From: an uncultured bacterium
GTDB lineage: Bacteria; Omnitrophota; Omnitrophia; Omnitrophales; Abzuiibacteriaceae
Assembly: GCA_964387845.1 (NCBI GenBank)
Contig: CAYLXA010000011.1
Coordinates: 1-64,000, forward strand
DNA: 64,000 bases
Reading direction: 5' to 3'
Program-made: the position numbers and the translations under genes
Notes under the pieces: model-generated
Databases searched by the model: none
Told to the model about the DNA's origin: nothing
What the model saw: the letters and a program-made list of their open reading frames with translations, nothing else
Shown here: positions 1 through 64,000 of the stretch, piece after piece
How the letters are laid out: every line of letters starts with the position of its first letter
Position numbering within the stretch: position 1 is the first letter of the stretch

Positions 1-171
1 TTAATACCCGACTATTTTAACTCCAAGTGGTGCACTTGCTTATTGAACTTTTGCTAATACTTCACCTTATATTATTACTATTCAGTAATATAAATTAACT
101 TTAATAATACTTTTTATACCGTTTATATTGAAAAATGAGGATTTTTAGGTATACTTTTATCAATTCGCCAT

Positions 172-3100
172 TTGGAAGGAATGTCGAATTATCCTCCGGC
201 AAGAATAATGAGATCACAAATTATTTTCCTCAAAGTTGTCGCCATCACGCTTTGTTTTACATTTTCGGTTACCAGCACAATTGCCTATGGCGATTCGTCT
301 GTCATCATAGAATCTTTCAAGCATAATGCATGGCACGTCACGCCCGCATTTCCGGGGAATAAACCTGCCCAACTCCTTGATTTTGCCCGCAAAGCCGATC
401 TCGTTGTTGCCAGCGGACGTGCGGAGCTTCGTGCAAAAGAGCTGCAAGCTACAAGCCTCAAGCTGCAATCTGATCCGTCCGCGCTGAAAGTCTTGAAGCC
501 TGAAGCTGAAGAATCCCGATCTGAATTGAGGAACGAAGAAGGTGAACTTATGAAACGTCCTCGCGCGCGGCGTGACGCTCGGGAGGACGCCGCTGAGATT
601 GAGCCCGCAGTTGAAACTGAGGCGGTGGTCCAAGCCGAAGACGCTGAAATCAATTACAACCATTTTGCGCAAAGAATTATTAATGAACCGGTGGGGAAAT
701 TGCTGATCGATAAATCTATGGTTGAACAGATCGGCAAGTTAAACGTACCGCAATTCAAACAGATGTTTTATATGGATGTGGGGGCACTCAATGCGTATTT
801 CGTCTTGTATACAATGATCAAGGAAAATCGGGAATTAAATCCGGCTATTCATGACCATATTTTGACGGAAGAAGCAAAGGAAAGGGAAAAAACGGCCGCA
901 GCGGACAAGGCTGTTCAAGCCAAAGCCCAGGAACAAGAAGTTACTGCCCGAGATACAGCTTCAAAAGTGAAGTTGGTTGAGAAAAAGCGGGCAAAGTCTC
1001 AGAAGAAAGAAGCCGGTATAGATACGATTGAACGTGTACAGCTGGCGCCGGTTGAAGCCACAAAATTGACGCAGGGACTTTTTAGGCGGACGTTATCAAA
1101 ATATAAACAGCTCTGGAAACAGATCAGACAAAATAATCTGGATAAGAAGGACCGTGCGTTGGTCATGGCGACAAACATTATGTTGCTGGGCGGCGCTGCT
1201 TTCAGCACGATGCTTTGGGTATCGACTGATTTCGGCAAATATGCCGCGTGGTTTGGATATTTATCAACCGTTTTTTTGAGTGAAGCCGGCCTGCCGCTGT
1301 TTGTTAATTTTGTGGGAACGATCGATGAAATGGTTTTGGATGTGAAGGCAGTCAACGCGACCGAACGATTTATCGAATCACTTGATCGCTTTGAAGAATT
1401 TTTCCGCCGAATGCCGTTAAATCCGATCACGGAAAAAGGTTTGATCAAAGGAATCCGGAGTTTGCCGGCTGAGATTCAGCTTGAGTTGAAGAAAATCTCG
1501 GAAGGCAAAGATTGGGATTACCGGAATCTTGAGAAGTGGTACGAAATCCGAAGAAATCAGGTTATCCGGATTTTGAGAAAAGCGGATCTTGTTATTCCTG
1601 GCGAATTGGAAAATGCGCCGGCTTGGCAGGAGGAGGAAAATGGTGGCAACCCAAGGGTTCATCGCGGCAAACTTCTAAAATTGGTTTCAGAAGCGGTTAA
1701 TGATTCACGCAACGCGAATCGGGTCGAGGAATATCGGAAATGGGCGGAAAAATACAAGAAGGCGCGGACATTATTGCGTAAGATCAAGGGCTTGAATGAA
1801 GAAGAGATGCACTTGCTCGCTGTTCAACTCACCACAACATCGTTTTACGGGCATCCGGAACTTGAAAAACGTCTGGTACGCGCATTCTCGCGTATCGAGA
1901 AACGCCAAAAAAACGCGGATCAGGCGGTCTTTCTTGACCGGGAAGAAGGAAGCAGTTATACATTCAGTGCGCAGGGCCTTGTTGATTACGTGGCCGCGCG
2001 CTTCAGATTATCGGAATCAGACTATGATCTGGAAATTGATCCGGTGCCGCCTGATTTTGTTAATCAGGTCCGCATCCGTTCCGAATTGCGCATCTCATTT
2101 CTTCAAAAACTAGCAATTATCACAACGTTACTGACCGCATTCTTTATCCCGAACACATCAAAAGCTTCGACCATTCCTGTCGGATTTATGCCGCCCATTG
2201 ACAGCGCTTACCTTCATTCAGAAGGCGTCAGAGAAATCCGAGACGATGAAAAAAATGTTTGGCAATATCAAAAATATTCCAACCTCGATATTTTAACCGC
2301 CGCCGCAGTTTTAAATGCGACGAGAGAAAGTCCAAACGCTTCAGTTGATGCTGGTGTGATTGGCGTTTTCAGAAATGAAAGGAAACCGCTTGAGGAGCGG
2401 ATCTTGGCAGCGACCGTTTTAATGCTTAAACAGAAGGATTTTAAGAAAGAAGCGGGTGACTTCCTGGTCAAAATTCTGCATGACGAAACCAAGCCCGGTC
2501 TTGACCGTACGATGGCCGCAGCGGCTTACGCGCGGCTCATTGACGAGTCCTCTCATAAAAAAACACATAAATTTGCTATGGATTATTTGGTACGGGTTCT
2601 TTATGACGCCGACAAGCCTTATGCAGAACGTTTATATGCCGCGTCAGCCTATGCGTTGTTCAAAGCAGGAAGAGATTACATTGACGGGCCTAATTATAAA
2701 ACAACCATTGAATATGCCATGAGCATTCTGGTCAGCGCATTGCATGATGAGGAAGCGCCGGTTTCTCATCGGCTGATTGCCGCTGCTGCTTACGCCGGGC
2801 TTGATGATATGAATTTCGGCGATACGCATGAATATGCTATTCGGTATCTCAAGCAGGTTTATCAAAATCCGAAATCTCAATTTTCAAACCGTGTTACAGC
2901 TGCAGCGGCGCTGCTTGCGGCGGATGAATATGATTCAGAAGACAAATTTCTGGCTCTTATGCTTCGTTTGCCGTCGTTTGATAAAAAAGGAAATGTTGTT
3001 AATGAAAGGACGCCTGTTGATTTGCTTGATGCGATTCAGAACGGTGCGTTAACAGATGCCGGTGCGCATGCGGTAAAAGAGAAATTAAAAACCATACTTG

Positions 3101-6100
3101 ATGAAGGCCGTTTGAACCATGACGTGGGTCTTTTAGTGCGTTACGCGGAGGTATTGGAAAATCCGACCGCCGTTGATTTTGCGGAAATTGTGAAACTGGT
3201 TAGTGCTGTGCTGCCTGATGAAGAAAATCGACTTGAGTTTTGGTTTGATATCGCCAAGAAAGTTCAAGATCCGGAAAAGTTTAATTTTAATTCTTACGTC
3301 TTAAAAAATCTTCTGACCGATCCCGTTCTAGATCCCGCTCAGGTCCCCGATCAGGAAATCATGGAATTCCTGATTAAGAATCATCCCGACCAAGAACTGC
3401 GCAAGCAGTTGAAAGTTCGCATGAAAGAGTCGCAGTGGCAAATGGTTAAGGGGACGCAGGTGGTATACCTTGCGCTGGTTTTTATGGTGGGTGTCGGAAT
3501 CAGCATCCAGCAAATGAAAGCCCGCCGCCGTTCCGAACTCAGAAGTATTTTGATTGAATTGTGGAATTCAGTCCAAACTATTGCACGTGATCCTATTTAT
3601 GGCCCGTCGTATGCGATTTGTTTCGGTTTGATGGCTTATATGGTAATTAAGTTTGGGCCGAGACGCGGCAGTTTCTTCCCGGGAAGTTCGCGGAATATAG
3701 AAAGAATGATCCGCGCAAAATTCAAGAATGCATCTCCATCAGATTTAGATCAAGCCCGGACGATTGTCAAAGAACTTCGGGATAAAATCGAAAAAAACCT
3801 GGAACGGCCGCATTTCGAAATACGCTATGTGCTTCCTGCGATTATTCAAAGTGCAAACAGCGTTGAGCAATTGAGAAAGTTTGTGGAATCCTTGGGCGTC
3901 TGGAAGGATGCCGGATGGTTTGATCGATTAATTGGCGGAGTTCTGCCTTTATCTTTGGTTGGACGCCTTGGTGAAGCACCTCTTTTAGTCGGAAATCCTT
4001 ATGAAAAGCCGGCAATTGAAAAGGCGATGAAAGGGATTGCCCGGGCTATTCAGAGCTCCGATGAATTCCGAGAAGGGTTTGAAACCGTTGTCATTTTCTT
4101 TGAAAAATTGAAGCAGGCAACTGCAAGAAAAAAATATTTTCGAAACGAAAGTATTATTTCTCCTCAAGTTGCTTGGGAAGAACTGCTCCAGAAAGCGCAC
4201 CAAATTCGGATGCAGCACGGCGATTTTACCGTTTCTTTTCAGCCGGAAGAGCGGGAGATCATTAACAATCGCTACACTGACAAAGTTCTGCAACACCAAG
4301 TAATTTCTGTCAATGAACCGAGCGTGGCTTCTGCGCGTTCCGTCCCAACTCACAATAAAATGCCGGGAACGTCTATTGATGGGAAAGTTGGGACGGCTCA
4401 GACTTCCGATGAAAATTCGTCAGGTTCTTCAATGAAAGTCAGGGCCGAATTGCGGCAGGCGAGCAGCCGCATGCGCGCCAAGCAGGAACGTTTATTTACC
4501 GAGCGCGCGGCGAGCCGGCGTATTGCAAGAATTGACCGATGGTTTCAGCATTATCATGATGATTATGACATGAACTGGAACCCCGAATTTTTTGCGAGTA
4601 AGCACGAAACATTCCTGGACCGTATCAAAACACAATTGCGGGATTTTGAAATCGAGAACGAAGCTATTGATATCGCGATAGAACAATCCATGTCAATTTT
4701 AATAGCGGGCGTTCCCGGCGGCATCATCCGCGCTTTCCTCAAGCGTTTTACGAACATGGTGCATCGCCATATTTACGGCCCCGTGGCGGTAGAAGAAATC
4801 AATGACCGCATGCGGCATTTTAAAGAAAGAATTGATAGAAGTCTTGAATCCGCCGCCAGCCTCGATGAAAGGCGCCGCTTGATGAAAGGTTACCGCTTAA
4901 AGCACGGCTATCTTTGGATAGACAATGTGAGGACAAGTTTTGAGGAACTTCCGGTTGATCATTCTACCGCATCTACCGTGAAAGTGATCGGCCCGCGTGA
5001 AATGAAAATCCATCAAATTGCCGGCTACTTCGAAAATATTTTGCACCGCAAGAGAGGATTGCTGACGGATCAAAAAGACCATGAAATTCTCAAGTTTCTT
5101 GTCGGCCGTTTAACGGATTCTGACCCTTGGGTGGTAAAGGCGGCAGTGTGGGGGATTAACCGTATTGCGGACCGGATGGATCCCGTGCTCAAACAATTTA
5201 TTTTGGAGCGTTACTATGAAATTCTGAGCGGCAATCACAGTGAAGTTGCCCGGGGCTCTATTGCACGGTCCATCCGTGAAGTTTTTAACCCGCAAAGTTT
5301 GGATGTCGCACTTGAGATGTTGAAAACGGAGCAAACCGAATGGGTGCAGACTTACCTCGTTGAGGTCATTCAAACCATTGTGAGCCAATCCGATAAAAAA
5401 TCACTCCGCTACAAACATTCCCGCGACATTATCGAGCAGCTGCTTGAGAAGGCGGTCGGTGATCCTGACGCAAAAAGATCGCACATCATGCTGCGCGTCG
5501 GAAGCATTAAAGCATTGGCCGAGCTTTTATGGTATGACCCTGAAGTTTTGGACCGCTTGAAAGAAATGGTTTTAACCGAGCCGGATTCTACCATTCAAGA
5601 AGCTGCAATGTGGGCACTTGCAAGATTGCATGTGGCAACGCCGGAAGGGATGGCTCAGATCGATTCGTTGCTAGAAACTTTGACGGCATATCTGGAAAGC
5701 AGTCATGCAGGCCGAAAAAACGTTTTCTTAGAACAATATGCCAGACAGCTTCTTTTTTGGCTGCAGCGGCTTTCGTCCAATCGAGATCTGAAAGCAAAAA
5801 TTTTATCGATGAAGCGTACGAATCCTGATTTTTCTTTGACCGAGAAAATTATTTTAGGCGCACTGAACCAGATTGAAAAATATACAAAGAGATTGAAACT
5901 GCTGGAACATGCAAATTGGATTTTTGAGTTGTTCCAGAGTGCGATTTTTAGGCGCGCCCGCTCAGGCTCAGCCCGTACATTAACAGCGTATCATGACCGA
6001 TTGAAAGCACAGGCCAAACGTGACGCGGTTTATTTCAGCGGTCGCGCGATGAATCCGGTTATTTTACTCGACATCGATGCGATTCTTCCGAAAGAGGGCG

Positions 6101-9100
6101 ATGAAGCCGCAAAAGCATCTGAATCCGACCACGTTTTCGATATTTTAAAATCGTTTATGGATAGAGGCTGGAGCGTGGTCGCGACAGACCGGTATCGCGA
6201 AGAGCGTGATGCAGCTCACTTCAACGTTGCCCAGGGCGCCGAAATGAAATTAAAAAGCAAGGTGCTCAGGCAAGCCATCAAATTTTTGGCGTCAAACCGC
6301 CCGATCCGTATTCCTTCAAAAGACTGGTCGCGGGGCAAGCGGCATCAGCGCATGTCCGGCCTCTTGGTTCCTGTTCCGGACGAACCGATTGTCGTGCTTG
6401 TACACGGGCCGGAACTTTGGATGGTGAAAGACATCATGCCCGGCACTTTTTCGGGAATCGTATCGGTTGGTGATTATAAAGATGCTTCTAACGGTGTCTA
6501 TTTAGACAAACTCATTGACGCCATCGAAAAGAAAGCCAACGGCCGGATTGTTCAGCGTGAACCGTCACGTTCTGAGCTGCGGCATGGGCCTGAAGATTTT
6601 GTCAGAGACGAAACCGCGCGAATGGTTCGTGAGCTGGTCGGCACTTTCTACAAAAAATCTGTTTATCCTTTCGCGCACGAAATCGACAAAGGCAATATAC
6701 GCATTGAAGATCAAATTTTAGAGGAAGCGGCCCAGGCGGGGCTTTTCGGCCTCGCGATTCCGGAAGAGTTTGGCGGCTCGGGCCTCAGCCCTATTTTAAA
6801 AATCATTGCCGACATCATCGGCTGGTATATCAATCCTTCCGTTGCGCTTTCGATCGGTGTTCACAATAGCGTTGTCAAAGGGCCGATTCAAGATTACGGA
6901 ACGGAGGAGCAAAAAAAGAAATATCTCACGAAACTCGCGAGCGGTGAATTGATCGGCGGCTATGCGCTCACAGAATTGGAAGCCGGGTCCCAGGCATTGA
7001 GCAAGCGGTTTCCACTCCAGACGACCGCTGTCCCCGTGGAAGTCGACGGAAAACAATACTACAAACTAAACGGAACCAAACGGTTTATCACGAACGCCCG
7101 TTTTGCCGGTGTTTTTGTGGGTTTTGCGATGCTGGGTGACGAGCGAAGAGTATTTATCATTGATCGTGACTTGGAAGGTGTTTCGGTCGGAGAGGACGAG
7201 CAGAAAAGCGGTTTAAAAGGTTCTTCGACCGCGGATTTAATTTTGCAAGACGTTTTGGTTCCGGCTGAAAATCTGATCCCGGGAGACGGGATCAAAATCG
7301 GCATGTCTACCATGAGCCAGGGGCGCCTCAGCATCGCCGCAAGCGCTTTGGGCGGAAGCATGCGGATTTTTGATGATACGCTGGAATATTCGAAATTGCG
7401 CAAACAATTCGGCGGGCCAATTTGGCAATTCGGCGGCGTTAAGCAAACTCTGGCGGAAATGGCCGCGGATCTTTACGCGCAGGAGTCCGTTGTTTATGCG
7501 GTCGCATCTCTGCTGACCGAAGGCAAAGTGAATGCGGCATTTGAATCGGCGGTTGCCAAAGTTTTCGTGACGGAGAAATTTAACCACATTGCCCAGAAGG
7601 GCGTCAAAACACACGGCGGCGCCGGTTACATTTCGGATACGCCCACGGCGCGCATCGGCCAGGATGCGATTGTTACTGAAATTTTTGAAGGCATGAATGA
7701 TGTGCTTTATTCGAACGTGATTGCAGCCCTCTATCTTAAGAAATTGATGACGGAAGGCAATCAGGTGCTGAACATCTCGGATTACGGCCAGTTTTATCCG
7801 GAAATCCAAAAACTTTCGAGTTTAATCGGGCAAACCGGTAAAGTCATTCTCGGAAAATTCGGAACGCTCACGCCGGAGAATCAAGATGAGTACATGGCAT
7901 TCGGGAAAATGGCCTCCGAATTTTACGCAATTGTGTCCGCAGTGCGCAGGACCCGGAAAATAACATCAGAAATTAATCCGGATGACCCCAAACTGAAGCA
8001 TTTTTTGGATGTCACACGGCTGGTTGTAGCGAGAGGCACTAAACGGATCCGCGATGAGGCGTCTCATTTTGTAGATCCGGATGTGTTCGGCGTTTCTTCC
8101 GACCAGCGTAAGTATTTTGAATTAACCCGCGGCATTGCGGAACATCTCGTTGTCAATCCGCCGAAACGCATTGTTGAATTCAACGCCTCAAACGAAAGTC
8201 AGTCAAGCCGCGCCGAGCTTCGTCTCGATCCCGTTTATCTTGTCGATTTGACAGTGTTTGGCTTGCTTGCCATTTTACCGTCTTGGTTTGCGCTTAAACT
8301 GACAACCGAGCGCTATGCTAAGCGAACGATCGATCAGCTATATTCGCCGGCGGTTCAAGAAGAGATGGATGCGAATCGTTCTTTCAATGTCAATTTTTTA
8401 ACATTTTTTTATGACCGGGCAGTTCATTGGGTCCGGTTTCTTGTAATATCATTTTTGCACGGTTTTAGTGCATGGGTAGCCAGCTATTACGCTTTCGCCA
8501 TGTATTATCCGGCGGCTTCAATTTTTTGGCCTCTTGTTGCGGCTGCGGCTGCATTTGGCGCTTCCGGTGTTTCTTTATGGATTCGCGACAAAAAGCAGGT
8601 GCGGCAAAAAATAACTGTGGCTGCACAAATTCCGGCCAAGCAAATTCACGGAAAGTTTGAGCTGAATTTTGATTTGGTTTTTGGCTTTGATTTACGCGAA
8701 CTTTTAGACGGTAAAACAGGGGAAGAGCAAGCGCTTCAAAATTTACGGGCAAAAGTAGAAGAGCAGGTGGAGAGGATCGCCGCAAACAAGGGCGCCGTTC
8801 CCGCCGAGGTGGGAAAAGTTTTGGTTCCGGTGACGCCTGAAAGCTTTGCGAGCACAGGACCCAATTTCAAAGTGGAGGGCCTTCGCGGCCAGTTTACAGT
8901 TCGCATCCCTCGAAGCAATATCAATACTATGCACTCTTTTCCGCTCAATGTTACGTCCGTCTATTTGGGCGGCCAAAAAATCGCGGTCGGCACCGTGTTT
9001 TTCGAGAAAAATAAAGATGCGCGCTCAGAGTTGAGGTCCGAGGGTGCAGCAAAAAGTGCTTTTTCGAATTTCTTAGCGAGTGTGCCGGAAGATTCTGAAA

Positions 9101-12100
9101 AATGGAAGAGTTTTTTGCGCGAGCAGCTAGCGCTTTTTGCAGCCGAATGGGTTAAGCTGCCAGGGGAATTGCAAAATTTTTTCCCGGAAGAAACGCATTT
9201 ATTTCAGGAATTTACGGCTGATAATATTCCGGCGGTCAATTTAGACAATTTCTTTAAATTAGCTGCCGTGCGCGATGCCGTGGTTGATTTTATGCCGAAG
9301 CTTAACCAAAGCAGCTCTCTTCCGCAAAATGCCGAAGCCGTTCAGATCCCGGGTTTTAACGGTGCGCTTCTGGATGGCTGGGTGATTCGCGCGGCTGACA
9401 GCAAGCAAGAAAATCATCCGGCGTTTCTGATTTTGCCGCCATGGGGCGATGATATCTCAAAATACGGAAAGCTCGCCGAACTTCTTCATCAAGAGTTTCC
9501 ATCTTTTCATGTGATTGGTTTGGATTACACCAAAGATCCAAATCTCGAAACCATTTTGAATACCGGCGGAATCGCAGAAAGTTTTGATATTGAAGCGGTG
9601 ATTCGCGCGCTTTCCAGATTTTCCGATTTGAAGATTGATCCGTCCAAAATCACGGGCATCGGTTATTCGATGGGCGCTAATACTTTGGCGATCCTGCAAA
9701 AGCGCACCGGGCTTTTGTCTCATTTTGTGCCAATCGGGCTGCACGACAGTTACGCCTCCGTGCTTGCCGGCTATTATGAGAATGTCCATATTCCGCGCAT
9801 TGCAAGAATCGTTACACGCCGGGGCTATTCATTCATTGATTGGACTGACCCAATGATACGAGAGCATGCCAAGCGATTATTGATTGAAGCCAGGCTTCGA
9901 ATGAACCAATTTACTATCGCAAGAAGGGAAATTCCTGTTAAGCCGGAGGATGATCCGTTTTTAGATTTGGCAGAAACCGCATCATCGCTCCAAATTCCGG
10001 TTCATTTTGTATTTGAAGAGGAGTCTGATCTGTTACAGGAAAGCGTTCGTGATTTTTACCGCGCTCTGGCAGGGCAAATGAATGAATCAGGCCGAACGGC
10101 GCAATACAACACCTATCCCGGAAAGCACAACAAGATTGATCCGGCATCTTTGGTCAGCGATCTCAAAACTTTTCTGACCTCTCGTTCCGAATTGACTTCG
10201 GCTCGAGCGGAGCCGAAGACTATTTCGGCATCATCGCAGAGCGCGATGATGTCCGAATTGCGGAAGCAAAATCATTTTATTTTGTTTGTGGCTGGGAGCA
10301 TTTTGTTTTGGGCGGGCTGCTTAATGACGGAGCAAAAACCTGTCAGCGAAATGCCCGCGGAAACGCCAATTGAACAAATCGCCGAAACTTCCGAACCGGT
10401 TACAAACGCACCGGCCGATGATATAAGTGAGCCTGCCGAGATTCAGAAGCAGCCGCGCGCACCGCCCAAAAGTGAATTTGAGACTTTGCTTGAAGCTTTA
10501 GAAACAGGAAATGACGACGAGCGCTGGGATGCCGCCAAGACGCTCAGCCGTTCCGCCAACTCTGCCGCAAGCGGCACATTTTTAAAAGCGCTTCAGGATT
10601 CCAATAGTTTGGTCCGCCGCGAAGCCATTATTTTCTTCCGCTATCACCATGATCCGCGAGCACCGAAAGTTTTGATCGAGCTTTATCGCAAAGAACTCGA
10701 TTTGGGCATTCGATCCGACATTGTCGAAACATTGGGAATTTTGCAGAGCGCCGAAGCCGTTTCGTTTCTAATCCAACGGATCAAACGGGAAGACGGCGCC
10801 GCTTTCTATGTTTTAAAACGCGCGTTGGTCCGTATCGGCGTTCAAGCGATTGAGCCGCTTATCGATGCGATTCGCTTTGAATACAACAAAGAATTGGCCG
10901 CTAAATATGAAGAAACCCTTCGGGAAATCTTCAGAAATCCGGACGCTGCCGAACAGCGCAAAAAAGCGGAGAAACACTGGTACGAAGCCGTCCGCCGCGC
11001 CGCGCTCGGAATTACCAGCCGTTCAGAGCTTCGTAAATTTCACGAACCAAAACCGCAAGCAAGCGGCGTGGACGCGGGCATTTATATTGAAGGGTTAGAG
11101 AAAGTAATTCGGGCGAATCGGTTCAGCGCGCTTCGCTATGACCGAACGAAAAAGCGCTGGGTCATGACTTCCATTTTGATAGATGGAAAGAAGCGCAAGG
11201 GCCTTCTGCTGTCTAGGAAGCAACTCGATGGAGTTAATCTTGCTTTTAGTACGCTTCATCAAAAACTACAAAAGGAAATGACGGAAAAGTCGAATGCACG
11301 CATCATTTTTGTTAAAGGTTTGATGCCTATATTGGGAAACCACATGCCTTGGGTTCAGCGCCCGGCCGGCCTGAGCGGTTTTTCGAAGCCGGATTTTATT
11401 CTTGACCGCAATGCTGCTTACAATCCTCTGGCTTTGTTGGATCAATTTGAATATGAAATCCGGCGTAAGCGCTTGATGGCCGGTCAATTTTCTCCTGCGG
11501 AGAAAAGAGAATTAATCAGAAACCCAAACACTTTTGATTTGCGCGTTAAATTCAAGCAGGTTTATCTGGAAGCTCATGCTCAGTTGATTCAGGATAATGT
11601 TATAAATTCCAGAGATGAGCTTTCGTTCTACGATTCAACCCAGAGAACGCGCCTGCTTGAGCTTGTGATTTTGCAAGCTGCGCAGGAAGCGACCCAAGTT
11701 CGTTACCGGTCTGTCGAAAACGCTTTAAAAGCACTTGATGAGGCAGCCAAGGATGGAAATCATTCAGGACATCAAGTCGCAATTGGTATCTTGGCCTTGC
11801 ATGCATCTGACATTGCAGCCCGATTAATTAAAAAATCCGATAATGAGTCAATCAAGATCGCCGCACTGGACTATATTGCATCGGCGCTTATTGATCAAGA
11901 TACAGCTTCCCCAGCAATAGAGATTACTGGTGGCCTTCATCATGAAATCCGAAATATTCTAACCAATTCTAAAAACCCCCGGCTTAAAGCTGCCGCACTT
12001 CAACTTTTCACAGTCTTGATTTATGTTCAGCTAGTAGATTCGAACGAGAAGCTTAATGCGCTTGAATATCATTATGCCAATCTCGAACTGGTGATCAGAA

Positions 12101-15100
12101 GCCTGATTCCAACTATCCGTCAAATGGCGCTGACGGAGAAGAACGCGCTCTTAAGATCTCATGCCATTATTTTCTTTCTCGCTCTGTCTTTGCGGTATCC
12201 TCAGTTCAGAGGAAGCCGAAGGACGTTAAAACGCTTAGCGCCCGAATTGGAGCGGTATGTGCTCGAAGGGAAGGATTCCAACATGACTCAAACGGGTATT
12301 TTAGTTCTTGAGCATCTTTGGCGTCAGTTAGACAAAAATCCGGAGCGCTTCGAAACATTTATCAGCCGGTATATTTTCGGAGAAAACCATGCGCCGACCG
12401 GAATTCGGCGTACTGAAACTTATTGGGCGGGCAAATTAGCGCACTCCGAAATCTCGGAAAAGATGCCGACTCTGGACCGGATTCTGGCTAACAATGATCA
12501 GTTATCTCGTTTTCTCACTTTTCTTTCCGTTATGCGGCTTGCTTATCCTTATAGCATGATTAATGGTAGTTATGAGCGCCCGATTGCTTGGGCTAAGAAG
12601 AACCAAAAGATTTTTAAGCTCGACGAGCTCCGCATTGCGTTTGTCAGTGAATCATACCGCCGCCATATTATTTTTACGGAAGACCAAAGTCTTGCACTCG
12701 AAATAAAATTCCCAGGCGAACGCGCTTCAAGCGGCGATGTTTCGAAAATTCACGTGACATTGGCCGAAAAGTTGCGGCAGCAGCCTAAGGGTGAAACGGT
12801 GGTCAGCGAACCACTCTTTTTTATAGGTTTGAAAGGGTTATTCAATCTTTATGGCCCCCGGGAAACCTCGATTGAATATAAAGAATTTCCTTTGGGAATT
12901 GTGGGGTTCCGGTATCAAGACTCGAAACGTTTGCGTAATGTGCTTGAAGATAAAGAATTGTGGCAAGCATTTGTTGAGGAAGCTTATGGGCCATCGGACA
13001 AGTATCAACAAAAGGCCTATGTGCGGATTGCTGCGGATTTAATTATTTTTGCACTCAAGATTCATGAATTGGGTTATCAGGCCAGCACGCGCCGCCTAAC
13101 GGATCTTCACCTTGAAAATTTTGCGCTGTTGCCCGACGGCCACGTTTTTTCCGTGGCTGATTTCGGAATTTATTCCCGTAGCGGCAGCCGTTTAACCAAA
13201 TTCCGTAAAAGAAAAGAAACAAGCGGCCTGCTTGCTGCATTAACGGCTTACAAAAGCAGTCTCATTAGCGCTTGGGACAATCCGACATTTGTCATGGAGG
13301 TCGTTGACGCTGTTTTGGTTAAACTTTTAACAGGCGTTACCGATCCGGCAGAAAGAACAGAAATCATTCTGCGTGTCTTTGGGGAAGTGCGGGATATTTT
13401 TGAAAAAGTCGGCATTTCACCGCTATTCGAGGATGCGCTTGTGCGGGCTTGGGATGTTAATCAAGAGCCGGATGGATATGAAGTCCGTCAAAAAATTGCA
13501 AAATCCATCATTTCCAGATCGGTTATCGCTATTGGAATCGCATCCGATGCGTGGTCTGCGCTTCGATACGACAAAGATCAAGAAAGATTGATTACATCAC
13601 CGCTTCCGGACGATCTTGTGCATCGATTCTGGGATCATCCGGAATTGTTGCAACCGCTAGAACCGGTATTGCTAAGTGATAAAGAAGTTAATCTTCTCGA
13701 TAAAGCTTTCAAGCTTCTGCCTGAAGTGGATCGAAACCAGTTTACGTCGGATCCTAATTCTATGATCGTGTTAATGAAAGGAATGGATGCGCACATTGCA
13801 GAATCAACGATTGATTTCAAAAGATTGACGAACCCGCACGCCTATCACGACTTGGTGTCACCGCGTTTCTTTTTTGACCAGCGGCTGATCAAAGACCCGT
13901 TTGAATTCATGAAAATACTTCACAACGAGATCAAACTGCGGAATGCGATTCTTCAGAGTTTAACCGAAGATGAAATCGCGATGCTAAAAAACCGTCATTT
14001 GCCGGCTGAGCTTCAATCGAAAATCATGAAAAAAACACAGGAAACCAGAGATTTGCAGTGGGACACTTACTTTCGATCAGCCGGAAAGCAAGAACCCAAT
14101 CAAGAACAATTAAGTCTTTTGGAGGACCTTATTGTCTATGGTGCGCAGGATCATTTGCATAAAACATTCGAGTCTCCCGCAGAAGCTTTGTTGGCATTAG
14201 CAAAATCATTAGGAGAATTGAAAGGCGCTCAAAAGAAACGAACTCAAGATTTTCTATTTTACATTCACAACGAAATTTTATCTTTGATTCTGCTCAATCC
14301 AGATGCGGACTTAGATTTAAGAATATCGGCGGTTGTCTATGAGATAGAAAAGGCCAAGTTAGAATCGTTTGCGCTTTTGACTGCCGAGCCATTGGCACGG
14401 CATTTGGAGCGTATCTACGACCGGCATAAAAACGTCCGGCTGCGTGTTGTAATTCTTCGCTTCCTAGCAATTGTTCATGAGCAAGTTGAGCGGGAGATGA
14501 GAGATAATTTAAAGTCAGGGGACAATTTAGTTAAAACTCGTTACGTCGTCGAATCGATTGCCTGGAGGATGGCAGTCGGCGTTTTGAAAAACAATAAAAG
14601 CAAACGTGTCGAAAAGGAGATCGTTAAACTTTTGCTGCAGCTTTTACGGCCTTATGCCGCGGTCTCTCAAAAACCGAATCATGGGCAGTTACGTCTGCTT
14701 CTTGAGGAGGCTGTGATTTACATAAACCAGAATATCGAAAAAGATCCTTCAAAGGAAAAAAACAAGCTGCTTGCCCTGGCAATTTTAAGCAGGCAGATTC
14801 CGATTGCAAGCGACTATTTGGAAGCTGCGCTATTGCGGTATATTTTCGATTCAGATGACATTAAAGGAATACGGATGCGAAAGTCTGGCTATCCGGCGAG
14901 CGATGCTATTCAGCCTTTTGAACAAAGCATGCCCACGCTTATTCAAATATTGAAAAACAAGCAGTATTTAGCGCGTTTCATGGTTGCGCTCAGTATTTTG
15001 CGTGAAGCTTTTCCGTACCACGTCCCCAATTCGCATGATTTTAATGAAGACCTGCTTGAAACCGTAGAAACCAGTGGCGCCGTGCGGCTGAAAGAGCTCT

Positions 15101-18100
15101 TAATCGCGCCGCTTATGCATGAATATTCAAGCCACTTGGTTTCCACAGAGGACGGCCGCAATGTTTTGCGGCTGGTGATTCCGGGCGATTCTGTGCGGCA
15201 TTTTAGTAACCATCTTCGGAAAAATCATGTAGGCAAAAGAAATTTATTATTTTTTATTCCCATCCTCGGCGTCCCATTTTTGTATGGAGCTCTGGATTCC
15301 CATCGACTTTCGGGGTTTGCGGGTTACCGGGAACGCGCCAGTGAAGGTTTGACCATGAAAGAAATCAGAAGGCGTGAAATGATGAATGATCGGATTCCAT
15401 CGTTGGTCAGGACGATCTTGACGCACTTTGGCCAGAAGTATGATGCATCGGCGCTTCATGAAGCATTGGTTCGTCAGGATGTCAATCAGATCACAAAACT
15501 CATCTTCAGCGATGAATATTATCAAGATTTCAAGCAATGGCTGCTCAATTATATGCGGAACGTTTTTCATATGGAAGAAAGCGAAGTTCCGGATGCCTTC
15601 CGGCGTGCTTTAAAACAATACTTTGAGAAGAAAGAATCGCTAGGCCGCACAGAAGCAGCCGTAAAAAAATCAGCAGAAGGAAGCGACGCTCAATCAAAAT
15701 CCCGTTCAGAGCTCAGGGCAGGTGAGTTGTCCGCGGAAGTCCAATTGGCCAATGAGATCACCAAAGCCGTCACAAATTTTGCATTGTGGAAATCATCGGA
15801 ACACAAAATGTCGGTCTCTCGTCAGCAAATGCAAGGCTATAGAGATGCGCATCGGGAAGCGGATGCTTTGGTTAAGGCCGGAATCAAAACTTTGTTACTT
15901 TCCAGGGAAAGGGCAAAGCTCATTCAAGCTCGAACTGCAGTTCAACAGGCTATGAACCAGAGCGGCGTGACGGCAAAGGCAAAGAAAAGATACGAGTTTT
16001 ATATTGGGTTGCTCAATCAAGCCACCGAAAATCGTTCCGTCCCGACTCACAATAAAACGCCGGATCAGACTTCCGTTGAATATCCTCGCAATTCTTCAAT
16101 GAAAGCCAGAGCCGAGTTGCGTTCGAATCAAGCGTATCTTTGGAAATCGAAAATTACATTGGAATTGGCAAGCCCGGCCGGGAAGCCGGACGCTCCTAAA
16201 CGGTATATATTTGAAATAGAAGGCCGCAAATTCATGACGTTCGATGATCCTGATTCGGCCATTGAAATTGTGGGCGAAAGAGCGACCGATCTTGGTGTGC
16301 ACGATCCTTTTCTCAGTATTATGATCACCGAATTGCTGCCGTGGATTTTTGTTGAAAGCTTCAAAAATAGGAGGGTACGCCAACCAGACGGAAATTTTGC
16401 GCTTCAATTTCCGGAACTTGATTCCGGAGAAAAAGATATATTGGAAAGCGAAGTGCAGGTTGCTTTTGGTATTGGGAGTCAGCCGAGTTATGTTGCGTTT
16501 GGCCCCCGATGGTATCGCTTACCCGAGCGCGAATCGATTAATCAGATTGTCAATCAGGCCACCGATAGTTTTGCAGGTGATGATTCAATCGAAAAGCGTG
16601 CAGTGCCGGCTTTGGTGACTTTGGTCAAAGTTTTGAATGACGAAAGCCGAAGCGATGTTGAAACTTACATCGAACAGAAATTTGGTCCGCATGAATTCTT
16701 AAAACGTATGCTGACTTCCGAGAGAGTTACAAAAAACACTTTTTTTGATTTTGTCCGCCGTAATTTATTTTTGGAGCGGATCGGTGAAAAGTGGTTTCCC
16801 TACGGCCTATATACAGATACTAGGCGGTCTGAGCTAAGGCATGATTTTCGCTTTCTCCTAGGAATAGAGCGCGAAGAAGAAATGCAGAAAATCTTCGACA
16901 AGATTAAGCGGGGAGATTCCAACGACATCGAGCAAGCCTTAGGTTCCTTGATTGATTTTATCGGTACGATTCCCAATTTTTTAGATGACCGAAAGTGGGC
17001 GGAATTAAGGAAGTGGATTGCCCGGAATGTGGTTGGCAGCATCAATGTTTCATCTTTTAATACAGCCGGTATTCAAGATTTACTTATCCGTTTTTACAAT
17101 ATCCTGCCGGGCCCTACGACATTGGCTCTGTCTGCTTCGCTGGATGATGAAACCGAATTTGGTGAGCGCATATTTATATTAACTTTCTTATTAGCGGGTA
17201 TTCAAGAATCCGAAAACATAGCAAAGGTTGTATTGCGCAATCGTGTTTTTCAACGAGAAGCAAGCCGGCCAAAAACCGATAATGAAGCCCAGCTTTTTAA
17301 TCAAATTCACCAAGCAATCGATAGAAAAATTAAAGATCAGGCTTCGCCTAGCCCGGCTGCCGGGGAATTATCCGACCCACGATCTGAGCTTCGGATTGCG
17401 TTTACGGATGAGCTTCATCCGGAATTGTTAAGCAGGGAATTTGCAGACGAAAATTCGATCCGAAACAATTTAATAGAGGTTATGAGCGAGCCCAAGACTC
17501 GTGTGGAACTGTTGGGAATTAAAACAGGCGAGTTCATTCAGCGCACGATGGGCAAGATGCAGGTTGTTTTCGAGAAAACCGGCGAACGGGTCGATTCCCT
17601 GACGGGTGAACATGTTATAGAAATCGAATTTAATGTGATTGCGACAAAAGTTCATACCGAGTCCGGAACTATCGAAGCGCGAACGAAACCAAACAGCCGG
17701 TTGTTTGAAGGGCTAAATGCCGGTATCGTGCCGGAAATTAAAATTCGTTTTAACACGGCAATGACGAACGGGATTCGTGCGGTCAATGCGCGCCACGGGG
17801 AAATGGACGAAATTTTCGCTTCTCAAGTTCCGGATTTGGCGAGCGGTTTGGAACGTGTCGGACCCATTGCGGGCCATGATCTTATTTTCGGTGAGGATGG
17901 ATCGCCGCTTTTTGCGGAATATTTTCTTAAAAGATTCGGCGTTCTGGCCGTCGTTACGAGTTCACAAGCTGAAGAAGACTTTTTAGATCCGATCCGGGAT
18001 GACTTACAAAACGGGGAAGTGTTGATTGTCGCTCAAAGTTTTGAAGAAGCGCGCTTGGAACTTAGGAAAAGGGGATTTACGAATCAATTATTGCTTGTTT

Positions 18101-18249
18101 CCGAGTTTGATTTCGTTTCTGATTCGGTTAAGTCACGGGCCTATCAAATGAAAGTCTTCAGCAGGTCTGAAATGCGGCGGTTGCTTTCGGTTGTGGAAGA
18201 GGCAGCCATTCAAATCCGTTCGGAGCTCCGGACAGCCGTTTCGGCGTAA
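172..18249 (+). CDS. giant multi-domain membrane protein (6025 aa): N-terminal signal/TM, HEAT-like repeat arrays, acyl-CoA dehydrogenase-like domain, alpha/beta-hydrolase domain, APH/kinase-like motif, multiple TM clusters; recurrent SRSELR motif
   Basis: Single uninterrupted ORF from the six-frame track. Domain-level similarity in one frame throughout: ACAD motifs (PEEFGGSGLS, LNGTKRFITN, FEGMNDV), hydrolase GYSMG nucleophile elbow, HEAT-like AAAAYA repeats. The likely true start is ATG at 181, preceded by GGAAGGA; the TTG at 172 is the track start. A hydrophobic N-terminus (IIFLKVVAITLCFTFSVTSTIAYG) suggests a signal peptide or anchor. Stop is TAA at 18247-18249. Confidence 0.8.
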   Translation: MEGMSNYPPARIMRSQIIFLKVVAITLCFTFSVTSTIAYGDSSVIIESFKHNAWHVTPAFPGNKPAQLLDFARKADLVVASGRAELRAKELQATSLKLQSDPSALKVLKPEAEESRSELRNEEGELMKRPRARRDAREDAAEIEPAVETEAVVQAEDAEINYNHFAQRIINEPVGKLLIDKSMVEQIGKLNVPQFKQMFYMDVGALNAYFVLYTMIKENRELNPAIHDHILTEEAKEREKTAAADKAVQAKAQEQEVTARDTASKVKLVEKKRAKSQKKEAGIDTIERVQLAPVEATKLTQGLFRRTLSKYKQLWKQIRQNNLDKKDRALVMATNIMLLGGAAFSTMLWVSTDFGKYAAWFGYLSTVFLSEAGLPLFVNFVGTIDEMVLDVKAVNATERFIESLDRFEEFFRRMPLNPITEKGLIKGIRSLPAEIQLELKKISEGKDWDYRNLEKWYEIRRNQVIRILRKADLVIPGELENAPAWQEEENGGNPRVHRGKLLKLVSEAVNDSRNANRVEEYRKWAEKYKKARTLLRKIKGLNEEEMHLLAVQLTTTSFYGHPELEKRLVRAFSRIEKRQKNADQAVFLDREEGSSYTFSAQGLVDYVAARFRLSESDYDLEIDPVPPDFVNQVRIRSELRISFLQKLAIITTLLTAFFIPNTSKASTIPVGFMPPIDSAYLHSEGVREIRDDEKNVWQYQKYSNLDILTAAAVLNATRESPNASVDAGVIGVFRNERKPLEERILAATVLMLKQKDFKKEAGDFLVKILHDETKPGLDRTMAAAAYARLIDESSHKKTHKFAMDYLVRVLYDADKPYAERLYAASAYALFKAGRDYIDGPNYKTTIEYAMSILVSALHDEEAPVSHRLIAAAAYAGLDDMNFGDTHEYAIRYLKQVYQNPKSQFSNRVTAAAALLAADEYDSEDKFLALMLRLPSFDKKGNVVNERTPVDLLDAIQNGALTDAGAHAVKEKLKTILDEGRLNHDVGLLVRYAEVLENPTAVDFAEIVKLVSAVLPDEENRLEFWFDIAKKVQDPEKFNFNSYVLKNLLTDPVLDPAQVPDQEIMEFLIKNHPDQELRKQLKVRMKESQWQMVKGTQVVYLALVFMVGVGISIQQMKARRRSELRSILIELWNSVQTIARDPIYGPSYAICFGLMAYMVIKFGPRRGSFFPGSSRNIERMIRAKFKNASPSDLDQARTIVKELRDKIEKNLERPHFEIRYVLPAIIQSANSVEQLRKFVESLGVWKDAGWFDRLIGGVLPLSLVGRLGEAPLLVGNPYEKPAIEKAMKGIARAIQSSDEFREGFETVVIFFEKLKQATARKKYFRNESIISPQVAWEELLQKAHQIRMQHGDFTVSFQPEEREIINNRYTDKVLQHQVISVNEPSVASARSVPTHNKMPGTSIDGKVGTAQTSDENSSGSSMKVRAELRQASSRMRAKQERLFTERAASRRIARIDRWFQHYHDDYDMNWNPEFFASKHETFLDRIKTQLRDFEIENEAIDIAIEQSMSILIAGVPGGIIRAFLKRFTNMVHRHIYGPVAVEEINDRMRHFKERIDRSLESAASLDERRRLMKGYRLKHGYLWIDNVRTSFEELPVDHSTASTVKVIGPREMKIHQIAGYFENILHRKRGLLTDQKDHEILKFLVGRLTDSDPWVVKAAVWGINRIADRMDPVLKQFILERYYEILSGNHSEVARGSIARSIREVFNPQSLDVALEMLKTEQTEWVQTYLVEVIQTIVSQSDKKSLRYKHSRDIIEQLLEKAVGDPDAKRSHIMLRVGSIKALAELLWYDPEVLDRLKEMVLTEPDSTIQEAAMWALARLHVATPEGMAQIDSLLETLTAYLESSHAGRKNVFLEQYARQLLFWLQRLSSNRDLKAKILSMKRTNPDFSLTEKIILGALNQIEKYTKRLKLLEHANWIFELFQSAIFRRARSGSARTLTAYHDRLKAQAKRDAVYFSGRAMNPVILLDIDAILPKEGDEAAKASESDHVFDILKSFMDRGWSVVATDRYREERDAAHFNVAQGAEMKLKSKVLRQAIKFLASNRPIRIPSKDWSRGKRHQRMSGLLVPVPDEPIVVLVHGPELWMVKDIMPGTFSGIVSVGDYKDASNGVYLDKLIDAIEKKANGRIVQREPSRSELRHGPEDFVRDETARMVRELVGTFYKKSVYPFAHEIDKGNIRIEDQILEEAAQAGLFGLAIPEEFGGSGLSPILKIIADIIGWYINPSVALSIGVHNSVVKGPIQDYGTEEQKKKYLTKLASGELIGGYALTELEAGSQALSKRFPLQTTAVPVEVDGKQYYKLNGTKRFITNARFAGVFVGFAMLGDERRVFIIDRDLEGVSVGEDEQKSGLKGSSTADLILQDVLVPAENLIPGDGIKIGMSTMSQGRLSIAASALGGSMRIFDDTLEYSKLRKQFGGPIWQFGGVKQTLAEMAADLYAQESVVYAVASLLTEGKVNAAFESAVAKVFVTEKFNHIAQKGVKTHGGAGYISDTPTARIGQDAIVTEIFEGMNDVLYSNVIAALYLKKLMTEGNQVLNISDYGQFYPEIQKLSSLIGQTGKVILGKFGTLTPENQDEYMAFGKMASEFYAIVSAVRRTRKITSEINPDDPKLKHFLDVTRLVVARGTKRIRDEASHFVDPDVFGVSSDQRKYFELTRGIAEHLVVNPPKRIVEFNASNESQSSRAELRLDPVYLVDLTVFGLLAILPSWFALKLTTERYAKRTIDQLYSPAVQEEMDANRSFNVNFLTFFYDRAVHWVRFLVISFLHGFSAWVASYYAFAMYYPAASIFWPLVAAAAAFGASGVSLWIRDKKQVRQKITVAAQIPAKQIHGKFELNFDLVFGFDLRELLDGKTGEEQALQNLRAKVEEQVERIAANKGAVPAEVGKVLVPVTPESFASTGPNFKVEGLRGQFTVRIPRSNINTMHSFPLNVTSVYLGGQKIAVGTVFFEKNKDARSELRSEGAAKSAFSNFLASVPEDSEKWKSFLREQLALFAAEWVKLPGELQNFFPEETHLFQEFTADNIPAVNLDNFFKLAAVRDAVVDFMPKLNQSSSLPQNAEAVQIPGFNGALLDGWVIRAADSKQENHPAFLILPPWGDDISKYGKLAELLHQEFPSFHVIGLDYTKDPNLETILNTGGIAESFDIEAVIRALSRFSDLKIDPSKITGIGYSMGANTLAILQKRTGLLSHFVPIGLHDSYASVLAGYYENVHIPRIARIVTRRGYSFIDWTDPMIREHAKRLLIEARLRMNQFTIARREIPVKPEDDPFLDLAETASSLQIPVHFVFEEESDLLQESVRDFYRALAGQMNESGRTAQYNTYPGKHNKIDPASLVSDLKTFLTSRSELTSARAEPKTISASSQSAMMSELRKQNHFILFVAGSILFWAGCLMTEQKPVSEMPAETPIEQIAETSEPVTNAPADDISEPAEIQKQPRAPPKSEFETLLEALETGNDDERWDAAKTLSRSANSAASGTFLKALQDSNSLVRREAIIFFRYHHDPRAPKVLIELYRKELDLGIRSDIVETLGILQSAEAVSFLIQRIKREDGAAFYVLKRALVRIGVQAIEPLIDAIRFEYNKELAAKYEETLREIFRNPDAAEQRKKAEKHWYEAVRRAALGITSRSELRKFHEPKPQASGVDAGIYIEGLEKVIRANRFSALRYDRTKKRWVMTSILIDGKKRKGLLLSRKQLDGVNLAFSTLHQKLQKEMTEKSNARIIFVKGLMPILGNHMPWVQRPAGLSGFSKPDFILDRNAAYNPLALLDQFEYEIRRKRLMAGQFSPAEKRELIRNPNTFDLRVKFKQVYLEAHAQLIQDNVINSRDELSFYDSTQRTRLLELVILQAAQEATQVRYRSVENALKALDEAAKDGNHSGHQVAIGILALHASDIAARLIKKSDNESIKIAALDYIASALIDQDTASPAIEITGGLHHEIRNILTNSKNPRLKAAALQLFTVLIYVQLVDSNEKLNALEYHYANLELVIRSLIPTIRQMALTEKNALLRSHAIIFFLALSLRYPQFRGSRRTLKRLAPELERYVLEGKDSNMTQTGILVLEHLWRQLDKNPERFETFISRYIFGENHAPTGIRRTETYWAGKLAHSEISEKMPTLDRILANNDQLSRFLTFLSVMRLAYPYSMINGSYERPIAWAKKNQKIFKLDELRIAFVSESYRRHIIFTEDQSLALEIKFPGERASSGDVSKIHVTLAEKLRQQPKGETVVSEPLFFIGLKGLFNLYGPRETSIEYKEFPLGIVGFRYQDSKRLRNVLEDKELWQAFVEEAYGPSDKYQQKAYVRIAADLIIFALKIHELGYQASTRRLTDLHLENFALLPDGHVFSVADFGIYSRSGSRLTKFRKRKETSGLLAALTAYKSSLISAWDNPTFVMEVVDAVLVKLLTGVTDPAERTEIILRVFGEVRDIFEKVGISPLFEDALVRAWDVNQEPDGYEVRQKIAKSIISRSVIAIGIASDAWSALRYDKDQERLITSPLPDDLVHRFWDHPELLQPLEPVLLSDKEVNLLDKAFKLLPEVDRNQFTSDPNSMIVLMKGMDAHIAESTIDFKRLTNPHAYHDLVSPRFFFDQRLIKDPFEFMKILHNEIKLRNAILQSLTEDEIAMLKNRHLPAELQSKIMKKTQETRDLQWDTYFRSAGKQEPNQEQLSLLEDLIVYGAQDHLHKTFESPAEALLALAKSLGELKGAQKKRTQDFLFYIHNEILSLILLNPDADLDLRISAVVYEIEKAKLESFALLTAEPLARHLERIYDRHKNVRLRVVILRFLAIVHEQVEREMRDNLKSGDNLVKTRYVVESIAWRMAVGVLKNNKSKRVEKEIVKLLLQLLRPYAAVSQKPNHGQLRLLLEEAVIYINQNIEKDPSKEKNKLLALAILSRQIPIASDYLEAALLRYIFDSDDIKGIRMRKSGYPASDAIQPFEQSMPTLIQILKNKQYLARFMVALSILREAFPYHVPNSHDFNEDLLETVETSGAVRLKELLIAPLMHEYSSHLVSTEDGRNVLRLVIPGDSVRHFSNHLRKNHVGKRNLLFFIPILGVPFLYGALDSHRLSGFAGYRERASEGLTMKEIRRREMMNDRIPSLVRTILTHFGQKYDASALHEALVRQDVNQITKLIFSDEYYQDFKQWLLNYMRNVFHMEESEVPDAFRRALKQYFEKKESLGRTEAAVKKSAEGSDAQSKSRSELRAGELSAEVQLANEITKAVTNFALWKSSEHKMSVSRQQMQGYRDAHREADALVKAGIKTLLLSRERAKLIQARTAVQQAMNQSGVTAKAKKRYEFYIGLLNQATENRSVPTHNKTPDQTSVEYPRNSSMKARAELRSNQAYLWKSKITLELASPAGKPDAPKRYIFEIEGRKFMTFDDPDSAIEIVGERATDLGVHDPFLSIMITELLPWIFVESFKNRRVRQPDGNFALQFPELDSGEKDILESEVQVAFGIGSQPSYVAFGPRWYRLPERESINQIVNQATDSFAGDDSIEKRAVPALVTLVKVLNDESRSDVETYIEQKFGPHEFLKRMLTSERVTKNTFFDFVRRNLFLERIGEKWFPYGLYTDTRRSELRHDFRFLLGIEREEEMQKIFDKIKRGDSNDIEQALGSLIDFIGTIPNFLDDRKWAELRKWIARNVVGSINVSSFNTAGIQDLLIRFYNILPGPTTLALSASLDDETEFGERIFILTFLLAGIQESENIAKVVLRNRVFQREASRPKTDNEAQLFNQIHQAIDRKIKDQASPSPAAGELSDPRSELRIAFTDELHPELLSREFADENSIRNNLIEVMSEPKTRVELLGIKTGEFIQRTMGKMQVVFEKTGERVDSLTGEHVIEIEFNVIATKVHTESGTIEARTKPNSRLFEGLNAGIVPEIKIRFNTAMTNGIRAVNARHGEMDEIFASQVPDLASGLERVGPIAGHDLIFGEDGSPLFAEYFLKRFGVLAVVTSSQAEEDFLDPIRDDLQNGEVLIVAQSFEEARLELRKRGFTNQLLLVSEFDFVSDSVKSRAYQMKVFSRSEMRRLLSVVEEAAIQIRSELRTAVSA
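2395..2950 (+). other. tandem ~47-aa HEAT/ARM-like repeats (motif R..AAAAYA.L.D....YA..YL..VL.D...P, 4-5 copies) inside giant ORF
   Basis: Repeated protein motifs AAAAYARL / AASAYALF / AAAAYAGL / TAAAALLAAD at regular ~46-47 aa spacing in the translation. Confidence 0.5.
4336..4455 (+). repeat. intragenic direct repeat copy 1 (encodes SVPTHNKMP...SSMKVRAELR) in giant ORF
   Basis: About 90% nucleotide identity to 16034-16122 over ~90 nt (cgttccgtcccRactcacaataaaaYgccgg ... cagacttccgWtgaa ... ttcttcaatgaaagYcagRgccgaRttgcg). Copy 1 has a ~30-nt insertion. Confidence 0.75.
6655..7745 (+). other. acyl-CoA dehydrogenase (ACAD)-like domain embedded in giant ORF
   Basis: The translated segment KSVYPFAHEIDKG...FEGMNDV carries canonical ACAD N-, middle- and C-domain motifs: GLFGLAIPEEFGGSGL, GGYALTELEAGSQ, LNGTKRFITNA, GGAGYISD, FEGMNDV. 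It begins directly after SRSELR copy 4. Confidence 0.75.
9350..10140 (+). other. alpha/beta-hydrolase fold domain (serine hydrolase, GYSMG nucleophile elbow at 9661-9675) embedded in giant ORF
   Basis: HPAFLILPPWGDD...HVIGLDY...GIGYSMGANTLAIL... followed later by Asp/His candidates (HFVFEEESD..., PGKHNK). Typical order of an a/b hydrolase with a G-X-S-X-G motif. Confidence 0.6.
10500..10870 (+). other. PBS-lyase/HEAT-like repeat module in giant ORF
   Basis: ERWDAAKTLSRS...LVRREAIIFF...PKVLIELY...IRSDIVETLGIL...AVSFLIQRI resembles E-Z type HEAT repeats. Confidence 0.4.
12990..13180 (+). other. protein-kinase-like (APH/LPS-kinase/ELK superfamily) catalytic-loop + DFG motif in giant ORF
   Basis: ...ADLIIFALKIHELGYQASTRRLTDLHLENFALLPDGHVFSVADFGIY. 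DLHLEN (13102-13119) matches the HGDLHPGN/HRDLKPEN catalytic loop (D...N). ADFG (13156-13167) matches the DFG metal-binding motif at canonical spacing. Confidence 0.4.
16034..16122 (+). repeat. intragenic direct repeat copy 2 (encodes SVPTHNKTP...SSMKARAELR) in giant ORF
   Basis: See copy 1 at 4336-4455. Near-identical nucleotide stretch despite otherwise unrelated flanking sequence. Confidence 0.75.
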
Positions 18250-18254
18250 GATTA

Positions 18255-18332
18255 GTGGTAAGTGGTAAGTTGTAAGTAGTAAGTGATAAGCAATTCGAAT
18301 AACTTAAAACTTACCACTTATCACTTACAACT
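18255..18332. terminator. heptamer-tandem inverted-repeat hairpin (gtggtaa gtggtaa gttgtaa gtagtaa gtgataa ... cttaccacttatcacttacaac) between convergent genes; probable bidirectional terminator/structured element
   Basis: Five tandem GTNNTAA heptamers at 18255-18290, a ~20-nt loop, then the reverse-complementary degenerate heptamers at 18310-18332. It lies 6 nt after the giant ORF stop and 5 nt before the stop of the convergent minus-strand gene. Confidence 0.55.
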
Positions 18333-18336
18333 GAGA

Positions 18337-18666
18337 TTACCGACGCGCTTCAACTGCAGTCAATCGATTGGCAATAACGCCAATATTTTCAGTCAATTCA
18401 CTGCGTGTGTCTTTCAAGTCTTTTGTGAGTTTCAAAAGCCCATCTTCAAGTCTAACGACTTTACTTTTTACGACATCAATGCCTAACTCTACCAAGTCTA
18501 AACGGCGATTAACGCCATGGAGCTCCGTTTCGACATTGGCTAGCCGCCTGTCTGTTGATACTTGGCTTTCGGCAATGAGATTGATTTTTTGATCCATCGA
18601 CTCGAGCAAAGTACCCACTTCAGTGACGGTGAACTTATCTGATTTAATAGCTTTTTCTTTTTTCAT
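18337..18666 (-). CDS. small coiled-coil hypothetical protein (109 aa)
   Basis: ORF with a strong SD (RC of 18670-18684 gives AAAGAGGAGAATGTT-ATG). Heptad-rich sequence consistent with coiled coil. Contains TRSELT, resembling the giant-protein motif. Confidence 0.55.
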   Translation of the reverse strand: MKKEKAIKSDKFTVTEVGTLLESMDQKINLIAESQVSTDRRLANVETELHGVNRRLDLVELGIDVVKSKVVRLEDGLLKLTKDLKDTRSELTENIGVIANRLTAVEARR

Positions 18667-18917
18667 AACATTCTCCTCTTTGGTTTGGCGTGGAGGAGAG
18701 GAGAGGTTTATAACAGAAAAGCCGGGCTATGTCAATGAAGTAAATATAGAAATATAAAAATTAATATGATTAATATTTATTTTTAATCCTGGACGGCCTT
18801 GCGCAACAAATTTCGTGCTTTTTTTGTCAATTTTAGGTAAAATAACTTCTCTTTCGGCTTCCCCTGATAGTTTCGTATGGGTTATGTCTCAGTAGTTTGT
18901 GCGGTTTTTTAATTGAT

Positions 18918-18976
18918 AAATTCAAAATTCAAATATCAAATCTCAAAATTTTGAATTTTTAATTTTGAAATTTGAG
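18918..18976. repeat. left arm of ~55-bp perfect inverted repeat flanking permease gene
   Basis: The reverse complement of 18918-18976 (…ttcaaaattcaaatatcaaatctcaaaattttgaatttttaattttgaaatttgag) matches 19905-19960 essentially perfectly. Confidence 0.8.
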
Positions 18977-18994
18977 TTTACGGTCATTAATTAC

Positions 18995-19897
18995 ATGAAC
19001 GGTATTAAAAGCAGGACCAAAGAAGCGATTGCGGCGTATTTGTTTCTTGCGCCCAACCTGATCGGCTTCCTGATCTTTACTTCCATTCCGGTCTTAGCAT
19101 CCCTCGTCCTCAGTTTTATGAAGTGGGACCTTTTTTCACCCCCTCAGTTTGTCGGTTTTGAAAATTTCAACGCGCTGTTTCACGATTCCTACTTTTGGCA
19201 ATATTGCTGGAACACGGTTTATTTGATGATGGCAATTCCGTTCAGCATTGCCGGCTCGCTGATTTTGGCGCTGGCGCTGAATCAAAAGTTGAAAGGCATG
19301 ACTTTCTTCCGGACTCTTTACTTTTTGCCGACGATTTGCTCCGGCGTTGCGATTTATATGCTGTGGCGGCTGGTTTATAACCCGGATTTCGGCATTTTCA
19401 ATATGCTGATCGCCAAATTCGGCGATTTGATCGGCGTGCCGCTTCAGGGGCCGTTTTGGCTGACGGATGAAGCATGGGCAAAGCCGGCGCTGATTATCAT
19501 GAGCGTGTGGCAGACGGTCGGCGGCTACAACATGATTTTGTATTTGGCGGCGCTGCAGGGCGTTCCGCGCGATTTATATGAAGCGGCAGAAATCGACGGT
19601 GCTAACAGCTGGCAAAAATTTTGGGCTGTGACGTGGCCGCAAATTTCGCCGACCACTTTTTTTATTGCCACGATGTCCGTGATCGGCGGCTTTCAGGCTG
19701 GATTCGATCCGGCCTACATCATGACGGGCGGCGGGCCGAACGGTTCAACCACGACCGTGATTTATTACATTTTCAACAACGCCTTCAAGTGGCATCAAAT
19801 GGGTTATGCGGCTGCCATTTCGTGGGTTTTGTTCCTGGTGATTTTTGTGGTGACGCTCGGTAAGTGGAAATTATTCAGTAAAACAGTGCACTATTAA
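18995..19897 (+). CDS. sugar ABC transporter permease (MalF/UgpA-type, binding-protein-dependent inner-membrane component)
   Basis: Track ORF 18965-19897. The likely start is ATG 18995 (MNGIKSRTKEAIAAYLFLAPNLIGF...). Contains the EAA-loop region (EAAEIDGANSWQKFWAVTWP) typical of MalF/UgpA. Confidence 0.85.
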   Translation: MNGIKSRTKEAIAAYLFLAPNLIGFLIFTSIPVLASLVLSFMKWDLFSPPQFVGFENFNALFHDSYFWQYCWNTVYLMMAIPFSIAGSLILALALNQKLKGMTFFRTLYFLPTICSGVAIYMLWRLVYNPDFGIFNMLIAKFGDLIGVPLQGPFWLTDEAWAKPALIIMSVWQTVGGYNMILYLAALQGVPRDLYEAAEIDGANSWQKFWAVTWPQISPTTFFIATMSVIGGFQAGFDPAYIMTGGGPNGSTTTVIYYIFNNAFKWHQMGYAAAISWVLFLVIFVVTLGKWKLFSKTVHY

Positions 19898-19900
19898 CGC

Positions 19901-19962
19901 AAATTCAAATTTCAAAATTAAAAATTCAAAATTTTGAGATTTGATATTTGAATTTTGAAATT
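19901..19962. repeat. right arm of ~55-bp perfect inverted repeat (intergenic between the two permease genes)
   Basis: Reverse complement of the 18918-18976 arm. Confidence 0.8.
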
Positions 19963-19967
19963 AAATT

Positions 19968-20849
19968 ATGAAATCAAAAGACTCCGCAAGGCATCAGCTG
20001 ACGGCTCGCAAAAAGAAGCCGCTGACGATTAAGGACCTCGGGATTTATATCGTGCTGATCATTGGCGCGATTACGATGGTGGCGCCTTTTCTGTGGATGA
20101 TCACGACATCGCTCAAAAATCCGGGCGATGTGTTTTCCTACAAGAAAATTTGGTGGCACGACTGGGTGCCGATGTCGTTTGTGTGGCGCAATTATATTGA
20201 AGCGTGGAATGTCGTGCCGTTTGCGCGCTTCTATTTAAATTCGATTTTGGTTGTTTTGCTGACCACATTCGGGCAGGTGGCGACGAGCGCGATGGCGGCT
20301 TATGCATTTGCGCGTCTCCAATTTCCCGGGCGCAATCAAATCTTTTTTTCCTATTTGGCAACCATGATGATCCCGGGTGCCGTCACGATGATCCCGGTTT
20401 TTATTTTGCTGCGTCAGCTCGGATGGATTGATACGTACAAGGCCATGATCTTGCCCGGCATTTTTACGGCGTACGGAACTTTCATGCTCCGGCAATTTTT
20501 CCTGACGCTGCCGAAAGACCTGGAAGATGCGGCGATGATTGACGGCTGTTCTTATTTTGGAATTTTCTGGCGGATTTTGCTCCCGCTTTCGCAGCCGGCA
20601 CTCGCAACGCTGACGATTTTTACGTTCATGGGCTCCTGGATGAATTTCATGTGGCCTTTGATCGTCATGAATTCCGAAGAAAAATTTCCGCTGCCGGTGG
20701 GCTTGGCGTATTTCCAAAGCTTGCACCATACGGATTGGACATTGTTGATGGCAGGTTCTGTGATGATGATTCTGCCGATTCTGCTTGTCTTCATGTTCGG
20801 CCAGCGCTATTTCGTGGAAGGTATTAAGCTGACGGGAATTAAAGGTTGA
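19968..20849 (+). CDS. sugar ABC transporter permease (MalG/UgpE-type)
   Basis: 293-aa ORF with 6 predicted TM segments and an EAA loop (EDAAMIDGCSYFGIFWRILLP). Confidence 0.85.
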   Translation: MKSKDSARHQLTARKKKPLTIKDLGIYIVLIIGAITMVAPFLWMITTSLKNPGDVFSYKKIWWHDWVPMSFVWRNYIEAWNVVPFARFYLNSILVVLLTTFGQVATSAMAAYAFARLQFPGRNQIFFSYLATMMIPGAVTMIPVFILLRQLGWIDTYKAMILPGIFTAYGTFMLRQFFLTLPKDLEDAAMIDGCSYFGIFWRILLPLSQPALATLTIFTFMGSWMNFMWPLIVMNSEEKFPLPVGLAYFQSLHHTDWTLLMAGSVMMILPILLVFMFGQRYFVEGIKLTGIKG

Positions 20850-20931
20850 TGAAGCGCCCCGTTGCGGCCCTGATTTTCATTGAAGCATCCAAGCGGTTAT
20901 TAATTGGAAATCAGGACCGTCGTGACTACCA

Positions 20932-22209
20932 ATGAATAAACGGCAGGGAAATAATAGGAAAGTCACGGCGGCTCTGATTTTAGCAGCGGGTAAGGGCGTC
21001 CGGATGAATTCGGATTTGCCCAAAGTACTTCATCCGGTTAGCTGTAAACCATTGCTAGGACATATTTTAGAAGCAGTTGAAGGAATCAGCGCAAGATCGA
21101 TCTTTGTAATTGTCGGGCACGGCGAAAAAGAAGTCCGCCAATATATCGGAAGCCGTGCGCAAGGAATCCGGCAAATGCCGCAGCTGGGGACGGGCCATGC
21201 GGTTTTATGCGCAAAGCCCAAACTCAAAAGCTGGAAAAACGATCTTTTGATTTTGCCGGGTGATGCACCCTTTGTGGAACCTGCGATGCTCCGCGAATTG
21301 GTTGCGCGGCATCAAAAGAGCGATGCCGGCGCCACGGTGCTGACGGCGCAAGTTTCGGACCCGAAAGGTTACGGTCGGATTTTGAAAGAGCACGGCAGTA
21401 TTTATGCGATCCGAGAAGAGCTCGACGCGTCGGAATCTGAACGCGCGATCACTGAAGTCAATACCGGCGTTTATGTGTTTGACACCGTGCGTCTTTTTGA
21501 ACACCTCGGGCGCCTGAAAGCAGACAATCAGAAAAAAGAATATTATTTAACGGATGTGATCGATTCGTTCGTCAGTTCCGGCATTGAAGTCCAGAGTTTT
21601 GAAATCAAATTATCGGGTGATGCGTTGGGCGTTAATTCGAGAATAGATTTGGCCAAAATGGAAAAAGCAATCAATCAAAGAGAAATTGAAAAACATCAGC
21701 GAAACGGCGTGACGGTCGTATCGCCCGAGAACACATGGATCGCATCGGGCGCTAAAATCGGAAAAGACACGACCATTTTTCCTTTTTGTTGGATTGAAGA
21801 CGGCGTTGTGATCGGCGAAAAATGTCAAATCGGCCCGGCGGCGACAATCCGGAAAAATACGAAAATCGAAAGCGGCGTTGTGATCGGCAATTTTGTGGAA
21901 GTGACACGTTCGAAAATCGGCAAAAAAACACGGATCAAACATTTGTCCTACATCGGCGATGCGCAGATCGGTAATGACGTCAATATCGGCGCAGGGACGA
22001 TTACGGCGAATTTTGACGGGAAAAATAAGAATAAAACCGTTATCCAGAACGGCGCTTCGGTCGGCTCCGGGACCACGCTGGTAGCGCCGGTGAAGCTTGC
22101 GAAGAAATCAAAAACAGGCGCGGGATCTGTTTTGTTAAAAGGAACTTCCGTGAAATCCGGTGAAACATTCGTCGGAATTCCGGCTCGAAAAGTGACACGA
22201 AAAAAATAA
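20932..22209 (+). CDS. glmU: bifunctional UDP-N-acetylglucosamine pyrophosphorylase / glucosamine-1-phosphate N-acetyltransferase
   Basis: N-terminal LILAAGKGVRM nucleotidyltransferase motif; C-terminal left-handed beta-helix hexapeptide repeats (IGxxVxIG...). Confidence 0.9.
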   Translation: MNKRQGNNRKVTAALILAAGKGVRMNSDLPKVLHPVSCKPLLGHILEAVEGISARSIFVIVGHGEKEVRQYIGSRAQGIRQMPQLGTGHAVLCAKPKLKSWKNDLLILPGDAPFVEPAMLRELVARHQKSDAGATVLTAQVSDPKGYGRILKEHGSIYAIREELDASESERAITEVNTGVYVFDTVRLFEHLGRLKADNQKKEYYLTDVIDSFVSSGIEVQSFEIKLSGDALGVNSRIDLAKMEKAINQREIEKHQRNGVTVVSPENTWIASGAKIGKDTTIFPFCWIEDGVVIGEKCQIGPAATIRKNTKIESGVVIGNFVEVTRSKIGKKTRIKHLSYIGDAQIGNDVNIGAGTITANFDGKNKNKTVIQNGASVGSGTTLVAPVKLAKKSKTGAGSVLLKGTSVKSGETFVGIPARKVTRKK

Positions 22210-22228
22210 TCAAAGAAAGAACTTATCC

Positions 22229-23185
22229 ATGAAAAATAATATCGCTGTGATATCGGGAAATTCAAACATTAACCTCGCCAAATCCATTTGCCGAGGGCTC
22301 GGTGTTCCGCTTGACCGCGTTGAAGTGGGCCGGTTTCCGGGCGGGGAAATCCGCGTCCAGATCGATGAAAATGTGCGCGGAAAAGACGTCTTCATTATTC
22401 AGTCCATTTGCACGCCGCCGAATGATCATTTGATGGAGCTTTTGATTTTGATTGACGCCGCACGTCGCGCATCTGCCGAGCGCATCACGGCTGTGCTTCC
22501 TTATTATGGATATGCCCGTCAGGACCGAAAAGACCGTCCGCGTGTTCCGATTTCGGCAAAGTTGATCGCCAATTTGCTGGTGACGGCCGGTGCGAACCGG
22601 ATTTTGACGATGGACCTTCACTCCGGGCAAATTCAGGGTTTCTTTGATATTCCGGTGGACCATCTTTATTCGGTCAATGTGCTTCGTCCGTATTTTATGA
22701 AAAAGAAACTGAAGAATTTAACGGTCGTATCGCCGGACGTGGGCGGCATCAAAATGGCGCGTGCTTACGCAAAGCTCCTGAGCGCACCTTTGGCGATCGT
22801 TGATAAGCGCCGGGAGGATGCTCAAAAGACTTCCGTGATGAATATCATCGGCGATGTGAAAAATCGAAACGTTGTTTTGGTGGACGACCTTGTTTCAACG
22901 GCCAGTTCGCTTGTGGAAGCGGTCGCGGCACTCAAAAAGGCAGGCGCCATCAACGTTTATGCCGGAATTGTGCACCCGGTTTTGGCCGATCCGGCCTTAG
23001 AGCGCATCAAAAAATCGGACTTGAAAGAATTGGTCGTTACGGATACTATACCCATCCCCGCGTCTCGGAAGATCTCCAAGATTAAGGTCCTATCGGTTGC
23101 CGGATTATTAGGGGAAGCCATTAAACGTATTCATGGTAATCAGTCAGTGAGTTCGCTTTTTAGAACATCAGAAGTTGAGGCGTAG
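22229..23185 (+). CDS. prs: ribose-phosphate pyrophosphokinase
   Basis: MKNNIAVISGNSN...GGEIRVQI...; PRPP-binding motif VVLVDDLVSTASSL. Confidence 0.9.
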   Translation: MKNNIAVISGNSNINLAKSICRGLGVPLDRVEVGRFPGGEIRVQIDENVRGKDVFIIQSICTPPNDHLMELLILIDAARRASAERITAVLPYYGYARQDRKDRPRVPISAKLIANLLVTAGANRILTMDLHSGQIQGFFDIPVDHLYSVNVLRPYFMKKKLKNLTVVSPDVGGIKMARAYAKLLSAPLAIVDKRREDAQKTSVMNIIGDVKNRNVVLVDDLVSTASSLVEAVAALKKAGAINVYAGIVHPVLADPALERIKKSDLKELVVTDTIPIPASRKISKIKVLSVAGLLGEAIKRIHGNQSVSSLFRTSEVEA

Positions 23186-23223
23186 TAAGGGTTTACATTG
23201 AATTTAAAGGAGAAACGCAGGTC

Positions 23224-23946
23224 ATGAAATCAGTAGAATTAGAAGCAAATTTGAGAGAAAAAATAGGCAAAACGGCTGTGAAGAAGATCCGCGCCCAAAA
23301 GCGGATTCCGGCGGTTGTTTACGGTCATCAGGTCAAAAAGCCGATTTCGGTCGATTTTGATTATAAGCAGTTTGAAGCGGCGCTTCATACAAAAGCCGGC
23401 GAAAACGTGCTGATCAATCTTAAGATTTCGGGCAAAGAAAAGCTCGATAAGACCGTGATCATCAAGGATATTCAGCATCATCCGGTGACTGATTTCATCG
23501 AGCATGTGGATTTAAACGTTATTTCGCTGACTGAAAAAATCAAAGTGAACGTTCATGTGACTGTCGCTGGCGAAGCTCCGGGCGTTAAAGAAGGCGGCGT
23601 GCTGGATTTGGTCCGTCACGAAATCGAAGTCGAATGTTTGCCGACTCACATTCCGGAAAAGCTCGAAGTGAATATTGAAAAACTTGGAATCGGCGATTCG
23701 ATTCACATCAAAGATATGAAGTTCCCGTCTGATGTGCATTGCATGCTCGATCCGGACGAAGTGGTGGTCGCAGTTCATGCGCCGAAGGCCGAAGAAACGC
23801 CTGCTGCCGAAGGTGAGGCTCCGACGGAACCTGAAGTGATCGCAAAAGGCAAGGAAGATAAAGAAGGCGAAGAAGGCGCAGCTCCGAAAGCAGAAGCGAA
23901 GGCCGACAAACCTGCGGCGGAGAAGGCTGAAAAACCCGCGAAGTAG
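23224..23946 (+). CDS. rplY: 50S ribosomal protein L25 / general stress protein Ctc, with Ala/Glu/Lys-rich C-terminal tail
   Basis: N-terminus MKSVELEANLREKIGKTAVKKIRAQKRIPAVVYG is typical of L25/Ctc. Conserved rplY-pth adjacency. Confidence 0.85.
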   Translation: MKSVELEANLREKIGKTAVKKIRAQKRIPAVVYGHQVKKPISVDFDYKQFEAALHTKAGENVLINLKISGKEKLDKTVIIKDIQHHPVTDFIEHVDLNVISLTEKIKVNVHVTVAGEAPGVKEGGVLDLVRHEIEVECLPTHIPEKLEVNIEKLGIGDSIHIKDMKFPSDVHCMLDPDEVVVAVHAPKAEETPAAEGEAPTEPEVIAKGKEDKEGEEGAAPKAEAKADKPAAEKAEKPAK

Positions 23947-23951
23947 TTTGA

Positions 23952-24536
23952 ATGAAATGCATCGTTGGGCTTGGAAATCCCGGAAGCGATTACGAAAACA
24001 CCAGGCACAATGTCGGATTTATGGTCATCGATTTATTGCGGCGCGGATCGGTCAGCCGTGAGAAAGATTCAAAATTGTATTGGCACGCTCTTTTAAAAGT
24101 TGAGAATTCCGAAACGGTTTTGGTTAAACCCAAAACCTTCATGAATTTAAGCGGTCAAGCGGTGCTGGAAGTTTTCAGCGAATTTTGCGAAGCCAAACCG
24201 GAAAATTTGCTCGTTGTTGTTGACGACGTAAACCTGCCTCTCGGTCAAATCCGAATCAGATCCAAAGGAAGTTCAGGCGGCCATAACGGCCTCGAATCCA
24301 TTATCGGTATGCTAGGTACCAGTCATTTTCCACGTTTAAGAGTTGGTATCGGTAAGGAAGGTCTGGCAGGGCAGGATTTAACAGATTATGTGCTGGGCAA
24401 GTTCACGAAGTTGGAAAGCGAAAAGCTTTCCGATAGTTTACGCCGGGCCGAGATGGCTTGCAAAGCATGGACGGCTGAGAATATCGTAGCGGCGATGAAT
24501 TTGTTTAATCAGAAGGATGTTCCGGATCAGGAATAG
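23952..24536 (+). CDS. pth: peptidyl-tRNA hydrolase
   Basis: MKCIVGLGNPGSDYENTRHNVGF motif. Confidence 0.9.
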   Translation: MKCIVGLGNPGSDYENTRHNVGFMVIDLLRRGSVSREKDSKLYWHALLKVENSETVLVKPKTFMNLSGQAVLEVFSEFCEAKPENLLVVVDDVNLPLGQIRIRSKGSSGGHNGLESIIGMLGTSHFPRLRVGIGKEGLAGQDLTDYVLGKFTKLESEKLSDSLRRAEMACKAWTAENIVAAMNLFNQKDVPDQE

Positions 24537-24624
24537 CAGTTTAAAACTTAACGTTGTGCAATGATTGGGTTTGTGTTAAATTAGCACCTTTAAAAGTAAA
24601 CATTGACGGAAGCGAGGGAATGAA

Positions 24625-24993
24625 GTGAGTTCAACTAGGCAATATGAAGCAATTTTGATCTATCCGCCGGTTTTTGCGGGTGAAAAGTTAAACGAGGCAG
24701 TCCATGCTTTTCAGGATTTGGCGGGAAAATTTGGAGCCAAAGTCGCCGCACATCAGGATATGGGTAAACGTTCGATCGGTTTTCGCATTAAGAAAAATTC
24801 AGAAGGCAATTATGTGCATATCGATTTAAATATGGATCCTGCCAAAGTTTCCGAACTCAAAAAAGCGCTGACGCTCAATGGCGATATTCTCCGTTATTCG
24901 ATTTTTTTAAAGCCGGTCATTACACGAGTTTCCACTTATAAGAAACCCGCAACGCCGCCTCAGCATTCCGCTACCAGCTCAGCAAAAGGATAA
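24625..24993 (+). CDS. rpsF: 30S ribosomal protein S6 (GTG start)
   Basis: YEAILIYPPVF... S6 signature; conserved rpsF-ssb-rpsR-rplI order. Confidence 0.9.
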   Translation: MSSTRQYEAILIYPPVFAGEKLNEAVHAFQDLAGKFGAKVAAHQDMGKRSIGFRIKKNSEGNYVHIDLNMDPAKVSELKKALTLNGDILRYSIFLKPVITRVSTYKKPATPPQHSATSSAKG

Positions 24994-25016
24994 AATCAGG
25001 GATAGGAAGGTGAATC

Positions 25017-25493
25017 ATGGCCGCTTCATTTAACAAAGTTTTCTTAATGGGAAATTTAACGCGCGATCCGGAACTTCGCTACATTCCTTCCGGCCAAGCC
25101 GTGACTGGTTTTACAATTGCCGTCAACAGGGTCTATTTATCGCAGTCAGGCGAGAAAAAAGAAGAAGTCAGTTTTCTTAAAGTTGTTGTGTGGGGCAAGC
25201 GCGCGGAAGTTTGCAATGAATATTTGAAAAAAGGTTCCCCAGTTTTTGTGGAAGGAAGGCTGCAAACCCGTTCATGGGATGCGCCGGACGGCACAAAGCG
25301 CAGCGCGGTGGAAGTTGTGGCACAGAGTGTTCAGTTTTTAAGCCGTGGCACATCAGGTGGCGCAAAATCACAGGCATCTGACGCGCCGGCAGCAGGCGAT
25401 GATTCGATCATCGATGATTCATTTGGTGCTCCGCCTGAGGCAAGTGCCAAACATTCTAATGAGCCCCAGCACGACGAAGAAGTTCCGTTTTAA
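25017..25493 (+). CDS. ssb: single-stranded DNA-binding protein
   Basis: OB-fold N-terminus (FNKVFLMGNLTRDPELRY...); acidic C-terminal tail ending DEEVPF. Confidence 0.9.
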   Translation: MAASFNKVFLMGNLTRDPELRYIPSGQAVTGFTIAVNRVYLSQSGEKKEEVSFLKVVVWGKRAEVCNEYLKKGSPVFVEGRLQTRSWDAPDGTKRSAVEVVAQSVQFLSRGTSGGAKSQASDAPAAGDDSIIDDSFGAPPEASAKHSNEPQHDEEVPF

Positions 25494-25524
25494 TAACCAA
25501 AATTAATCTAGAAAGAGGTAAGAC

Positions 25525-25902
25525 GTGTTTAAACCAAGAAAAACATTCGGTGGCGGCGGACGTTCAGGCGGCCGTTCAGATTCTGCAGGAGGCCGCGGTG
25601 GTTATGGCGGCGGACGTTCAGGCGGCCGTTCGGCCGATTCGCGCGGCGGGCGTGATTTTCAAGAAGGCCGGGAAGGCCGTGGTGGCGGAAAGTTTTTCCG
25701 CAAGAAAACATGCCGCTTTTGTGAGGAACGCGTTTCTTTGATTGATTTCAAGGAAATCGACCGGCTGGCGAAATTCATGACCGAAAAAGGAAAAATCATT
25801 CCGCAGCGTATTTCAGGCAATTGCGCAAAACATCAAAGGATGTTGTCGCGTGCCGTGAAACGCGCGCGTCACGCAGCGCTTGTTCCGTTTCAAGCTGCTT
25901 AA
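25525..25902 (+). CDS. rpsR: 30S ribosomal protein S18 with ~55-aa RGG/Gly-Arg-rich N-terminal extension
   Basis: C-terminal [63 protein letters not shown] is canonical S18. The N-terminus carries GGRSGGRS repeats encoded by an in-frame 25-nt direct repeat (25556-25580 / 25610-25634). Confidence 0.85.
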
Positions 25903-25916
25903 TTCAGGATTCAAAC

Positions 25917-26369
25917 ATGAAAGTTATTTTACTGAAAGACGTTGAAAATATCGGCAAGGCCGGCGATACCGCCGATGTCAAAGAAGGTTATTTCCGCAAT
26001 TTCTTAAGCCCGCGTAAATTGGCGCAGGAATCATCCGTTTCCGGCCTCAGGTTTCTAGAAGCCAAGCGGAAGCAGTCTCAGTTGAAAGCCGCGAAAGAGA
26101 AAGAAGAAGCGCTCAAGGTTTTAACCAAGCTTGAAAAAATAAAGATCGTGTTTGAGCGCAGAGTCAGCCAAGAAGGAAAATTGTTCGGTTCTGTTACGAA
26201 TCGTGACGTCGAAGAAGAGCTCCATAAGCAGGGTTTTGCGGTTGATCGCAAACACATCGAGCTGGTTACGATGCATCAGGTTGGTGAAGGTGTCGCAAAA
26301 GTCAAGCTTCACCCTGAAGTCGAATTGAAACTTGCGGTTTCTGTCGTGGCTTCCGCGGCTAAATCGTAA
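25917..26369 (+). CDS. rplI: 50S ribosomal protein L9
   Basis: MKVILLKDVENIGKAGD... start at ATG 25917. The track ORF starts earlier in frame but overlaps rpsR. Confidence 0.9.
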   Translation: MKVILLKDVENIGKAGDTADVKEGYFRNFLSPRKLAQESSVSGLRFLEAKRKQSQLKAAKEKEEALKVLTKLEKIKIVFERRVSQEGKLFGSVTNRDVEEELHKQGFAVDRKHIELVTMHQVGEGVAKVKLHPEVELKLAVSVVASAAKS

Positions 26370-26442
26370 GACCAAGTTTCATTCTAAGATTAATCAGAAT
26401 TAAAACGATCACAAGGCTTTATACAAAAAACCGATCCCATCC

Positions 26443-27807
26443 ATGCCGTCAAATTCTGACCTCAATCTTGTCGAGAAGATTCCCCCTCAAAATATTGAAG
26501 CTGAAACAAGCGTATTGGGCTCAATGCTGTTTGAGTCTGATGTCATTCCGCTTGCGATCGAACTTCTGAACGAATCATATTTTTATATCGAAGCGCACCG
26601 GAAAATTTTTAACTGCCTGATTTCGCTTTTTGACTTGAACCGGCCGGTCGATATCATCACTGTCACCGAAGAGCTCCGGAAGCGCAAGCAGCTGGAAGAA
26701 ATCGGCGGCGCAAGTTATCTTACACAGCTCACCGCTAATGTACCGACAGCCGCCAATTTTGAGCAACATGCACACATCGTCAAGGAAAAAGCGATTTTGC
26801 GCGATTTGATTCAAACTGCGACACAAATTGTGCAGGATAGTTTCGACGCGGCTGCCGATGTTTCTGACGTGTTAGACCGCTCGGAACAATCTATTTTCAA
26901 GATCAGCCAGCGCCGCGTTGAAGGCAAGTTTTTTGGCATGAAGGAAATTATCAAAAGCAGCATTGAAACCATCGATCAGCTTTATCAGCGCAAAGAGCAT
27001 GTGACCGGCGTTGCGACCGGCTTTCATGAATTTGATATTAAAACTGCAGGGCTTCAGCCCTCGGACTTGATTATTGCCGCAGGCCGTCCGTCAATGGGAA
27101 AATCAGCGTGGGTGACTTGCATCTGCGAACATGTCGGCATCACACTCAAAAAACCGGTTGCATTTTTCTCGCTTGAAATGAGCAAAGAGCAGTTGGTCCA
27201 ACGTATGTTGTGTTCTCATGCGCGTGTTGATGCGCAAAAAGTGAGAACGGGTTATTTGTCGCATTCCGATTGGCCAAAGCTGACGAGCGCGGCCGGAAAA
27301 TTATCGGAAGCGCCGATTTTTATAGATGATACCCCGGGTCTGAGCGCGCTTGAAGTGCGCGCAAAAGCCAGGCGCCTGAAAGCGCAATTCGGAATTGAGA
27401 TGGTTGTGATTGATTATTTGCAGCTCATGCGCGGTAATACGCGTTCTGAAAACCGCCAGCAGGAAATTTCCGAAATTTCGCGCTCACTCAAGGCGCTGGC
27501 GCGTGAATTGCGCGTTCCGGTAATTGCAGTCAGTCAGTTATCGCGCGCGGTTGAGGCGCGTACAGGAAATCGGCCGCAGCTTTCCGACCTCCGCGAATCA
27601 GGCGCAATCGAACAAGATGCCGACGTTGTTGTGTTTCTTTACCGCGAAGAGTATTACCGGCCGACCGAAGATAACCGCAACAAAGCGGAAGCCATTTTGG
27701 CCAAGCAGCGCAATGGCCCCACAGGCACGGTTGATCTCGTTTTCTTGAAGGAATGGACACGTTTTGATAACCCGGAATTTCATCGTGAAGAAGAACCTGT
27801 CGCTTAA
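26443..27807 (+). CDS. dnaB: replicative DNA helicase
   Basis: N-terminal DnaB domain (PPQNIEAETSVLGSML); Walker A (AAGRPSMGKSAW), SQLSRA and arginine-finger motifs. Confidence 0.95.
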   Translation: MPSNSDLNLVEKIPPQNIEAETSVLGSMLFESDVIPLAIELLNESYFYIEAHRKIFNCLISLFDLNRPVDIITVTEELRKRKQLEEIGGASYLTQLTANVPTAANFEQHAHIVKEKAILRDLIQTATQIVQDSFDAAADVSDVLDRSEQSIFKISQRRVEGKFFGMKEIIKSSIETIDQLYQRKEHVTGVATGFHEFDIKTAGLQPSDLIIAAGRPSMGKSAWVTCICEHVGITLKKPVAFFSLEMSKEQLVQRMLCSHARVDAQKVRTGYLSHSDWPKLTSAAGKLSEAPIFIDDTPGLSALEVRAKARRLKAQFGIEMVVIDYLQLMRGNTRSENRQQEISEISRSLKALARELRVPVIAVSQLSRAVEARTGNRPQLSDLRESGAIEQDADVVVFLYREEYYRPTEDNRNKAEAILAKQRNGPTGTVDLVFLKEWTRFDNPEFHREEEPVA

Positions 27808-30139
27808 TTTTTTAGTAGCGGCTTTGCTGCTTTCGTCGATGCTTTGCATACCTGCATATGCAGAAGACCAAAATCCGCCGCCGGCGGATCCTCAAACCGC
27901 TCAACCCGCTCCGCAACCGGCGCAGAATTTGACGGTGCTTTCGGTTAATGTCCGAGGCAATCAGGTTGTGAGCACCAACACGGTCCTCAATAAAATCATC
28001 ACCCGCGAAGGCCAAACGCTTTCACAAGAAGCCATTAATGAAGATATCAAGCGCCTTTATGCAACCGGTTTTTTCCGGGATATCCGGTTTGACGTTGACC
28101 CGCAGCAGAGCGGCGTCAATGTGATCCTGGTTGTGGACGAGAAGCCGGTAGTGAAGAAAATTACGATCCAAGGCGCCAAGGCTTTCAAAGAAGACAAGCT
28201 TCGTAAGGAAATTAATATTCTGGAGGGCCAGATTCTTGATGAAAAATTTGTTGTCGAGGGCGTCCAAAAAATCGAACAAAGGTATTTGAATAAAGGATTT
28301 CGTTTTGCCAAGGTGACTTACGAAATCAATGTAAATGAAGCAAGTAAAGAAGCTATTGTTACCATCCGGATCGACGAAGGGCAAACTTATCTAGTCCGGA
28401 AAGTCAGCTTTTCCGGAAATCAGACCTTTCCAAGCCGGCAGCTTCGTAAAATCATGAGAACCAAAATTCGAAACCTTTGGATGCTCCGCAAAGGCGTATT
28501 TAAAGAAGATGTATTTAACGACGATTTAGACCGGCTCAGCTTGTTTCATCAGGATGAAGGCTTTTTGGATGTCAAAGTAGCGCCCGATTTTGAATATGAT
28601 GAAGGCAAGAACCGGATGCATGTTTCGATTATCATTGAAGAAGGCCCGCGCTACACAACAGGCGACGTAAAGTTTCAAGGCAATAAGCTTTTCGCCGACA
28701 GTGACATCTGGCAGCGCATGACCATGCTTCCGGGCACGGTTTATTCGCAGCGCAATTTGGCAAACGACATAGATTCAATCCGAAAATTCTATTACTCGAA
28801 GGGTTATATGGATGCCCGCGTAATTCCCGAAACCAAACTGAATCGCGGGACAACGAAAGTGGACGCAATCTACACGATCACGGAAGGGGATTTGTATTTT
28901 GTCGATAAAGTCAAAATCCGCGGCAACAACAAAACAAAAGATATTGTGATCCGCCGGGAACTCCGCGTTTATCCGGGCGAACGTTTTGACCTTGAAAAGC
29001 TGGAGAAATCAAAGGAACGCCTCACCAATCTGGGTTATTTTGAGGAAATCACTTACGATACCGAACCAAGCACAACGCCGAACCGTAAAGACATCGTGTT
29101 CCGCGTAAAGGAAAAACAGACGGGCGAACTTTCTTTTGGTGCAGGCTTTAGCTCCGTTGACCAGTTCATAGGATTTGCTGAAATTGCGCAGCGGAATTTC
29201 GATTTGACCAATTGGCCGCGCTTCACGGGCGGCGGACAAAGTGTGTCGCTTCGGGGCCGTTTGGGATCAATCAGCCGCAATGTCGAGTTTAATTTTACCG
29301 AACCTTATCTTTTTAACTCAAAATATTCATTTTCGCTCGATGCGTACAATACGCGGTTTGAGAACCGGAACGTCGACTTTAGCCATGACCGCCTGGGCGC
29401 CGGCGTAACATTTGGCAGGCGGCTGAATGACCGTGTGGCGGTGGGTACCGGATACACGCTTGAAAATGTCGAAGTAGATGACATTGCAGACAGCGCTGCT
29501 CAGATTATTAAAGATTTCGCGGGTGACAATCTTTTGAGCCGTGCACGGGTGTTTGTGACGCGCGATACCCGGAACAACGTCTATAATCCGACCAAAGGCT
29601 CTTTTGCACGTGCCGTTGCGGAATTGGTCGGCACATTTTTAGGCGGTGATCACGACTACTATATATTGCAAGCCGGCGGTACGAAATATTGGACAGTTTT
29701 CAAGAAATCGGTTATCGAGTGGCGCAATCAATTTGCCGCAGCGGGCGGTATTAGTTCCACGGAAGACGTTCCGATTTTTGACCGGTTCTTTGCCGGCGGT
29801 CTTGGCACGATCAGGGGCTACAATTATCGCCGCGTCAGCCCGAAGGAAAATAACCGTCCGATCGGCGGTGAAACGCTGTTTATTACCAGTATCGAATACA
29901 CGTTTCCGATCCCCATTTTGGACAATTTTAAGGGAGCTGTGTTTATAGATGCCGGTCAGGTTTCGAGCGAAAGCTTTGATTTTTTCGGCTCCGATGATTT
30001 TGTAGTTTCAATCGGCCCCGGCGTTAAAATCAATACGCCGATCGGCCCGATTGCTTTCTATTACGGTCTTCCGATTTTAAATCGCGATACGGAAGATGAA
30101 AACGGACGTTTTGAATTTAGTTTAAGCCGCAGTTTCTAA
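27764..30139 (+). CDS. bamA: outer membrane protein assembly factor BamA (POTRA repeats + Omp85 beta-barrel)
   Basis: Signal peptide, multiple POTRA-like segments, C-terminal barrel ending ...FEFSLSRSF. The start is either ATG 27764 or GTG 27785; both overlap the dnaB 3' end. Confidence 0.9.
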   Translation: MITRNFIVKKNLSLNFLVAALLLSSMLCIPAYAEDQNPPPADPQTAQPAPQPAQNLTVLSVNVRGNQVVSTNTVLNKIITREGQTLSQEAINEDIKRLYATGFFRDIRFDVDPQQSGVNVILVVDEKPVVKKITIQGAKAFKEDKLRKEINILEGQILDEKFVVEGVQKIEQRYLNKGFRFAKVTYEINVNEASKEAIVTIRIDEGQTYLVRKVSFSGNQTFPSRQLRKIMRTKIRNLWMLRKGVFKEDVFNDDLDRLSLFHQDEGFLDVKVAPDFEYDEGKNRMHVSIIIEEGPRYTTGDVKFQGNKLFADSDIWQRMTMLPGTVYSQRNLANDIDSIRKFYYSKGYMDARVIPETKLNRGTTKVDAIYTITEGDLYFVDKVKIRGNNKTKDIVIRRELRVYPGERFDLEKLEKSKERLTNLGYFEEITYDTEPSTTPNRKDIVFRVKEKQTGELSFGAGFSSVDQFIGFAEIAQRNFDLTNWPRFTGGGQSVSLRGRLGSISRNVEFNFTEPYLFNSKYSFSLDAYNTRFENRNVDFSHDRLGAGVTFGRRLNDRVAVGTGYTLENVEVDDIADSAAQIIKDFAGDNLLSRARVFVTRDTRNNVYNPTKGSFARAVAELVGTFLGGDHDYYILQAGGTKYWTVFKKSVIEWRNQFAAAGGISSTEDVPIFDRFFAGGLGTIRGYNYRRVSPKENNRPIGGETLFITSIEYTFPIPILDNFKGAVFIDAGQVSSESFDFFGSDDFVVSIGPGVKINTPIGPIAFYYGLPILNRDTEDENGRFEFSLSRSF

Positions 30140-30167
30140 AATAATCACCAGACGAAAGGATGCAGCC

Positions 30168-30689
30168 ATGAAGTTGAATCAAAAATTATTGTCAGTGTTT
30201 TTATTATTCGTGTTTGTTTTTGGATTGGCCAAGGCGGGTTTTTCGGCTGAACAGAAAATCGCTTATATCGATATCGGCAAAGTGTTCGATGAATACGAAA
30301 AAACCAAAAAGTTTGACCAAGAACTTCAGGAAGAAGGGAAAATCAAGCAAAAGGAGCGCGATGAAAAGGTATTGGCGATCCGAAAGCTGAAAGATGAGCA
30401 GGCTATTTTGTCGGATGAAAAGAAGAAAGAAGCCGACGTTAATATTGAAAAGAAACTCAGAGAGCTCGAAGAGTTTGATCAATCAATCGGGCGCGAACTA
30501 AATGCAAGACGCGACAAGGTTGTTAAGGAAATTTTTCAGGATATCGACGGGCTTCTCAAACAATACGGAGAGCGCAAAGGTTATGACTTTATTTATAACG
30601 ACCGCGCACTCGTGTACCGCAATCCGAAATATGATAAGACCGACGAAGTGCTCAAAGAATTGAACGAGTCGTATAAGAAGAAAAAGTAA
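30168..30689 (+). CDS. skp: periplasmic chaperone Skp/OmpH
   Basis: Signal peptide plus a Lys/Glu-rich coiled-coil body; position between bamA and the lpx genes. Confidence 0.85.
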   Translation: MKLNQKLLSVFLLFVFVFGLAKAGFSAEQKIAYIDIGKVFDEYEKTKKFDQELQEEGKIKQKERDEKVLAIRKLKDEQAILSDEKKKEADVNIEKKLRELEEFDQSIGRELNARRDKVVKEIFQDIDGLLKQYGERKGYDFIYNDRALVYRNPKYDKTDEVLKELNESYKKKK

Positions 30690-32050
30690 TGAGTGAACAC
30701 CAGAAGACCATTCGCAAGCCGATTTCCTTAGAAGGTAAAGGGATTCACTCCGGGAAATTAGTCCATATTTCGCTGAAACCGGCGCCCGCCAAAAGCGGTA
30801 TCCGTTTTACGCGGACGGATATTGACCGCTCCGAACAGGTTGCCGCATCGGTGGAAAATGTTCATCAAGATCACGGCCGTCAGACGTCAATCGGCACAAA
30901 GCGATGGAAAATCCTGACAATCGAGCATCTGATGGCGACGCTGCACGGTTTACAGGTCGATAACTTATTAATAGAAGTCGACAGCGAGGAATTGCCGGCA
31001 TTGGATGGAAGCTCCAAGCTTTATGCCGATGAGATATTGAAGGCCGGCCTCGAAGAGCAGGATGCCGTTCGCGAATATCTGAACCTTACGATCCCGATAT
31101 TTATTCAGGGGAAAGACTACTCGCTTGCGCTTTTTCCGGCTTCTGAGTTATCAATTTCTTACACGCTCAGCTACGGTCATTCCGATTTGAGCGAACAATT
31201 TTACACAACCCTCATCACACCCGAGATTTTCCAGAAAGAAATCGCGCCGGCGCGCACGTTTTGCCTCAAGGAAGAAGCTGAAATGCTCCGCAAAAGCGGT
31301 TATGGAAAAGGTGCCGACTTTGACAACACGCTTGTTTTCGAGAACAATAAACCGATGAATAACCAGCTTCGGTTTCCAAACGAAGCGTGCCGTCACAAAA
31401 TTTTAGATTTGCTGGGTGATTTATATTTGGTCGGGCAGCCGTTTAAAGCGCATGTGATCGCTTGCCGCACCGGCCATGCACAGAATTACGAATTAGTCCA
31501 AAAGCTTTATGATTTACGCCTGACGGCTGCGAGGTCTGTGCCCGCTGCTTGCAATCAGCCGATTTCGGAAAGCGGCAAATGCGGCCAGGCCATGATTAAA
31601 AAGATCCTCCCGCATCGCGATCCATTTTTGTTTATCGATCAGATTCTCGAAATGGAACCCGGAAAGCGGATTGTCGGCATCAAGAAAGTGAAGCCCACCG
31701 AATTTTTCTTTCAAGGGCATTTTCCGGGCCATCCCGTAATGCCCGGCGTGTTGATTATTGAAGCGCTTGCACAGTGCGGCGGATTTTTGATGTTGTCGAA
31801 GCCGGAAAATCTCGGAAAAATTGCATACTTTATGACTATCGAAAAAGCAAAATTCAGAAAACCCGTGTTTCCCGGCGAGGAGCTTCGGTTAGAAGCGGAA
31901 GTGATCCGCGACCGTATCCGCACCGGCGAATGTTCGGGCAGGGCCTATGTCGGCGAGAATTTGGTCTGCGAAGCCAGCGTGCGCTTTGCGGTTGTGGAAG
32001 CAAACACCAACGGGAGCCCTGAATCCGAGCCGAGCATTAAAGGTGATTGA
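30689..32050 (+). CDS. lpxC-fabZ: bifunctional UDP-3-O-acyl-GlcNAc deacetylase / 3-hydroxyacyl-ACP dehydratase (LpxC-FabZ fusion)
   Basis: N-terminal LpxC (KTIRKPISLEGKGIHSG..., HxxxD zinc site) fused to C-terminal FabZ hot-dog (ILPHRDPFLFIDQI...GHFPGHPVMPGVLIIEA). Confidence 0.9.
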   Translation: MSEHQKTIRKPISLEGKGIHSGKLVHISLKPAPAKSGIRFTRTDIDRSEQVAASVENVHQDHGRQTSIGTKRWKILTIEHLMATLHGLQVDNLLIEVDSEELPALDGSSKLYADEILKAGLEEQDAVREYLNLTIPIFIQGKDYSLALFPASELSISYTLSYGHSDLSEQFYTTLITPEIFQKEIAPARTFCLKEEAEMLRKSGYGKGADFDNTLVFENNKPMNNQLRFPNEACRHKILDLLGDLYLVGQPFKAHVIACRTGHAQNYELVQKLYDLRLTAARSVPAACNQPISESGKCGQAMIKKILPHRDPFLFIDQILEMEPGKRIVGIKKVKPTEFFFQGHFPGHPVMPGVLIIEALAQCGGFLMLSKPENLGKIAYFMTIEKAKFRKPVFPGEELRLEAEVIRDRIRTGECSGRAYVGENLVCEASVRFAVVEANTNGSPESEPSIKGD

Positions 32051-32059
32051 TAGCCAATT

Positions 32060-32851
32060 ATGGAAATCATGACAAACAAAACCAGCATTCATCCGACAGC
32101 CATTGTTCACCCTGGCGCCAAGTTGGGCGCCGGAGTTGAAGTGGGGCCGTATTCCATTATTGAAGGCACGGTCCAAATTGGCGACGGAACCAAAATCGAC
32201 TCGCACGTGGTGATCAAAGGCCACACGACAATCGGCCGTGAAAATGAAATTTTTACTGGCGCTGTTGTCGGAAGTTTAACACAGGATAAAAAATACAAAG
32301 GCGGCGTCACTTATCTAAAGATTGGCGACCGGAATAAAATCCGCGAGTATGTCACAATCAATCCCGGCACGGGCGACGGAACGGAAACTGTTATCGGTAA
32401 CGATAATTTAATCATGGCTTACGCACACATTGCGCATGATTGCATTTTAGGCAGTAACATTACACTCGCAAATAATGGCACGCTTGCAGGTCACGTGATT
32501 GTTGAAGACCGTGCCATTATTGGCGGCTTAAGCGCGGTACACCAATTTGTTCGCATTGGATATTTGTGCATTGTCGGCGGTTGTTCGAAAGTCGTGCAGG
32601 ACATTCCGCCTTTTATGATGGTGGATGGCCATCCGGCCGAAGCATACGGACTTAATTCCGTCGGCCTGGAACGTGCAAAGGTTTCGAAATCAGACCGGTC
32701 TAATTTAAAGAAAGCTTTCAAAATTCTTTTTCGTTCTAAATTGACACTTCCTTCTGCGCGCGAGCGCATCAAAAAAGAAGTTCCGAAGTGCCCATCCATT
32801 GATACTCTCCTGGAATTTCTTTCCAAGTCAGAACGCGGTATTTGTAACTAA
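32060..32851 (+). CDS. lpxA: acyl-ACP--UDP-N-acetylglucosamine O-acyltransferase
   Basis: IHPTAIVHPGAKLG hexapeptide beta-helix plus LpxA C-terminal helical domain. Confidence 0.9.
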   Translation: MEIMTNKTSIHPTAIVHPGAKLGAGVEVGPYSIIEGTVQIGDGTKIDSHVVIKGHTTIGRENEIFTGAVVGSLTQDKKYKGGVTYLKIGDRNKIREYVTINPGTGDGTETVIGNDNLIMAYAHIAHDCILGSNITLANNGTLAGHVIVEDRAIIGGLSAVHQFVRIGYLCIVGGCSKVVQDIPPFMMVDGHPAEAYGLNSVGLERAKVSKSDRSNLKKAFKILFRSKLTLPSARERIKKEVPKCPSIDTLLEFLSKSERGICN

Positions 32852-32968
32852 TTCATTTTAAATCACTTACGCTAATTCCGATAGAAACTTTGAAATAGTT
32901 GTATACATTTTTGTAACAGTCATATACCATACCGCTCTTAACAATTTTGTAATATAGAGAAAAATCAA

Positions 32969-33772
32969 ATGGCAAAAATTGGGCTCATAGCAGGAAACGG
33001 AAAACTGCCGATCGCAATTGCTCGGGAAGCAAAGTCATCGGGTTTTGAAGTGCATGTGTGCGCGATTAAAGGCGAAGCGCTTCAGGATTTAGAAAAAATA
33101 GCGGACTCTATTGAATGGGTAAAGCTCGGCCAACTCGGAAAACTCATTCATTATTTTCACGCTCAAGATGTTCGTGACGCTGTAATGGCGGGCAAGATTA
33201 CGAAAACCAATATTATGAAAGGCGACATCATTCCGGACGTTGAAATGGTGAAGATGGTTGCCGGAATCAAAGACCGGAAAGACGATACGCTGCTTGGCGC
33301 TGTCGCCGATTATTTGGGCCGGAAAGATATCCGAATTTTAAGTTCCGTAAAATTTCTTGAAGATTCGCTACCGAAAACCGGTGTTCTGAGCAAGCGCAAG
33401 CCCAAAAAAAGCGACGAAGAGGAAATTGATTTTGCGTGGCAATTGGCCAAACAAATCGCCGGGTTTGATATCGGCCAGACGGTTGTTACCAAAAACAAAG
33501 CCGTCCTTGCCGTTGAAGCGATCGAGGGAACTGACGAAGCCATTTTACGCGGCGGAGAATTGGGCGGCGGCAGCGTCGTGGTTGCGAAAGTCGCCAAACC
33601 GAATCAAGACATGCGGTTTGATGTTCCGACAATCGGGCTTCAAACTTTGGATGCCATGGTGCGTGCCAAGGTCGATATTCTCGCAATCGAAGCGGGGAAA
33701 ACGATCCTGCTTGAAAAGGACGAATTTTTGAAGAAAGCGGATCAGTATCACATGCTGGTCGTCGCGAGGTAA
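32969..33772 (+). CDS. lpxI: UDP-2,3-diacylglucosamine hydrolase LpxI (DUF1009 family)
   Basis: MAKIGLIAGNGKLP... N-terminus and ~270-aa size are typical of LpxI; lipid A gene neighbourhood. Confidence 0.7.
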   Translation: MAKIGLIAGNGKLPIAIAREAKSSGFEVHVCAIKGEALQDLEKIADSIEWVKLGQLGKLIHYFHAQDVRDAVMAGKITKTNIMKGDIIPDVEMVKMVAGIKDRKDDTLLGAVADYLGRKDIRILSSVKFLEDSLPKTGVLSKRKPKKSDEEEIDFAWQLAKQIAGFDIGQTVVTKNKAVLAVEAIEGTDEAILRGGELGGGSVVVAKVAKPNQDMRFDVPTIGLQTLDAMVRAKVDILAIEAGKTILLEKDEFLKKADQYHMLVVAR

Positions 33773-33778
33773 AAGAAG

Positions 33779-35335
33779 ATGAAAAAAGACGATTTAAGCG
33801 GGTTAAAGCGCGAGGTTAAGGAATTAACAGCGCTCAACGAAATTTCGAAAGCCATTTCGTCTTCCCTCAATTTAGAAGAAGTGGTCCAGAAAATGATGGA
33901 CGTGCTCCATCAGCATTTGGGCATGGAGCGGGGCACGCTGACGCTTCTTGACCCCAACACACAAGAGCTGACAATCGAAGTTGCGCGCGGCCTTGACCGG
34001 CATGCCATTGAGCGGGGAAAATACAAGCTCGGCGAAGGCATTACCGGAAAAGTGGTGCAATCCGGCAAGCCGATCGTGGTTCCCAATATCGGTGAAGAGC
34101 CGCTTTTTCTTGACCGTACAAAATCACGAGGTGATTTAAAAAAGGCTAACATTGCTTTTATTTGTATTCCCATCCGTCTCGGCCAGCGAGTTGTCGGAGC
34201 GCTGAGTGTCGACCGCTTGTTCCAGGAAGACATTTCATTTGAAGAGGATTTGCGCCTTCTCAACATTATTGGTTCGATGGTGGCGCAAGCCGTCCGAGTC
34301 CACGAACTCGTCGAAGAAGAAAAGCGGTCACTTACCATTGAAAATCAACAGCTTCGTACGGAACTCAAGAAAAAATTCAGGCCGGATAACATCATCGGCG
34401 ACAGCAAGCGGATGAGTGATGTTTATTCGGCGATCCAGCTTGTCTGTAAAACCAAAGCCACGGTTTTAATCCGCGGCGAAAGCGGTACCGGAAAAGAACT
34501 TGTGGCGCATGCGATTCATTATCAAAGCGACCGTGCGAACAAACCGTTTATCAAAGTATCCTGCGCTGCACTTCCCGAAACCCTGCTTGAGAGCGAGCTC
34601 TTCGGCCATGAAAAAGGGGCATTTACTGGCGCCAATGCCATGAAAATGGGCCGGTTTGAACTCGCCAATGAAGGAACGATTTTCTTGGACGAAGTCGGTG
34701 AAATGAGCCGCGCGACGCAGGCGAAGCTGTTGCGCGTTCTTCAGGAACGAGAATTTGAACGCGTCGGCGGCGTCGAAACAATCCGCATCAATGTGCGTTT
34801 GATTACGGCTACGAACCGTGATCTTGAAAAAGAAGTCAGGGAAGGGCGTTTCCGGGAAGATCTTTATTACCGTTTGAATGTGGTTCCGATCTTTATGCCG
34901 CCGCTTCGGGAGCGGAAGGAGGATTTAACCCTGCTTGTGAAATATTTTCTCGAGAAGTTTAATAAAGAAAATAATAAACAAGTGAAGCATTTAAGCGAAG
35001 ACGCTTGGGATCATGTGATGGGTTATTCGTGGCCGGGCAATGTCCGGGAGCTTGAGAACGCAATCGAGCGCGCGATGATCATGTGCCAAACTGATACGAT
35101 TTCACGTGAACATTTTCCGATTGATTTACAAGCACGCATTTCACCTATTCAGGAAATCATCAATAGCACCAATGCGGATTCTGGGCCTGATTTACTGAAA
35201 GCGGTCGAAGCGCTTGAAAAGCGCATGATTATGGATGCGCTCCAAAAAACTGCGGGCAATAAGCGCAAAGCGGCGCAGACGCTGGGGATCACAGAACGAA
35301 TTCTGGGCTATAAGGTTAAAAATTATAATTTGTAA
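33779..35335 (+). CDS. sigma-54-dependent transcriptional activator with N-terminal GAF domain (NifA/NtrC-like) and C-terminal Fis-type HTH
   Basis: AAA+ sigma54-interaction motifs [33 protein letters not shown]; C-terminal HTH ([19 protein letters not shown]). Confidence 0.9.
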
Positions 35336-35452
35336 GAATCGCCCTTTTTTATCTGAAATTCTTCCTTTTATTTCCCCCTTGCTTGCAAAAGGCGTTGCAG
35401 TACAATAAGTCCTTCATGTTTAATAGCCCTTCTAAATTCTAATACGAGCTTA

Positions 35453-37183
35453 TTGATGCAAACACTCATTAAACGTGTTGACCGCCCCAGAGAATTAAGC
35501 TGGTTTCAGGCCGGCGCCATGCTGTACGGTGACTGGGGGACGAGCAAAGCCTACGTGCTCGGTATCGCATTTGCGCTTTCAGGCCACGCATCCTGGTTCT
35601 TTCTCGGGTTGATGTCCGGGCTTACGGCTTTGGTGGGCGTTTGTTATATCATCATCTGCCGTATTTATCCGGACGGCGGCGGCGTTTATTCTTCCGTCAA
35701 ACATCGCTCTAAGAATTTGGCCGTGGTCGGCGCTCTTCTATTGGTGGCTGATTATGTGATTACGGCTTCACTGAGCGCGCTTGAAGCGTTTCACTATTTC
35801 AATGTACCGCACCCGGAAATTTGGGCAATTTGCGTCATTATTTGTATCGGAATTGTGAATTGGGTCGGTCCGACAAAAAGCGGAAGCGTTGCGGTCTTTA
35901 TTGGCCTTACCGCATCAATAACCGCCGGCGTTTTGTTTTTCTGTACACTTCCTTCTTTGCCGCACGTTGAGTTAAGTTGGCCGCAGGGTGATTGGTTTCA
36001 AAATTGGGCGAATTTTACGGGAATCGTTTTAGCGTTATCCGGAGTTGAAGCCGTCGCTAATATGACGGGCATCATGAAAAATCCGGTTGATCAAACAGCC
36101 AAAAAGGCCATTTGGCCGGTCTTGTTAGAAGTATCGGTATTAACTTTTTTGCTCGGTGTTGCCATGAATGCAATACCGGGACTGACGGGCCACACCGAAG
36201 ATATGTTGAGAGCGCTCGGCAGTCACTTTGTGGGTCCCTGGTATGGCCAATTGATTTCCATCGTTTTCGGATTTTTGCTGCTGTCAGCAACCAATACGGC
36301 AATCGGAAGTTTGGCAAGCCTTCAATTTTCGCTCGCTAAAGACGGGGAGCTGCCGCATGTTTTTGCAAAACTAAACCGTTTCGGCATGCCGTTTGTAGGG
36401 TTGATGGTTGCAACCGCACTTCCTGTTTTGATCCTTATCTTAGAGCATGATGTTCTGCATTTGGCCGCGCTTTACGCGATCGGTGTTGTGGGCGCGATTA
36501 CGCTCAATATCGGTGCTTGTGCGACCAATTTTCAAATTCAAATCGGCAAGAAAGAAAGATTATTATTAACGATTGCTGCCATTATTCTTTTGTTGATTGA
36601 GCTGACTATTGCTTATCAAAAACACCACGCCCTCATCTATGTTTTGAGCGTGATTGGTATCGGTTTATCTCTCCGATATCTTGCAAAACTGGTCTTGCCG
36701 GCTCCTGTGGTTGAGCAGATTCCCGAAGTTAATGTGTTAACCGTTGCCGAGGCAAAGGAAATTGCGCCGCTTTATAAAAGTTCATCGCTCGTAGCGCTTA
36801 AATCCTTAAATCCATTATTGCTCGAAGAGGCTGCCTTAAGACTGAAAGCGCGGAAAGAAAATTCTATCTATTTAACCTACGTTGAAGAAAGTCCCGCAGG
36901 CCGTGAACTGCCGACGGAACTTGCACCTTCGATTGAATCGATGGCACTTTTGGAGCAAGCGCAGAAGGCTTTGGAAGAGCGCGGCATTACCGCAGTTCCG
37001 ATTTGGCGGTTCGGTGAAGACCCGGGTAAATTAATTGCCGATGCCGCGCGCGAGTTGAATGTCAATACGGTTATGATCGGCGCAACCCGTAGGAGCGCTC
37101 TCATTAGTCTGTTAAGAGGCGATGTGCTTCGAACTCTTGCCAAACATCTTCCCACAGGTTGTCATCTCCTCATTAGCGGATAA
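35453..37183 (+). CDS. APC-family permease fused to a C-terminal universal stress protein (UspA) domain
   Basis: About 12 TM segments with an APC-like N-terminus, then a C-terminal ~140-aa Usp-like alpha/beta domain (…NVNTVMIGATRRSALISLLRGDVLRTLAKHLP). Confidence 0.7.
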   Translation: MMQTLIKRVDRPRELSWFQAGAMLYGDWGTSKAYVLGIAFALSGHASWFFLGLMSGLTALVGVCYIIICRIYPDGGGVYSSVKHRSKNLAVVGALLLVADYVITASLSALEAFHYFNVPHPEIWAICVIICIGIVNWVGPTKSGSVAVFIGLTASITAGVLFFCTLPSLPHVELSWPQGDWFQNWANFTGIVLALSGVEAVANMTGIMKNPVDQTAKKAIWPVLLEVSVLTFLLGVAMNAIPGLTGHTEDMLRALGSHFVGPWYGQLISIVFGFLLLSATNTAIGSLASLQFSLAKDGELPHVFAKLNRFGMPFVGLMVATALPVLILILEHDVLHLAALYAIGVVGAITLNIGACATNFQIQIGKKERLLLTIAAIILLLIELTIAYQKHHALIYVLSVIGIGLSLRYLAKLVLPAPVVEQIPEVNVLTVAEAKEIAPLYKSSSLVALKSLNPLLLEEAALRLKARKENSIYLTYVEESPAGRELPTELAPSIESMALLEQAQKALEERGITAVPIWRFGEDPGKLIADAARELNVNTVMIGATRRSALISLLRGDVLRTLAKHLPTGCHLLISG

Positions 37184-37314
37184 AAATTCTTCCGGCACAT
37201 TTTTGTGAAAAACCGACAAAAATGTAGTTTTGAGGCTGTTTCTAGCCTGACTTTTTAGGGCCTGTCAGTTTTATTACCTCTAATATCCCGTCTTTTATTT
37301 TGAGAGCAAGCGGA

Positions 37315-37331
37315 TTGGCATGACGCTTGCT
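37315..37331 (+). promoter_or_regulatory. sigma-54 (-24/-12) promoter TGGCAT-N6-TTGCT upstream of amt-glnK; flanking direct repeats agagcaagcg (37302-37311, 37372-37381) are candidate activator sites
   Basis: Sequence tTGGCAtgacgcTTGCt gives GG-N10-GC with correct spacing, ~95 nt upstream of the amt ATG. A sigma-54 activator gene lies two genes upstream. Confidence 0.5.
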
Positions 37332-37426
37332 ATTCAAGCCGCTAATTGAAAGTCCGCCCTCTATCCTATTTAGAGCAAGCGCTGGCAATCAAAATCAAAA
37401 AAACCCTGATAAGGGAGGATAAAATT

Positions 37427-38809
37427 ATGGAAATCTCAGAAGTCAAAATAATGGCAGATACAATATGGGTGCTGCTGGCAGCCATGTTGGTGTTCTGGAT
37501 GAATGCCGGATTCGGATTGGTGGAATCGGGCTTTGCACGCGCAAAAAACTGCGTGAACATCCTGTCGAAAAATTTCATCGTATTCGCAGTCTCCAGTATC
37601 GCGTTTTATTTCTTAGGCTGGGGCTTAATGTTCGGCGATGGCAATCCGTTTATGGGTTTGCAGGGCATTTCGATGTTGGGCGGCGCTGATAATAGCCCGG
37701 CGTCTGGAGATGCTTATCAAGGTGTTTACAGCGCAATTAGTTGGGCCACCGTTCCTTTGTTGGCAAAATTTTTCTTTCAGCTCGTGTTTGCAGGAACGGC
37801 GGCAACGATTGTTTCCGGAGCGGTAGCGGAAAGAATCAAGTATGTTTCCTTTATTGTGTTTTCATTTATTCTTGTCGGGTTAATTTATCCGATCGTCGGC
37901 CATTGGATTTGGGGCGGCGGATGGCTGGCAAGCGCAGGCATGTGGGATTTTGCAGGTTCAACGGTTGTGCACTCAGTGGGTGGCTGGGCGGCACTGGCCG
38001 GTATTTTGGTGTTAGGTCCTCGCTTTGGAAAATATGGAAAAGATGGCAAAGTTCATCCGATTCCGGGCCACAACATGAGCACCGCAACGCTTGGTGCTTT
38101 TATTCTTTGGCTCGGCTGGTTTGGATTTAATCCGGGCTCCACAATGGCAGCTGCTGTGAATGATATTGCGCGTATCTGCGTGACCACAAACAGTGCTGCG
38201 GCTGCGGCAATTTTGAGCGCAACCATCGTTTCCTGGATTTTGCTCGGAAAACCGGATCTTGGCATGACCATCAATGGTTGCTTGGCAGGTTTGGTTGCCA
38301 TCACGGCACCTTGCGCATTTGTGAGTGTTAACAGCTCGCTTATTATCGGAGCACTTGCAGGTGCATTGGTGGTTGTGGCAGTTATTTTCTTTGACAAGGT
38401 TAAAATAGACGATCCCGTTGGTGCTTTGTCAGTTCATTTGGTGAACGGCGTATTTGGTACCATTTGTGTCGGCCTTTTTGCGCAAGCGGATATATTGCCG
38501 AATACCACCGGAAACGGGTTATTTTATGGCGGCGGCGCCACACTTTTAATGGCACAATTAAAAGGCATTGCTGCAACCGGCGCGTTTGTGTTCATCGGTT
38601 CGCTCGTTGCATGGTTTATCATTAAGGCGCTCATGGGTATCCGCGTGACCTTGCATGAAGAAATCGAAGGTCTTGATATCGGCGAACATGGCAATGCGGC
38701 CTATCCGGAATTTGCGGGCAGAAAGCAAAGCTACACTTTTCTCGGGCTTGGCAACCGCAGTGAATTGACGTCGGAAGCTGAGAAAAAAGAAGAGTACGCA
38801 AAAGTTTAA
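37427..38809 (+). CDS. amt: ammonium transporter
   Basis: Track ORF 37346-38809. The true start is ATG 37427 with SD GGGAGG. Amt/MEP/Rh signatures and 11 TM segments. Confidence 0.9.
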   Translation: MEISEVKIMADTIWVLLAAMLVFWMNAGFGLVESGFARAKNCVNILSKNFIVFAVSSIAFYFLGWGLMFGDGNPFMGLQGISMLGGADNSPASGDAYQGVYSAISWATVPLLAKFFFQLVFAGTAATIVSGAVAERIKYVSFIVFSFILVGLIYPIVGHWIWGGGWLASAGMWDFAGSTVVHSVGGWAALAGILVLGPRFGKYGKDGKVHPIPGHNMSTATLGAFILWLGWFGFNPGSTMAAAVNDIARICVTTNSAAAAAILSATIVSWILLGKPDLGMTINGCLAGLVAITAPCAFVSVNSSLIIGALAGALVVVAVIFFDKVKIDDPVGALSVHLVNGVFGTICVGLFAQADILPNTTGNGLFYGGGATLLMAQLKGIAATGAFVFIGSLVAWFIIKALMGIRVTLHEEIEGLDIGEHGNAAYPEFAGRKQSYTFLGLGNRSELTSEAEKKEEYAKV

Positions 38810-38851
38810 GCGCATATTCGCACCATAAACTTCTTAAAGAAAGGAACGAAA

Positions 38852-39193
38852 ATGAAAAAGATTGAAGCAATAATTCGGCCCGAAAGGCTGGAAGAAGTGG
38901 TCGAGGCGCTTGAGCGCGCAGGATATCCCGGTATCATGATTACCGAGATCGAAGGCCATGGGCTCCAGAAGGGCGTACGCCAGCAATGGCGCGGTGAAGA
39001 GTTTCAGGTTAACTTTCTGCCGAAAGTGAAGGTCGAGATCGTCGCCAATGAAAAAGAAGTGGATAGTATTGTTGACGCGATCATTCGGTCGGCCTCTACA
39101 GGCGGAGTCGGTGATGGGAAGATATTTGTTTCCAACGTTGATGAAGCGATCCGGATCCGCACGAAAGAACGCGGCGTCAAGGCGCTCAGTTAA
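38852..39193 (+). CDS. glnK: P-II nitrogen regulatory protein (GlnK-type, amt-linked); Tyr51 of T-loop replaced by Phe
   Basis: Aligns along its length to GlnB/GlnK (…GHGLQKGVRQQWRGEEFQVNFLPKVKVEIV…DGKIFVSNV…IRIRT). The T-loop is RGEEF rather than RGxEY. Confidence 0.85.
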   Translation: MKKIEAIIRPERLEEVVEALERAGYPGIMITEIEGHGLQKGVRQQWRGEEFQVNFLPKVKVEIVANEKEVDSIVDAIIRSASTGGVGDGKIFVSNVDEAIRIRTKERGVKALS

Positions 39194-39220
39194 TTCGGTT
39201 AACTGAAGTTACAAAATTTA

Positions 39221-39253
39221 GGGGCAGTCCTTCGGGGCTGCCCCTATTTTTTT
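39221..39253. terminator. rho-independent terminator (ggggcag-N10-ctgcccc + T8) after glnK, abutting the lpxB 3' end
   Basis: GC-rich 7-8 bp stem followed by tattttttt. A second perfect small hairpin cagttaa-ttcgg-ttaactg (39187-39205) spans the glnK stop. Confidence 0.7.
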
Positions 39254-39255
39254 CT

Positions 39256-40398
39256 TTAGAGGTTGTTGAGGATGGCTAGGGCCGCTCGCTCGGCAGCGCC
39301 TGAAGGCCCGATGTTGTTTCGGATTTCTTCCAAGTCGCGGATTATGCGGCTTCTTGATTCTGGATTCTGGATTAAATCCAAAATTGCTTTTGAGATTGCC
39401 GCAGGTTTTGCGTCATGCTGGATGAATTCCTGGATAATTTTCCGGCCCGCTGCGACATTGGCGAGGCCGATGTAGGGGATTTGAATCAGCATTCGCCCCA
39501 ATAGGTAAGTCGTCCAATGCGTCTTATAAAGAATCACAAAAGGCGTGAGTGTCAGTGCCGTTTCAAGTGTAGCAGTTCCGGATGTGACAATTGCGGCATC
39601 GGAGGCGTGCAGCATGGGTTCTACCGCCTTGCCGCGTATCCGCTTAATCGATAGCATAGGCTCGTAATTTTTGAGAATTGAATCGTAGATTTCGAGGCCT
39701 ACATTTTCACTTTCAGGAAGTAGAAACGAAACCGATTTGGTTTCTTGTGAAATAAGCCGGGCAGATTCCAGAATGACGGGCAAAATCCTTTCGATTTCTG
39801 TTTTGCGTGAGCCGGGCAGAAGTGCAATCACTTTTTCGGCGTTTTCCACGCCGAATTCTTTCTTTAACGCCTCTTTTGATTTTGTAACCGGCGCGCGCTC
39901 TGCGAGCGGATGGCCCACCCAAGTGACGGGAACGCCGGCTTCCTGATACATTTTCTCTTCGAAATGAAATAAAACAAGCATCCGGTCGACCGTTTCCTTG
40001 ATGAGATGAATCCGGTGCTTGGCCCAAGCCCAAAGCTGCGGTGAGACATAATAAAAAGTTTTGATCCGCCGGTTGATTTGTTTTGCAAAGCGCAGATTGA
40101 AGCCGGGGTAATCAATCAGGATGAGGCAGTCGGGCTTTAACTTCAAAACATGCTGCAGTGTGGCATAGAAAATTTTCCGGATTTTGAAATATTTAGCCAG
40201 CACGTCGCCAAATCCGATGGCAGCCAGCGCGCAAAGGTCATCAAAGAGCTTGACGCCCTCGGCTTCCATTAATTTTCCGCCGAGGCCTTCAAATTTTAAA
40301 CCGGGATTTTGCTTTTTAAGCGCACGGACAAGCTCGGCACCGCGTTGGTCGCCTGAAGGTTCCCCCGCGATGAGAAAAATGGTCTTAGATTCAGGCAT
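39256..40398 (-). CDS. lpxB: lipid-A-disaccharide synthase
   Basis: …IFLIAGEPSGDQRGAELV… is the LpxB N-terminal signature. The likely start is ATG 40396-40398 (MPESKTIF...), giving an ATGCCTGA overlap with the upstream gene. The track ORF extends to 40518. Confidence 0.85.
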   Translation of the reverse strand: MPESKTIFLIAGEPSGDQRGAELVRALKKQNPGLKFEGLGGKLMEAEGVKLFDDLCALAAIGFGDVLAKYFKIRKIFYATLQHVLKLKPDCLILIDYPGFNLRFAKQINRRIKTFYYVSPQLWAWAKHRIHLIKETVDRMLVLFHFEEKMYQEAGVPVTWVGHPLAERAPVTKSKEALKKEFGVENAEKVIALLPGSRKTEIERILPVILESARLISQETKSVSFLLPESENVGLEIYDSILKNYEPMLSIKRIRGKAVEPMLHASDAAIVTSGTATLETALTLTPFVILYKTHWTTYLLGRMLIQIPYIGLANVAAGRKIIQEFIQHDAKPAAISKAILDLIQNPESRSRIIRDLEEIRNNIGPSGAAERAALAILNNL

Positions 40399-41335
40399 TG
40401 GAGTACTTTGGGGAATTTTTTTTGATATCGTCAACGATCTGAAGCCCGATTTTGAGCGCATCGCGGGCTTCCACATCAACTTTTCCGTCGGTTTTTCCGG
40501 AGAGAACCGCCTGGACAAAACTTTCGAGTTCGGCTTTGAGCGGTTCGCCTTTTTGGATTTCCAATTTTTCGCTCGTGATGCCCAAGATTCCTTTTTTAAA
40601 GATCTGGGCGGTTTGCGCTTGATAATCGAGAGAGATGTAAGCGTCTTCCTGAAAGATCCGGATTTTGCGCTGTTTGTCGGGCGTTAGGCGCGAGGCCGTT
40701 AAATCAGCAACAGTGCCGTTTTTGAACCGGATTCGCACATTGGCGATGTCTTCGTGCGGCGTGAGCACATTGATGCCGACACAGTCCATGAACGCAATTT
40801 CGGATTTGACGAGCTGAAGCACGATATCGATATCGTGAATCATCATGTCGAGCACAACGCCGCAGTCTTTGACACGGTCGGTGAAAGCGCTTAGGCGGTG
40901 AATTTCGAGGAAACGGATGTTTCTTGCAATTTTTTGAATTTTTTGAAGCCCGGCGTTGTGCCGTTCTACGTGACCGACTTGGAGAACGAGTTTCTTTTGC
41001 TTTGCGATTTCAATTAATTCATCCGCTTCACCCAGTTCAAGCGTGATTGGTTTCTCGATCAAGACATGCGTCCCGGCTTCCATAAAAGGTTTTGCTACTT
41101 CATAGTGGTAAGCGGTCGGTACGACAACGCTGACGGCGTCGACTTTTCCGATCAAATGGCGGAAATCGGTCGTAAATTGTGTTCCAAGCTCCCTGGCTTT
41201 TTCTTCTTTGGATTTATCGCGGTCGCAAAGAGCAATCAAGTCAACATTGGGAAGGGAGGCGTAAATCCGGGCGTGTTCTTTGCCCAGATGCCCGATTCCG
41301 ATAACAGCAACTTTCAATTTTTTACCTGTATTCAT
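40391..41335 (-). CDS. Gfo/Idh/MocA-family NAD(P)-dependent oxidoreductase
   Basis: N-terminal Rossmann KVAVIGIGHLGKEHARIY…; EKP motif. Commonly found next to lpxB. Confidence 0.8.
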   Translation of the reverse strand: MNTGKKLKVAVIGIGHLGKEHARIYASLPNVDLIALCDRDKSKEEKARELGTQFTTDFRHLIGKVDAVSVVVPTAYHYEVAKPFMEAGTHVLIEKPITLELGEADELIEIAKQKKLVLQVGHVERHNAGLQKIQKIARNIRFLEIHRLSAFTDRVKDCGVVLDMMIHDIDIVLQLVKSEIAFMDCVGINVLTPHEDIANVRIRFKNGTVADLTASRLTPDKQRKIRIFQEDAYISLDYQAQTAQIFKKGILGITSEKLEIQKGEPLKAELESFVQAVLSGKTDGKVDVEARDALKIGLQIVDDIKKNSPKYSNA

Positions 41336-41476
41336 AACCGAGTCGGCATTTTATCAGACGGGGCTTGAAAAGCAAATTGATAAAGTTTGCCGCAATTGAC
41401 TTTCGTTTTTGAATTGGTTAGTATGGCTCGTTTTCTCTAAAATGTGATGTGACCTTCATTTAGAAAGTTTTAGGAT

Positions 41477-43231
41477 ATGGGCGTCTATAAGCGGCTTTTA
41501 GGATATGTTTACCCGCACCGGCACAGGCTGGCGATGGCTGTGGTGTGCATGTTTTTCCTTTCTATATCGCAGGTACTGGTTTCGGCCGTGCTTTATATCG
41601 TCGTTAACGGCTTTTACAACGAAGGTTACGTTATTATAGAAAATATTCCCCACGCGCCGGATTTTGTGCAAGGAATCCGGTTTCCGGTCACCTGGATTCC
41701 CATTATAGTTGTCGGCGTCTTTTTATTTCGCGGTGTTTTTGATTACGCCTCCAATTACCAGATGGCAGCTGTTGGTATCCGCGCAATCCGGAAAGTGCGC
41801 GATGATTTGTATGAAAGGCTGGTTCATCTGTCGCTTGATTTTTATTCGCGCGGGCGTACCGGCGAATTGATGAGCCGCATCTTAAACGACGTCGGATTTA
41901 TCCAGGGCGGTATTACGGATGTGCTGGTCGACCTTGTCAAACAACCCTTCGTTATTTTGTTCAACATCCCCATGATTTTCATTTGGGGCGGGCCGGTTGC
42001 GATCGCGGCAGTTTTGGTATTTCCGATTGTGGTGATTCCGATTGCCGCACTCGGTAAGCAGCTGCGCGGACTGACGCGGAAAATGCAGGAACGCACCGCC
42101 GATATTTCATCGATGCTCGAAGAAACTTTTACCGGCATCCGAATCGTCAAAGCGTTTAACATGGAACAGCGGGAAATCGAAAAATTCAAAGGCGTTAACC
42201 GCAGCGTTTTCGAGTTTTTCAAAAAAACAATTCGTGTGACCGTGATTCAGCGCCCGATCATCGAAGTGTTTGCCGCAATCGGTGCCGGCACGGCAATTTG
42301 GTTTGGCTATCAACATTTGACCCCTGACCGTTTCGTAGCGCTCATCGGATCGCTTTTTATTTTCTACGAGCCGTTTAAAAAACTGAGCAAGGTCAATAGC
42401 ACGATTCAACAATCTATTGCGGCCGGAAACCGGATTTTTGAAGTGATGGATCAAGTGCCTTCCGTGCAGAGCAAGCCCAATGCGGCGAAACTCGCGGCGC
42501 CGATTCAATCGGTTTTGTTCGACAACGTTCATCTTTCCTATGAAACCGGCAGTGAAATATTGAGCGGCATCTCAATCGAAGTGAAAGCAGATCAAGTTTT
42601 GGCGATCGTGGGTCCGAGCGGTTCCGGGAAAACTTCCTTGGTGAATATGATTCCGCGTTTTTATGATCCGACCAAAGGAAGCATCAAGATCAACGGGATT
42701 GATATCCGTGATTGTGAATTGAAATCACTCCGTGAACAAATCGGCATTGTGTCGCAAGAAACTGTTTTGTTTAACACAACGGTCATGGAAAACATTGCTT
42801 ACGGAAAACCTTCCGCAACTTTAGAGCAGGTGATTGAAGCCGCTAAAGCTGCGTTTGCTGACGAATTTATACGAGCACTGCCGAATGGATACGGAACGAT
42901 CGTGGGCGAAAAGGGCGTCAAGCTTTCCGGCGGTCAGCGTCAACGGCTTTCGATTGCGCGCGCGCTTCTCAAAAATCCGCCTATTTTAATTTTGGACGAA
43001 GCTACGTCACAGCTGGATACTGAAAGCGAAAGACAGGTTCAGGCCGCGATTGACCGCCTGATGCAGGGAAGGACCGTTTTTGTGATTGCGCACCGGCTTT
43101 CGACCATTCAGAGCGCAGACCGGATTATTGTATTGGAACGGGGAAAGATTGTGCAGTCCGGAACAAACGACCGGTTGCTGCAAGAAGAAGGTCCCTACAA
43201 ACGCCTTTACAACCTACAGTTTAATATTTAG
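41477..43231 (+). CDS. msbA: ABC transporter permease/ATPase, MsbA-like lipid A/lipid exporter
   Basis: 6-TM ABC exporter domain plus NBD with Walker A GPSGSGKTS, signature LSGGQRQR, Walker B ILILDEATS. Confidence 0.85.
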   Translation: MGVYKRLLGYVYPHRHRLAMAVVCMFFLSISQVLVSAVLYIVVNGFYNEGYVIIENIPHAPDFVQGIRFPVTWIPIIVVGVFLFRGVFDYASNYQMAAVGIRAIRKVRDDLYERLVHLSLDFYSRGRTGELMSRILNDVGFIQGGITDVLVDLVKQPFVILFNIPMIFIWGGPVAIAAVLVFPIVVIPIAALGKQLRGLTRKMQERTADISSMLEETFTGIRIVKAFNMEQREIEKFKGVNRSVFEFFKKTIRVTVIQRPIIEVFAAIGAGTAIWFGYQHLTPDRFVALIGSLFIFYEPFKKLSKVNSTIQQSIAAGNRIFEVMDQVPSVQSKPNAAKLAAPIQSVLFDNVHLSYETGSEILSGISIEVKADQVLAIVGPSGSGKTSLVNMIPRFYDPTKGSIKINGIDIRDCELKSLREQIGIVSQETVLFNTTVMENIAYGKPSATLEQVIEAAKAAFADEFIRALPNGYGTIVGEKGVKLSGGQRQRLSIARALLKNPPILILDEATSQLDTESERQVQAAIDRLMQGRTVFVIAHRLSTIQSADRIIVLERGKIVQSGTNDRLLQEEGPYKRLYNLQFNI

Positions 43232-43277
43232 CCTCAGTTTTCTTTGTTTTTATCTGTAAATAAGCTATAAATCCTGC

Positions 43278-43306
43278 TTGCTCCCATCAGGCGATATTGA
43301 TATAAT
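43278..43306 (+). promoter_or_regulatory. candidate sigma-70-type promoter for rpsB-tsf (TTGCTC -17- TGaTATAAT)
   Basis: -35-like hexamer at 43278-43283, 17-nt spacer, extended -10 TATAAT at 43301-43306. A hairpin cttcatgtt-tcacgacaa-catgaag (43345-43370) lies in the leader. Confidence 0.4.
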
Positions 43307-43481
43307 TTCCTACTTTTTGGTTTCCCGCTCGTTCCGCAGGTCTTCATGTTTCACGACAACATGAAGGGCTTGAAAGTGAAGATGCGACAGGCGATTGTCC
43401 CGCCTATTTTTCCTGAAAAACAATCATTGGATTGAGCAGGTTGTAAAAAATAGTTTGTTCACTAGGAGGTTTATTTTGTCA

Positions 43482-44336
43482 ATGTCAGTAACTTTGAAGC
43501 AATTGTTGGAAGCAGGCGTTCATTTTGGCCATCAAACGCGCCGGTGGAATCCCAAAATGGCGAAGTATATTTTTGGCGAGAAGAACGGAATTTATATCAT
43601 CAATCTCGAGAAAACGCTCACAGCGCTTCAGTCTGCCTGCGAATATGTGAAGCAGGCGGTTTCGCGCGGCGAAGTGATTCTCTTTGTCGGTACCAAAAAG
43701 CAGGCGCAGGAATCCATCCGCACCGCAGCCGACGAGCTGCAAATGCCTTACGTCAATCAACGCTGGCTGGGCGGCATGCTGACCAACTATGAAACAATCC
43801 GCAAAAGTCTCCACAAGCTTGATGAAATCGATACGATGGAAAGAGAAGGCACCTATCAATTTCTTGCCAAGAAAGAAGTGAACCGGATCAAGAAAAAAGG
43901 CGAGAAGCTCAACAAGGTGCTTTCCGGAATCCGCAACATGAAGCGTTTGCCTGGCGCCGTTTTCATTATTGATCCCACAAAAGAAGAAATCGCAGTCCAA
44001 GAAGCCCGCAAGCTGGGCATTCCGATCGTTGCATTGATCGATACCAATTGCGATCCGGATTTGATCAATCATCCGATTCCAGGCAATGACGATGCGATCC
44101 GCTCCATCAAGCTGATTGTCGAAGCTGTGAAGCAAAGCGTGATTGAAGGCCGTAACGAACATCAACGCATTGCCGACGAAAAGGCACTTGCCGAAGCGGC
44201 CGAGACCGCTAAGCAGATGCAAGAATCCAGCGAAGAAGCTCAGGAAGAAATCTTGGAAATTGCAGATGAAGTTGTCGCAAAATTAGATGATGAAGACAAA
44301 CCCCGCGCCAAGAAAGCGCGCGTTAAAAGCGATTAA
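43482..44336 (+). CDS. rpsB: 30S ribosomal protein S2
   Basis: [26 protein letters not shown]; SD AGGAGG before ATG 43482. Confidence 0.9.
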
Positions 44337-44348
44337 GGAATTTAGATC

Positions 44349-45185
44349 ATGACTACTAATGTACATTCTTCTCAAGTGAAAGAACTCCGCGATATTACCG
44401 GAGCCGGCATGATGGACTGCAAGCAGGCGCTGCTTGAAACCGGCGGTGATATCGAAAAAGCAAAAGACTATCTCCGGAAAAAAGGCGTTGCCTCAGCCGA
44501 TAAGCGTGCGTCGAAAGAAGCTAAAGACGGTATGATTTTTATCCAGAACGACGGAAAAACCGGCGCCATGGCCGAAGTCAATTCCGAAACTGATTTCGTT
44601 GCACGGACAGATGATTTTCAAAAACTAGGCGCAGCAGCAGTCAAAGCAGTTGCCGAGAAAGGCGAAGCTGCGATTGAGTCGGATGCGATTCAAACACAGG
44701 CAAAAGAAGTCAGCGGAAAAATAGGCGAGAAGATTTCGGTCCGCCGCGCTGTCCGTTTTCAAACGAACGCAGGCCTCGTGGTTTCGTATCGCCACCACAA
44801 TCAAAAAATCGGTGTGATGGTTGAGCTTGCATTTTCGAATGCGGCACTGGCCCAAAATGCGGAAGTAGAAAAGCTGGGCAAAGATATCGCCATGCAGTCC
44901 GCCGCTCTTCGGGCTCCGTTTTTGAGCAAAGATCAAGTATCTGCCGAATTTTTAGAGCGTGAAAAATCGATTTTCAGGGATCAAGTCAAGGACAAACCGG
45001 CCAATGTGCAGGATAAAATTATTGACGGCAAATTACAGAAGCGCTTCGAAGAAGTTTGTCTGCTCGAGCAGAAATCCGTGATTGATCCGGCAAAATCCAT
45101 CGCGCAATTGGTGGATGCGCTCGGGAAAAAACTTGGAAGCCCGATCACCGTAAAACGTTTTCAGCGCTTTGAAATCGGTACTTGA
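44349..45185 (+). CDS. tsf: elongation factor Ts
   Basis: VKELRDITGAGMMDCKQAL UBA-like N-terminus; rpsB-tsf-pyrH-frr synteny. Confidence 0.9.
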   Translation: MTTNVHSSQVKELRDITGAGMMDCKQALLETGGDIEKAKDYLRKKGVASADKRASKEAKDGMIFIQNDGKTGAMAEVNSETDFVARTDDFQKLGAAAVKAVAEKGEAAIESDAIQTQAKEVSGKIGEKISVRRAVRFQTNAGLVVSYRHHNQKIGVMVELAFSNAALAQNAEVEKLGKDIAMQSAALRAPFLSKDQVSAEFLEREKSIFRDQVKDKPANVQDKIIDGKLQKRFEEVCLLEQKSVIDPAKSIAQLVDALGKKLGSPITVKRFQRFEIGT

Positions 45186-45329
45186 TATCATTGAAAATTT
45201 CAAAGCGTTTATTAATATGAATCAAGTACCGCACTTACTACGCATCGGACCTTATTTGTTTATTAATGAGGTAAGTGCGGCGCTGAATAATCAATAGAAC
45301 ACAGCCTGAAACCAACGGAGCCTGTCTCT

Positions 45330-46049
45330 ATGAAAAGTAAAAGAGCCGCGTTTAAGCGCGTTGTTCTGAAAATCAGCGGTGAAGCACTGCAGGGAAGCCA
45401 GCATTACGGCATTGACCACAAAGTGGTTCTCACCATCGCCAAACAAATCAAAACCGTCAACGATTCCGGCGTTGAAATCGCTTGCGTTATCGGTGCGGGC
45501 AATATTTTCCGCGGCATGCAGGCTGTTCGTCAAGGGATGGACCGCGTTAATGGTGACTACATTGGCATGCTGGCGACGATGATCAATTCGCTTTCACTGC
45601 AAGATGCGCTCGAAAAGTTGGGCGTGCATACCCGCGTGATGACGGCCATCCCGATGGAAAAGCTAGCGGAGCCTTACATTCGCCGCCGCGCACTCCGGCA
45701 CTTGGAGAAACGGCGTGTGGTTATTTTCGCCGCCGGAACCGGCAATCCTTATTTCACGACCGACACCGCCGCTGCACTGCGCGCCATTGAAATCAATGCC
45801 GATGCGGTATTAAAAGCAACGCGGGTCGACGGTGTTTATTCGGGCGATCCATTGAAGGACAAAAAGGCTAAAAGATTTGTCCGGCTTAAATATTTAGATG
45901 TTCTGAAAAAACAGCTGCAGGTCATGGATGCGACCGCAGTGTCATTGTGTATGGAAAACAAGCTTCCGATTGTCGTATTTAATTTAAATACGCCGGGCAA
46001 TATTGAAAAAGTAATGCGCGGCGATTCGATCGGAACCGTCGTTAGTTAA
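45330..46049 (+). CDS. pyrH: UMP kinase
   Basis: [12 protein letters not shown]… amino-acid kinase fold. Confidence 0.9.
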
Positions 46050-46069
46050 TTCAGCAAGCGAGGATTATT

Positions 46070-46642
46070 ATGCAAACCGCAACTTCTGCCAAATCTGTTC
46101 TCGATGAAACCCAGAACCGCATGCAAAAATCCGTTGATGCGACCCATAGCGAATTCCGCAGTATCCATACGGGCCGTGCTTCCATTGCATTGGTCGAAGC
46201 TATTCCGGTTGAGTGCTACGGATCATCCAAGCCGCTAAAAGGTATCGCGTCCATCACAACGCCGGATGCTAAGACGATCAATATTCAACCTTGGGATCCG
46301 TCGATCATTAGCGCAATCGATAAGGCCATCGTCAAAGCCGAGCTTGGCTTGGTTCCTTCAAATGACGGCCGCGTGGTTCGGATTAAAATTCCGTCACTGA
46401 CGGCAGAGCGGCGCAAAGAATTGGATAAAATTATTCGCAAAATCGCAGAAGACGGGCGCGTTTCAATCCGCAACATCCGCCACGAAGCAAATGAAGCGGT
46501 GAAGCGGCTTGAAAAAGCGAAGACGGTCAGTGAAGATGAATCGCGGGGTACTCAGAAAAAAGTTCAGGAGGCCACCGATCGCTTTACGAAAATGGTTGAT
46601 GAGCTTCTGGCGAAGAAGGAAGTTGAAATTCAGGAAGTTTAA
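46070..46642 (+). CDS. frr: ribosome recycling factor
   Basis: Canonical RRF sequence (…IRNIRHEANEAVKRLEK…). Confidence 0.9.
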   Translation: MQTATSAKSVLDETQNRMQKSVDATHSEFRSIHTGRASIALVEAIPVECYGSSKPLKGIASITTPDAKTINIQPWDPSIISAIDKAIVKAELGLVPSNDGRVVRIKIPSLTAERRKELDKIIRKIAEDGRVSIRNIRHEANEAVKRLEKAKTVSEDESRGTQKKVQEATDRFTKMVDELLAKKEVEIQEV

Positions 46643-46647
46643 AGACA

Positions 46648-46778
46648 CAGTATCTAGTATCTCGTATCTAGTATCTAGTTGAACTTATTATTATATGAAT
46701 AGATATTGTTTCTTTCACGTTTTCCTTCCGTTCAATTCTTTACTAGATACTAGATACCAGATACAAGATACGAGATAC
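46648..46778. repeat. large imperfect palindromic element built from tandem GTATCT-N heptamers (arm 46648-46678; inverted arm 46743-46778)
   Basis: Arm agtatct agtatct cgtatct agtatct; inverted arm actagat actagat accagat acaagat acgagat. Same architecture as 18255-18332 and 55337-55414. Confidence 0.6.
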
Positions 46779-46787
46779 GGAAATAAC

Positions 46788-46861
46788 GGGCCCATAGCTC
46801 AGTCTGGTAGAGCACTGCCCTTTTAAGGCAGGTGTCGTTGGTTCAAATCCAACTGGGCTCA
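46788..46861 (+). tRNA. tRNA-Lys (anticodon UUU)
   Basis: Cloverleaf GGGCCCATAGCTCAGTCTGGTAGAGCA-CTGCC-CTTTTAA-GGCAG…GGTTCAAATCC…; anticodon loop CTTTTAA. Confidence 0.85.
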
Positions 46862-46865
46862 ATTT

Positions 46866-46958
46866 GATTTCGGATTGTGGAGTGCAGATTGAGAGAATAG
46901 ATTGATGATTGTTGATTCCGAAATCCGAAATTAACAATCCGAAATTGTATAATTTGTT
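46866..46958. repeat. inter-tRNA inverted repeat with tandem TCCGAAA heptamers (gatttcggattg ... caatccgaaatt)
   Basis: atttcggattg at 46866-46877 pairs with caatccgaaat at 46934-46945. Tandem tccgaaa tccgaaa ttaacaa tccgaaa. Confidence 0.45.
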
Positions 46959-46961
46959 AAT

Positions 46962-47035
46962 GTCCCCATCGTCTAGCCTGGTCAGGACAAGAGCTTTTCA
47001 AGCTCTCGGCAGGGGTTCAAATCCCCTTGGGGACA
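46962..47035 (+). tRNA. tRNA-Glu (anticodon UUC)
   Basis: GTCCCCATCGTCTAGCCTGGTCAGGACA-AGAGC-TTTTCAA-GCTCT…GGTTCAAATCCCC…; anticodon TTC. Confidence 0.8.
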
Positions 47036-47051
47036 CTTTTCTCCGGTATTC

Positions 47052-48266
47052 ATGCCAAAATTTATTCGCTCAAACCTGATTATTTTTGCTGCGGGGTTTT
47101 TGCTCATCTCTATTTTTTCCACTATTCGTTACGAACGGTTTGCATCGAAACGCCAGTACGGGGATTTTCACGTTTACTATGTAACCGGTGAACGGATGCT
47201 GGCAGGCCAATCGATTTATGTCGATGAAACCGAAAAAGTAACGCCCTATAAATATTCACCGCTCACTGCATCTTTCTTTTCCTTACTCGCACTTTCAAAC
47301 GAAAGAACCGCAGCCGGTGTTTGGCACTGCCTCAATCTGGTCTTTTTGCTGGTAAGCGTAATCGCCGGGGGAGGGCTTGCGCGAAAAATTTCAGACGGTC
47401 ACGGAAAATATTTCGTTGCATGGTCTTCGATTTTAGCCGTTATCGGAATTTCGCCGGCCATTCTCCATTGCATGAATTCGGGGCAGGTGGGAATCGCGAT
47501 TTTATTTTGCTATGTGCTGGGCGTTTATTTCACCTCCCGCGATCGGGACATCGCCGCCGGATTTTTCTTTGCGCTATCGTGCATGTTTAAATATCTTCCG
47601 ATTTTGATTTTGCCTTATTTTATATGGCAGAAAAAATGGAAACTGGTTTGGTCTATGATCGGCTGGCTGTTTGTGCTTCATTTTTTGCCGGCGCTTTGGC
47701 TCGGCTGGGATATCAATCTTCGGTATCTCCGGCAATTTCTTCCGTTTTTGACCGGAACCACGCTGGATCATATTTCTCTCCTGGATTTCAAAAATCAGTC
47801 CATGTGGGCGTATTTATACCGGCTGTTTTTCTATGATTTGGGCTTGTTTGAAATCAGAAATCACCCGCACTGGATCTTAGCTTTCGGGGCAATCCTATTC
47901 ACCGCGCTTTACGGACTTGTGATTTCTAGGACGCGTAGAGGATTTCTAGTGCTAGGCTGTTCGTTGCTGGCAATTTTGATCGTGATCTTCAACCCTAATG
48001 CTTGGAAGCATAATTTTGTCCTCTTTTTGCTTCCATATCAAATTTTACTTGCCGCGGCGCTGCAGCTTGGTTGGCAAAGCCGGCAAGCCACGCTTTTGAT
48101 GCTGGTCAGCATCTTATTTTTCGCCTCAAACCAGTCTCTGGTCGGTTGGGGCGGCCGGTTGGAACTGATGTCTTTATCGATTTTGCTTCTGGCCGGGCTG
48201 GTTCTATTCGCCGGATTGCTTCTCAGCCGGTTCCCTCAGGATCCTGCCCCAAAACACAACCTTTAG
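47052..48266 (+). CDS. polytopic membrane protein, DUF2029/GT87-like glycosyltransferase family (tentative)
   Basis: About 11 TM helices. N-terminal GDFHVYYVTGERMLAGQSIY motif resembles GT87/DUF2029 mannosyltransferase-like proteins. No SD. Confidence 0.5.
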   Translation: MPKFIRSNLIIFAAGFLLISIFSTIRYERFASKRQYGDFHVYYVTGERMLAGQSIYVDETEKVTPYKYSPLTASFFSLLALSNERTAAGVWHCLNLVFLLVSVIAGGGLARKISDGHGKYFVAWSSILAVIGISPAILHCMNSGQVGIAILFCYVLGVYFTSRDRDIAAGFFFALSCMFKYLPILILPYFIWQKKWKLVWSMIGWLFVLHFLPALWLGWDINLRYLRQFLPFLTGTTLDHISLLDFKNQSMWAYLYRLFFYDLGLFEIRNHPHWILAFGAILFTALYGLVISRTRRGFLVLGCSLLAILIVIFNPNAWKHNFVLFLLPYQILLAAALQLGWQSRQATLLMLVSILFFASNQSLVGWGGRLELMSLSILLLAGLVLFAGLLLSRFPQDPAPKHNL

Positions 48267-48405
48267 GGCTTTATCTGACCCTTTAACCCAATATCTAGTA
48301 TTACCCAAAAAGTCTTTCTAAAGCCGTTAAGTTTCTCTAAGTTGTTGACGTACTTGTTGTTTAGGCGATATCGGTGATTCAAAAGTCGCATTTTGGAGGT
48401 GGCTC

Positions 48406-48549
48406 ATGATCACTAAAATGTTAAAAGTATTTGTTCTGACTGTTGCCATGACCTCAACTGTGGTAACCGCATCTTTCGCTTTTGACGGGAAAGATGCGCT
48501 TTCTGGTGTAGTTGTCAAATCAACACTTAAAGCAACGACTTGTCTTTGA
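48406..48549 (+). CDS. unannotated small secreted/membrane peptide (47 aa) with signal-peptide-like N-terminus
   Basis: ATG 48406 preceded by SD GGAGGTGG (48395-48402). MITKMLKVFVLTVAMTSTVVTASFAFDGKD… Below the track's 60-aa cutoff. Confidence 0.35.
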   Translation: MITKMLKVFVLTVAMTSTVVTASFAFDGKDALSGVVVKSTLKATTCL

Positions 48550-49177
48550 CTATCTCTTGAAACCTTCCCGATCTTTTTTCTTCATAACAGCAGCAGGCTT
48601 TTTACTCTTTATTTTGATTTCACACCATCCAGCGGTTCATAGTTTGGATGTTTATTGGATGGGCATATTATACCGTAGCGATATTTCGTTCTTTAATATT
48701 GTGTTTATTCCGTTTATTTTGTGGGGATCGCCTCAAATTATAATCCCCGCGTTTCTTTTGTTATCATTCTGGTTTTATCAGCAAAAGAACTTTAAAGCGG
48801 CTTATTTATGTCTTGCGTCTCTTATAATCGCAACAGGCCTTGAGTTTGTGCTTAAGAATATTTTATGGGTTCCCAAGCCTTCCACAGAGTCATTCGGATC
48901 GCGGTTTCCATTTAAATGGACAGTTGCTTCTTACAAAACCCAGTCGTCATTGCCTAGCGGGCATGTTCTTAGAACGGTTCTTTTTATCTTATTCCTCGTT
49001 CATTGGATTCCTGCGATTCGTAACCGCAAGGCCCTGAAAGTATTTTTAATGTTCTTGCCCTTCATTACAGCTTTTGCTGCAGTCTATTACGGTGCGCACT
49101 GGACAAGAGATGCCGTCGCAGGAGCGTGGCTTGCGGTCTTGGCTTTTCTAGTCTGTGATAGATACGTTGCCTCTTGA
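48512..49177 (+). CDS. PAP2-family (type 2 phosphatidic acid phosphatase) membrane phosphatase
   Basis: PAP2 motifs KPS…, LPSGHV, GAHWTRDAVAG. The true start may lie downstream of 48512. Confidence 0.75.
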   Translation: MSNQHLKQRLVFDYLLKPSRSFFFITAAGFLLFILISHHPAVHSLDVYWMGILYRSDISFFNIVFIPFILWGSPQIIIPAFLLLSFWFYQQKNFKAAYLCLASLIIATGLEFVLKNILWVPKPSTESFGSRFPFKWTVASYKTQSSLPSGHVLRTVLFILFLVHWIPAIRNRKALKVFLMFLPFITAFAAVYYGAHWTRDAVAGAWLAVLAFLVCDRYVAS

Positions 49178-49306
49178 ATGTTCGGCTGCCTTGACACTCT
49201 ACTTTCCTTATGATAATTTAAGCCCACTTTTTAAAAATCAAACTCATGTAGTTTGATTTTTAGCGTTAGTTTCCGGACGCTAAATTCCAAAAGGAGGGAC
49301 TTCAGC

Positions 49307-49825
49307 ATGGCAAAAAAGCTGGAAGAAAAGATTTTAGACGTTGATGCGAGTATGCAGGGAACGATCACATTTCGTGATCCTGTTAACCTGCGTATTAACG
49401 GAAGTTTTGAAGGCCGTTTGGATGTCCGAGGGAATTTGACCATTGGTGAAAATGCTAACGTGAAAGCCGATATCAGAGGCGATAAAATCTTAGTTGCAGG
49501 AAAAGTGACCGGTAATATCACGGCGTCTGCCAGTCTGGCGGTTATATCGCCTGCGGTGATTCGCGGCAACATTAAGTCCCCGATTTTCAGTGTTGCTGAA
49601 GGTTCCGTTATTGAAGGTCAAGTATCGATGACAAATTTACAAAATTTAGATGCCAATAGCACGCTGTCGTTGCGCGATTTAGCCCAGTACCTTGAAGTTG
49701 AGATGCGCGTCATTGAAGAGTGGGCGCGTGAGAAAAAAATTCCCGGCCGTCAAGAAAACGGCGAGTGGCGGTTTAATAAAGCCACGATTGATAAATGGGT
49801 GCAGGACGAAAAAGTAAAATTGTAA
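49307..49825 (+). CDS. bactofilin-domain protein fused to C-terminal excisionase/MerR-type HTH (HTH_17) DNA-binding domain
   Basis: SD AGGAGG then ATG 49307. Beta-helical bactofilin repeats (INGSFEGRLDVRGNLTIGENANVKADIRGDKILVAGKVTGNI…IRGNIKSPIFSVAEGSVIEGQV). C-terminal LSLRDLAQYLEVEMRVIEEWAREKKIPGRQENGEWRFNKATIDKWV. Confidence 0.7.
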   Translation: MAKKLEEKILDVDASMQGTITFRDPVNLRINGSFEGRLDVRGNLTIGENANVKADIRGDKILVAGKVTGNITASASLAVISPAVIRGNIKSPIFSVAEGSVIEGQVSMTNLQNLDANSTLSLRDLAQYLEVEMRVIEEWAREKKIPGRQENGEWRFNKATIDKWVQDEKVKL

Positions 49826-49876
49826 AGTTGATCCGATTCTTTCCGATTTTGTTCCACCAAAGATTTTGCATTTGAA

Positions 49877-50170
49877 ATGCTGCTAACCGAAGAAGAAGTC
49901 CAGAATTATTTAGGAGTTGACCGTTCTCATATTGAAAGGTTGATGAAACGCGGGAAACTCACGGCTTTTCGTGTCGGCGGCTCCTATCTCCGATTCCGCA
50001 AAGAGGAAGTCATTGCACTTAAAGCAGGTAAGCGCTTTGTGCCGGCCGAACAAATGGGCCGCAGGAGTTGGCTGGATCGTGCGCGTGATTTTTGGAAGTT
50101 TTACAGTTTTTATGTCCTCTCGTCGATTTTGATTGCACTCGCGGTTCTCCTGATTATCCAATACATCTAA
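49877..50170 (+). CDS. HTH_17 (excisionase-family) DNA-binding protein with C-terminal transmembrane helix
   Basis: LLTEEEVQNYLGVDRSHIERLMKRGKLTAFRVGGSYLRFRKEEV; hydrophobic C-terminus FYVLSSILIALAVLLIIQYI. Confidence 0.6.
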   Translation: MLLTEEEVQNYLGVDRSHIERLMKRGKLTAFRVGGSYLRFRKEEVIALKAGKRFVPAEQMGRRSWLDRARDFWKFYSFYVLSSILIALAVLLIIQYI

Positions 50171-50175
50171 TATTC

Positions 50176-50556
50176 ATGACCGTTCCGTTCCAAATTGGCG
50201 TTGATATCGTGAGCGTGCGCCGGATGGAAGAATCCATCAAGCGTCACGGAAAATCCTTTCTCGATAAAGTATTCACGGCCGGCGAGCAATCTTATTGCGA
50301 AAAAAAGCGCAATAAGTATGAAAATTACGCTGCACGGTTTGCTGCCAAAGAAGCAGTGATTAAAGCCAAGGGCGGCGGTGCGGGCCGGATGCGTTTTAAA
50401 GATATCGAAGTCAAACGAGGCAAGAACGGCAAGCCATTTATTTCGATTACTCCTCAAGTCCGGCGTGAAATGTTCATCAAACCAAAAGCCGAATTTGAGC
50501 TGACTATGGCGCACGAACGGGAATTTGCGATCGCAACCGTCCTGATGTCAGCCTAG
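50176..50556 (+). CDS. acpS: holo-[acyl-carrier-protein] synthase
   Basis: MTVPFQIGVDIVSVRRM… is the AcpS 4'-phosphopantetheinyl transferase signature. Confidence 0.85.
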   Translation: MTVPFQIGVDIVSVRRMEESIKRHGKSFLDKVFTAGEQSYCEKKRNKYENYAARFAAKEAVIKAKGGGAGRMRFKDIEVKRGKNGKPFISITPQVRREMFIKPKAEFELTMAHEREFAIATVLMSA

Positions 50557-50560
50557 CGCT

Positions 50561-51268
50561 ATGCGTTATCTGATCGTTAACGCCGACGATTTTAATCTCA
50601 CCCAAGGTATTTCCCGCGCGGTTTTTTGCGCGCATGACCGCGGCATTGTGAATTCCACAAGCGTGATGATTAATTTTCCGCTGTCCTCATATCAAATATC
50701 GGGCCTCAGTAAACGCCCGGGCCTTAGCGTTGGGCTTCATTTGAATGTCACATCGGGTTCTCCGAAATTCAAAAAGGCAAGCGCATACCTATCCGGCAAA
50801 TTTGACCCGCATGTTTTATTCGCTGAATATGAATCACAGATCAAAAAGTTTCAAACAGTGTTTAAAAGGAAGCCGGATCATTTAGATACGCATCATCACA
50901 TTCATGCATCGCCAAAAGTTGCGTTGGTCTTATCCAAAATTTCGAGAAAATATAAAATCCCGGCCCGTCGGTCGGCTACGCTTCGAAGCGCAGCGACAAC
51001 CGATTATTTTTTTGGGAATTTATCGCCGCAAAAATATTGGACTCACACAAGTTTGCTGACGATTCTTGAAAACTTACCGCAGGGGACGAGCGAAATTATG
51101 TGTCATCCCGGTTTTGTTGATTCCGACCTGCGTTCCAAAAGTTCGTTCTTAAAGGGGCGCGAATGCGAGCGCAAGCTTTTTTCGAAACGATCATGGCGCT
51201 TGTTTTTGCGCCGCCACGGCATTCAACAGGTAAAATTTTCAAGCCTGCTTCCGGGCTCTGTGTTATAA
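50561..51268 (+). CDS. YdjC/ChbG-family carbohydrate deacetylase-like protein
   Basis: MRYLIVNADDFNLTQGISRAV…VNSTSVM…DTHHHIH is the YdjC signature. Confidence 0.75.
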   Translation: MRYLIVNADDFNLTQGISRAVFCAHDRGIVNSTSVMINFPLSSYQISGLSKRPGLSVGLHLNVTSGSPKFKKASAYLSGKFDPHVLFAEYESQIKKFQTVFKRKPDHLDTHHHIHASPKVALVLSKISRKYKIPARRSATLRSAATTDYFFGNLSPQKYWTHTSLLTILENLPQGTSEIMCHPGFVDSDLRSKSSFLKGRECERKLFSKRSWRLFLRRHGIQQVKFSSLLPGSVL

Positions 51269-51278
51269 TACGCGGCTT

Positions 51279-52049
51279 ATGAGAGTCCTGATTACCAATG
51301 ACGATGGTATTCACTCGCCGGGGTTAAGGGCGATTGTGGATGCGATCCACAAAGAAGCCGAATGCCTGGTAGTAGCACCGCACAAGGAAAGGTCGGCGAC
51401 GGCGCATTCTATTTCTCTTTATGATGAAATTTGGGTCGAATCGGTTCACATCGGGGACGGGCTAAAAGGATATTCGGTCGAAGGAACGCCGGCTGATTGT
51501 GTGAAATTTGCGTTTGCGGAGCTTTTGAAGAAGAAAGTCGACCTCATTATATCGGGCATTAACCTGGGGTTAAATACGGGTATCAGCGTTTATTATTCAG
51601 GGACTGTGTCGGCGGCGCGTGAAGGATTGATCAACGGCGTTCCGTCGATCGCCATTTCGCAAGGCAAGCAGCAAACGCGCGATTTCGCATATGCCGGGAA
51701 GCTCGTATCAAAGTTGGTGCATGGCTATAAAAATTTACATTTTCCGAAAGATACATTTTTAAATATCAATGTACCTCCCGTCGAATCTCAGCAGGTGAAA
51801 GGGATTCGAGTGACGAAACAGGCGCATTCACGGTTTGACGAATGGTTTGAGGAAATTAAAAAATCCGGATCTAACGGCCGGAAACCGTATCAAGTCCGCG
51901 GCGATATCGAAATTTTAAGTCCGGACGGCACGAGCGATGAAGAAGCGATTCGAGAAGGTTATGTGTCGATGACGCCACTTCTTTTGGATTCAACGCATTA
52001 CAAGCAGATGTCCCATTTTGAGAAATGGGTGAGGGATAACGGAATTTAG
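51279..52049 (+). CDS. surE: 5'/3'-nucleotidase SurE
   Basis: MRVLITNDDGIHSPGL… plus SurE core motifs. Confidence 0.9.
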   Translation: MRVLITNDDGIHSPGLRAIVDAIHKEAECLVVAPHKERSATAHSISLYDEIWVESVHIGDGLKGYSVEGTPADCVKFAFAELLKKKVDLIISGINLGLNTGISVYYSGTVSAAREGLINGVPSIAISQGKQQTRDFAYAGKLVSKLVHGYKNLHFPKDTFLNINVPPVESQQVKGIRVTKQAHSRFDEWFEEIKKSGSNGRKPYQVRGDIEILSPDGTSDEEAIREGYVSMTPLLLDSTHYKQMSHFEKWVRDNGI

Positions 52050-52066
52050 TTTTTTGGAAATTTGAA

Positions 52067-52258
52067 TTATTTCGGAACGGCGCCGTCAAGTGTCTCGAAC
52101 ACAATGGTGACGAGGCTGTGGCAGCGCGGGCACTTGATTTGCTTGAAAGCTTGGATGTTGTCGTGTTTGGGCCGGTACATAATGCTCAAGATCTTGGTTG
52201 AGAACTTGGCTTCTTCGCCGGACCACTGACAGGATGTACAAGCGTATGTCTGTTTCAT
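52067..52258 (-). CDS. small zinc-ribbon protein (CxxC…CxxC), hypothetical
   Basis: 63-aa ORF convergent with surE. Cys pairs CTSC and CPRC. No clear SD. Confidence 0.35.
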   Translation of the reverse strand: MKQTYACTSCQWSGEEAKFSTKILSIMYRPKHDNIQAFKQIKCPRCHSLVTIVFETLDGAVPK

Positions 52259-52469
52259 CGTGTAGAGTTGTATCGGCAGCGGGTTAGCGAACTTAAGAAA
52301 TTTGCAGGAAATTTTTAAGATTTTTTATCAGTAATACTAGATTTAGTGGTATCTAAGGTAAAATACCACAGGATTATGGGTAGCCCCGCGTCGCTGACTT
52401 TGTCAGCTCCTGGGGCGAACATCTTCCTTTATGAATAAGCACCTGAGACTTTTAAGGCAGAAGATATTC

Positions 52470-52542
<73 letters not shown>

Positions 52543-52594
52543 AATTTAGTTTTTGATATGTTGTTGTTTGTTATCACGTTGTACTAATCCTTGT

Positions 52595-52680
52595 GCCGAA
52601 GTGGCGGAACTGGCAGACGCGCTGGACTCAAAATCCAGTGGTGCTCAAACACCGTGTGGGTTCGATTCCCTCCTTCGGCA
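52595..52680 (+). tRNA. tRNA-Leu (anticodon CAA), long variable arm
   Basis: GCCGAAGTGGCGGAACTGGCAGACGC…CTCAAAA anticodon loop…GGTTCGATTCCC…CTTCGGCA; 86 nt. Confidence 0.8.
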
Positions 52681-52719
52681 CTGATTTTCATTAAAAATTA
52701 AATAACACTATTTGGGAAT

Positions 52720-52857
52720 CAGCGCTGCCCCTGAATCTCGATAAAACACGTTTTTTCGTTTCTTGATATTCAGGGGCGGCACTGACTTTCATTAAAGTGT
52801 TCCATTCGATTATTAATCAAAGTCAGCGCCTGCACTTGAGTGGCAAAACTCAAGTGC
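52720..52857 (+). promoter_or_regulatory. structured leuS leader: inverted repeat cagcgctgcccctgaat/attcaggggcggcactg (52720-52784) and hairpin gcacttgagt-ggcaaa-actcaagtgc (52832-52857)
   Basis: Two strong stem-loops between tRNA-Leu and the leuS start. No T-box consensus seen. Confidence 0.45.
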
Positions 52858-52872
52858 GGCACGTGTAAAGTT

Positions 52873-55329
52873 ATGACCGACAAACACAAACCCTATCCAT
52901 TCGACCAAATTGAACCCAAATGGCAAAAGCATTGGGTTCAAAATAAAACTTTTAAGACGCCGGATCCGGGAGAGCCGGGAAGCGAAAAGCCGAAATTTTA
53001 CATTCTCGACATGTTTCCGTATCCTTCGGGTGCGGGGCTTCATGTCGGCCACCCGGAAGGCTACACTGCCACCGACATTCTCGCACGCTATAAACGTATG
53101 CGTGACTTCAATGTCCTGCATCCGATGGGCTGGGATGCGTTTGGACTTCCGGCCGAGCAGCACGCACTTGAAACCGGCACGCACCCCAAAGCCACCACCG
53201 AGAAAAACATTGGTGTTTTCCGCAGGCAAATCCAATCGATCGGTTTCAGCTACGACTGGGACCGCGAAGTCGATACAACCGATCCCGATTATTTCAAATG
53301 GACACAATGGATTTTTCTCCAACTGTACAAAAAAGGGCTCGCTTACGAAGCGGAAGTTCCGGTGAATTGGTGCGAAGCGCTTGGGACTGTGCTCGCCAAC
53401 GAAGAAGTGATTGACGGCAAATCGGAGCGCGGCGGCCATCCGGTTGTGAGAAAGCCGATGCGGCAGTGGATTTTAAAAATCACGGAATATGCGGACCGGC
53501 TGCTGGAAGATTTGGAAGAACTGGATTGGTCGCCTGCTATTAAAGAAATGCAGCGCAACTGGATCGGAAAGTCCGTCGGTGCTGAAGTGGATTTTCAAGT
53601 AGCGGGTTCGAATGAGAAAATCCGCGTATTTACAACTCGTCCCGATACTTTATTTGGCGCGACTTACATGGTTTTAGCGCCTGAGCATCCGCTTGTCAAA
53701 AAAATGGCAACCGCTGATCAGAAAAAATTTGTTGAAGCTTACATTGATCAGACCGCGCGTAAAACTGACTTGCAGCGCACAGACCTAGCCAAAGAAAAAA
53801 CGGGTGTCTTTACCGGCGCTTACGCCATCAATCCCGTCAATCAAAAACAAATTCCGATTTGGATTGCGGATTACGTTTTGATCAGTTACGGCACAGGAGC
53901 CATCATGGCAGTTCCTGCGCACGATGAGCGCGACTTTGAATTTGCGACAAAATTCAAACTCCCGATTGTCGAAGTGATTTCAGGCGGCAATATTTCGAAC
54001 GAAGCTTTCACCGGTATCGGAAAATGCATCAACTCAACCACGCCGGATAAATCATTTTCTATCGACGGACTTCCGAGTGACGCTGCAAAGGAAAAAATCA
54101 CAAAATGGCTCGAAGATAAAAAAATCGGCGAGAAATCAATTCAGTACAAGCTGCGCGACTGGCTTTTCTCGCGCCAGCGGTATTGGGGCGAGCCGATTCC
54201 GGTGATTCATGTCGACGGCAAACCAAAACCGCTTTCTGAGAAAGATTTGCCCATCATGCTTCCAGAAACTAAATCTTACAAACCAACCGGAACCGGCGAA
54301 AGTCCGCTCGCCGGGATTCCGGATTGGGTCAACACCAAAGATCCTGAAACAGGGAAGCCGGCGAAACGCGAAACCAATACGATGCCGCAATGGGCCGGTT
54401 CCTGCTGGTATTATTTGCGCTACCTGGATCCGAAAAATGGCAAACAACTCGTTGATCCCAAAAAAGAAAAATATTGGATGCCGGTCGACCTTTATGTCGG
54501 CGGTGCCGAGCACGCGGTGCTTCATTTATTGTACGCACGCTTTTGGCATAAAGTGCTTTACGATGCCGGCGTGGTTTCAACAAAGGAACCTTTTCAAAAA
54601 CTTGTTAATCAAGGAATGATTTTGGGCGAGGACAATCAGAAAATGTCCAAATCGCGCGGCAATGTGATCAATCCCGATGACGTGATCCGCGAATATGGCG
54701 CAGACAGTCTGCGGCTTTATGAAATGTTCATGGGCCCGCTTGAAATGGTGAAGCCGTGGTCCATGCGCGGGGTGGAAGGTGTTTCACGGTTTTTGGCGCG
54801 TGTTTGGCGCCTTTTTGTTGATCGTGACGACAAGCTTCAAAAAACGATTGAAAACCGGCAGCCGACGAATGATGAATTACGCGTTCTGCATCAAGCGATT
54901 CAAAAGGTGACGGACGATCTGGACAACATGCGTTTCAACACAGCGATTTCAGCGCTGATGGTGTTTGTGAACGAAATGACAAAAGCTGCAACGCAGCCAA
55001 AATCAATGCTCGAAACCTTTCTGCTGCTTTTGGCGCCGTTTGCGCCGCACATTGCCGAAGAACTTTGGAGCCGGCTGGGGCATTCGCAAACACTGGCTTA
55101 TGAAAAGTGGCCTTCTTACGATAAGAAGTACTTAGTTCAGGACGAGGCCGAAATTGCCGTTCAAGTATTGGGTAAAATCAAGGCACGCATCGTCGTTTCG
55201 CGCAATATATCGGAAGATGAATTAAAGGCAAAAGTACTCGAACTTCCTGATATTAAACCCCTTATCGACGGCAAAAAGATAAATAAAATCTTTATAGTCC
55301 CCGGGAGATTGGTTAATATCTTAGTCTAA
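52873..55329 (+). CDS. leuS: leucine--tRNA ligase
   Basis: [12 protein letters not shown] (HIGH) and KMSKSRGN (KMSKS) motifs. The likely start is ATG 52873 ([10 protein letters not shown]…); the track ORF begins at 52840. Confidence 0.9.
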
Positions 55330-55336
55330 CAGCGAT

Positions 55337-55414
55337 GCTTCAAGCTACAAGACTCAAGCTTCAGGCTTCAAGATAGTGCGTTTCTGCTTGTAGCTTGTAG
55401 CCTGTAGCTTGCAG
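55337..55414. terminator. heptamer-tandem inverted-repeat hairpin (cttcaag ctacaag actcaag cttcagg cttcaag … cttgtag cttgtag cctgtag cttgcag) immediately after the leuS stop
   Basis: Same architecture as 18255-18332 and 46648-46778; 13-nt loop. Confidence 0.55.
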
Positions 55415-55430
55415 TTTGAAATTTGAAACT

Positions 55431-57467
55431 ATGCGACACATCCAGGTTAAAGATCGTCAGCTTCAGTTCGGCAACAAAAAAATCCCCCTTATCAGCGGCG
55501 AAGTTCATTACTGGCGCCTCAATCCCAGCTACTGGAAAGCCATTCTTACCAAAGTCAAGGAAATGGGCCTTGATATTGTTTCTACCTATGTGCCGTGGGA
55601 TTATCACGAATACAAGCAAGGCAAATTCGATTTTCATGGCAAAACGGATGAAACCCGCAATCTCGTAAGCTTTCTGGAGTTAACACGCAAGATGGGTTTT
55701 TGGGTCATCATCCGGCCCGGTCCTTATATTTACAGCGAATGGCCGAATGACGGCATTCCTTCTTACGCCTATAAATATCACCGCCTTCATCCCAAGTTCC
55801 TGGGATACGCCGAAAATTATTTAAGAAAAGTCACCGCCGTCATCAAACCATATTTGGCATCGCGTTCCAAAGGCCACATTGTTCTTGTCCAAGCCGACAA
55901 CGAAATCGATCCGTGGCCGGATGCATTCGGGCATCAATACGGACTTGCCGGAAAACCCGGCATGTTCCAGGAATTTTTGAGCCGGCGTTACGGCGGCGAT
56001 ATTGATTTGCTCAACCGAAACTGGAAAACCGAATACAAAAGCTTCAACGAGGCCGGCCCGTTTATTGCTTGCATGATGAAAGATGAGCGCGGGCTTCCTT
56101 TAAAGGGTGATAAAGAACTCCGCCGAAATCTTGATTATTTTGAATTCAAATATGATTACGCACATCAGTGTGCCAAATGGAATATCGAGATATTCCGCAA
56201 GCTCGGCGTCGATGTTCCGCTCTATTTGAACCTGTATCCGTTTTTTTATGCCCACGATTGGGCGCGCATGCAGTCTGAAAGCGATATGGTCGGAGTCGAT
56301 CTTTATCCTTCCAATGAATTAATGGAAGATGAGCATGAACACCGCAAGATGGTTGACAAGATCCGATATTTAAAGAGCATTTCGAAAGTTTCTTATATTG
56401 CCGAATTTGCCGCAGGTGTCTGGCATGCGCGGCATTATGAATCCGGTGTCCTGATGCCGAATCACTACCGCCTGATCACACTTTCCGCTTTGCAGGGCGG
56501 TGCGGCCGGATGGAATTGGTATATGCTCGTCAATCGCGACAATTGGTACATGTCGCCCATTAACGAATGGGGAAGGCCGCGCGCCGAGCTTTATCACGTT
56601 TTCAAAGACTTGGTTCATCTTTATCGCGAACTTGATCCGCCGTCATTGGAAAAATTAACGAACATCGCTGTGACGTTCAATCCCATTCAATATGCGGCGC
56701 GCACGATGCCGGTCGAAAGCCAGATTTTGACGGCGCTTTATGAAGCTGACCTGGATTATGAATTTATCAACCCCGAAATTGGATTGAGCGACAAGCCGAT
56801 TCTGTTTTATTCCGGTAATCAATGGCTCGGCAGGAAAGCGCAGAATAATTTAAGAAAGTACGTGGAGAAAGGCGGTATTTTGGTGGCATTCCGCAATTTT
56901 CCGAGAAAAGATGATAATTTCGAAACCTGCGATATTTTGGGCTTTGAGGAACCCTCCCGGATTTTATTTGAATTCCGTAGGAAGTTTGTCATCAAGCTTG
57001 ATAAAAAATCCAGCGCAGAAGCGAATAGCTCGGTTTTTAGTTATGATCACTGCAGCGGCAAACCGGTCAAGGTGGATTTTGGCAATTACGGTTCCCATAT
57101 CATCGGTTATGAGAAAAAAGTAGGGAAAGGCACGATTTTCCACTTGGGCGTGGAACCGACGAAGGAAATTATTCTGGCTATCCTTAGCTATTTCGGAATT
57201 GCGATTTATACCCATACGACTACGCGCGATGTTAAAACCAGCTTATTTCGGAAAGGGAAACGTTTTTATTTGATCGCGGTCAATAACGGAAAAGAAGACA
57301 AAAGCGCCGTGGTCGAATTGGGCCTCCCCAACGGGCGGGTCAGGCGCGTCAAAGCTACCGACCTTCAAACGCACGAAGAAAAAGAATATGTTTGCCATCA
57401 AGGTGTTTCGGTAAATGTCGATATTCCTAGAAAGGACGGCAAGGTCTTAGAAATCACTATTAAATAA
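55431..57467 (+). CDS. GH35-like beta-galactosidase family glycoside hydrolase
   Basis: TIM-barrel GH35-like motifs (…VSTYVPWDYHE…, …IIRPGPYIYSEWPNDGIP…, …QADNE…). Start ATG 55431 (MRHIQVK…). Confidence 0.6.
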   Translation: MRHIQVKDRQLQFGNKKIPLISGEVHYWRLNPSYWKAILTKVKEMGLDIVSTYVPWDYHEYKQGKFDFHGKTDETRNLVSFLELTRKMGFWVIIRPGPYIYSEWPNDGIPSYAYKYHRLHPKFLGYAENYLRKVTAVIKPYLASRSKGHIVLVQADNEIDPWPDAFGHQYGLAGKPGMFQEFLSRRYGGDIDLLNRNWKTEYKSFNEAGPFIACMMKDERGLPLKGDKELRRNLDYFEFKYDYAHQCAKWNIEIFRKLGVDVPLYLNLYPFFYAHDWARMQSESDMVGVDLYPSNELMEDEHEHRKMVDKIRYLKSISKVSYIAEFAAGVWHARHYESGVLMPNHYRLITLSALQGGAAGWNWYMLVNRDNWYMSPINEWGRPRAELYHVFKDLVHLYRELDPPSLEKLTNIAVTFNPIQYAARTMPVESQILTALYEADLDYEFINPEIGLSDKPILFYSGNQWLGRKAQNNLRKYVEKGGILVAFRNFPRKDDNFETCDILGFEEPSRILFEFRRKFVIKLDKKSSAEANSSVFSYDHCSGKPVKVDFGNYGSHIIGYEKKVGKGTIFHLGVEPTKEIILAILSYFGIAIYTHTTTRDVKTSLFRKGKRFYLIAVNNGKEDKSAVVELGLPNGRVRRVKATDLQTHEEKEYVCHQGVSVNVDIPRKDGKVLEITIK

Positions 57468-57484
57468 GAAAGCATCCGCCCGAT

Positions 57485-58375
57485 ATGTACGAATCGTTTT
57501 TCGGATTTAAAGAGTGCCCCTTCAACGTTACCCCAGATCCCAGGTTTATCTTCTTTAGCCGTCAGCACACCGAAGCTTTTTCGAGCTTGCTTTATGGAAT
57601 TGAATCCCGGAAAGGTTTTATTGCCGTTACCGGCGAAATCGGAGCCGGAAAAACTACGCTTTGCCGCCTTTTGCTTGAGAAATTAAAAGGCCGCGCGAAA
57701 ACATCGTTGATTTTAAATCCGAATTTATCGGAATCCGAGATTTTGCTTTCGGTGGTTGAAGATTTCGGCGTGGGTGTGCGCAGAAGCCTTTATCCGCAGA
57801 ATGTAGAGAAAGATTCAAATCTGGTGATCTTGCCGCCCGTTTCGGGAAATAAAAAAAGATACTTTGATTTATTAAACCGCTTTTTGCTTCACGAGTTTGA
57901 ACAGGGGTCGAACGCCGTATTGATCGTGGATGAAGCGCAGGATTTAAAACCAAGAGCGCTTGAGCAAATCCGCCTGCTTTCGAATTTAGAAACAGACAAG
58001 CACAAACTGATTCAAATCATTCTGGTCGGCCAGCCCGAACTTCGAGATACCTTGAACAGCCCGAATTTGGAGCAGCTCCGTCAGAGAATCGTGGTTTCCT
58101 ATCATCTGCGTAATCTCGATTTGAACGATACCAAAGCCTACATCATCCATCGTCTTCGTGTGGTGGGCTGGATGGAAGAAATGCTTTCGATCGATGCGTC
58201 TGCGTTTGAAGCAATTTACCGCTGCACGGAAGGCATTCCGCGGCTCATCAATGTTTTGTGCGACCGGACGCTTTTGTCGGCTTATGCAAAAGGCGCGCGG
58301 GCCGTGAACGCTTCCAATGTGGAAGAAGCCAGAAGTGATTTGGCATGGATACCGGAGATGGCCGCCGCTGCTTGA
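57485..58375 (+). CDS. ExeA/GspA-like AAA ATPase
   Basis: Walker A GEIGAGKTTL and Walker B ILIVDEAQ in the AAA_22 arrangement typical of ExeA. Confidence 0.6.
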   Translation: MYESFFGFKECPFNVTPDPRFIFFSRQHTEAFSSLLYGIESRKGFIAVTGEIGAGKTTLCRLLLEKLKGRAKTSLILNPNLSESEILLSVVEDFGVGVRRSLYPQNVEKDSNLVILPPVSGNKKRYFDLLNRFLLHEFEQGSNAVLIVDEAQDLKPRALEQIRLLSNLETDKHKLIQIILVGQPELRDTLNSPNLEQLRQRIVVSYHLRNLDLNDTKAYIIHRLRVVGWMEEMLSIDASAFEAIYRCTEGIPRLINVLCDRTLLSAYAKGARAVNASNVEEARSDLAWIPEMAAAA

Positions 58376-58384
58376 GGTCATGAC

Positions 58385-59068
58385 ATGAGCATTATCAACG
58401 ATGCCCTTAAAAGGGCCGAGCAGTTTCGAAAGTGGACCAGCAGCGAAGTTTCAGCCGCCACTCATTCAGCAAGCCGTTCCGAAGTTGCGGTTTTAGACGA
58501 GCCGCCGCCTCCAAAAGTTCAACCGGTTACGCCGCGCCCCAAAATCAAAGTCGAGGCGCCAACCGAAATTCCGAAACCGCTTCCTGAGAAGAAAGCCAAA
58601 ACTCAGGCTGCTTCTCCGAATTCATTCTTAATTGTTTCATTGGTCGGATTATCAGTCTTGATTGTGGTGGCGCTCTTCCTGCTTTTATCTCGTTTTTCTG
58701 TCAGCCATGACTCGATTTTGAACCAAACAATCGCAGAACCTGTTTCCGGCATTCAGGCCGATGCAGCTCTCTTGACGGAAATTCAAGCGCCGGCGGTTGT
58801 TAGTCAAGCGCAAGCTCCCGCGATCCAGGCGCCCAAACCGGAATCTAAACGCATCATCCGCAAAGAACGAAAAACACCGCGGCCTCTGAAGTCTCAATAT
58901 CAATTGACCGGTGTTTACGGGATCGGCGGGTCAGAACGCTATGCGTTCATCAACGGCAAGATCGTGCAAACCGGCGGAATCGTGAATGATGCTTCCGTGG
59001 TGTCGATCGATCAAAATTCCGTGACGCTCAAGCGCGGAAGCCGTGTTTTTGTTTTGACGATGCCCTGA
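58385..59068 (+). CDS. GspB-like bitopic membrane protein with Pro-rich linker (partner of the ExeA-like ATPase)
   Basis: N-terminal cytoplasmic segment, Pro-rich region, single TM (LIVSLVGLSVLIVVALFLLL), C-terminal periplasmic domain. Gene-order inference. Confidence 0.4.
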   Translation: MSIINDALKRAEQFRKWTSSEVSAATHSASRSEVAVLDEPPPPKVQPVTPRPKIKVEAPTEIPKPLPEKKAKTQAASPNSFLIVSLVGLSVLIVVALFLLLSRFSVSHDSILNQTIAEPVSGIQADAALLTEIQAPAVVSQAQAPAIQAPKPESKRIIRKERKTPRPLKSQYQLTGVYGIGGSERYAFINGKIVQTGGIVNDASVVSIDQNSVTLKRGSRVFVLTMP

Positions 59069-59110
59069 GTTTTTGATATAAACCCGAATATTCCCTCCAC
59101 GCAATTTCCT

Positions 59111-59253
59111 ATGAAGCCATACTCTGTCTACGAAAAGATTATTTTCCTGATTTTCCTGATTTTGCTACTTGTGTGGACGGCTTGGGGGCGTTGGGATGAC
59201 CTGAAGTTTGAAAGTTTCGGCCTCATTCAGTCTTTGCGGGATTTTCTGATAAA
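59111..59253 (+). CDS. unannotated small membrane peptide (47 aa), hypothetical
   Basis: ATG 59111; MKPYSVYEKIIFLIFLILLLVWTAWGRWDDLKF… with a single TM. Contains tandem ttcctgatt repeats. Low confidence. Confidence 0.25.
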
Positions 59254-59263
59254 ACCCGATTGA

Positions 59264-59292
59264 TTGACATTCCTTTCAGCGGATGGTAGAGT
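59264..59292 (+). promoter_or_regulatory. candidate sigma-70-type promoter TTGACA-17-TAGAGT for the rfaE-kdsB-pyrG-kdsA-kdsD operon
   Basis: Perfect -35 hexamer at 59264-59269, 17-nt spacer, TAGAGT at 59287-59292. Confidence 0.35.
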
Positions 59293-59337
59293 ACGCACCC
59301 ATGTTAATTGTCATCCATCCAAACCGTATTCATTAAC

Positions 59338-60369
59338 ATGGCGATCAAGAGCAAGACACCTAAAACTCCTAAAACATCGATTCCCAAGAGCCGTTTTACC
59401 AGTCTCATTCGGCACTTCAACAAAAATCACCTCATCATTATCGGCGATTTCATATTAGATGAATTTGTCTGGGGAACGGTAGACCGCATTTCTCCCGAAG
59501 CGCCGGTTCCGGTTGTGCGTGTAGACCGTGAATCATTCATGCCGGGCGGGGCGCTCAATGTGGCGCATAATATCCGTTCGCTGAAAGGCATCGTGTATCC
59601 GTGCGGCGTCGTGGGCCGTGATCTTTACGGTAGAATGCTGCTGAAAGTTATGCGCCGCGAAAAAATCGAAACCGGCGGCGTGATTTACGATAAGGCCCGC
59701 CCGACAACCTTAAAAACACGTGTGATTGCGCATTCGCAGCAAGTGGTCCGCTTCGACCGCGAAAAGTCTGGGAATATCAGCGAAGCCGACTCCAAACAAA
59801 TCCTCAAATTTGTCCGCGAAACTCTCAATCATTCACATGTTTTAATTATCGAAGATTACGGAAAAGGCGTTGTCACGCCCGAGCTTTTGCGTGAAATCAT
59901 TCAACTGGCCCGTTCGCGTAAAGTTCCGATCCTGGTGGACCCAAAAGAGAAAAACTTTTCATACTATAGAGGCGTCACTGCCATTACGCCGAACAAAAAA
60001 GAAGCACTGGCGGCTTATGGCGCCCGAACTTCGGATGAACAACCGTCGCTCGAAAAAGTCGGCGAGCGGTTGCTTGAAAAATTTGAATGCGATGCCGTGT
60101 TAATGACGCTCGGCGAAGAGGGAATGATGCTGTTTGAAAAAAATGGCGACATCACGCGGATTCCGACCGCCGCGCGCGAAGTGTATGATGTTTCCGGAGC
60201 GGGCGACACCGTGATTTCCGTTTTCGGTTTGGCATTGGCATCCGGCGCCACGATGAAAGAAGCCGCGTTTTTAGCGAACGCAGCCGCGGGCGTTGTGGTC
60301 GGCAAACTCGGAACCGCAACACTTTCGCAGGAAGAATTGCTGGATGCGCTGAGCGGGAAAAGCACATGA
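59338..60369 (+). CDS. rfaE: D-glycero-beta-D-manno-heptose-7-phosphate kinase (RfaE domain I / HldE kinase domain; PfkB family)
   Basis: …LIIIGDFILDEFVWGTVDRISPEAPVPVV… matches the HldE N-terminal kinase signature. DVSGAGDT PfkB motif. The track ORF starts at TTG 59308. Confidence 0.8.
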   Translation: MAIKSKTPKTPKTSIPKSRFTSLIRHFNKNHLIIIGDFILDEFVWGTVDRISPEAPVPVVRVDRESFMPGGALNVAHNIRSLKGIVYPCGVVGRDLYGRMLLKVMRREKIETGGVIYDKARPTTLKTRVIAHSQQVVRFDREKSGNISEADSKQILKFVRETLNHSHVLIIEDYGKGVVTPELLREIIQLARSRKVPILVDPKEKNFSYYRGVTAITPNKKEALAAYGARTSDEQPSLEKVGERLLEKFECDAVLMTLGEEGMMLFEKNGDITRIPTAAREVYDVSGAGDTVISVFGLALASGATMKEAAFLANAAAGVVVGKLGTATLSQEELLDALSGKST

Positions 60370-61100
60370 AAGCAATTTGCGTGATTCCGGCCCGGCTTGA
60401 ATCCACAAGACTTGCGCGCAAACTTTTAAGGCCTCTTGCTGGCAAACTTTTGATACAATACGCCTACGAAAATGCAAAGCGCGCCAAAAAATGTGCAAAA
60501 GTTTTAGTGGCCTGTGATCACGAAGATTTGATAAAGGCCGTCGAAGCGTTCGGCGGCGAAGCGGTGCTGACGAGTGAGTATCACCAAAGCGGTACCGAAA
60601 GAATTGCGGAAGTGGCGGAAAAATTTCCGGCCGATGTGTATGTGAATTTACAGGCGGACGAGCCGCTCCTTCATTCGAGCGCAATCGATGATCTGATTTC
60701 CGCTTTTGAAGTCGAGCCGGATTTGAAAATGGCGACGGCTTGCATCCGGATGCGCGAAGAATCCGATTTTCTGAACCCGAATGTCGTAAAAGTGGTCAAA
60801 AATCAGAAGGATGAAGCGCTTTATTTTTCGCGTTCGCCGATTCCGCATGACCGCGAAAAGGCATCGACAGATTTTTTTAAGCATCTCGGGATTTACGCGT
60901 ATGAGCGTCAGTTTTTGATTAAAATTCCGAAGCTGACGGCGTCGAATTTAGAAAAACGCGAGAAATTAGAACAACTGCGCGTACTCGATAACGGTTTTAC
61001 GATCAAAGTTTTGGAAACGGCTTACGATTCGATCGGCGTTGATACGGAAGAGGATTTGAAAAAAGTGGAGAAAATATTGAAAGAAGGCGCCCGTGCCTAA
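60366..61100 (+). CDS. kdsB: 3-deoxy-manno-octulosonate cytidylyltransferase (CMP-Kdo synthetase)
   Basis: [19 protein letters not shown]… is the KdsB signature. Confidence 0.9.
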
Positions 61101-62775
61101 GTATATTTTTGTGACCGGCGGCGTGGTTTCATCGCTCGGCAAAGGCATTGCTTCCGCGTCCATCGGCAAGCTGCTCGAAACCAAAGGGCTTAAAGTCATG
61201 ATGCAAAAGCTGGATCCTTACATCAACGTGGATCCCGGCACGATGAATCCTTACGAGCACGGCGAAGTTTACGTGACGGATGACGGCGCCGAAACGGATT
61301 TGGATTTGGGCCATTACGAGCGCTACACACATTCACCGCTCGGAAAGTTCAGCAACGTCACGACCGGCCAGGTTTATTACAGCGTGATTTCAAAAGAGCG
61401 GCGCGGCGATTATTTGGGCAGCACCGTTCAAGTAATTCCGCACATCACGGATGAAATCAAGGAAAGAATCCGCGCAGTGTCGAAAGGCAAACGCTGCGAT
61501 GTCGTGATTTCCGAAATCGGCGGAACGGTCGGCGATATCGAATCGCTTCCGTTTTTGGAAGCCGCGCGCCAATTCCGCCACGAAGTCGGGCGCGACAATG
61601 TGATTTTCATTCACCTCACACTTCTTCCGTTTATCCGGGCAGCCGGAGAACTCAAAACAAAACCGACTCAGCACAGCGTCGGCCGTTTGCGCGAAATCGG
61701 TATTCAGCCCGACATTTTGCTTTGCCGGACGGAACGCCGCCTGGGAAATGACTTGAAACGTAAGATCGCGCTTTTCTGCGACGTGGATACCGACGGCGTC
61801 ATCGAAGCGCGCGACGTTCGGACGATTTATGAAGTCCCGCTGATGTTTAAAGAGCAAGGACTCGACAAAGCGATTTGCCGCTTTTTGGGAATCGATTATA
61901 AAGCCGGCAATTTGCAGGATTGGAAATCGAACGTTGTGGATAAGGTCCTTAATCCGAAGCATCGCGTCAGAATCGCGGTGGTCGGAAAATACATCGAACT
62001 GAAAGACGCCTATAAATCAATTTATGAGGCGCTTACGCATGCCGGTATTGCAAGTAATACGGAAGTGATCATCCGCCGCTACAACGCTGAGCGGATGATG
62101 AAGGGGAATTTGGACCGCTTTCTCTGGAATATTGACGGTATTTTGGTTCCGGGTGGATTCGGCAGCCGCGGCATCGAAGGAAAAATCCGCGTGATTCAGT
62201 ACGCGCGTGAAAATAAAGTGCCGTTTTTCGGCATTTGTTTGGGGATGCAATGCGCTGTGATTGAATTTGCGCGCAACGTTGCCAATCTCAAAAATGCAAA
62301 CTCCACCGAATTCAATAAAAAGACCCCGCATCCCGTGATCAGCATGCTGGAAGAGCAGGAGGGCGTTAAAGACCTGGGCGGCACCATGCGCTTGGGTGCA
62401 TATCCGTGCGATTTGAAAAAAAATACGAAAGCGCATGACGCGTACCGCGCAGACCAAATTTCAGAGCGCCACCGCCACCGTTACGAATTCAATAACAAAT
62501 ACCGTGAAACGCTCGAGTCACACGGGCTGCGCGTTTCGGGAACCTATCAAAATAATAAGCTGGTTGAAATCGTTGAGTTGCCGGAACATCCGTGGTTTGT
62601 GGCCGGCCAGTTTCATCCGGAGTTTCAATCAAAGCCTGACGTGCCGCACCCATTGTTCAAATCATTTGTAGCCAAGGCGCTTCAATTTAAGCGCTCGGTT
62701 GATTTAGCGGATCATGAACAAGACGACGATAACCAAAACACCGAAACCATCCATGAAACCAGTACGCTTGCTTGA
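61093..62775 (+). CDS. pyrG: CTP synthase
   Basis: [19 protein letters not shown]…; C-terminal glutamine amidotransferase domain (GICLGMQ). Confidence 0.95.
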
Positions 62776-63574
62776 CATTACTTTCGGAAGCCCGAACGAG
62801 TTTGTGTTGATCGCGGGCCCCTGTGTCATTGAAAACGAGAAAAGCGCGCTGCGCCACGCCGAGAAAATTTCGCAGGTCGCACGCGAACTTCAGATTCCGT
62901 ACGTGTATAAATCCAGTTTCGACAAAGCCAACCGCTCTTCCGGAGATTCCTTTCGCGGTCCTGGTATCAAAAAAGGCTTGGCAATTCTGAAGAAAATCAA
63001 AAAGGAATTTGATGTTCCGATTTTAAGCGACATTCACGAAATTGCGCAGGTGAAGCCGGCTGCTGAAGTGATCGACATTCTGCAAATCCCGGCGTTTTTG
63101 TGCCGTCAGACGGATTTGGTGGTTGCGTGTGCCAAGACGAAAAGAATTGTGAACGTGAAGAAAGGCCAGTTTTTGGCGCCGTGGGATATGAAAAATATCG
63201 TCCGAAAAATTGAGGCCGCCGGAAACCGCAATATTTTACTCACGGAGCGCGGCGTTTCGTTCGGCTACAATTATTTGGTGAGCGATTTCCGCGCGATCCC
63301 GGTCATGCGCGAACTGGGTTATCCGGTTGTGTTCGACGCAACGCATTCCGTACAGCTTCCGGGCGGCTTGGGGCATGCTTCAGGCGGTAACGCCGAATTT
63401 ATTCCGACGCTTGCACGCTGCGCGATTGCGAGCGGTGCCGATGCGATTTTCATGGAAGTCCACGAAAATCCGAAGGAAGCCAAATCCGACGGGCCAAACA
63501 ATTTGCCGCTTTCAGAACTCAAGTCGCTTCTTACGGTTTTAAAACACATCCGCCGGGTAGCGCCTGTCCACTAA
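62756..63574 (+). CDS. kdsA: 2-dehydro-3-deoxyphosphooctonate aldolase (Kdo-8-phosphate synthase)
   Basis: …[11 protein letters not shown]…; DAHP/KDO8P synthase fold motifs. The likely start is ATG 62756; the track ORF starts at 62714. Confidence 0.85.
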
Positions 63575-63575
63575 A

Positions 63576-64000
63576 ATGAAATCCGACCGCACGCTGGCCA
63601 AAAAAATCATCAAAGTTGAAGCTGACGCGATCAAAGCGCTTTTGTCGCGCATTGACCAAAAGTTTGAGAAAGCGCTCAGCTTGCTCGAAAATGCCTCAGG
63701 CCGTGTCATCATCACGGGAATGGGCAAGCCCGGTTTGATCGGCCGAAAAATCGCGGCAACACTTGCTTCGACGGGAACGCCGAGTCTTTTTTTACATCCG
63801 GCCGAAGCCATTCACGGTGATTTGGGGATGGTGACGAGGCATGACGTTGTGCTAGCGATTTCAAACAGCGGGGAAACGGAAGAAATCACAAAACTGCTTT
63901 CCACGATTAAAAAAATCGGCTCCAAATTAATCGCGTTAACGGGGAATTTGAAATCCACTTTGGCGCGCCATGCGGACGTGGTTCTGGATGTCGGCGTTCA
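63576..64000 (+). CDS. kdsD: arabinose-5-phosphate isomerase KdsD/KpsF (SIS domain), 3'-truncated by window end
   Basis: ATG 63576. SIS-domain sequence …GRVIITGMGKPGLIGRKIAATLASTGTPSLFLHPAEAIHGDLGMV… runs off the window. Confidence 0.8.
   Translation, partial: MKSDRTLAKKIIKVEADAIKALLSRIDQKFEKALSLLENASGRVIITGMGKPGLIGRKIAATLASTGTPSLFLHPAEAIHGDLGMVTRHDVVLAISNSGETEEITKLLSTIKKIGSKLIALTGNLKSTLARHADVVLDVGV

Follow-up and report, generated by a model that had tools for sequence, protein, structure and literature searches.

The window, that is, the whole 64-kb stretch of DNA analyzed here, carries a giant modular gene in which an acyl-CoA dehydrogenase (ACAD) is encoded between two copies of a recurrent short peptide motif. 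The main features are:

208..18249, forward strand: giant modular gene of 18,042 nt, encoding 6,013 aa from the ATG at 208 (the ORF is open from 172)
4441..6567, forward strand: module before the ACAD, 709 aa, with HEAT repeats; it opens with RAELR at 4441-4455
6565..6582, forward strand: upstream motif S-R-S-E-L-R (core RSELR at 6568-6582), the N-terminal limit of the ACAD
6568-8208, forward strand: whole ACAD module, in frame within the giant gene, a unit running from motif to motif
8209..8223, forward strand: downstream motif R-A-E-L-R, the C-terminal limit of the ACAD, where the next module begins
8233-8295, 8419-8499, and 8506-8577, forward strand: TM-like segments of the module after the ACAD (Kyte-Doolittle scans)

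The host ORF is a real gene, since its frame runs uninterrupted for 18 kb and NCBI contains a protein of the same 6,013-aa sequence (P0121, on a 98.7-kb contig). Its Omnitrophota origin is indicated by the DnaB encoded in the window, which shares 70 to 77% identity with its counterparts in more than 40 Omnitrophota MAGs, compared with 45 to 52% in other phyla. The chain consists of ∼14 protein-sized modules and holds an N-terminal signal-like segment, ∼10 hydrophobic segments, HEAT repeats, one ACAD, and one duplicated kinase-like module, with R[SA]E[LM][RT] occurring 16 times between modules. Pfam matched only the ACAD and HEAT repeats (HEAT_2 in two modules), leaving large stretches Pfam-dark, and the hydrolase-like and kinase-like modules returned no significant PDB sequence matches. 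A GYSMG "nucleophile elbow" considered in module 8 was discarded, as no profile backs it (Pfam E 0.24). Module 10 proved to be an internal duplication by pairwise alignment within the giant protein, while a self-BLAST of the whole protein listed no internal repeats. An exhaustive HMMER search recovered 86 relatives of this module besides the giant protein itself, whereas a genome-contig scan yielded no relatives and a word-index homology search no matches; the word index is therefore blind to this fast-evolving family.

Profile searches confirmed, far beyond chance, the complete ACAD that a preliminary description had recognized in the giant protein, and assigned the segment to ACAD rather than non-ACAD families. 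Three Pfam domains scored above their gathering cutoffs, namely, Acyl-CoA_dh_N (E 8.7e-27; 94.2 bits versus 22.9), Acyl-CoA_dh_M (E 3.7e-15; 56.3 bits versus 33.3), and Acyl-CoA_dh_1 (E 1.2e-32; 113.6 bits versus 22.4), and the top PDB sequence match was 2z1q (1.1e-70). The AF2 model of the module is confident (pLDDT 86.4, pTM 0.88), its secondary structure agrees with the three Pfam domains, and its helices extend to residue 529. No other ACAD module occurs in the chain. The domains are distributed as follows:

6610..6948, forward strand: N-terminal alpha-helical domain, module residues 15-127 (PF02771, profile positions 2-113 of 113)
6961..7254, forward strand: middle beta-barrel domain, module residues 132-229 (PF02770)
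7282..7728, forward strand: C-terminal alpha domain, module residues 239-387 (PF00441)
7744..8169, forward strand: fourth, all-helical C-terminal domain, module residues 393-534 (NF058590, AF2 model, Foldseek)
8170..8208, forward strand: polar low-confidence tail IVEFNASNESQSS between the ACAD and the next motif, residues 535-547 (pLDDT <50)

The interval first proposed for the ACAD, 6655-7745, was roughly right for the core but omitted the fourth domain (7744-8169) and the true limits of the module (6568-8208). The ACAD is exactly one motif-to-motif module. It is bounded upstream by the SRSELR at 6565-6582, indeed the fourth exact RSELR copy as had been noted, and the TM cluster expected downstream corresponds to the three hydrophobic segments listed above, the first of which begins only 3 residues past the RAELR motif. 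In the AF2 model, module residues 1-7 are coil and the 13 residues upstream of the next motif are predicted to be disordered. The module N terminus aligns with residue ∼18 to 23 of stand-alone enzymes of ∼595 aa, and homology to these enzymes reaches to within 14 residues or fewer of the downstream motif. In these alignments, the ends of the ACAD cassette coincide with the ends of its free-standing ∼595-aa homologues. The preliminary description had also raised the question of excised orthologues; stand-alone homologues do exist, but metagenome and database searches returned no orthologue, free or embedded, above ∼41% identity. The best metagenome match was 41% identical, and, for the matches listed, every one of the 12 longest ORFs around them was stand-alone (615 to 724 aa); this metagenome scan was dominated by the generic ACAD word TEEQKKKY. 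A foreign ACAD was considered and rejected on composition, as GC3 of the module (0.548) equals that of the ordinary genes in the window (0.544) and carries no trace of a recent acquisition; GC3 is lower in most of the other modules.

The preliminary description had found a tethered ACAD odd on the grounds that canonical ACADs are soluble homotetramers. This argument does not apply to the class into which the module falls. Very-long-chain ACADs (VLCAD) are homodimeric and membrane-associated, and the related ACAD9 takes part in complex I assembly. The additional helical domain at the C terminus, which follows the core over ∼150 to 180 residues in this class, places the module, as a predicted fold, in the four-domain VLCAD/ACAD9/Bacillus-FadE class, whose members are dimeric. 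Foldseek aligned the model with 2z1q, 3owa, 3b96, 7s7g, and 8phe over 531 to 562 columns (TM 0.80 to 0.84), whereas TMq against ACADs of 380 aa reached only ∼0.63. The N-alpha, beta, C-alpha, and extra helical domains are shared with human VLCAD (3b96, 2uxw, and 7s7g) and ACAD9 (8phe), and the same layout is found in 2z1q from T. thermophilus, 3owa from B. anthracis, and the Bacillus-type FadE described by NF058590. This NCBIfam profile spans module residues 8-500 (profile positions 18-538 of 586) with 312 bits, about half of the equivalog cutoff of 600, so that the module, judged by this score, is a divergent relative of the NF058590 family and not an equivalog. Sequence identity to the dimeric four-domain ACADs is 26 to 38%, with the catalytic Glu at the same FEG(T) position. 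Unlike these stand-alone proteins of ∼590 aa, however, the module lies inside a chain of 6,013 aa. Covalent fusion of ACADs also occurs in bacterial tandem double-ACAD proteins (∼780 aa, e.g., P0001 and P0002), but these join two ACADs head to tail as an intramolecular substitute for the dimer, whereas the giant protein carries a single ACAD among unrelated modules.

The catalytic residue lies where the preliminary description had placed it, in FEGMNDV (nt 7684-7704), with its GAA codon at 7687-7689. Module E374-G375 aligns with the invariant E-G of IFEGTNEI/IYEGT in the solved structures 2z1q, 5ol2, and 5lnx, and this pair is invariant across 115 homologues. The earlier statement that the module carries the FAD motifs holds for most of them, as the T/S of LTExxxGS, the T of FITN, R278, F281, and the GGxG motif are all retained, but not for four columns that show no variation at all among the 115 homologues and are altered here. 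The positions concerned are:

7687..7692, forward strand: catalytic Glu-Gly codons GAA GGx, module E374-G375 (ORF aa 2506-2507), within IFEGMNDV
6991-6993, forward strand: D142Q, in LTELEAGSQ, the ACAD "TEPxxGSD" motif with D replaced by Q
7606-7608, forward strand: Q347K, C-terminal alpha domain
7660-7662, forward strand: R365Q, C-terminal alpha domain
7693-7695, forward strand: T376M, C-terminal alpha domain

All four substitutions also set the module apart from the dimeric four-domain ACADs. Going by MCAD/UniProt annotation, Q347K and T376M are probably changes at FAD contacts and may weaken FAD binding by the module. At the 62 columns conserved in at least 90% of the 115 homologues, the module matches 55 and departs at 7, whereas the homologues themselves depart at 1.8 columns on average and at 6 at most. 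These departures, more than in any of the 115 homologues, could signify a pseudo-enzyme or scaffold, i.e., an ACAD fold kept for structure or binding, as in ACAD9 during complex I assembly, with the dehydrogenase activity gone. The low NF058590 score, the failure of the searches to return an orthologue above ∼41% identity, the high rank of ACAD9 structures among the fold matches, and the lack of ETF or beta-oxidation partner genes within the 64-kb window would fit such a loss. Nevertheless, we regard it as quite unlikely, since the catalytic Glu-Gly, R278, F281, the T/S of the flavin-ring pocket, and 55 of the 62 conserved columns are retained, the entire fold is predicted with high confidence, and 7 departures barely exceed the homologue maximum. 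The open frame across the ACAD does not bear on function, because a stop codon there would truncate every downstream module. On the conserved residues, the module is probably still a functional enzyme.

Gene-sized, independently folding modules bounded by a recurrent short peptide are the hallmark of the whole chain. The exact form R[SA]ELR occurs 14 times in the giant protein, where 0.04 copies are expected, always in the reading frame of the gene and never in the other five frames or in other genes of the 64 kb. E and the final R are strictly invariant and the x position is free; the flanks of 39 motif sites show a small residue at -1 and otherwise no clear linker signature. Every synonymous Arg, Ser, and Leu codon is used, and, given this synonymous variation at every position, we rejected the idea that the motif reflects a signal acting on RNA or DNA. 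Internal translation starts likewise fail as a general explanation, as a Met lies nearby at only 5 of the 16 copies. To our knowledge, R-S-E-x-R matches no known cleavage specificity, and a literature search for the RSExR motif, or for "polyprotein" together with Omnitrophota, found nothing relevant.

The same punctuation recurs in large proteins of related Omnitrophota. Counts (expectations from shuffling) are:

P0122: 13 motif copies observed, 0.7 expected
P0162: 5 observed, 0.6 expected
P0174: 4 observed, 0.5 expected
Gene 2 of locus L134: 10 copies in 2,523 aa

Most of the ordinary genes nearby lack the motif (locus L136 has two ordinary-sized genes with one chance-level match each), and stand-alone homologues contain it at background density. 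It is also absent from most other large relatives with the kinase-like module. In P0122, the block homologous to module 10 has KSEAR and NSESR at its edges, and the methyltransferase and metallophosphatase Pfam domains each lie within one motif-bounded unit. The module before the ACAD aligns with residues 511-1272 of P0211, from a "Ca. Omnitrophica" MAG, at 34% identity over ∼790 columns; homology begins at the motif (RSETR versus RAELR in the giant protein) and fades at the next one (RSEAR versus RSELR). P0211 thereby conserves the homologue of this unit from motif to motif and then continues with a non-ACAD module. As these alignments show, R-S-E-x-R punctuation is conserved at homologous module boundaries in other large Omnitrophota proteins.

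These comparisons also bear on whether the giant gene could be an artefact, either a chimeric assembly or a series of individual genes run together through errors in sequencing or gene calling, with the ACAD an ordinary stand-alone gene. The gene size of the module, its GC3 at the level of ordinary genes while most other modules are lower, and the stand-alone nature of the nearest ACAD relatives listed might suggest as much. We deem this extremely improbable, because the 18-kb frame is unbroken across 16 motif junctions, with a stop codon at none, the peptide motif at the junctions is conserved while its codons vary, the same architecture is found in independent assemblies from other samples, and the identical protein is in NCBI.

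Several hydrophobic segments directly following motifs look like signal peptides of individual modules, as in RSELR-ISFLQKLAIITTLLTAFFI and, with a lipobox, MSELR-KQNHFILFVAGSILFWAGC. The giant protein contains a lipobox signal peptide followed by a long disordered tether. TM- or signal-like segments follow the motif at 4 of 54 sites versus 1.4 expected, a weak enrichment, and a hand-drawn membrane topology of the giant protein is ambiguous as to the side on which the ACAD lies.

We propose, as an evenly balanced proposition, that a whole ACAD cassette was captured in frame in a multi-enzyme giant that is a motif-processed polyprotein, from which the ACAD is released as an active dimer. The R-S/A-E-L-R motif would be a proteolytic site, most simply cut after its invariant final Arg, and the giant polypeptide would work as a bacterial polyprotein. 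Modules with a leading signal or lipoprotein peptide would be exported, while the ACAD, having no signal peptide, would be freed into the cytoplasm as a ∼61-kDa protein. There it would form the homodimer that its class needs for FAD binding and would oxidize acyl-CoA thioesters or, in an anaerobe, reduce enoyl-CoA. The preliminary description had already suggested a processed-out module; the exact motif-to-motif unit, ends that coincide with those of stand-alone homologues, and the disordered tail speak for that suggestion and for possible release of the ACAD by proteolysis, whereas cleavage at the motif itself we purely infer from the sequence.

Several observations count against this proposal: profile searches of the giant protein and the remaining 45 ORFs in the 64-kb window detected no protease domain or peptidase family, the motif is absent from most other large kinase-module relatives, and the enrichment of signals after motifs is weak. 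Should the N-terminal segment be a Sec signal and the hydrophobic segments genuine TM helices, motif copies would be found on either face of the membrane, an awkward arrangement for a single protease. The 7 departures of the ACAD at conserved columns and the lack of ETF or beta-oxidation genes in the window likewise weigh against an active released enzyme. Alternatively, the uncut giant could be a membrane-anchored multi-enzyme scaffold with an ACAD active while tethered, which would dimerize by pairing two giants and work as VLCAD does on the mitochondrial inner membrane; the motif would then be a linker signature or a docking motif, e.g., for HEAT-repeat modules. The ∼10 hydrophobic segments and HEAT repeats in one chain, the missing protease (Pfam), and the membrane-associated dimers of the VLCAD class are in keeping with a tethered enzyme, as is the description of Omnitrophota giants as membrane-associated multi-enzyme proteins in the preprint sections consulted. 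However, one motif copy located 5 residues before the C terminus of the giant protein and doublets only 15 to 33 residues apart are ill-suited as linkers, the embedded lipobox signal peptide with its disordered tether suggests a separately matured module, and an invariant E and final R around a free x resemble a recognition site. On balance, we consider a permanently tethered ACAD unlikely. The polyprotein reading can be extended to the phylum, if only tentatively and somewhat short of an even prospect: R-S/A-E-x-R could be the processing site of an Omnitrophota "protein operon," in which unrelated gene-sized proteins are cut apart by an Arg-specific protease. Its products would include the ACAD, methyltransferases, phosphoesterases, kinase-like modules, and lipoprotein precursors, exported when they carry a signal peptide and cytoplasmic when they do not.

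Such an arrangement has parallels in MARTX toxins, which release their effector modules by means of an internal cysteine protease domain, and in viral polyproteins. As in these systems, unrelated gene-sized modules share one ORF in the giant gene with a short recurrent peptide between them, and, as in processed polyproteins, module content is shuffled between relatives. Unlike MARTX toxins, the giant protein has no protease detected in cis or nearby and carries cytoplasmic-type housekeeping enzymes instead of toxins.

That enzyme domains lie inside Omnitrophota giant proteins is already known, and the 6,013-aa protein is akin to, but smaller than, the "multi-enzyme" giants of this phylum. With the Omnitrophota giants, described as "Archaeovorins" (West-Roberts et al. 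2023, bioRxiv 10.1101/2023.11.21.568195) and as a "multi-enzyme metabolic cluster" class (bioRxiv 10.64898/2026.06.07.730766), it shares the phylum, an N-terminal signal-like segment, many hydrophobic segments, HEAT_2 repeats, ordinary metabolic enzymes embedded in one chain, and large Pfam-dark stretches. It is nevertheless 5 to 25 times shorter and misses the thresholds given there, a gene of >90 kb in the 2023 preprint and a protein of at least 10,000 aa in the 2026 one. The C39, S8, and SecA-like domains reported in the consulted parts for Omnitrophota giants were not detected in the 6,013-aa protein (Pfam; dark modules at E ≤ 1). In the same parts of these two sources, cleavage of the giants is suspected, the cleavage points are stated to be unknown, and a recurring boundary motif is unmentioned. 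The consulted 2023 and 2026 preprint texts and one 2026 supplement name no ACAD for Omnitrophota giants.

The ACAD belongs to a commonplace enzyme family; it is the punctuation that deserves attention. Added here is a set of clean, checkable module limits, with an ACAD bounded exactly by a five-residue motif and ends matching those of free homologues. Relatives sampled independently have this motif at the edges of homologous modules and of other enzyme modules, too. Provided that it serves for cleavage or docking, the motif would offer a rule for splitting very large proteins into functional units, and, should the rule hold, unit-sized pieces could be modeled, expressed, and sought in metaproteomes. 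If true, the "protein operon" would supply the cleavage points absent from the Omnitrophota literature and make the giants computationally parsable into real products. A cleavage or docking motif would also turn the long-standing question of one chain versus many products into a direct experiment. The ACAD indicates that giant proteins of this kind recruit cytoplasmic, cofactor-dependent redox enzymes, a point relevant to the questionable "extracellular" locations that previous analyses assigned to enzyme domains.

The giant gene is the single very long open reading frame of the window (172-18249, + strand), and its product, read from the ATG at nt 208, is identical to P0121, a 6,013-aa NCBI protein from one 98.7 kb contig; it is very unlikely that errors of assembly or gene calling produced it. 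A pentapeptide, R[SA]E[LM][RT], recurs 16 times in this protein, 14 copies being exact R[SA]ELR, for which composition predicts 0.04. The copies are located as follows.

418-18231, + strand: recurring motif, first eight sites at nt 418, 517, 2077, 3529, 4441, 6568, 8209 and 9022
418-18231, + strand: recurring motif, last eight sites at nt 10183, 11020, 15703, 16108, 16825, 17380, 18163 and 18217

Every copy is in the reading frame of the giant gene, and the motif is absent from the other five frames and from all other genes of the window. Because the codons for Arg, Ser/Ala, Leu and Glu vary freely between copies that are confined to one frame, the sequences indicate that constraint acts on the peptide rather than on DNA or RNA. 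The Glu and the final Arg are invariant, with the residue between them free. The delimited pieces range from 18 to 1,561 aa, with most of them at 135-709 aa. One copy lies only 5 residues from the C-terminus, and closely spaced doublets are also present. Two sites are preceded by a longer repeat, RSVPTHNK(M/T)P...SSMK(V/A)RAELR (4339-4455 and 16036-16122), and are the only copies with common extended flanks.

Splitting the translation at the motif yielded a piece that corresponds exactly to an acyl-CoA dehydrogenase (ACAD).

6568-8208, + strand: ACAD module, 547 aa
7687-7692, + strand: Glu-Gly of IFEGMNDV
7744-8169, + strand: fourth helical C-terminal domain

The N-terminal (E 8.7e-27), middle (E 3.7e-15) and C-terminal (E 1.2e-32) ACAD domains of Pfam all matched above their curated cutoffs. 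The top NCBIfam model, Bacillus-type FadE, aligned module residues 8-500 with profile positions 18-538 of 586 and scored 312 bits, the cutoff being 600. The PDB sequence search was led by Thermus thermophilus 2z1q (1.1e-70), Bacillus anthracis 3owa, ACAD9 and VLCAD. An AlphaFold2 model built with 40 homologues was confident (mean pLDDT 86.4, pTM 0.88), with pLDDT below 50 only in the last 13 residues. Foldseek aligned it over 531-562 columns to 2z1q, 3owa, human VLCAD and ACAD9 (TM 0.80-0.84); the 380-aa tetrameric ACADs span only ~63% of the model. These matches therefore confirm the ACAD that the preliminary description placed at 6655-7745. Those limits do fall on the ACAD, but the true unit is larger, because the fourth helical domain belongs to it. 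The module is a divergent member, under the equivalog cutoff, of the VLCAD/ACAD9/FadE class, an ordinary enzyme family for which the initial premise of a soluble tetramer is wrong.

The expectation of a catalytic Glu in the FEGMNDV region was likewise borne out, the Glu-Gly of IFEGMNDV matching the catalytic Glu-Gly position of solved ACADs. When the module was aligned with 115 homologues from the two size classes, 62 columns proved to be at least 90% conserved. The module matches 55 of them and departs at seven (D142Q, A245G, L249M, Q347K, R365Q, T376M and E378D, in module numbering), four of which are 100% invariant among the homologues; the latter depart at 1.8 columns on average and at 6 at most. 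We take the equivalents of Q347 and T376 to be FAD contacts, as per MCAD annotation, and regard this as a lead only. By these counts, the module is therefore divergent yet largely canonical. Enzymatic activity is likely but not assured, and a role as a pseudo-enzyme, for which ACAD9 sets a precedent, is a possibility. The open frame across the ACAD is uninformative on function, because a stop would delete all downstream modules as well.

The module ends lie close to those of free enzymes. RSELR is placed 5-7 residues ahead of the first ACAD helix, similarity to free ~595-aa enzymes starts at their residue ~18-23, and it ends at most 14 residues before the downstream RAELR, the intervening tail being predicted as disordered. 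Homologue searches found no ACAD more than ~41% identical to the module, and of the nearest matches listed, the 12 with the longest enclosing ORFs were all stand-alone ACADs (615-724 aa), which argues for a lineage-specific cassette placed at a motif junction.

When the largest module served as query in an exhaustive HMMER search, 86 relatives were recovered, several of which carry the motif with a variable fourth residue (R-S-E-x-R) at homologous module boundaries.

Motif copies, observed and expected, in three related large proteins
P0122, 4,156 aa: 13 observed vs 0.7 expected; RSESR, NSESR, KSEAR and others
P0162, 2,101 aa: 5 observed vs 0.6 expected; RSEVR, RSEMR
P0174, 2,036 aa: 4 observed vs 0.5 expected; RPEAR

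In P0122, KSEAR and NSESR flank the block homologous to the query, and a methyltransferase and a metallophosphatase domain each fill one motif-bounded unit. A further large protein, P0211 (Candidatus Omnitrophica, GCA_028718145.1), has a homologue of the HEAT module upstream of the ACAD; the alignment starts at the motif (RSETR in P0211 vs RAELR in the window) and fades at the next one (RSEAR vs RSELR), after which P0211 continues with a non-ACAD module. The adjoining 2,523-aa gene contains RSE[MVTL]R ten times. Ordinary neighbour genes at four loci have no motif or one chance-level match each, and stand-alone homologues of ~1,000 aa have it at background density only. The motif is absent from many of the other large relatives and so marks a subset. 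Within that subset, these alignments show the motif to mark homologous module boundaries across independent genomes, and module content to be shuffled between relatives. At the P0211 locus (JAQUML010000026.1, 1-14772), three large genes (2,439, 2,523 and at least 1,590 aa) form a head-to-tail series on one strand. RSExR occurs in each of them, and the first two have the repeated unit ...WTP(A/V)RSEMR... in common; here the modular array is divided among several genes, not fused into one.

We tentatively read the giant protein as a polyprotein, a possibility we rate as less likely than not. The motif would be a recognition site, most simply cut after the invariant Arg, and the ACAD, lacking a signal peptide, would come free in the cytoplasm and form a homodimer. 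Enzymes of this class need the dimer because both subunits contribute to each FAD site, as established for VLCAD. Invariant Glu and Arg around a free position, the C-terminal copy, the doublets and the signal-like segments directly after some motifs favour such a site. Against cleavage, no protease was detected in the giant protein or the window, signals after motifs are weakly enriched (4 vs 1.4 expected) and the topology judged by hand is ambiguous. In the chief alternative, the chain is never cut and acts as a membrane scaffold to which the ACAD remains tethered; the motif would then be a signature of docking or of linkers. The earlier suggestion of a processed-out module is the better-supported half of the original reading, given a motif-bounded unit that ends near the ends of free enzymes.

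The remaining pieces were all dark to Pfam, except for HEAT repeats. The largest (11020-15702, 1,561 aa) arose by an ancient internal duplication (24% identity over 617 columns, E 2e-22), and between its halves SRSVIA (nt 13513-13530), where SRSELR is expected, looks like a decayed punctuation site. Its region 12229-13488, the only module common to 84 relatives (model pLDDT 86), is probably an atypical kinase-like domain missed by Pfam: Foldseek matches are nearly all protein/lipid-kinase-like (Vps34/PI3K, Src/Abl, SelO, COQ8 and ROP kinases; E 4e-6 to 1e-3, yet low TM-scores of 0.25-0.34), a few others being siderophore synthetases (SbnC, IucC) and ABC-type proteins (Rv3197, MSMEG_1954), and it contains D-L-H-L-E-N and A-D-F-G motifs (13096-13122 and 13153-13167). 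In MSELR-KQNHFILFVAGSILFWAGC, the motif is followed by a signal-like segment and a long disordered tether, an arrangement that resembles a classical lipoprotein precursor. This textbook-looking signal peptide (10246-10323, mid ORF) has the lipobox MMSELRKQNHFILFVAGSILFWAG|C and SELR in its n-region; downstream of it come a long tether rich in acidic residues and Pro, and HEAT repeats. Two units past the ACAD, module 9022-10182 has a GxSxG "nucleophile elbow", GYSMGAN (9661-9681); by eye it resembles an alpha/beta hydrolase, but neither profile nor PDB sequence searches support this (Pfam Abhydrolase_3 E 0.24). GC3 is 0.52-0.55 in the ACAD, preceding HEAT and lipoprotein/HEAT modules, 0.41-0.49 in most others and 0.544 in ordinary window genes.

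DnaB of the window shares 70-77% identity with >40 Omnitrophota MAGs, and on this sequence evidence the source genome is Omnitrophota. The remaining genes are ordinary Gram-negative housekeeping genes (among them BamA, LpxC-FabZ, LpxA/I/B, DnaB, ribosomal proteins, LeuRS), with no ETF or beta-oxidation genes among those of the 64 kb window. One ORF (30689-32050), inside a BamA-OmpH-LpxC/FabZ-LpxA-LpxI cluster, fuses LpxC and FabA/FabZ-like dehydratase domains of lipid A and fatty-acid synthesis; another (49253-49825, 190 aa) joins a bactofilin domain to an HTH_17 DNA-binding domain at the C-terminus, an unusual combination.

Two preprints describe Omnitrophota giants that combine numerous TM segments and HEAT repeats with built-in enzymes of metabolism, and suspect proteolytic processing at cleavage points stated as unknown (bioRxiv 10.1101/2023.11.21.568195; bioRxiv 10.64898/2026.06.07.730766); neither makes mention of a boundary motif. 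A search of the available literature for R-S-E-x-R found nothing. The window protein has the same architecture but is smaller (6 kAA vs thresholds of ≥10-30 kAA) and lacks the C39, S8 and SecA-like domains of the Archaeovorin type, as which we therefore do not file it. The R-S-E-x-R punctuation that bounds the ACAD cassette is the most interesting outcome of this analysis.

Follow-up and report, generated by a model that had tools for sequence, protein, structure and literature searches.

In a published summary of earlier work, heptanucleotide repeats are given as the most abundant class of long simple sequence repeats in most prokaryotic genomes, and polymerase slippage is proposed as their source (PMC4679880). 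The heptamers of cyanobacteria and Beggiatoaceae (TAACTGA) occur in 2-6 copies, mostly in intergenic regions and often before start codons, and regulatory roles have at most been suggested for them (PMC4679880; bioRxiv 10.1101/2022.06.06.494920). A Beggiatoaceae genome was found to hold 169 direct sets against 1 inverted set (PMC4679880), and in Nostoc 7120, deletion of TTCAAAA/TTTTGAA altered the activity of a reporter (bioRxiv 10.1101/2022.06.06.494920). Geobacter metallireducens carries 4-5 tandem octa- or heptanucleotides (e.g. MTYCTGA x5), which are mostly paired and are drawn as looping back on the opposite strand. Classes 1-4, which are multicopy in each genome, are annotated as putative binding sites of global regulators, and the GGACCGG x4 family lies within and between genes (PMC2700814). 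Both the paired Geobacter arrays and the upstream heptamers of Nostoc have been interpreted as protein-binding arrays (PMC2700814; bioRxiv 10.1101/2022.06.06.494920). In E. coli K1, heptanucleotide repeats in the 5' coding region form the neuO switch (PMC13001214, PMC3046976).

Heptamers that pair with each other are known from the P6b stem of the Nostoc trnL(UAA) group I intron. Units of Class I (TDNGATT) or Class II (NNTGAGT) build stems of 50-126 nt with stabilities of -0.27 to -0.46 kcal/mol per nt, stem length shifts by whole 7-nt units, sometimes on one side, and the region has repeatedly been replaced by the other class (PMC4476775, PMC3488679). Palindromes also define the REP family, as imperfect extragenic elements (PMC3733652). 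Template switching during replication can create and maintain hairpins (PMC8794818), and a single such event can write a perfect complementary arm and later re-homogenise the arms (PMC8794818, PMC13100816).

Here, we describe a 64-kb stretch of DNA from an uncultured member of the Omnitrophota (the window), whose elements are hairpin-forming palindromes in gene spacers, with both arms made of runs of a 7-base unit. As in Nostoc P6b, both sides of the stem are degenerate heptamers that pair. However, the P6b stem lies within the self-splicing intron of one gene, whereas the window elements occupy spacers of protein and tRNA genes and one coding region, with at least five different units. The elements are a known kind of repeat DNA, with precedents in cyanobacteria and Geobacter, present here as a version scattered over the gene spacers of an Omnitrophota genome.

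Results

Heptamer-repeat palindromes in the window

A first-pass annotation of the window had listed four intergenic elements sharing one design, namely tandem degenerate 7-mers, a loop and inverted 7-mers. The family is real, with all four sites present at their coordinates, but the listing was an under-count. Seven elements (E0 to E6) were found, each with 4-5 degenerate tandem heptamers followed by inverted heptamers, and the three members not listed before lie at 440-512, 18910-18982 and 19898-19968. The repeat unit had been held to differ in each element, which is correct only in part: GCTNCAA is common to 440-512 and 55337-55414, and the elements at 18910-18982 and 19898-19968 are reverse complements of each other. 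The post-stop position that was thought to be shared applies to some elements but not to all members.

Nine period-7 arrays were detected in the window, compared to a mean of 0.06 and a maximum of 1 in 100 block shuffles, which excludes a chance origin; other periods from 5 to 12 gave 0-1 arrays each. In 2.25 Mb of related loci, period 7 gave 18 inverted pairs and each other period from 5 to 12 gave 0-1, and a looser scan of Omnitrophota-like loci yielded 24 against 1-3 for other periods. The longest inverted repeats of the window are the arms of the elements. Autocorrelation peaked at lag 7 in every arm, generally at 0.72-0.90, with lower lag-7 identity in the tRNA-spacer element E5 (0.56-0.57) and in one arm of E0 (0.50). 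TRF reported 3.7-5.4 copies per arm with unit matches of 72-91%, i.e. the units are degenerate, having 5-6 conserved and 1-2 free positions. The unit types (AGTGGTA, AGTATCT, GCTTCAA, AAATTCA and TCCGAAA) amount to at least five unrelated units in 64 kb. Elements measure 70-130 nt, with stabilities of -0.23 to -0.37 kcal/mol per nt. E2 matches E3, and E0 and E6 have a common unit; otherwise, the elements have no sequence, length or termini in common.

Six of the seven window elements are intergenic, in sequence that is ~91% ORF-covered by crude greedy ORF calls. The same holds for at least 17 of 24 elements in related loci, a count that rests on equally crude ORF-based calls: several hairpins scored as 'CDS' are intergenic in the gene calls of databases (e.g. 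L003 10576). An assembly artefact was rejected, as the elements recur in independent assemblies and at orthologous loci; those behind frr and leuS are unchanged in independent assemblies (L001, L170), and another independent assembly (L167) has the 18910 element with a single difference in 73 bases.

Elements at the giant ORF

E0 (440..512), identified by TRF and in the sequence itself, is an in-frame heptamer hairpin within a giant ORF of 6025 codons, ~80-105 codons past its signal-peptide-like N-terminus. The left arm is AGCTGCA x4.7 (440-472), and the inverted arm (~489-512) reads CTTGAAG, CCTGAAG, CTGAAG. Lag-7 autocorrelation of the two arms was 0.74 and 0.50, and E0 forms the weakest hairpin (-18.2 kcal/mol, sense strand). 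Its unit family is that of E6, with E0-E6 local alignment scores of 26-29 in both orientations. To see whether E0 is an insertion, the first 360 residues of the giant ORF were used in a homologue search, which found no homologue.

E1 (18254..18332) was delineated by TRF, folding and an inverted-repeat search, and consists of arms at 18254-18291 and 18301-18332 with AGTGGTA-type units, i.e. NNTAAGT (by TRF, x5.3 over 18254-18290 in the left arm and x4.6 in the right arm). It occupies the 87-nt spacer between the stop codons of two convergent ORFs, namely the giant ORF (stop at 18249) and a 109-aa coiled-coil ORF on the minus strand (18337-18666), for which searches returned nothing beyond weak coiled-coil matches. 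The predicted fold (18245-18340) has a free energy of -36.2 kcal/mol (z = -7.2). Both E1 and the 109-aa ORF appear to be missing in L086, where the corresponding spacer is ~40 nt; judging from a weak match, the first 126 nt of L086 may be the end of the orthologous giant ORF.

Conversion between the elements at the ABC permease genes

E2 (18910..18982; TRF and folding) is a near-perfect, AT-rich palindrome of AAATTCA/TGAATTT units that ends 13 nt upstream of the ATG of ABC permease 1 (18996). E3 (19898..19968) is a palindrome that takes up all of the sequence from the stop of permease 1 (19897) to the ATG of permease 2 (19968). When inverted, 18921-18975 of E2 matches the core of E3 (19905-19959) exactly (55 nt, 100%), and overall, 71/73 positions are identical between E2 and inverted E3, the copies lying 1 kb apart in opposite orientation. 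Both elements are missing in L086, whose permease 2 is 93% identical as a protein, and E3 is missing in ~33 other relatives as well. L167 is 94.5% identical to the window overall and has E2 with 72/73 bases identical, and together with L168 carries a different heptamer hairpin at the permease 1/2 junction. At this junction, each of three lineages (the window, L167/L168 and L151) has a heptamer hairpin of its own.

In a three-way alignment, E3 is a mosaic, with L167-like flanks and an E2-like core. On this alignment, E3 is a conversion tract within an older hairpin like that of L167/L168, and because E2 is 72/73 identical in L167, copying ran from E2 to E3. Both elements are flanked by TTAA, which also occurs at the unoccupied site of L086 (TTAA-ACTT-ATG); a TTAA target duplication was considered for E2 and E3 and given less weight in view of the alignment that places the conversion tract in an older hairpin. 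A promoter upstream of E2 was also considered. The block at ~18805-18845, conserved in L086, looked promoter-like, but its hexamer spacing does not suit sigma-70, and no promoter is assigned there.

A retained element behind frr

E4 (46649..46778), found by TRF, folding and inverted repeats, lies between the frr stop (46642) and tRNA-Lys (46788). Its arms (46649-46681, AGTATCT x4.4 over 46649-46679; 46741-46778, AGATACN x5.4) enclose a loop of 59 nt, and the fold of 46640-46785 reaches -44.3 kcal/mol (z = -6.3). Orthologous hairpins with CGTATCT-type units in other copy numbers are present in L002, L003, L171 and L173/L174, and E4 is missing in L175. Position, palindromy and the (C/A)GTATYT unit family are kept across relatives with 73-91% frr identity, and pairing is preserved though the unit changes from A to C. 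These comparisons single out E4 as the one old element among the window members. Its retention would not be predicted by pure mutational churn and hints at a function for at least one member.

E5 (46866..46950), between tRNA-Lys and tRNA-Glu, is a degenerate member. Its left arm is NNNGATT-like, the right arm reads TCCGAAA, TCCGAAA, TTAACAA, TCCGAAA, and TRF reported only a short period-7 array (46917-46931, TCCGAAA x2.1). The fold of 46860-46962 has -23.8 kcal/mol (z = -2.9). Heptamers at this site are clearer in the orthologous spacer of L003 (lag-7 identity 0.70), and L002 has hairpins here that are unrelated to E5.

The leuS-GH35 junction and the SurE site

E6 (55337..55430) takes up the leuS-GH35 spacer, which runs from the stop of leuS (55329) to the ATG of GH35 (55431). 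The arms are 55337-55372 (GCTTCAA x5.1) and 55386-55414 (GCTTGTA x3.7 over 55386-55411), and behind them lie two units of TTTGAAA (55415-55430). The fold of 55325-55420 has -33.7 kcal/mol (z = -2.25), and 6/200 shuffles were equally stable. E6 is identical in L170, an independent assembly, altered in L002 and missing in L003, where the junction is TAAATG; in at least 12 further relatives the leuS-GH35 junction is abutting or overlapping and has no E6. A duplication of ATGC at the leuS insertion was examined and gave no clean fit, with extra bases between the stop and the first ATGC. An exact look-up of the leuS protein returned no record. Behind SurE, the hairpin is complete in L002 but reduced to a remnant of two units in the window, and L003 has different palindromes at this site.

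Turnover, placement and occurrence in other genomes

E2, E3 and E6 are missing in close relatives, as apparently is E1, and copy numbers and unit variants of E4 and E6 differ from those of orthologues in L002, L003, L171 and L173. Judging from these comparisons, element turnover is fast. The first-pass annotation had mentioned slippage as a possible origin, which gains support from differences by whole 7-nt copies, presence or absence, and replacement of hairpins among relatives.

It had also placed the family immediately downstream of genes and suggested a scan for enrichment at 3' ends. Across 1.03 Mb of Omnitrophota-like loci, the heptamer hairpins located between genes were distributed over co-directional, convergent and divergent junctions as 12:3:2, and all junctions as 728:99:89, so that the elements occur in proportion to the junctions available. 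The enrichment is therefore intergenic and not specific to 3' ends. At co-directional junctions, most elements begin 0-7 nt past the stop and leave 4-19 nt to the following start codon. The members between convergent genes are E1, the sole one in the window, and L002 13940-14010.

The heptamer architecture also occurs in Nitrospira loci, where each arm belongs to the 5' end of one of two divergent genes, so that they are on separate transcripts, and the arms flank a conserved divergent promoter core. Both arms share one unit within a genome, and the unit differs between genomes. Certain unit families recur: besides the window, NNTAAGT is present in L009, L126 and L151, and GCNNCAA in L002 and L114, and TGAGT-type units are found in Nitrospira, L127 and L130. 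TGAGT-type units make up 19% of arrays compared to 1% of random 7-mers, but as many of these arrays are orthologous Nitrospira sites, they were not treated as independent evidence. Recurrence of units in unrelated genomes and sites could, on sequence comparison, point to a sequence-specific partner instead of neutral slippage.

Comparison with intrinsic terminators

The elements had been suggested to be an unusual class of terminator or RNA structure. They resemble intrinsic terminators in that a hairpin often follows soon after a stop codon, but in those the stem is short (about 5-15 pairs) and rich in GC, the loop is small (3-8 nt) and a U-tract follows. Stems of the window elements are AT-rich and 20-45 pairs long, with loops of 0-59 nt. 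Scans for a stem plus T-run listed no element, and none of the elements had at least 5 T in the 8 bases past the stem on either strand. A textbook canonical terminator with T7 is present elsewhere in the window (39219-39246). Positions are equally unsuited to the ends of transcription units, with E0 in an ORF, E2 before a start codon, E3 between permeases, E5 between tRNAs, and E6 between genes that in relatives abut or overlap. Members thus sit where termination would be harmful or meaningless. With no U-tract, long AT-rich stems and such positions, the terminator reading finds no support, and the elements do not look like canonical intrinsic terminators or a new terminator class.

No consistent difference in MFE or G-U count was seen between sense and antisense strands in this small sample, and hence no signature of selection at the RNA level was found. 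The lack of strand asymmetry in folds and G-U pairs, together with the location of the Nitrospira arms on different transcripts, indicates a DNA-level property. A search of the whole window against Rfam 15 at the gathering score returned four tRNAs, no match to an element and no intron.

Discussion

Relation to described repeat families

The window elements are like Nostoc P6b stems in size, stability, unit-wise variation and whole-element replacement (E3). The units of E5, also in L003, resemble NNNGATT, and that of E1 (NNTAAGT) is one mismatch from NNTGAGT; E2, E3, E4 and E6 do not fit the P6b motifs. Arrays in L127, L130 and Nitrospira are TGAGT-type, and the Nitrospira cases are orthologous. 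Like STRR-type repeats, the elements have at least three head-to-tail 7-nt copies, are mainly non-coding and vary in copy number among relatives, and the E2/E3 unit TTCAAAA/TTTTGAA is that of the Nostoc PCC 7120 repeats. However, the repeats of cyanobacteria and Beggiatoaceae are nearly all direct and use one genome-wide unit, whereas here the inverted partner is near-universal and units are site-specific. The classical STRR units that Mazel and colleagues described in 1990 are reportedly CCCCAGT, TTGGTCA and CAACAGT, and these are absent among the window units. We lean slightly towards regarding the elements as STRR-like simple-sequence arrays, in which a degenerate 7-nt run is followed by an inverted run.

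In Geobacter, each class has one consensus in 15-49 copies, whereas small unit families are found here within 64 kb; function is putative in both. The elements share with REP/BIME sequences their nature as spacer-confined palindromes, often post-stop and in operons, dispensable and variable among strains. REP sequences, however, are 20-40 nt long, with one sequence per genome, a GTAG or CGTC tag, a link to RAYT and no 7-nt periodicity, and the window elements are 70-130 nt long and mostly unlike one another, without a single consensus. The terminal GTAG/CGTC tag was not found in the elements, the GTAG of E6 being part of its repeated unit. Template-switch hairpins agree with the block-wise co-variation of arms, and with E3 having received an inverted copy of E2, but the published ones are not built of tandem heptamers.

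A proposed replication-level origin

The account that we hold to be slightly more likely than not is that the arrays arise by slippage, and that the arms are produced by template switching or conversion, which also preserves their match. Slipped-strand mispairing would generate an array and alter its copy number by whole 7-nt steps; the differences in copy number are observed, and slippage is the cause that we infer for them. Fold-back template switching would then write the complementary arm and maintain the match, and elements with similar units would overwrite each other by ectopic conversion. One overwriting event (E2 to E3) is seen in the alignments, and the molecular route proposed for it is conjectural. 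Purifying selection would finally spare elements where harm is small, i.e. in gaps between stop and start codons and in an occasional tolerant in-frame coding stretch. The flush appearance with stop codons would arise because selection leaves only the few bases between stop and start in a genome with ~91% in ORFs. Once transcribed, the elements would form AT-rich hairpins of 20-45 pairs without a U-tract, and any effects on mRNA (a barrier to 3' exonucleases, a substrate for RNase III or uncoupling of cistrons) are probably a by-product, to which the frr-tRNA-Lys element E4, possibly co-opted, may be an exception. Long palindromes are usually unstable in bacteria. Persistence of the elements may need explaining in this light, which counts against an account based on slippage and template switching.

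Alternative explanations

RNA stem-loops of REP/BIME elements can stabilise upstream mRNA, and the window elements may act likewise, blocking 3'-5' exonucleases or being cut by RNase III, and thus serve as terminators without a U-tract, 3'-end stabilisers or processing sites that tune expression of neighbouring genes. Such a role is conceivable but not very probable for the family. It would account for the stability of the folds (between -0.23 and -0.37 kcal/mol per nt), for the start of most elements a few nt past a stop codon, for the two members between convergent genes (E1; L002 13940-14010) and for the retention of E4 behind frr (73-91% frr identity), with pairing intact as the unit changes from A to C. 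Yet the U-tract is absent and terminator scans gave no match, the genome uses a canonical terminator elsewhere in the window (39219-39246), and members are found before a start codon (E2), between co-transcribed permeases (E3), in an ORF (E0) and at the E6 junction. Most members are dispensable, being absent in close relatives, convergent junctions are not enriched, stability and G-U pairs have no sense-strand bias, the Nitrospira arms belong to separate transcripts, and no Rfam family matches. Movement in trans by a transposase encoded elsewhere, as for MITE-like or REP-like elements whose arrays are transposase-binding sites, is unlikely. The near-identical copies E2 and E3 (the one such pair in 64 kb), 1 kb apart in opposite orientation and bracketed by TTAA, the empty L086 site (TTAA-ACTT-ATG), insertions that appear clean against empty sites of relatives, and the recurrence of unit families at non-orthologous sites are all compatible with transposition. 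However, E3 is a conversion tract in an older hairpin without a duplicated target, and TTAA is expected to be frequent beside TAA stops in AT-rich spacers. The elements have no common termini, length or sequence, the leuS insertion has no clean target duplication, the SurE site displays growth and decay in place, and a Pfam scan of the ~38 window proteins found no transposase or RAYT.

The degenerate units, with 5-6 conserved and 1-2 free positions, resemble binding sites, and each heptamer could be bound by one subunit of a regulator, nucleoid or cold-shock-type protein, the inversion serving dimers or looping. Unit families that recur across genomes, the identity of the E2/E3 heptamer TTCAAAA/TTTTGAA with that found upstream of start codons in Nostoc 7120, the annotation of paired tandem heptamers and octamers in Geobacter as putative sites of global regulators (PMC2700814), and the Nitrospira arms that bracket a conserved divergent promoter core are in keeping with this. 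We nevertheless consider it quite improbable, as several proteins would be required for at least five unrelated units in 64 kb, close relatives do without the elements, their neighbours are unrelated housekeeping genes for which common regulation is not expected, and an experimental partner is known in none of the cited systems. Least probable, and by our estimate very far from likely, are contingency loci for phase variation, in which gain or loss of 7-nt units switches expression through a frameshift at E0 or through altered leader spacing or structure at E2 and E3. Seven is not a multiple of 3, E0 lies early in a 6025-codon ORF with a signal-peptide-like start, and neuO is a precedent for a heptanucleotide switch. 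But degenerate units (72-91% matches) lower slippage, most elements are non-coding palindromes for which the reading frame is irrelevant, and the inverted arm has no role in such a model.

Implications

If the account of slippage and template switching is right, mutation rather than selection builds long, regular RNA and DNA hairpins in one or a few steps and swaps them between sites, which bears on the origin of terminators, processing sites and small structured RNAs. The 7-nt periodicity and similar units across phyla could be rooted in some conserved feature of the replisome or a single-strand-binding protein. A more speculative extension, which we put forward with considerable reserve, is that Omnitrophota, Nitrospirota, Cyanobacteria and Geobacter share a widespread, self-renewing DNA element, written into spacers and gene starts by a replication-level process. 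That process would, just as tentatively, consist of slippage by 7 nt and fold-back template switching, together with conversion among elements whose units are similar; the small set of preferred units (NNTGAGT/NNTAAGT-, NNNGATT- and TTCAAAA-like) would be due to a conserved molecular partner or to the footprint of a polymerase, which is again a doubtful proposition. Were all this true, the elements would be a source of RNA hairpins, N-terminal peptide extensions and promoter-flanking cruciforms for co-option, which may have happened after frr.

For the question of terminators the outcome is mostly deflationary: no new class of terminator emerges, and the architecture has already been published elsewhere. 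The elements may be mistaken for terminators or regulatory RNAs during annotation. They also affect assembly: two Logan contigs stop inside elements, which break short-read assemblies.

Heptamer hairpins in the window

The first-pass annotation listed four sites in the window at which degenerate tandem 7-mers are followed by the same run inverted. All four were present as described when analysed by TRF, an inverted-repeat search and folding, and the family proved to be wider, with seven members (E0 to E6). E1 (18254-18332) is the whole spacer that separates a giant ORF from a 109-aa ORF convergent with it, with period-7 arrays at 18254-18290 and 18301-18332; E4 (46649-46778) runs from the frr stop to tRNA-Lys (arrays 46649-46679 and 46741-46778); the degenerate E5 (46866-46950) lies between tRNA-Lys and tRNA-Glu, with a short array at 46917-46931; and E6 (55337-55430) is the whole spacer from the leuS stop to the GH35 ATG (arrays 55337-55372 and 55386-55411). 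Their arms are the longest inverted repeats of the window, and the folds reached -36.2 (E1, z = -7.2), -44.3 (E4, z = -6.3), -23.8 (E5, z = -2.9) and -33.7 kcal/mol (E6, z = -2.25). TRF and the sequence revealed three elements that had been overlooked: E0 (440-512), in frame within the coding sequence of the giant ORF; E2 (18910-18982), ending 13 nt 5' of the ABC permease 1 start codon; and E3 (19898-19968), the whole spacer from the permease 1 stop to the permease 2 ATG. The giant ORF itself (172-18249, 6025 codons) begins with a signal-peptide-like segment; a search of 5.8 billion clustered proteins detected no homologue of its first 360 residues.

The heptamer arrays exceed chance and are specific to seven. 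In every arm, autocorrelation peaked at lags 7 and 14, generally at 0.72-0.90 (0.56-0.57 in E5). At a threshold of at least four copies and at least 75%, the window contained nine period-7 arrays, against a mean of 0.06 and a maximum of 1 in 100 block shuffles, and 0-1 arrays of other periods. The same criteria applied to 2.25 Mb of fetched loci gave 18 inverted-pair arrays at period 7 and 0-1 for each other period from 5 to 12. A looser detector gave 24 at period 7 against 1-3 at periods 6, 8 and 9 in 1.03 Mb of Omnitrophota-like loci, and 21 against 2-9 in 1.19 Mb of mostly Nitrospira loci. Element density in the window was about five times the average of its relatives.

An assembly artefact was ruled out, since the E4 and E6 regions are unchanged in independent assemblies (L001, L170) and 72 of 73 bases of E2 are identical in L167, a relative of 94.5% identity. 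The palindromes do fragment short-read assemblies: among Logan contigs from the source samples, position 1 of L166 (window 19934) falls within E3, and both ends of L169 fall within elements (E1 and E3). The DNA is from an uncultured member of Candidatus Omnitrophota: the top frr relatives carry Omnitrophica/Omnitrophota MAG annotations, and among GTDB representative genomes an Omnitrophica MAG has the nearest leuS (74% identity).

Turnover and copying of elements

E2 and E3 are one sequence in opposite orientations (71/73 bases, with a 55-nt core at 100%). The relatives L167 and L168 have E2, and at the E3 site carry a different 88-nt heptamer hairpin (AAATNCC/TTGGAAN units, -23.9 kcal/mol). 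In a three-way alignment, the flanks of window E3 matched this older hairpin and its core the reverse complement of E2, which marks the core as an ectopic conversion or template-switch tract. This pattern speaks against an insertion of E3 with target duplication. In L151, a third lineage, the site holds a further hairpin, of NNTAAGT-like units; at the permease 1/2 junction the hairpin architecture recurs as its sequence is replaced.

Elements also came and went among relatives. L003/L086 (JGI contig Ga0268299_1000056), a single close relative whose frr is 87% and whose permease 2 protein is 93% identical, is without E2, E3 and E6; L086 also appears to be without E1 and the adjacent 109-aa ORF, the upstream alignment being weak. 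That coiled-coil ORF (18337-18666, minus strand) has no family match and has the look of a small insertion of recent date. In L002 (91% frr identity), E6 differs in its unit variants and copy number. Downstream of SurE, a full AAAGTTA/AAATTCA hairpin in L002 contrasts with just a two-unit remnant in the window and unrelated palindromes in L003; the latter, two GC-rich sequences (gtcatctccgcgcaggcggagatc and gattcccgctaaaagcgtgcgggaatgac) filling the spacer at 16195-16262, look REP-like.

E4 is the exception to this turnover. After frr, a hairpin of (C/A)GTATYT units is shared by L002, L003, L171 (75% frr identity) and L173/L174 (73%); each arm has 1.5 to 5 units, and the loops have diverged. 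L175 (69%) lacks it. The tRNA-Ala/tRNA-Leu pair lies on the opposite strand in L002 (14370-14550) compared with the window (52470-52681) and L003, the sign of a small inversion at this locus between close relatives. Partial tRNA duplications were seen in two loci: L003 has a second tRNA-Glu 3' end downstream of a terminator-like hairpin (10960-11100), and L174 a 75-nt tandem duplication including the tRNA-Lys 5' end (1960-2090), absent from L173 despite identical frr proteins.

Position between genes

The window genes beside the elements are ordinary housekeeping genes. At co-directional junctions in related loci, most intergenic hairpins start 0-7 nt after the stop and leave 4-19 nt to the next start; they constitute the spacer itself and are not something placed inside it. 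Enrichment at gene 3' ends, which the first-pass annotation had suggested looking for, was not found: hairpins were split 12:3:2 between co-directional, convergent and divergent junctions, against 728:99:89 for all junctions. The elements are therefore concentrated in non-coding DNA (about 9% of the sequence by crude ORF calls), not at 3' ends.

The proposal that the elements are terminators was likewise unsupported. They have long, AT-rich stems, followed in no case by a T-run on either strand, and a stem-plus-T-run scan of the window picked up none of them. Canonical terminators are in use in this organism: the top-ranked hit of the scan, an internal control, was a textbook intrinsic terminator (39219-39246; 12-pair stem, 8 G-C, T7) separating glnB (P-II) from the convergent lpxB. 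In at least 12 other Omnitrophota-like genomes leuS and GH35 abut or overlap, and the permease 1/2 junction has only a few bases in nearly all of about 35 relatives; a strong terminator at either junction would be harmful.

Heptamer arrays as a DNA-level property

Folded as RNA, the sense and antisense strands of the elements were equally stable, with no strand bias in their G-U pairs. Nitrospira/Nitrospiraceae loci (L024-L085), fetched as leuS neighbours, bear on the same question. About 3.5-4 kb upstream of leuS, they share a conserved divergent promoter core (GGACCGTAnCACAGG..TTTnnnnAAAGACAAC ... TATACT; e.g. L036 2462-2653, L050 7051-7246, L038 1-191, L051 8442-8618) between a putative GTPase-like gene (VAIIGRPNVG motif only) and a putative HAD-like gene (DDVLLDMDGT motif). 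By our reading of the flanks, in some 11 of 38 loci the 5' coding end of each gene carries a heptamer array, the two in inverted orientation, and several more loci have one arm only. Both arms of a genome use one unit, which changes from genome to genome (AGGGGTA, GGTGAGG, GTGCTGA, GTGATGA and others); in about nine loci the complementarity of the arms was clearly above background. In arrayless species the HAD-like gene starts with ATGACTCAGCAC, a single copy of the unit expanded in others. As the two arms belong to separate transcripts, their match cannot be explained by an RNA hairpin; the heptamer architecture is a property of the DNA.

At or just after the Nitrospira leuS stop we also observed GAGTGCT repeated 3-3.4 times (L040 12424-12462, L051 12439-12469, L056 5328-5366, L073, L076, L081, L085), with CTCAGCA(C) copies about 60 nt downstream beside the next start codon. 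A junction of the E6 kind therefore has a heptamer hairpin of its own in Nitrospira.

Precedents and origin

The architecture has precedents. The P6b stem of the Nostoc trnL intron (50-126 nt, -0.27 to -0.46 kcal/mol per nt), whose two sides consist of degenerate heptamers, changes in steps of whole 7-nt units and has repeatedly had its entire region replaced (PMC4476775; PMC3488679). In Geobacter metallireducens, tandem heptamer and octamer arrays lie in pairs, both within genes and between them (PMC2700814). Heptanucleotide repeats are reported to outnumber other long simple-sequence repeats in most prokaryotic genomes, and polymerase slippage has been proposed for them (summarised in PMC4679880). 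Our literature search, incomplete in coverage, turned up no description of such elements for Omnitrophota or Nitrospira. What is new is the phylum, the intergenic rather than intronic setting and the direct evidence of element-to-element copying. Unit families recur across unrelated sites and genomes (window E1 and E5; L009 9318-9421, L126 11241-11324, L151, L127 2534-2603, L130 3181-3241) and resemble the two Nostoc intron motifs (NNTAAGT/ATTGAGT and NNTGAGT; NNNGATT and TDNGATT), shared ancestry being unaccounted for. The preference for 7 nt and for similar units across phyla is the part most worth pursuing.

On balance we favour, by a modest degree, an origin in which slippage would build the arrays, fold-back template switching would write the inverted arm and keep the arms matched, conversion between similar elements would contribute to both, and elements would survive only where selection tolerates them. 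Replication template switching is an established route to creating and re-homogenising hairpin arms (PMC8794818, PMC13100816). The analysis directly demonstrates period specificity, turnover, unit-wise length change and one conversion event, and that terminator features and strand bias are lacking; from this we infer the slippage and template-switching steps and that the elements have no dedicated function. The slippage-generated element that the first-pass annotation had offered as one option is supported.

REP-like functional RNA hairpins, for which the old E4 is the best case, seem unlikely, the two strands folding equally well. We give still less credence to MITE-like elements mobilised in trans; no transposase was found among about 38 window proteins scanned. 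Arrays that bind protein are less probable again; in their favour, E2 and E3 share their unit with the TTTTGAA/TTCAAAA repeats of Nostoc 7120, which lie 5' of start codons and affect reporter expression (bioRxiv 10.1101/2022.06.06.494920). Phase-variation switches are the least plausible.

A different structure, a GC-rich 27-pair hairpin that is not heptamer-built and has no T-run, lies between tRNA-Leu and leuS (52719-52785). It had no Rfam match and is conserved in L003 (about 16877-16937) with both sides changed in pairs (gcccctgaat/attcaggggc and gtccctgagt/actcagggac), and might serve leuS or the tRNA operon as a leader or processing structure.

Follow-up and report, generated by a model that had tools for sequence, protein, structure and literature searches.

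The analysed DNA, hereafter the window, is a stretch of 64 kb from a member of the Omnitrophota, an uncultured phylum of ultrasmall bacteria. Two adjacent permease genes of this stretch, both of which start with ATG and lack a Shine-Dalgarno (SD) sequence, are associated with an inverted repeat (Table 1). A preliminary description had noted a perfect repeat of about 55 bp with A/T-rich, low-complexity arms that encloses the first permease gene only. These observations were accurate: the arms match at 55 of 55 nt, with coordinates within 3 nt of those given earlier, the permease 1 coding sequence lies between them, and their low complexity is more exactly a 7-nt period. The exact arms are 929 bp apart and end 19 nt and 8 nt before the start codons of permease 1 and permease 2, respectively, and ungapped extension lengthens the match to 71 nt at 93% identity (18917-18987 and 19893-19963). 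The inverted repeat is not due to chance; by our arithmetic, a given 55-nt match has p ~3e-17 at 0.5 match per base, whereas 64 kb offer ~2e9 position pairs. Exact matches to the palindromic 12-mer core occur in the window at the two arms only.

Table 1. Coordinates of the permease locus and of the heptamer hairpins in the window
Feature	Position	Strand	Basis and remarks
Heptamer-stem hairpin, (AGTGGTA)x5 / (CTTACCA-like)x4	18250-18336		-32 kcal/mol, z -6.9; flanked by two stop codons, that of the giant ORF and that of a convergent 109-aa ORF
Promoter-like box, ..TTCGTGC..TTTTAGGTAAAAT	18805-18843	+	Alignment; conserved in six species
Upstream copy (U), heptamer-stem quasi-palindrome in the permease 1 5' leader	18917-18980	+	(AAATTCA)-type x4 left arm, (TGAATTT)-type x4 right arm; ends 14 nt before the ATG
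Upstream arm, exact 55-nt core	18921-18975		Exact reverse-complement match
Permease 1 CDS, MalF/UgpA-type ABC inner-membrane component, BPD_transp_1	18995-19897	+	ORF and family match; ATG start, no SD
Downstream copy (D), U hairpin inverted	19901-19963	+	Fills the 70-nt spacer from the permease 1 stop (19895-19897) to the permease 2 ATG (19968)
Downstream arm, exact 55-nt core	19905-19959		Reverse complement of 18921-18975 (+); left 27 nt and left junction also in the L083 assembly
Permease 2 CDS, BPD_transp_1	19968-20849	+	ORF and family match; ATG start, no SD
Heptamer-arm hairpin, (AGTATCT)x4 ... 60 nt ... (TACTAGA)x5	46649-46779		-44 kcal/mol, z -6.5; fills the spacer from an ORF stop (46642) to tRNA-Lys (46788)
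Heptamer-stem hairpin, (GCTTCAA)x5 / (GCTTGTA)x4-6	55330-55430	+	Exactly fills the spacer from the leuS-like stop (55329) to the GH42 ATG (55431)

The promoter-like box lies upstream of both arms, which suggests that both would be carried on one transcript. The promoter and terminator scan of the locus gave matches at consensus level only, not above those in shuffled sequence, and no intrinsic terminator at either the upstream or the downstream arm. Rfam searches of 18900-20000 at gathering and permissive thresholds gave no relevant match to a structured RNA family. A candidate uORF of 11 codons (18877-18912), which ends 5 nt before the upstream arm, was discarded, as neither its frame nor its start is conserved in sister species.

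Each arm is itself self-complementary (35 nt at 80%) and holds 4.6-4.7 copies of a 7-nt unit according to TRF and a period scan (period 7, 80-84% matches). The upstream (U) and the downstream (D) copy are each predicted to fold locally at -14 to -16 kcal/mol (z about -3). The inverted repeat thus probably represents two opposite copies of one A/T-rich heptamer-stem hairpin of ~60-70 nt, a view that we hold as one part of the joint explanation developed below. That the arms are hairpins built from 7-nt units and belong to a whole class of such hairpins in this genome had been missed by the preliminary description.

Tandem arrays in the window favour this period strongly, with ten arrays of period 7 and 0-2 for every other period between 4 and 14. 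Nine of these ten are arranged in inverted pairs, compared with ~4 of 28 in cyanobacterial loci. At least three further intergenic hairpins of this kind are present in the window, each with its own 7-nt unit (AGTGGTA, AGTATCT, GCTTCAA), and the class is located in stop-start, stop-tRNA and stop-stop spacers. For the hairpin at 18250, Rfam returned sub-threshold look-alikes of miRNA precursors only. Period-7 arrays occur in 8 out of 38 Omnitrophota loci beyond the window, while the sister species L084/L088 have none in the 35 kb sampled; among control loci, they are almost confined to heterocystous cyanobacteria, for which short tandemly repeated repetitive (STRR) sequences are known. As a further part of the same joint explanation, heptamer-stem hairpins are likely to form a class that has built up in the intergenic spacers of this Omnitrophota lineage, where a member typically takes up the gap from stop to start.

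Comparison with relatives revealed that the permease spacer can be almost empty. It measures 1-4 nt in L084-L090 ('TAA A ATG' in L088/89, 1 nt in L090, 4 nt in L084-86 and L087), while the hairpin-bearing spacers comprise 70 nt in the window, 88 nt in L001 and 76 nt in L091. The leader hairpin is absent in L084, L088, L090 and L091, which have GGAG and a GTG start instead. Since four sister species combine a spacer of 1-4 nt with a leader free of the hairpin, both hairpins are derived insertions. Sister species with empty and filled sites are about 16% apart.

The leuS/GH42 junction provides a second pair of filled and empty sites. Stop and ATG abut directly (0 nt) in L213 and L214, and in the window and in L215 an orthologous hairpin of 101-103 nt lies exactly between them. 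The two hairpin sequences are 79% identical, compared with 54% divergence at 4-fold sites. Covariation, which can be read here from two sequences only, amounts to 24 pairs kept, 2 one-sided changes and 0 compensatory changes, a result that speaks neither for nor against a structure. We also observed that these heptamer hairpins fit precisely into the space from stop to start codon and change more slowly than synonymous sites.

At the permease locus, the window was also compared with a sister strain (L001/L002), which has 6.5% CDS divergence. Its copy of U differs from ours by 1 substitution in 74 nt, compared with 20% divergence at the 4-fold sites of permease 1 (p ~1e-6 for at most one difference in 74 nt, by our binomial estimate). 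Its spacer holds a different hairpin of 88 nt with AAATACC/AAATTCC units, whose similarity to U and D is only z~7 above shuffles. This divergence between the spacer hairpins of the two strains is far above the neutral level and therefore indicates replacement rather than point mutation. In addition, D carries the U allele of the window strain (GAATTTTT, not GGATTTTT). A third species (L091/L092) has a related spacer hairpin that is 77% identical to U over 62 nt. The orientation of these spacer hairpins relative to U is barely resolvable (direct versus inverted scores of 34 versus 28 for L001 and 24 versus 19.5 for L091), because all of them are quasi-palindromes.

Since the sister strain keeps U but has another hairpin in the spacer, the perfect identity of U and D points to a recent event of templated copying, either gene conversion or a template switch. 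The earlier suggestion that perfect identity reflects recent duplication or conversion is in agreement with this, given that the strain at 6.5% divergence shares U and not D and that both sites are empty in four sister species. Taken as a whole, the explanation we favour, and regard as probably correct, is that the locus contains twin heptamer hairpins of which D was recently copied from U in inverted orientation. Two further statements share this level of confidence: U would be older than the split from the sister strain, and D would be, as far as two strains can tell, a recent strain-specific replacement.

We propose that the spacer between the permease genes earlier held a related A/T-rich heptamer hairpin, which was then overwritten by an inverted U. 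The pattern suggests intrachromosomal gene conversion, or a template switch during replication, between nearby quasi-palindromes that resemble each other in either orientation. Both copies would be transcribed within the permease mRNA, as the promoter-like box suggests, and each most likely forms a local stem-loop during transcription and translation. Such a stem-loop could bring stop and start codons back together, or could be melted by the terminating ribosome, so that the SD-less downstream cistron would still be expressed despite the insertion. A long-range duplex of 59 bp and the potential for RecA-mediated inversion would then be by-products of the new identity rather than conserved design; the perfect inverted repeat, too, is probably no more than a short-lived by-product of little functional weight.

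Other readings of the locus have to be weighed against this explanation. U and D may pair with each other across 930 nt, forming a perfect 59-bp helix with the whole permease 1 ORF as its loop, in the manner of an rRNA processing stalk; the duplex might be a substrate for RNase III, or might occlude both initiation regions, and in either case set the ratio of the permeases. Long-range mRNA pairing, which the preliminary description had raised, finds partial support in the energetics. With -72.9 kcal/mol the duplex is predicted to be far more stable than both local hairpins together (-29.4 kcal/mol), both the MFE and the centroid fold of 18880-19990 (a 1.1-kb transcript) include it, and its arms end close to the two SD-less start codons (19 and 8 nt). 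Thermodynamics thus favours the long-range duplex over the local folding assumed in our explanation. However, the duplex is confined to the window strain and is therefore not a conserved design: in the sister strain the local hairpins win (-38.4 versus -27.1 kcal/mol), and hairpins are absent altogether from four sister species. With co-transcriptional folding, moreover, the upstream local hairpin would form ~930 nt before its partner is made, and ribosomes on permease 1 would repeatedly strip a long-range duplex. We consider this pairing, together with the effect proposed for it, doubtful. An origin in which a small mobile hairpin was inserted twice, independently and in opposite orientations, either as a MITE or as a palindrome-associated element of the REP/IS200-IS605 type that is mobilised in trans, was also suggested in part by the preliminary description, as oppositely inserted MITE copies. 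Precise presence and absence relative to sister species and the occurrence of both orientations agree with it, as does a related element in the spacer of the more distant L091/L092 but not of intermediate species, and TTAAT-like motifs on both sides of both copies leave room for a transposition-type insertion. These motifs, however, stand at unequal distances from the copies, are expected by chance in surroundings rich in A/T, and one of them is ATTAA, the conserved context of the stop codon; no convincing target-site duplication was found at U or D, and among the genes adjacent to the locus neither a transposase nor a RAYT gene was recognised. Further copies of the 55-mer, which had been looked for as a sign of a dispersed family, are missing: there are two in the 64 kb and, apart from the L001 orthologue, none in 975 kb of related sequence. 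An exact 33-mer of the element had 0 matches in GTDB representative genomes and 0 in JGI metagenomes, neither of which includes the source species. Since the other heptamer hairpins each have their own unit, they offer no shared termini for a transposase, and the spacer of the sister strain is already occupied by a related hairpin whose left boundary (GCAAAT) is identical, so that overwriting is more plausible than a new insertion. Insertion of a mobile element thus appears unlikely. A 19-mer shared with the L091 hairpin was found in at least 120 metagenome contigs but was dismissed, since these were generic (AATTTTK)n arrays in unrelated contexts with a best local score of 35 of 74.

The remaining two readings concern the segment between the arms and the assembly itself. 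Perfect inverted repeats of 55 bp can serve homologous recombination, and with a distance of 929 bp the arms are a possible substrate; recombination between them would flip permease 1 and switch the transporter off in a phase-variable manner. The notion of an invertible or excisable segment nevertheless found little to sustain it. No invertase or recombinase is encoded in the 18 kb upstream, which consist of a single ORF of 6025 aa, or in the ~7 kb downstream (permease 2, glmU-like, prs, L25, pth, S6, ssb, dnaB). The only small ORF nearby, the convergent one of 109 aa (18337-18666), matched no Pfam or NCBIfam family; it looks like a coiled coil and was rejected as a recombinase. Furthermore, the segment to be flipped is a coding sequence and not a promoter, the two assemblies of this strain, the window and L083, agree in orientation and run collinear with some 40 relatives, and the inverted repeat is absent in relatives. 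We therefore give inversion hardly any credence at all. An assembly artefact, in which D or its right half arose from a de Bruijn-graph path through the k-mers of U, would fit the exact length of 55, a standard k of metaSPAdes, and the fact that the L083 contig ends in the middle of the downstream palindrome (19931). This independent Logan assembly (SRR15237816) is 100% identical to the window over 18300-19931, which confirms the whole upstream copy and, for the downstream copy, the left junction with the adjoining 27 nt, while 19932-19959, the right half of D, rests on the window assembly. The L083 assembly was made with k=31 and contains these 27 nt with the arm asymmetries included, and the unique flanks (the permease 1 3' end and the permease 2 start) are collinear with relatives. 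An assembler can mis-traverse a shared k-mer but cannot create it, and the inversion that would result from mis-traversal is not observed. An artefact is accordingly very improbable.

The closest known kind of element is the heptameric intergenic repeat, for which Omnitrophota is a new phylum; our literature search found no report of such repeats in this phylum. Examples are the STRR heptamers (TTTTGAA)3/(TTCAAAA)3 near start codons in Nostoc PCC 7120 (bioRxiv 10.1101/2022.06.06.494920), the TAACTGA repeats of Beggiatoaceae, cyanobacteria and Bacteroidetes (PMC4679880) and the GGGAATC repeats of Xanthomonas (PMC4692102). The hairpins described here share with them an intergenic position and a 7-nt unit in 3-6 imperfect tandem copies, which often end a few nt before a start codon without a canonical ribosome-binding site. 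Length and sequence likewise vary between close relatives, and inverted arrangements, which occur now and then, can form stem-loops. The unit of U and D, read in another register (TTCAAAA/TTTTGAA), is even the heptamer reported in Nostoc. In contrast to STRR-type repeats, almost every array here has an inverted partner, which turns the whole spacer into one hairpin, and each locus has its own unit instead of one dominant genome-wide heptamer. Precise empty sites at stop|start junctions and an evolution slower than that of synonymous sites distinguish the present hairpins as well.

Similarities to other systems are more limited. REP/BIME elements, such as the intercistronic REP of malE-malF, are also imperfect palindromes that occur in operon transcripts, in spacers of ABC-transporter cistrons and in both orientations, and their stem-loops can set the relative stability of operon segments. 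REP elements, however, form a G/C-rich high-copy family with a conserved consensus of ~35 nt and a cognate RAYT transposase, while the hairpins here are A/T-rich, have a 7-nt periodicity in the stem and no conserved consensus, and number two copies in 64 kb. MITEs (Correia, RUP, ERIC/IRU and the cyanobacterial Nezha) resemble U and D as small non-coding, hairpin-folding and strain-variable elements with inverted ends and either orientation, and they are often co-transcribed with flanking genes. MITEs are usually multicopy, measure 100-400 bp and have target-site duplications as well as defined terminal inverted repeats; for U and D, none of these features was shown. Invertons (fimS, hin and the promoter invertons of Bacteroides) also have inverted repeats around a segment of ~1 kb, but these repeats are short (10-30 bp), a site-specific recombinase is encoded nearby and a promoter is flipped; the permease locus has no recombinase, and its repeat is not conserved and encloses a coding sequence. 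Precedents for gene conversion or template switching that involves inverted repeats and quasi-palindromes lying close together are the concerted evolution of tufA/tufB in Salmonella and quasipalindrome-correction mutagenesis in E. coli. As in such conversions, a perfect core (55/55) is flanked by edges of lower similarity (93% over the full 71 nt), with donor and recipient less than 1 kb apart and inverted, although conversion is deduced here from two strains.

Heptameric intergenic repeats in cyanobacteria, Beggiatoaceae and Xanthomonas have been an oddity for decades, and we know of no established mechanism of origin or function. The permease locus extends them to Omnitrophota and offers clean comparative material: precise empty and filled stop|start sites, a hairpin conserved well below the synonymous rate, and a hairpin that seems to have just been copied, inverted, 930 bp away. 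Such material gives a handle on the origin of these repeats, by slippage and template switching versus transposition, and on a possible role in translational coupling or mRNA stability. As a tentative and rather unlikely further step, the heptamer-stem hairpins of Omnitrophota could be selected RNA 'spacer cassettes' between a stop and the next start, which preserve or tune SD-less translational coupling and are copied by template switching. SD-less coupling would be kept or tuned if the stem closes on itself, so that stop and start stay adjacent, or if the 5' arm is melted by the terminating ribosome so that the start becomes accessible. The pair of U and D would then represent a freshly caught copying event, and the long-range duplex a natural experiment in operon looping. 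A few hints are compatible with such cassettes, namely the precise empty stop|start sites at two loci and the conservation of the leuS/GH42 hairpin (79% versus 54%) and of U (1/74 nt versus 20%). A further hint is that, in the hairpin-bearing lineage, the SD sequence and GTG start of permease 1 have been replaced by an SD-less ATG.

The inverted repeat at the permease locus, described beforehand as a pair of perfect arms bracketing the first permease gene alone, was confirmed in both respects (Table): the arms are exact reverse complements over 55 of 55 nt, the ungapped inverted match widens to 71 nt at 93% identity, and only permease 1 is enclosed. A point absent from the preliminary description is that each arm forms a quasi-palindrome of its own (35 nt, ~80% self-complementary) with a local fold of -14 to -16 kcal/mol (z about -3). 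The first half consists of the tandem 7-nt units AAATTCA AAATTCA AATATCA AATCTCA, the second half of TGA ATTTTTA ATTTTGA AATTTGA. Due to this build, the upstream copy in the permease 1 leader (U) and the downstream copy in the permease 1-permease 2 spacer (D) are 78% identical in direct and 100% identical in inverted orientation; the asymmetries of the arms establish that D is truly inverted.

Features of the permease locus and heptamer hairpins (window positions unless a locus is named)
Feature	Position	Description	Fold (kcal/mol; z)
6025-aa ORF	172-18249	plus strand; acyl-CoA dehydrogenase module among HEAT repeats	
554-bp segment	18250-18803	hairpin, small ORF and A/T-rich stretch	
Hairpin (AGTGGTA)x5/complement	18250-18336	stop of 6025-aa ORF to stop of convergent small ORF	-32; -6.9
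109-aa ORF	18337-18666	minus strand; coiled coil	
A/T-rich stretch	18724-18800		
Conserved box	18805-18843	AACAAATTTCGTGC-N14-TTTTAGGTAAAAT	
Putative uORF	18877-18912	11 codons (MGYVSVVCAVF)	
U	18921-18975	exact arm; 18917-18987 in the wider match	
Permease 1	18995-19897	BPD_transp_1; inside repeat	
D	19905-19959	exact arm; 19893-19963 in the wider match	
Permease 2	19968-20849	BPD_transp_1; outside repeat	
Hairpin (AGTATCT)x4 ... (TACTAGA)x5	46649-46779	ORF stop to tRNA-Lys	-44; -6.5
tRNA-Lys to tRNA-Glu gap	46862-46961	TCCGAAA repeats, inverted ATTTCGGA partner	
Hairpin (GCTTCAA)x5/(GCTTGTA)x4-6	55330-55430	fills leuS-like to GH42 spacer	
Recurring-unit sites	L008 1703, L012 1299, L017 116 and 1267; L019 4203 vs window 18254; L011 2053 vs L019 4422		
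Spacer hairpins of 6-nt units	L035 3869-4003; L036 2513-2585; L032 699-784; L026 2415-2487	permease 1-permease 2 spacer	

The class of hairpins with heptamer stems is a finding of more interest than the perfect repeat itself. Tandem Repeats Finder and a period scan detected 10 period-7 arrays in 64 kb versus 0-2 for each other period from 4 to 14, and nine of the ten form one arm of an inverted pair. Besides the permease pair the window contains three such hairpins, and since each has its own unit sequence, they represent a structural class and not a sequence family. The arms of the AGTATCT/TACTAGA hairpin surround a 60-nt core directly upstream of tRNA-Lys. Heptamers are also found in the gap behind this tRNA gene (Table), and one metagenome match (L152) has an (AATTTTT)n array immediately 5' of a tRNA-like sequence. 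The host belongs to Candidatus Omnitrophota, its best orthologous loci being Omnitrophota MAGs with 57-82% amino-acid identity, and period-7 arrays are present in 8 of 38 other Omnitrophota loci. The recurrence of the units CGGGACT, AGTGGTA and TACNCCG across these genomes hints at preferred units over random slippage products. The repeated units (CGGGACT; AGTGGTA/AGTGATA; TAC(N)CCG) stand at unrelated positions in the different genomes. Of the period-7 arrays in 42 control loci from outside Omnitrophota, only two do not belong to heterocystous cyanobacteria; the others are the STRR repeats already known there.

Among known elements, heptameric intergenic tandem repeats come closest. Cyanobacterial STRR heptamers include (TTTTGAA)3/(TTCAAAA)3, which occurs close to the start codons or promoters of 21 genes in Nostoc (bioRxiv 10.1101/2022.06.06.494920). 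TAACTGA repeats of Beggiatoaceae stand a few nt from start codons without canonical RBSs, with S1, Csp and CsrA as proposed binders (PMC4679880), and GGGAATC repeats of Xanthomonas vary between close relatives and at times form inverted pairs (PMC4692102). The Nostoc unit is the same heptamer as in the permease hairpins, in another register. We found no published report of heptameric intergenic repeats in Omnitrophota. Compared to the known repeats, the arrays of this new phylum near-systematically form hairpins, have in the window their own unit at each locus, and show precise stop|start empty sites and evidence of constraint. REP/BIME elements, which likewise are palindromes between cistrons of ABC-transporter operons, are a functional analogue. 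Their defining features are a RAYT transposase and a consensus family of high copy number; with no further copy in the window or in 975 kb of related loci, the permease hairpins give no sign of such a family.

Close relatives of the permease locus were gathered via exact-protein look-ups. Permease 1 of the sister strain (L001/L002) differs from that of the window at 6.5% of nucleotides and 20% of 4-fold sites, and its leader contains U. Its spacer carries a different 88-nt heptamer hairpin of AAATACC/AAATTCC units (-23.9 kcal/mol, z -4.3), weakly related to U and D (scores 23-24 versus a shuffle mean of 6 +/- 2.4); this divergence is far above the neutral level and points to replacement, not to drift. 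Empty sites occur in four sister species, which stand at ~16% distance each in a star-like tree. Their spacers measure 4 nt in L084-86 and L087 and 1 nt in L090, and read 'TAA A ATG' in L088/89; their leaders keep the promoter-like box and lack the hairpin. On these alignments, therefore, both permease hairpins are derived insertions. L091/92, a fifth species, lacks a leader hairpin; the 76-nt hairpin in its spacer shares 77% identity with U across 62 nt without gaps. By this comparison A/T heptamer hairpins have settled in the permease spacer more than once. Other Omnitrophota have hairpins of 6-nt units (AAGGCT/AAGGTT and complement) in the same spacer, in L035 with a heptamer array (AGTTATG) nested in the hexamer hairpin loop, and the spacer appears to have been colonised repeatedly and independently. 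Permease 1 has GGAG ahead of a GTG start in L084, L088, L090 and L091, without leader hairpin, and an SD-less ATG in the window and L001, with hairpin; Shine-Dalgarno use by other window genes is inconsistent.

D matches the U allele of its own strain perfectly (GAATTTTT, not GGATTTTT), so that the copying event is no older than the strain split. Because the perfect core sits within mismatched, indel-bearing edges, we infer that conversion or template switching between nearby, already similar quasi-palindromes made D. The recent duplication or conversion suggested in the preliminary description is supported, also by the different spacer hairpin of L001.

The leuS-like/GH42 junction is a second locus with the same behaviour. 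Stop and ATG abut in two sister species, L213 and L214 ('...TCTAA|ATG', 0 nt, position 3000|3001), and the window and L215 (2898-3000), another sister species, share an orthologous 101-103-nt heptamer hairpin exactly from TAA to ATG. Between the latter two the hairpin is 79% identical; the neighbouring gene has diverged by 54% at its 4-fold sites. In this pair of sequences none of the 24 consensus pairs is lost: two changes are one-sided wobble changes, and compensatory changes are absent. U differs between the strains by 1 substitution in 74 nt versus 20% at 4-fold sites (binomial p ~1e-6). Both diverge less than 4-fold sites, which suggests that these hairpins, once inserted, are constrained.

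The exact repeat length of 55 is also a common assembler k, but an assembly artefact is highly improbable, since assemblers can mis-traverse a shared k-mer but never produce it, and the two flanking sequences run collinear with those of every relative. An independent Logan contig of the window strain (L083, SRR15237816) is 100% identical over 18300-19931, hence the full U, the left junction of D and its first 27 nt were independently assembled; bases 19932-19959 come from the window assembly alone. One end of L083 lies within the loop of the hairpin at 18250 and the other in the middle of the D palindrome, as low coverage across hairpins would lead one to expect. A pair of MITE copies, as proposed beforehand, is unlikely: TTAAT-like motifs flank both U and D, but in such A/T-rich sequence they are unconvincing as target duplications, and neither the window nor 975 kb of related loci contains a further copy. 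A 33-mer of the element had no exact match in GTDB representative genomes and JGI metagenomes, which both lack this species. A right-arm 19-mer matched at least 120 metagenome contigs, rejected as copies because what they hold is generic (AATTTTK)n heptamer arrays in varied surroundings.

A 55-bp DNA inverted repeat could support rare homologous inversion. The proposed invertible segment, with the repeat as ends of a programmed switch, is nevertheless not supported, as the enclosed DNA is CDS, no recombinase gene was found near the locus, and both assemblies (window and L083) have the ancestral orientation. Long-range mRNA pairing fared better in part. Both the MFE and the centroid fold computed for the 1.1-kb transcript contain a 59-bp U/D duplex (-72.9 kcal/mol versus -29.4 for the two local hairpins summed), but local hairpins win in the sister strain (-38.4 versus -27.1), which makes the duplex strain-specific and no conserved device. 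As RNA folds while it is transcribed and ribosomes move through permease 1, the duplex would be transient at most.

The box at 18805-18843 is nearly invariant in six species ~16% apart, in contrast to the remainder of the leader, which shows little conservation. The box probably serves as promoter of the permease operon, as a regulator site or as both, and does not fit sigma-70 -35/-10 spacing. The putative uORF ends 5 nt 5' of the leader hairpin and has one synonymous difference (GCG/GCA) to L001; the four sister species preserve neither its frame nor its start. Window and L083 share the 554-bp segment, which is absent from L001, where the giant-ORF stop is followed by 26 nt and the promoter box. 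Its 109-aa ORF has no Pfam or NCBIfam family, and a small gene cassette specific to the strain, with a hairpin at its border, is a possible reading of the segment. An acyl-CoA dehydrogenase module, complete with its N, middle and C domains, lies at aa ~2147-2519 of the 6025-aa ORF; unusual giant proteins of this kind have been reported for Omnitrophota.
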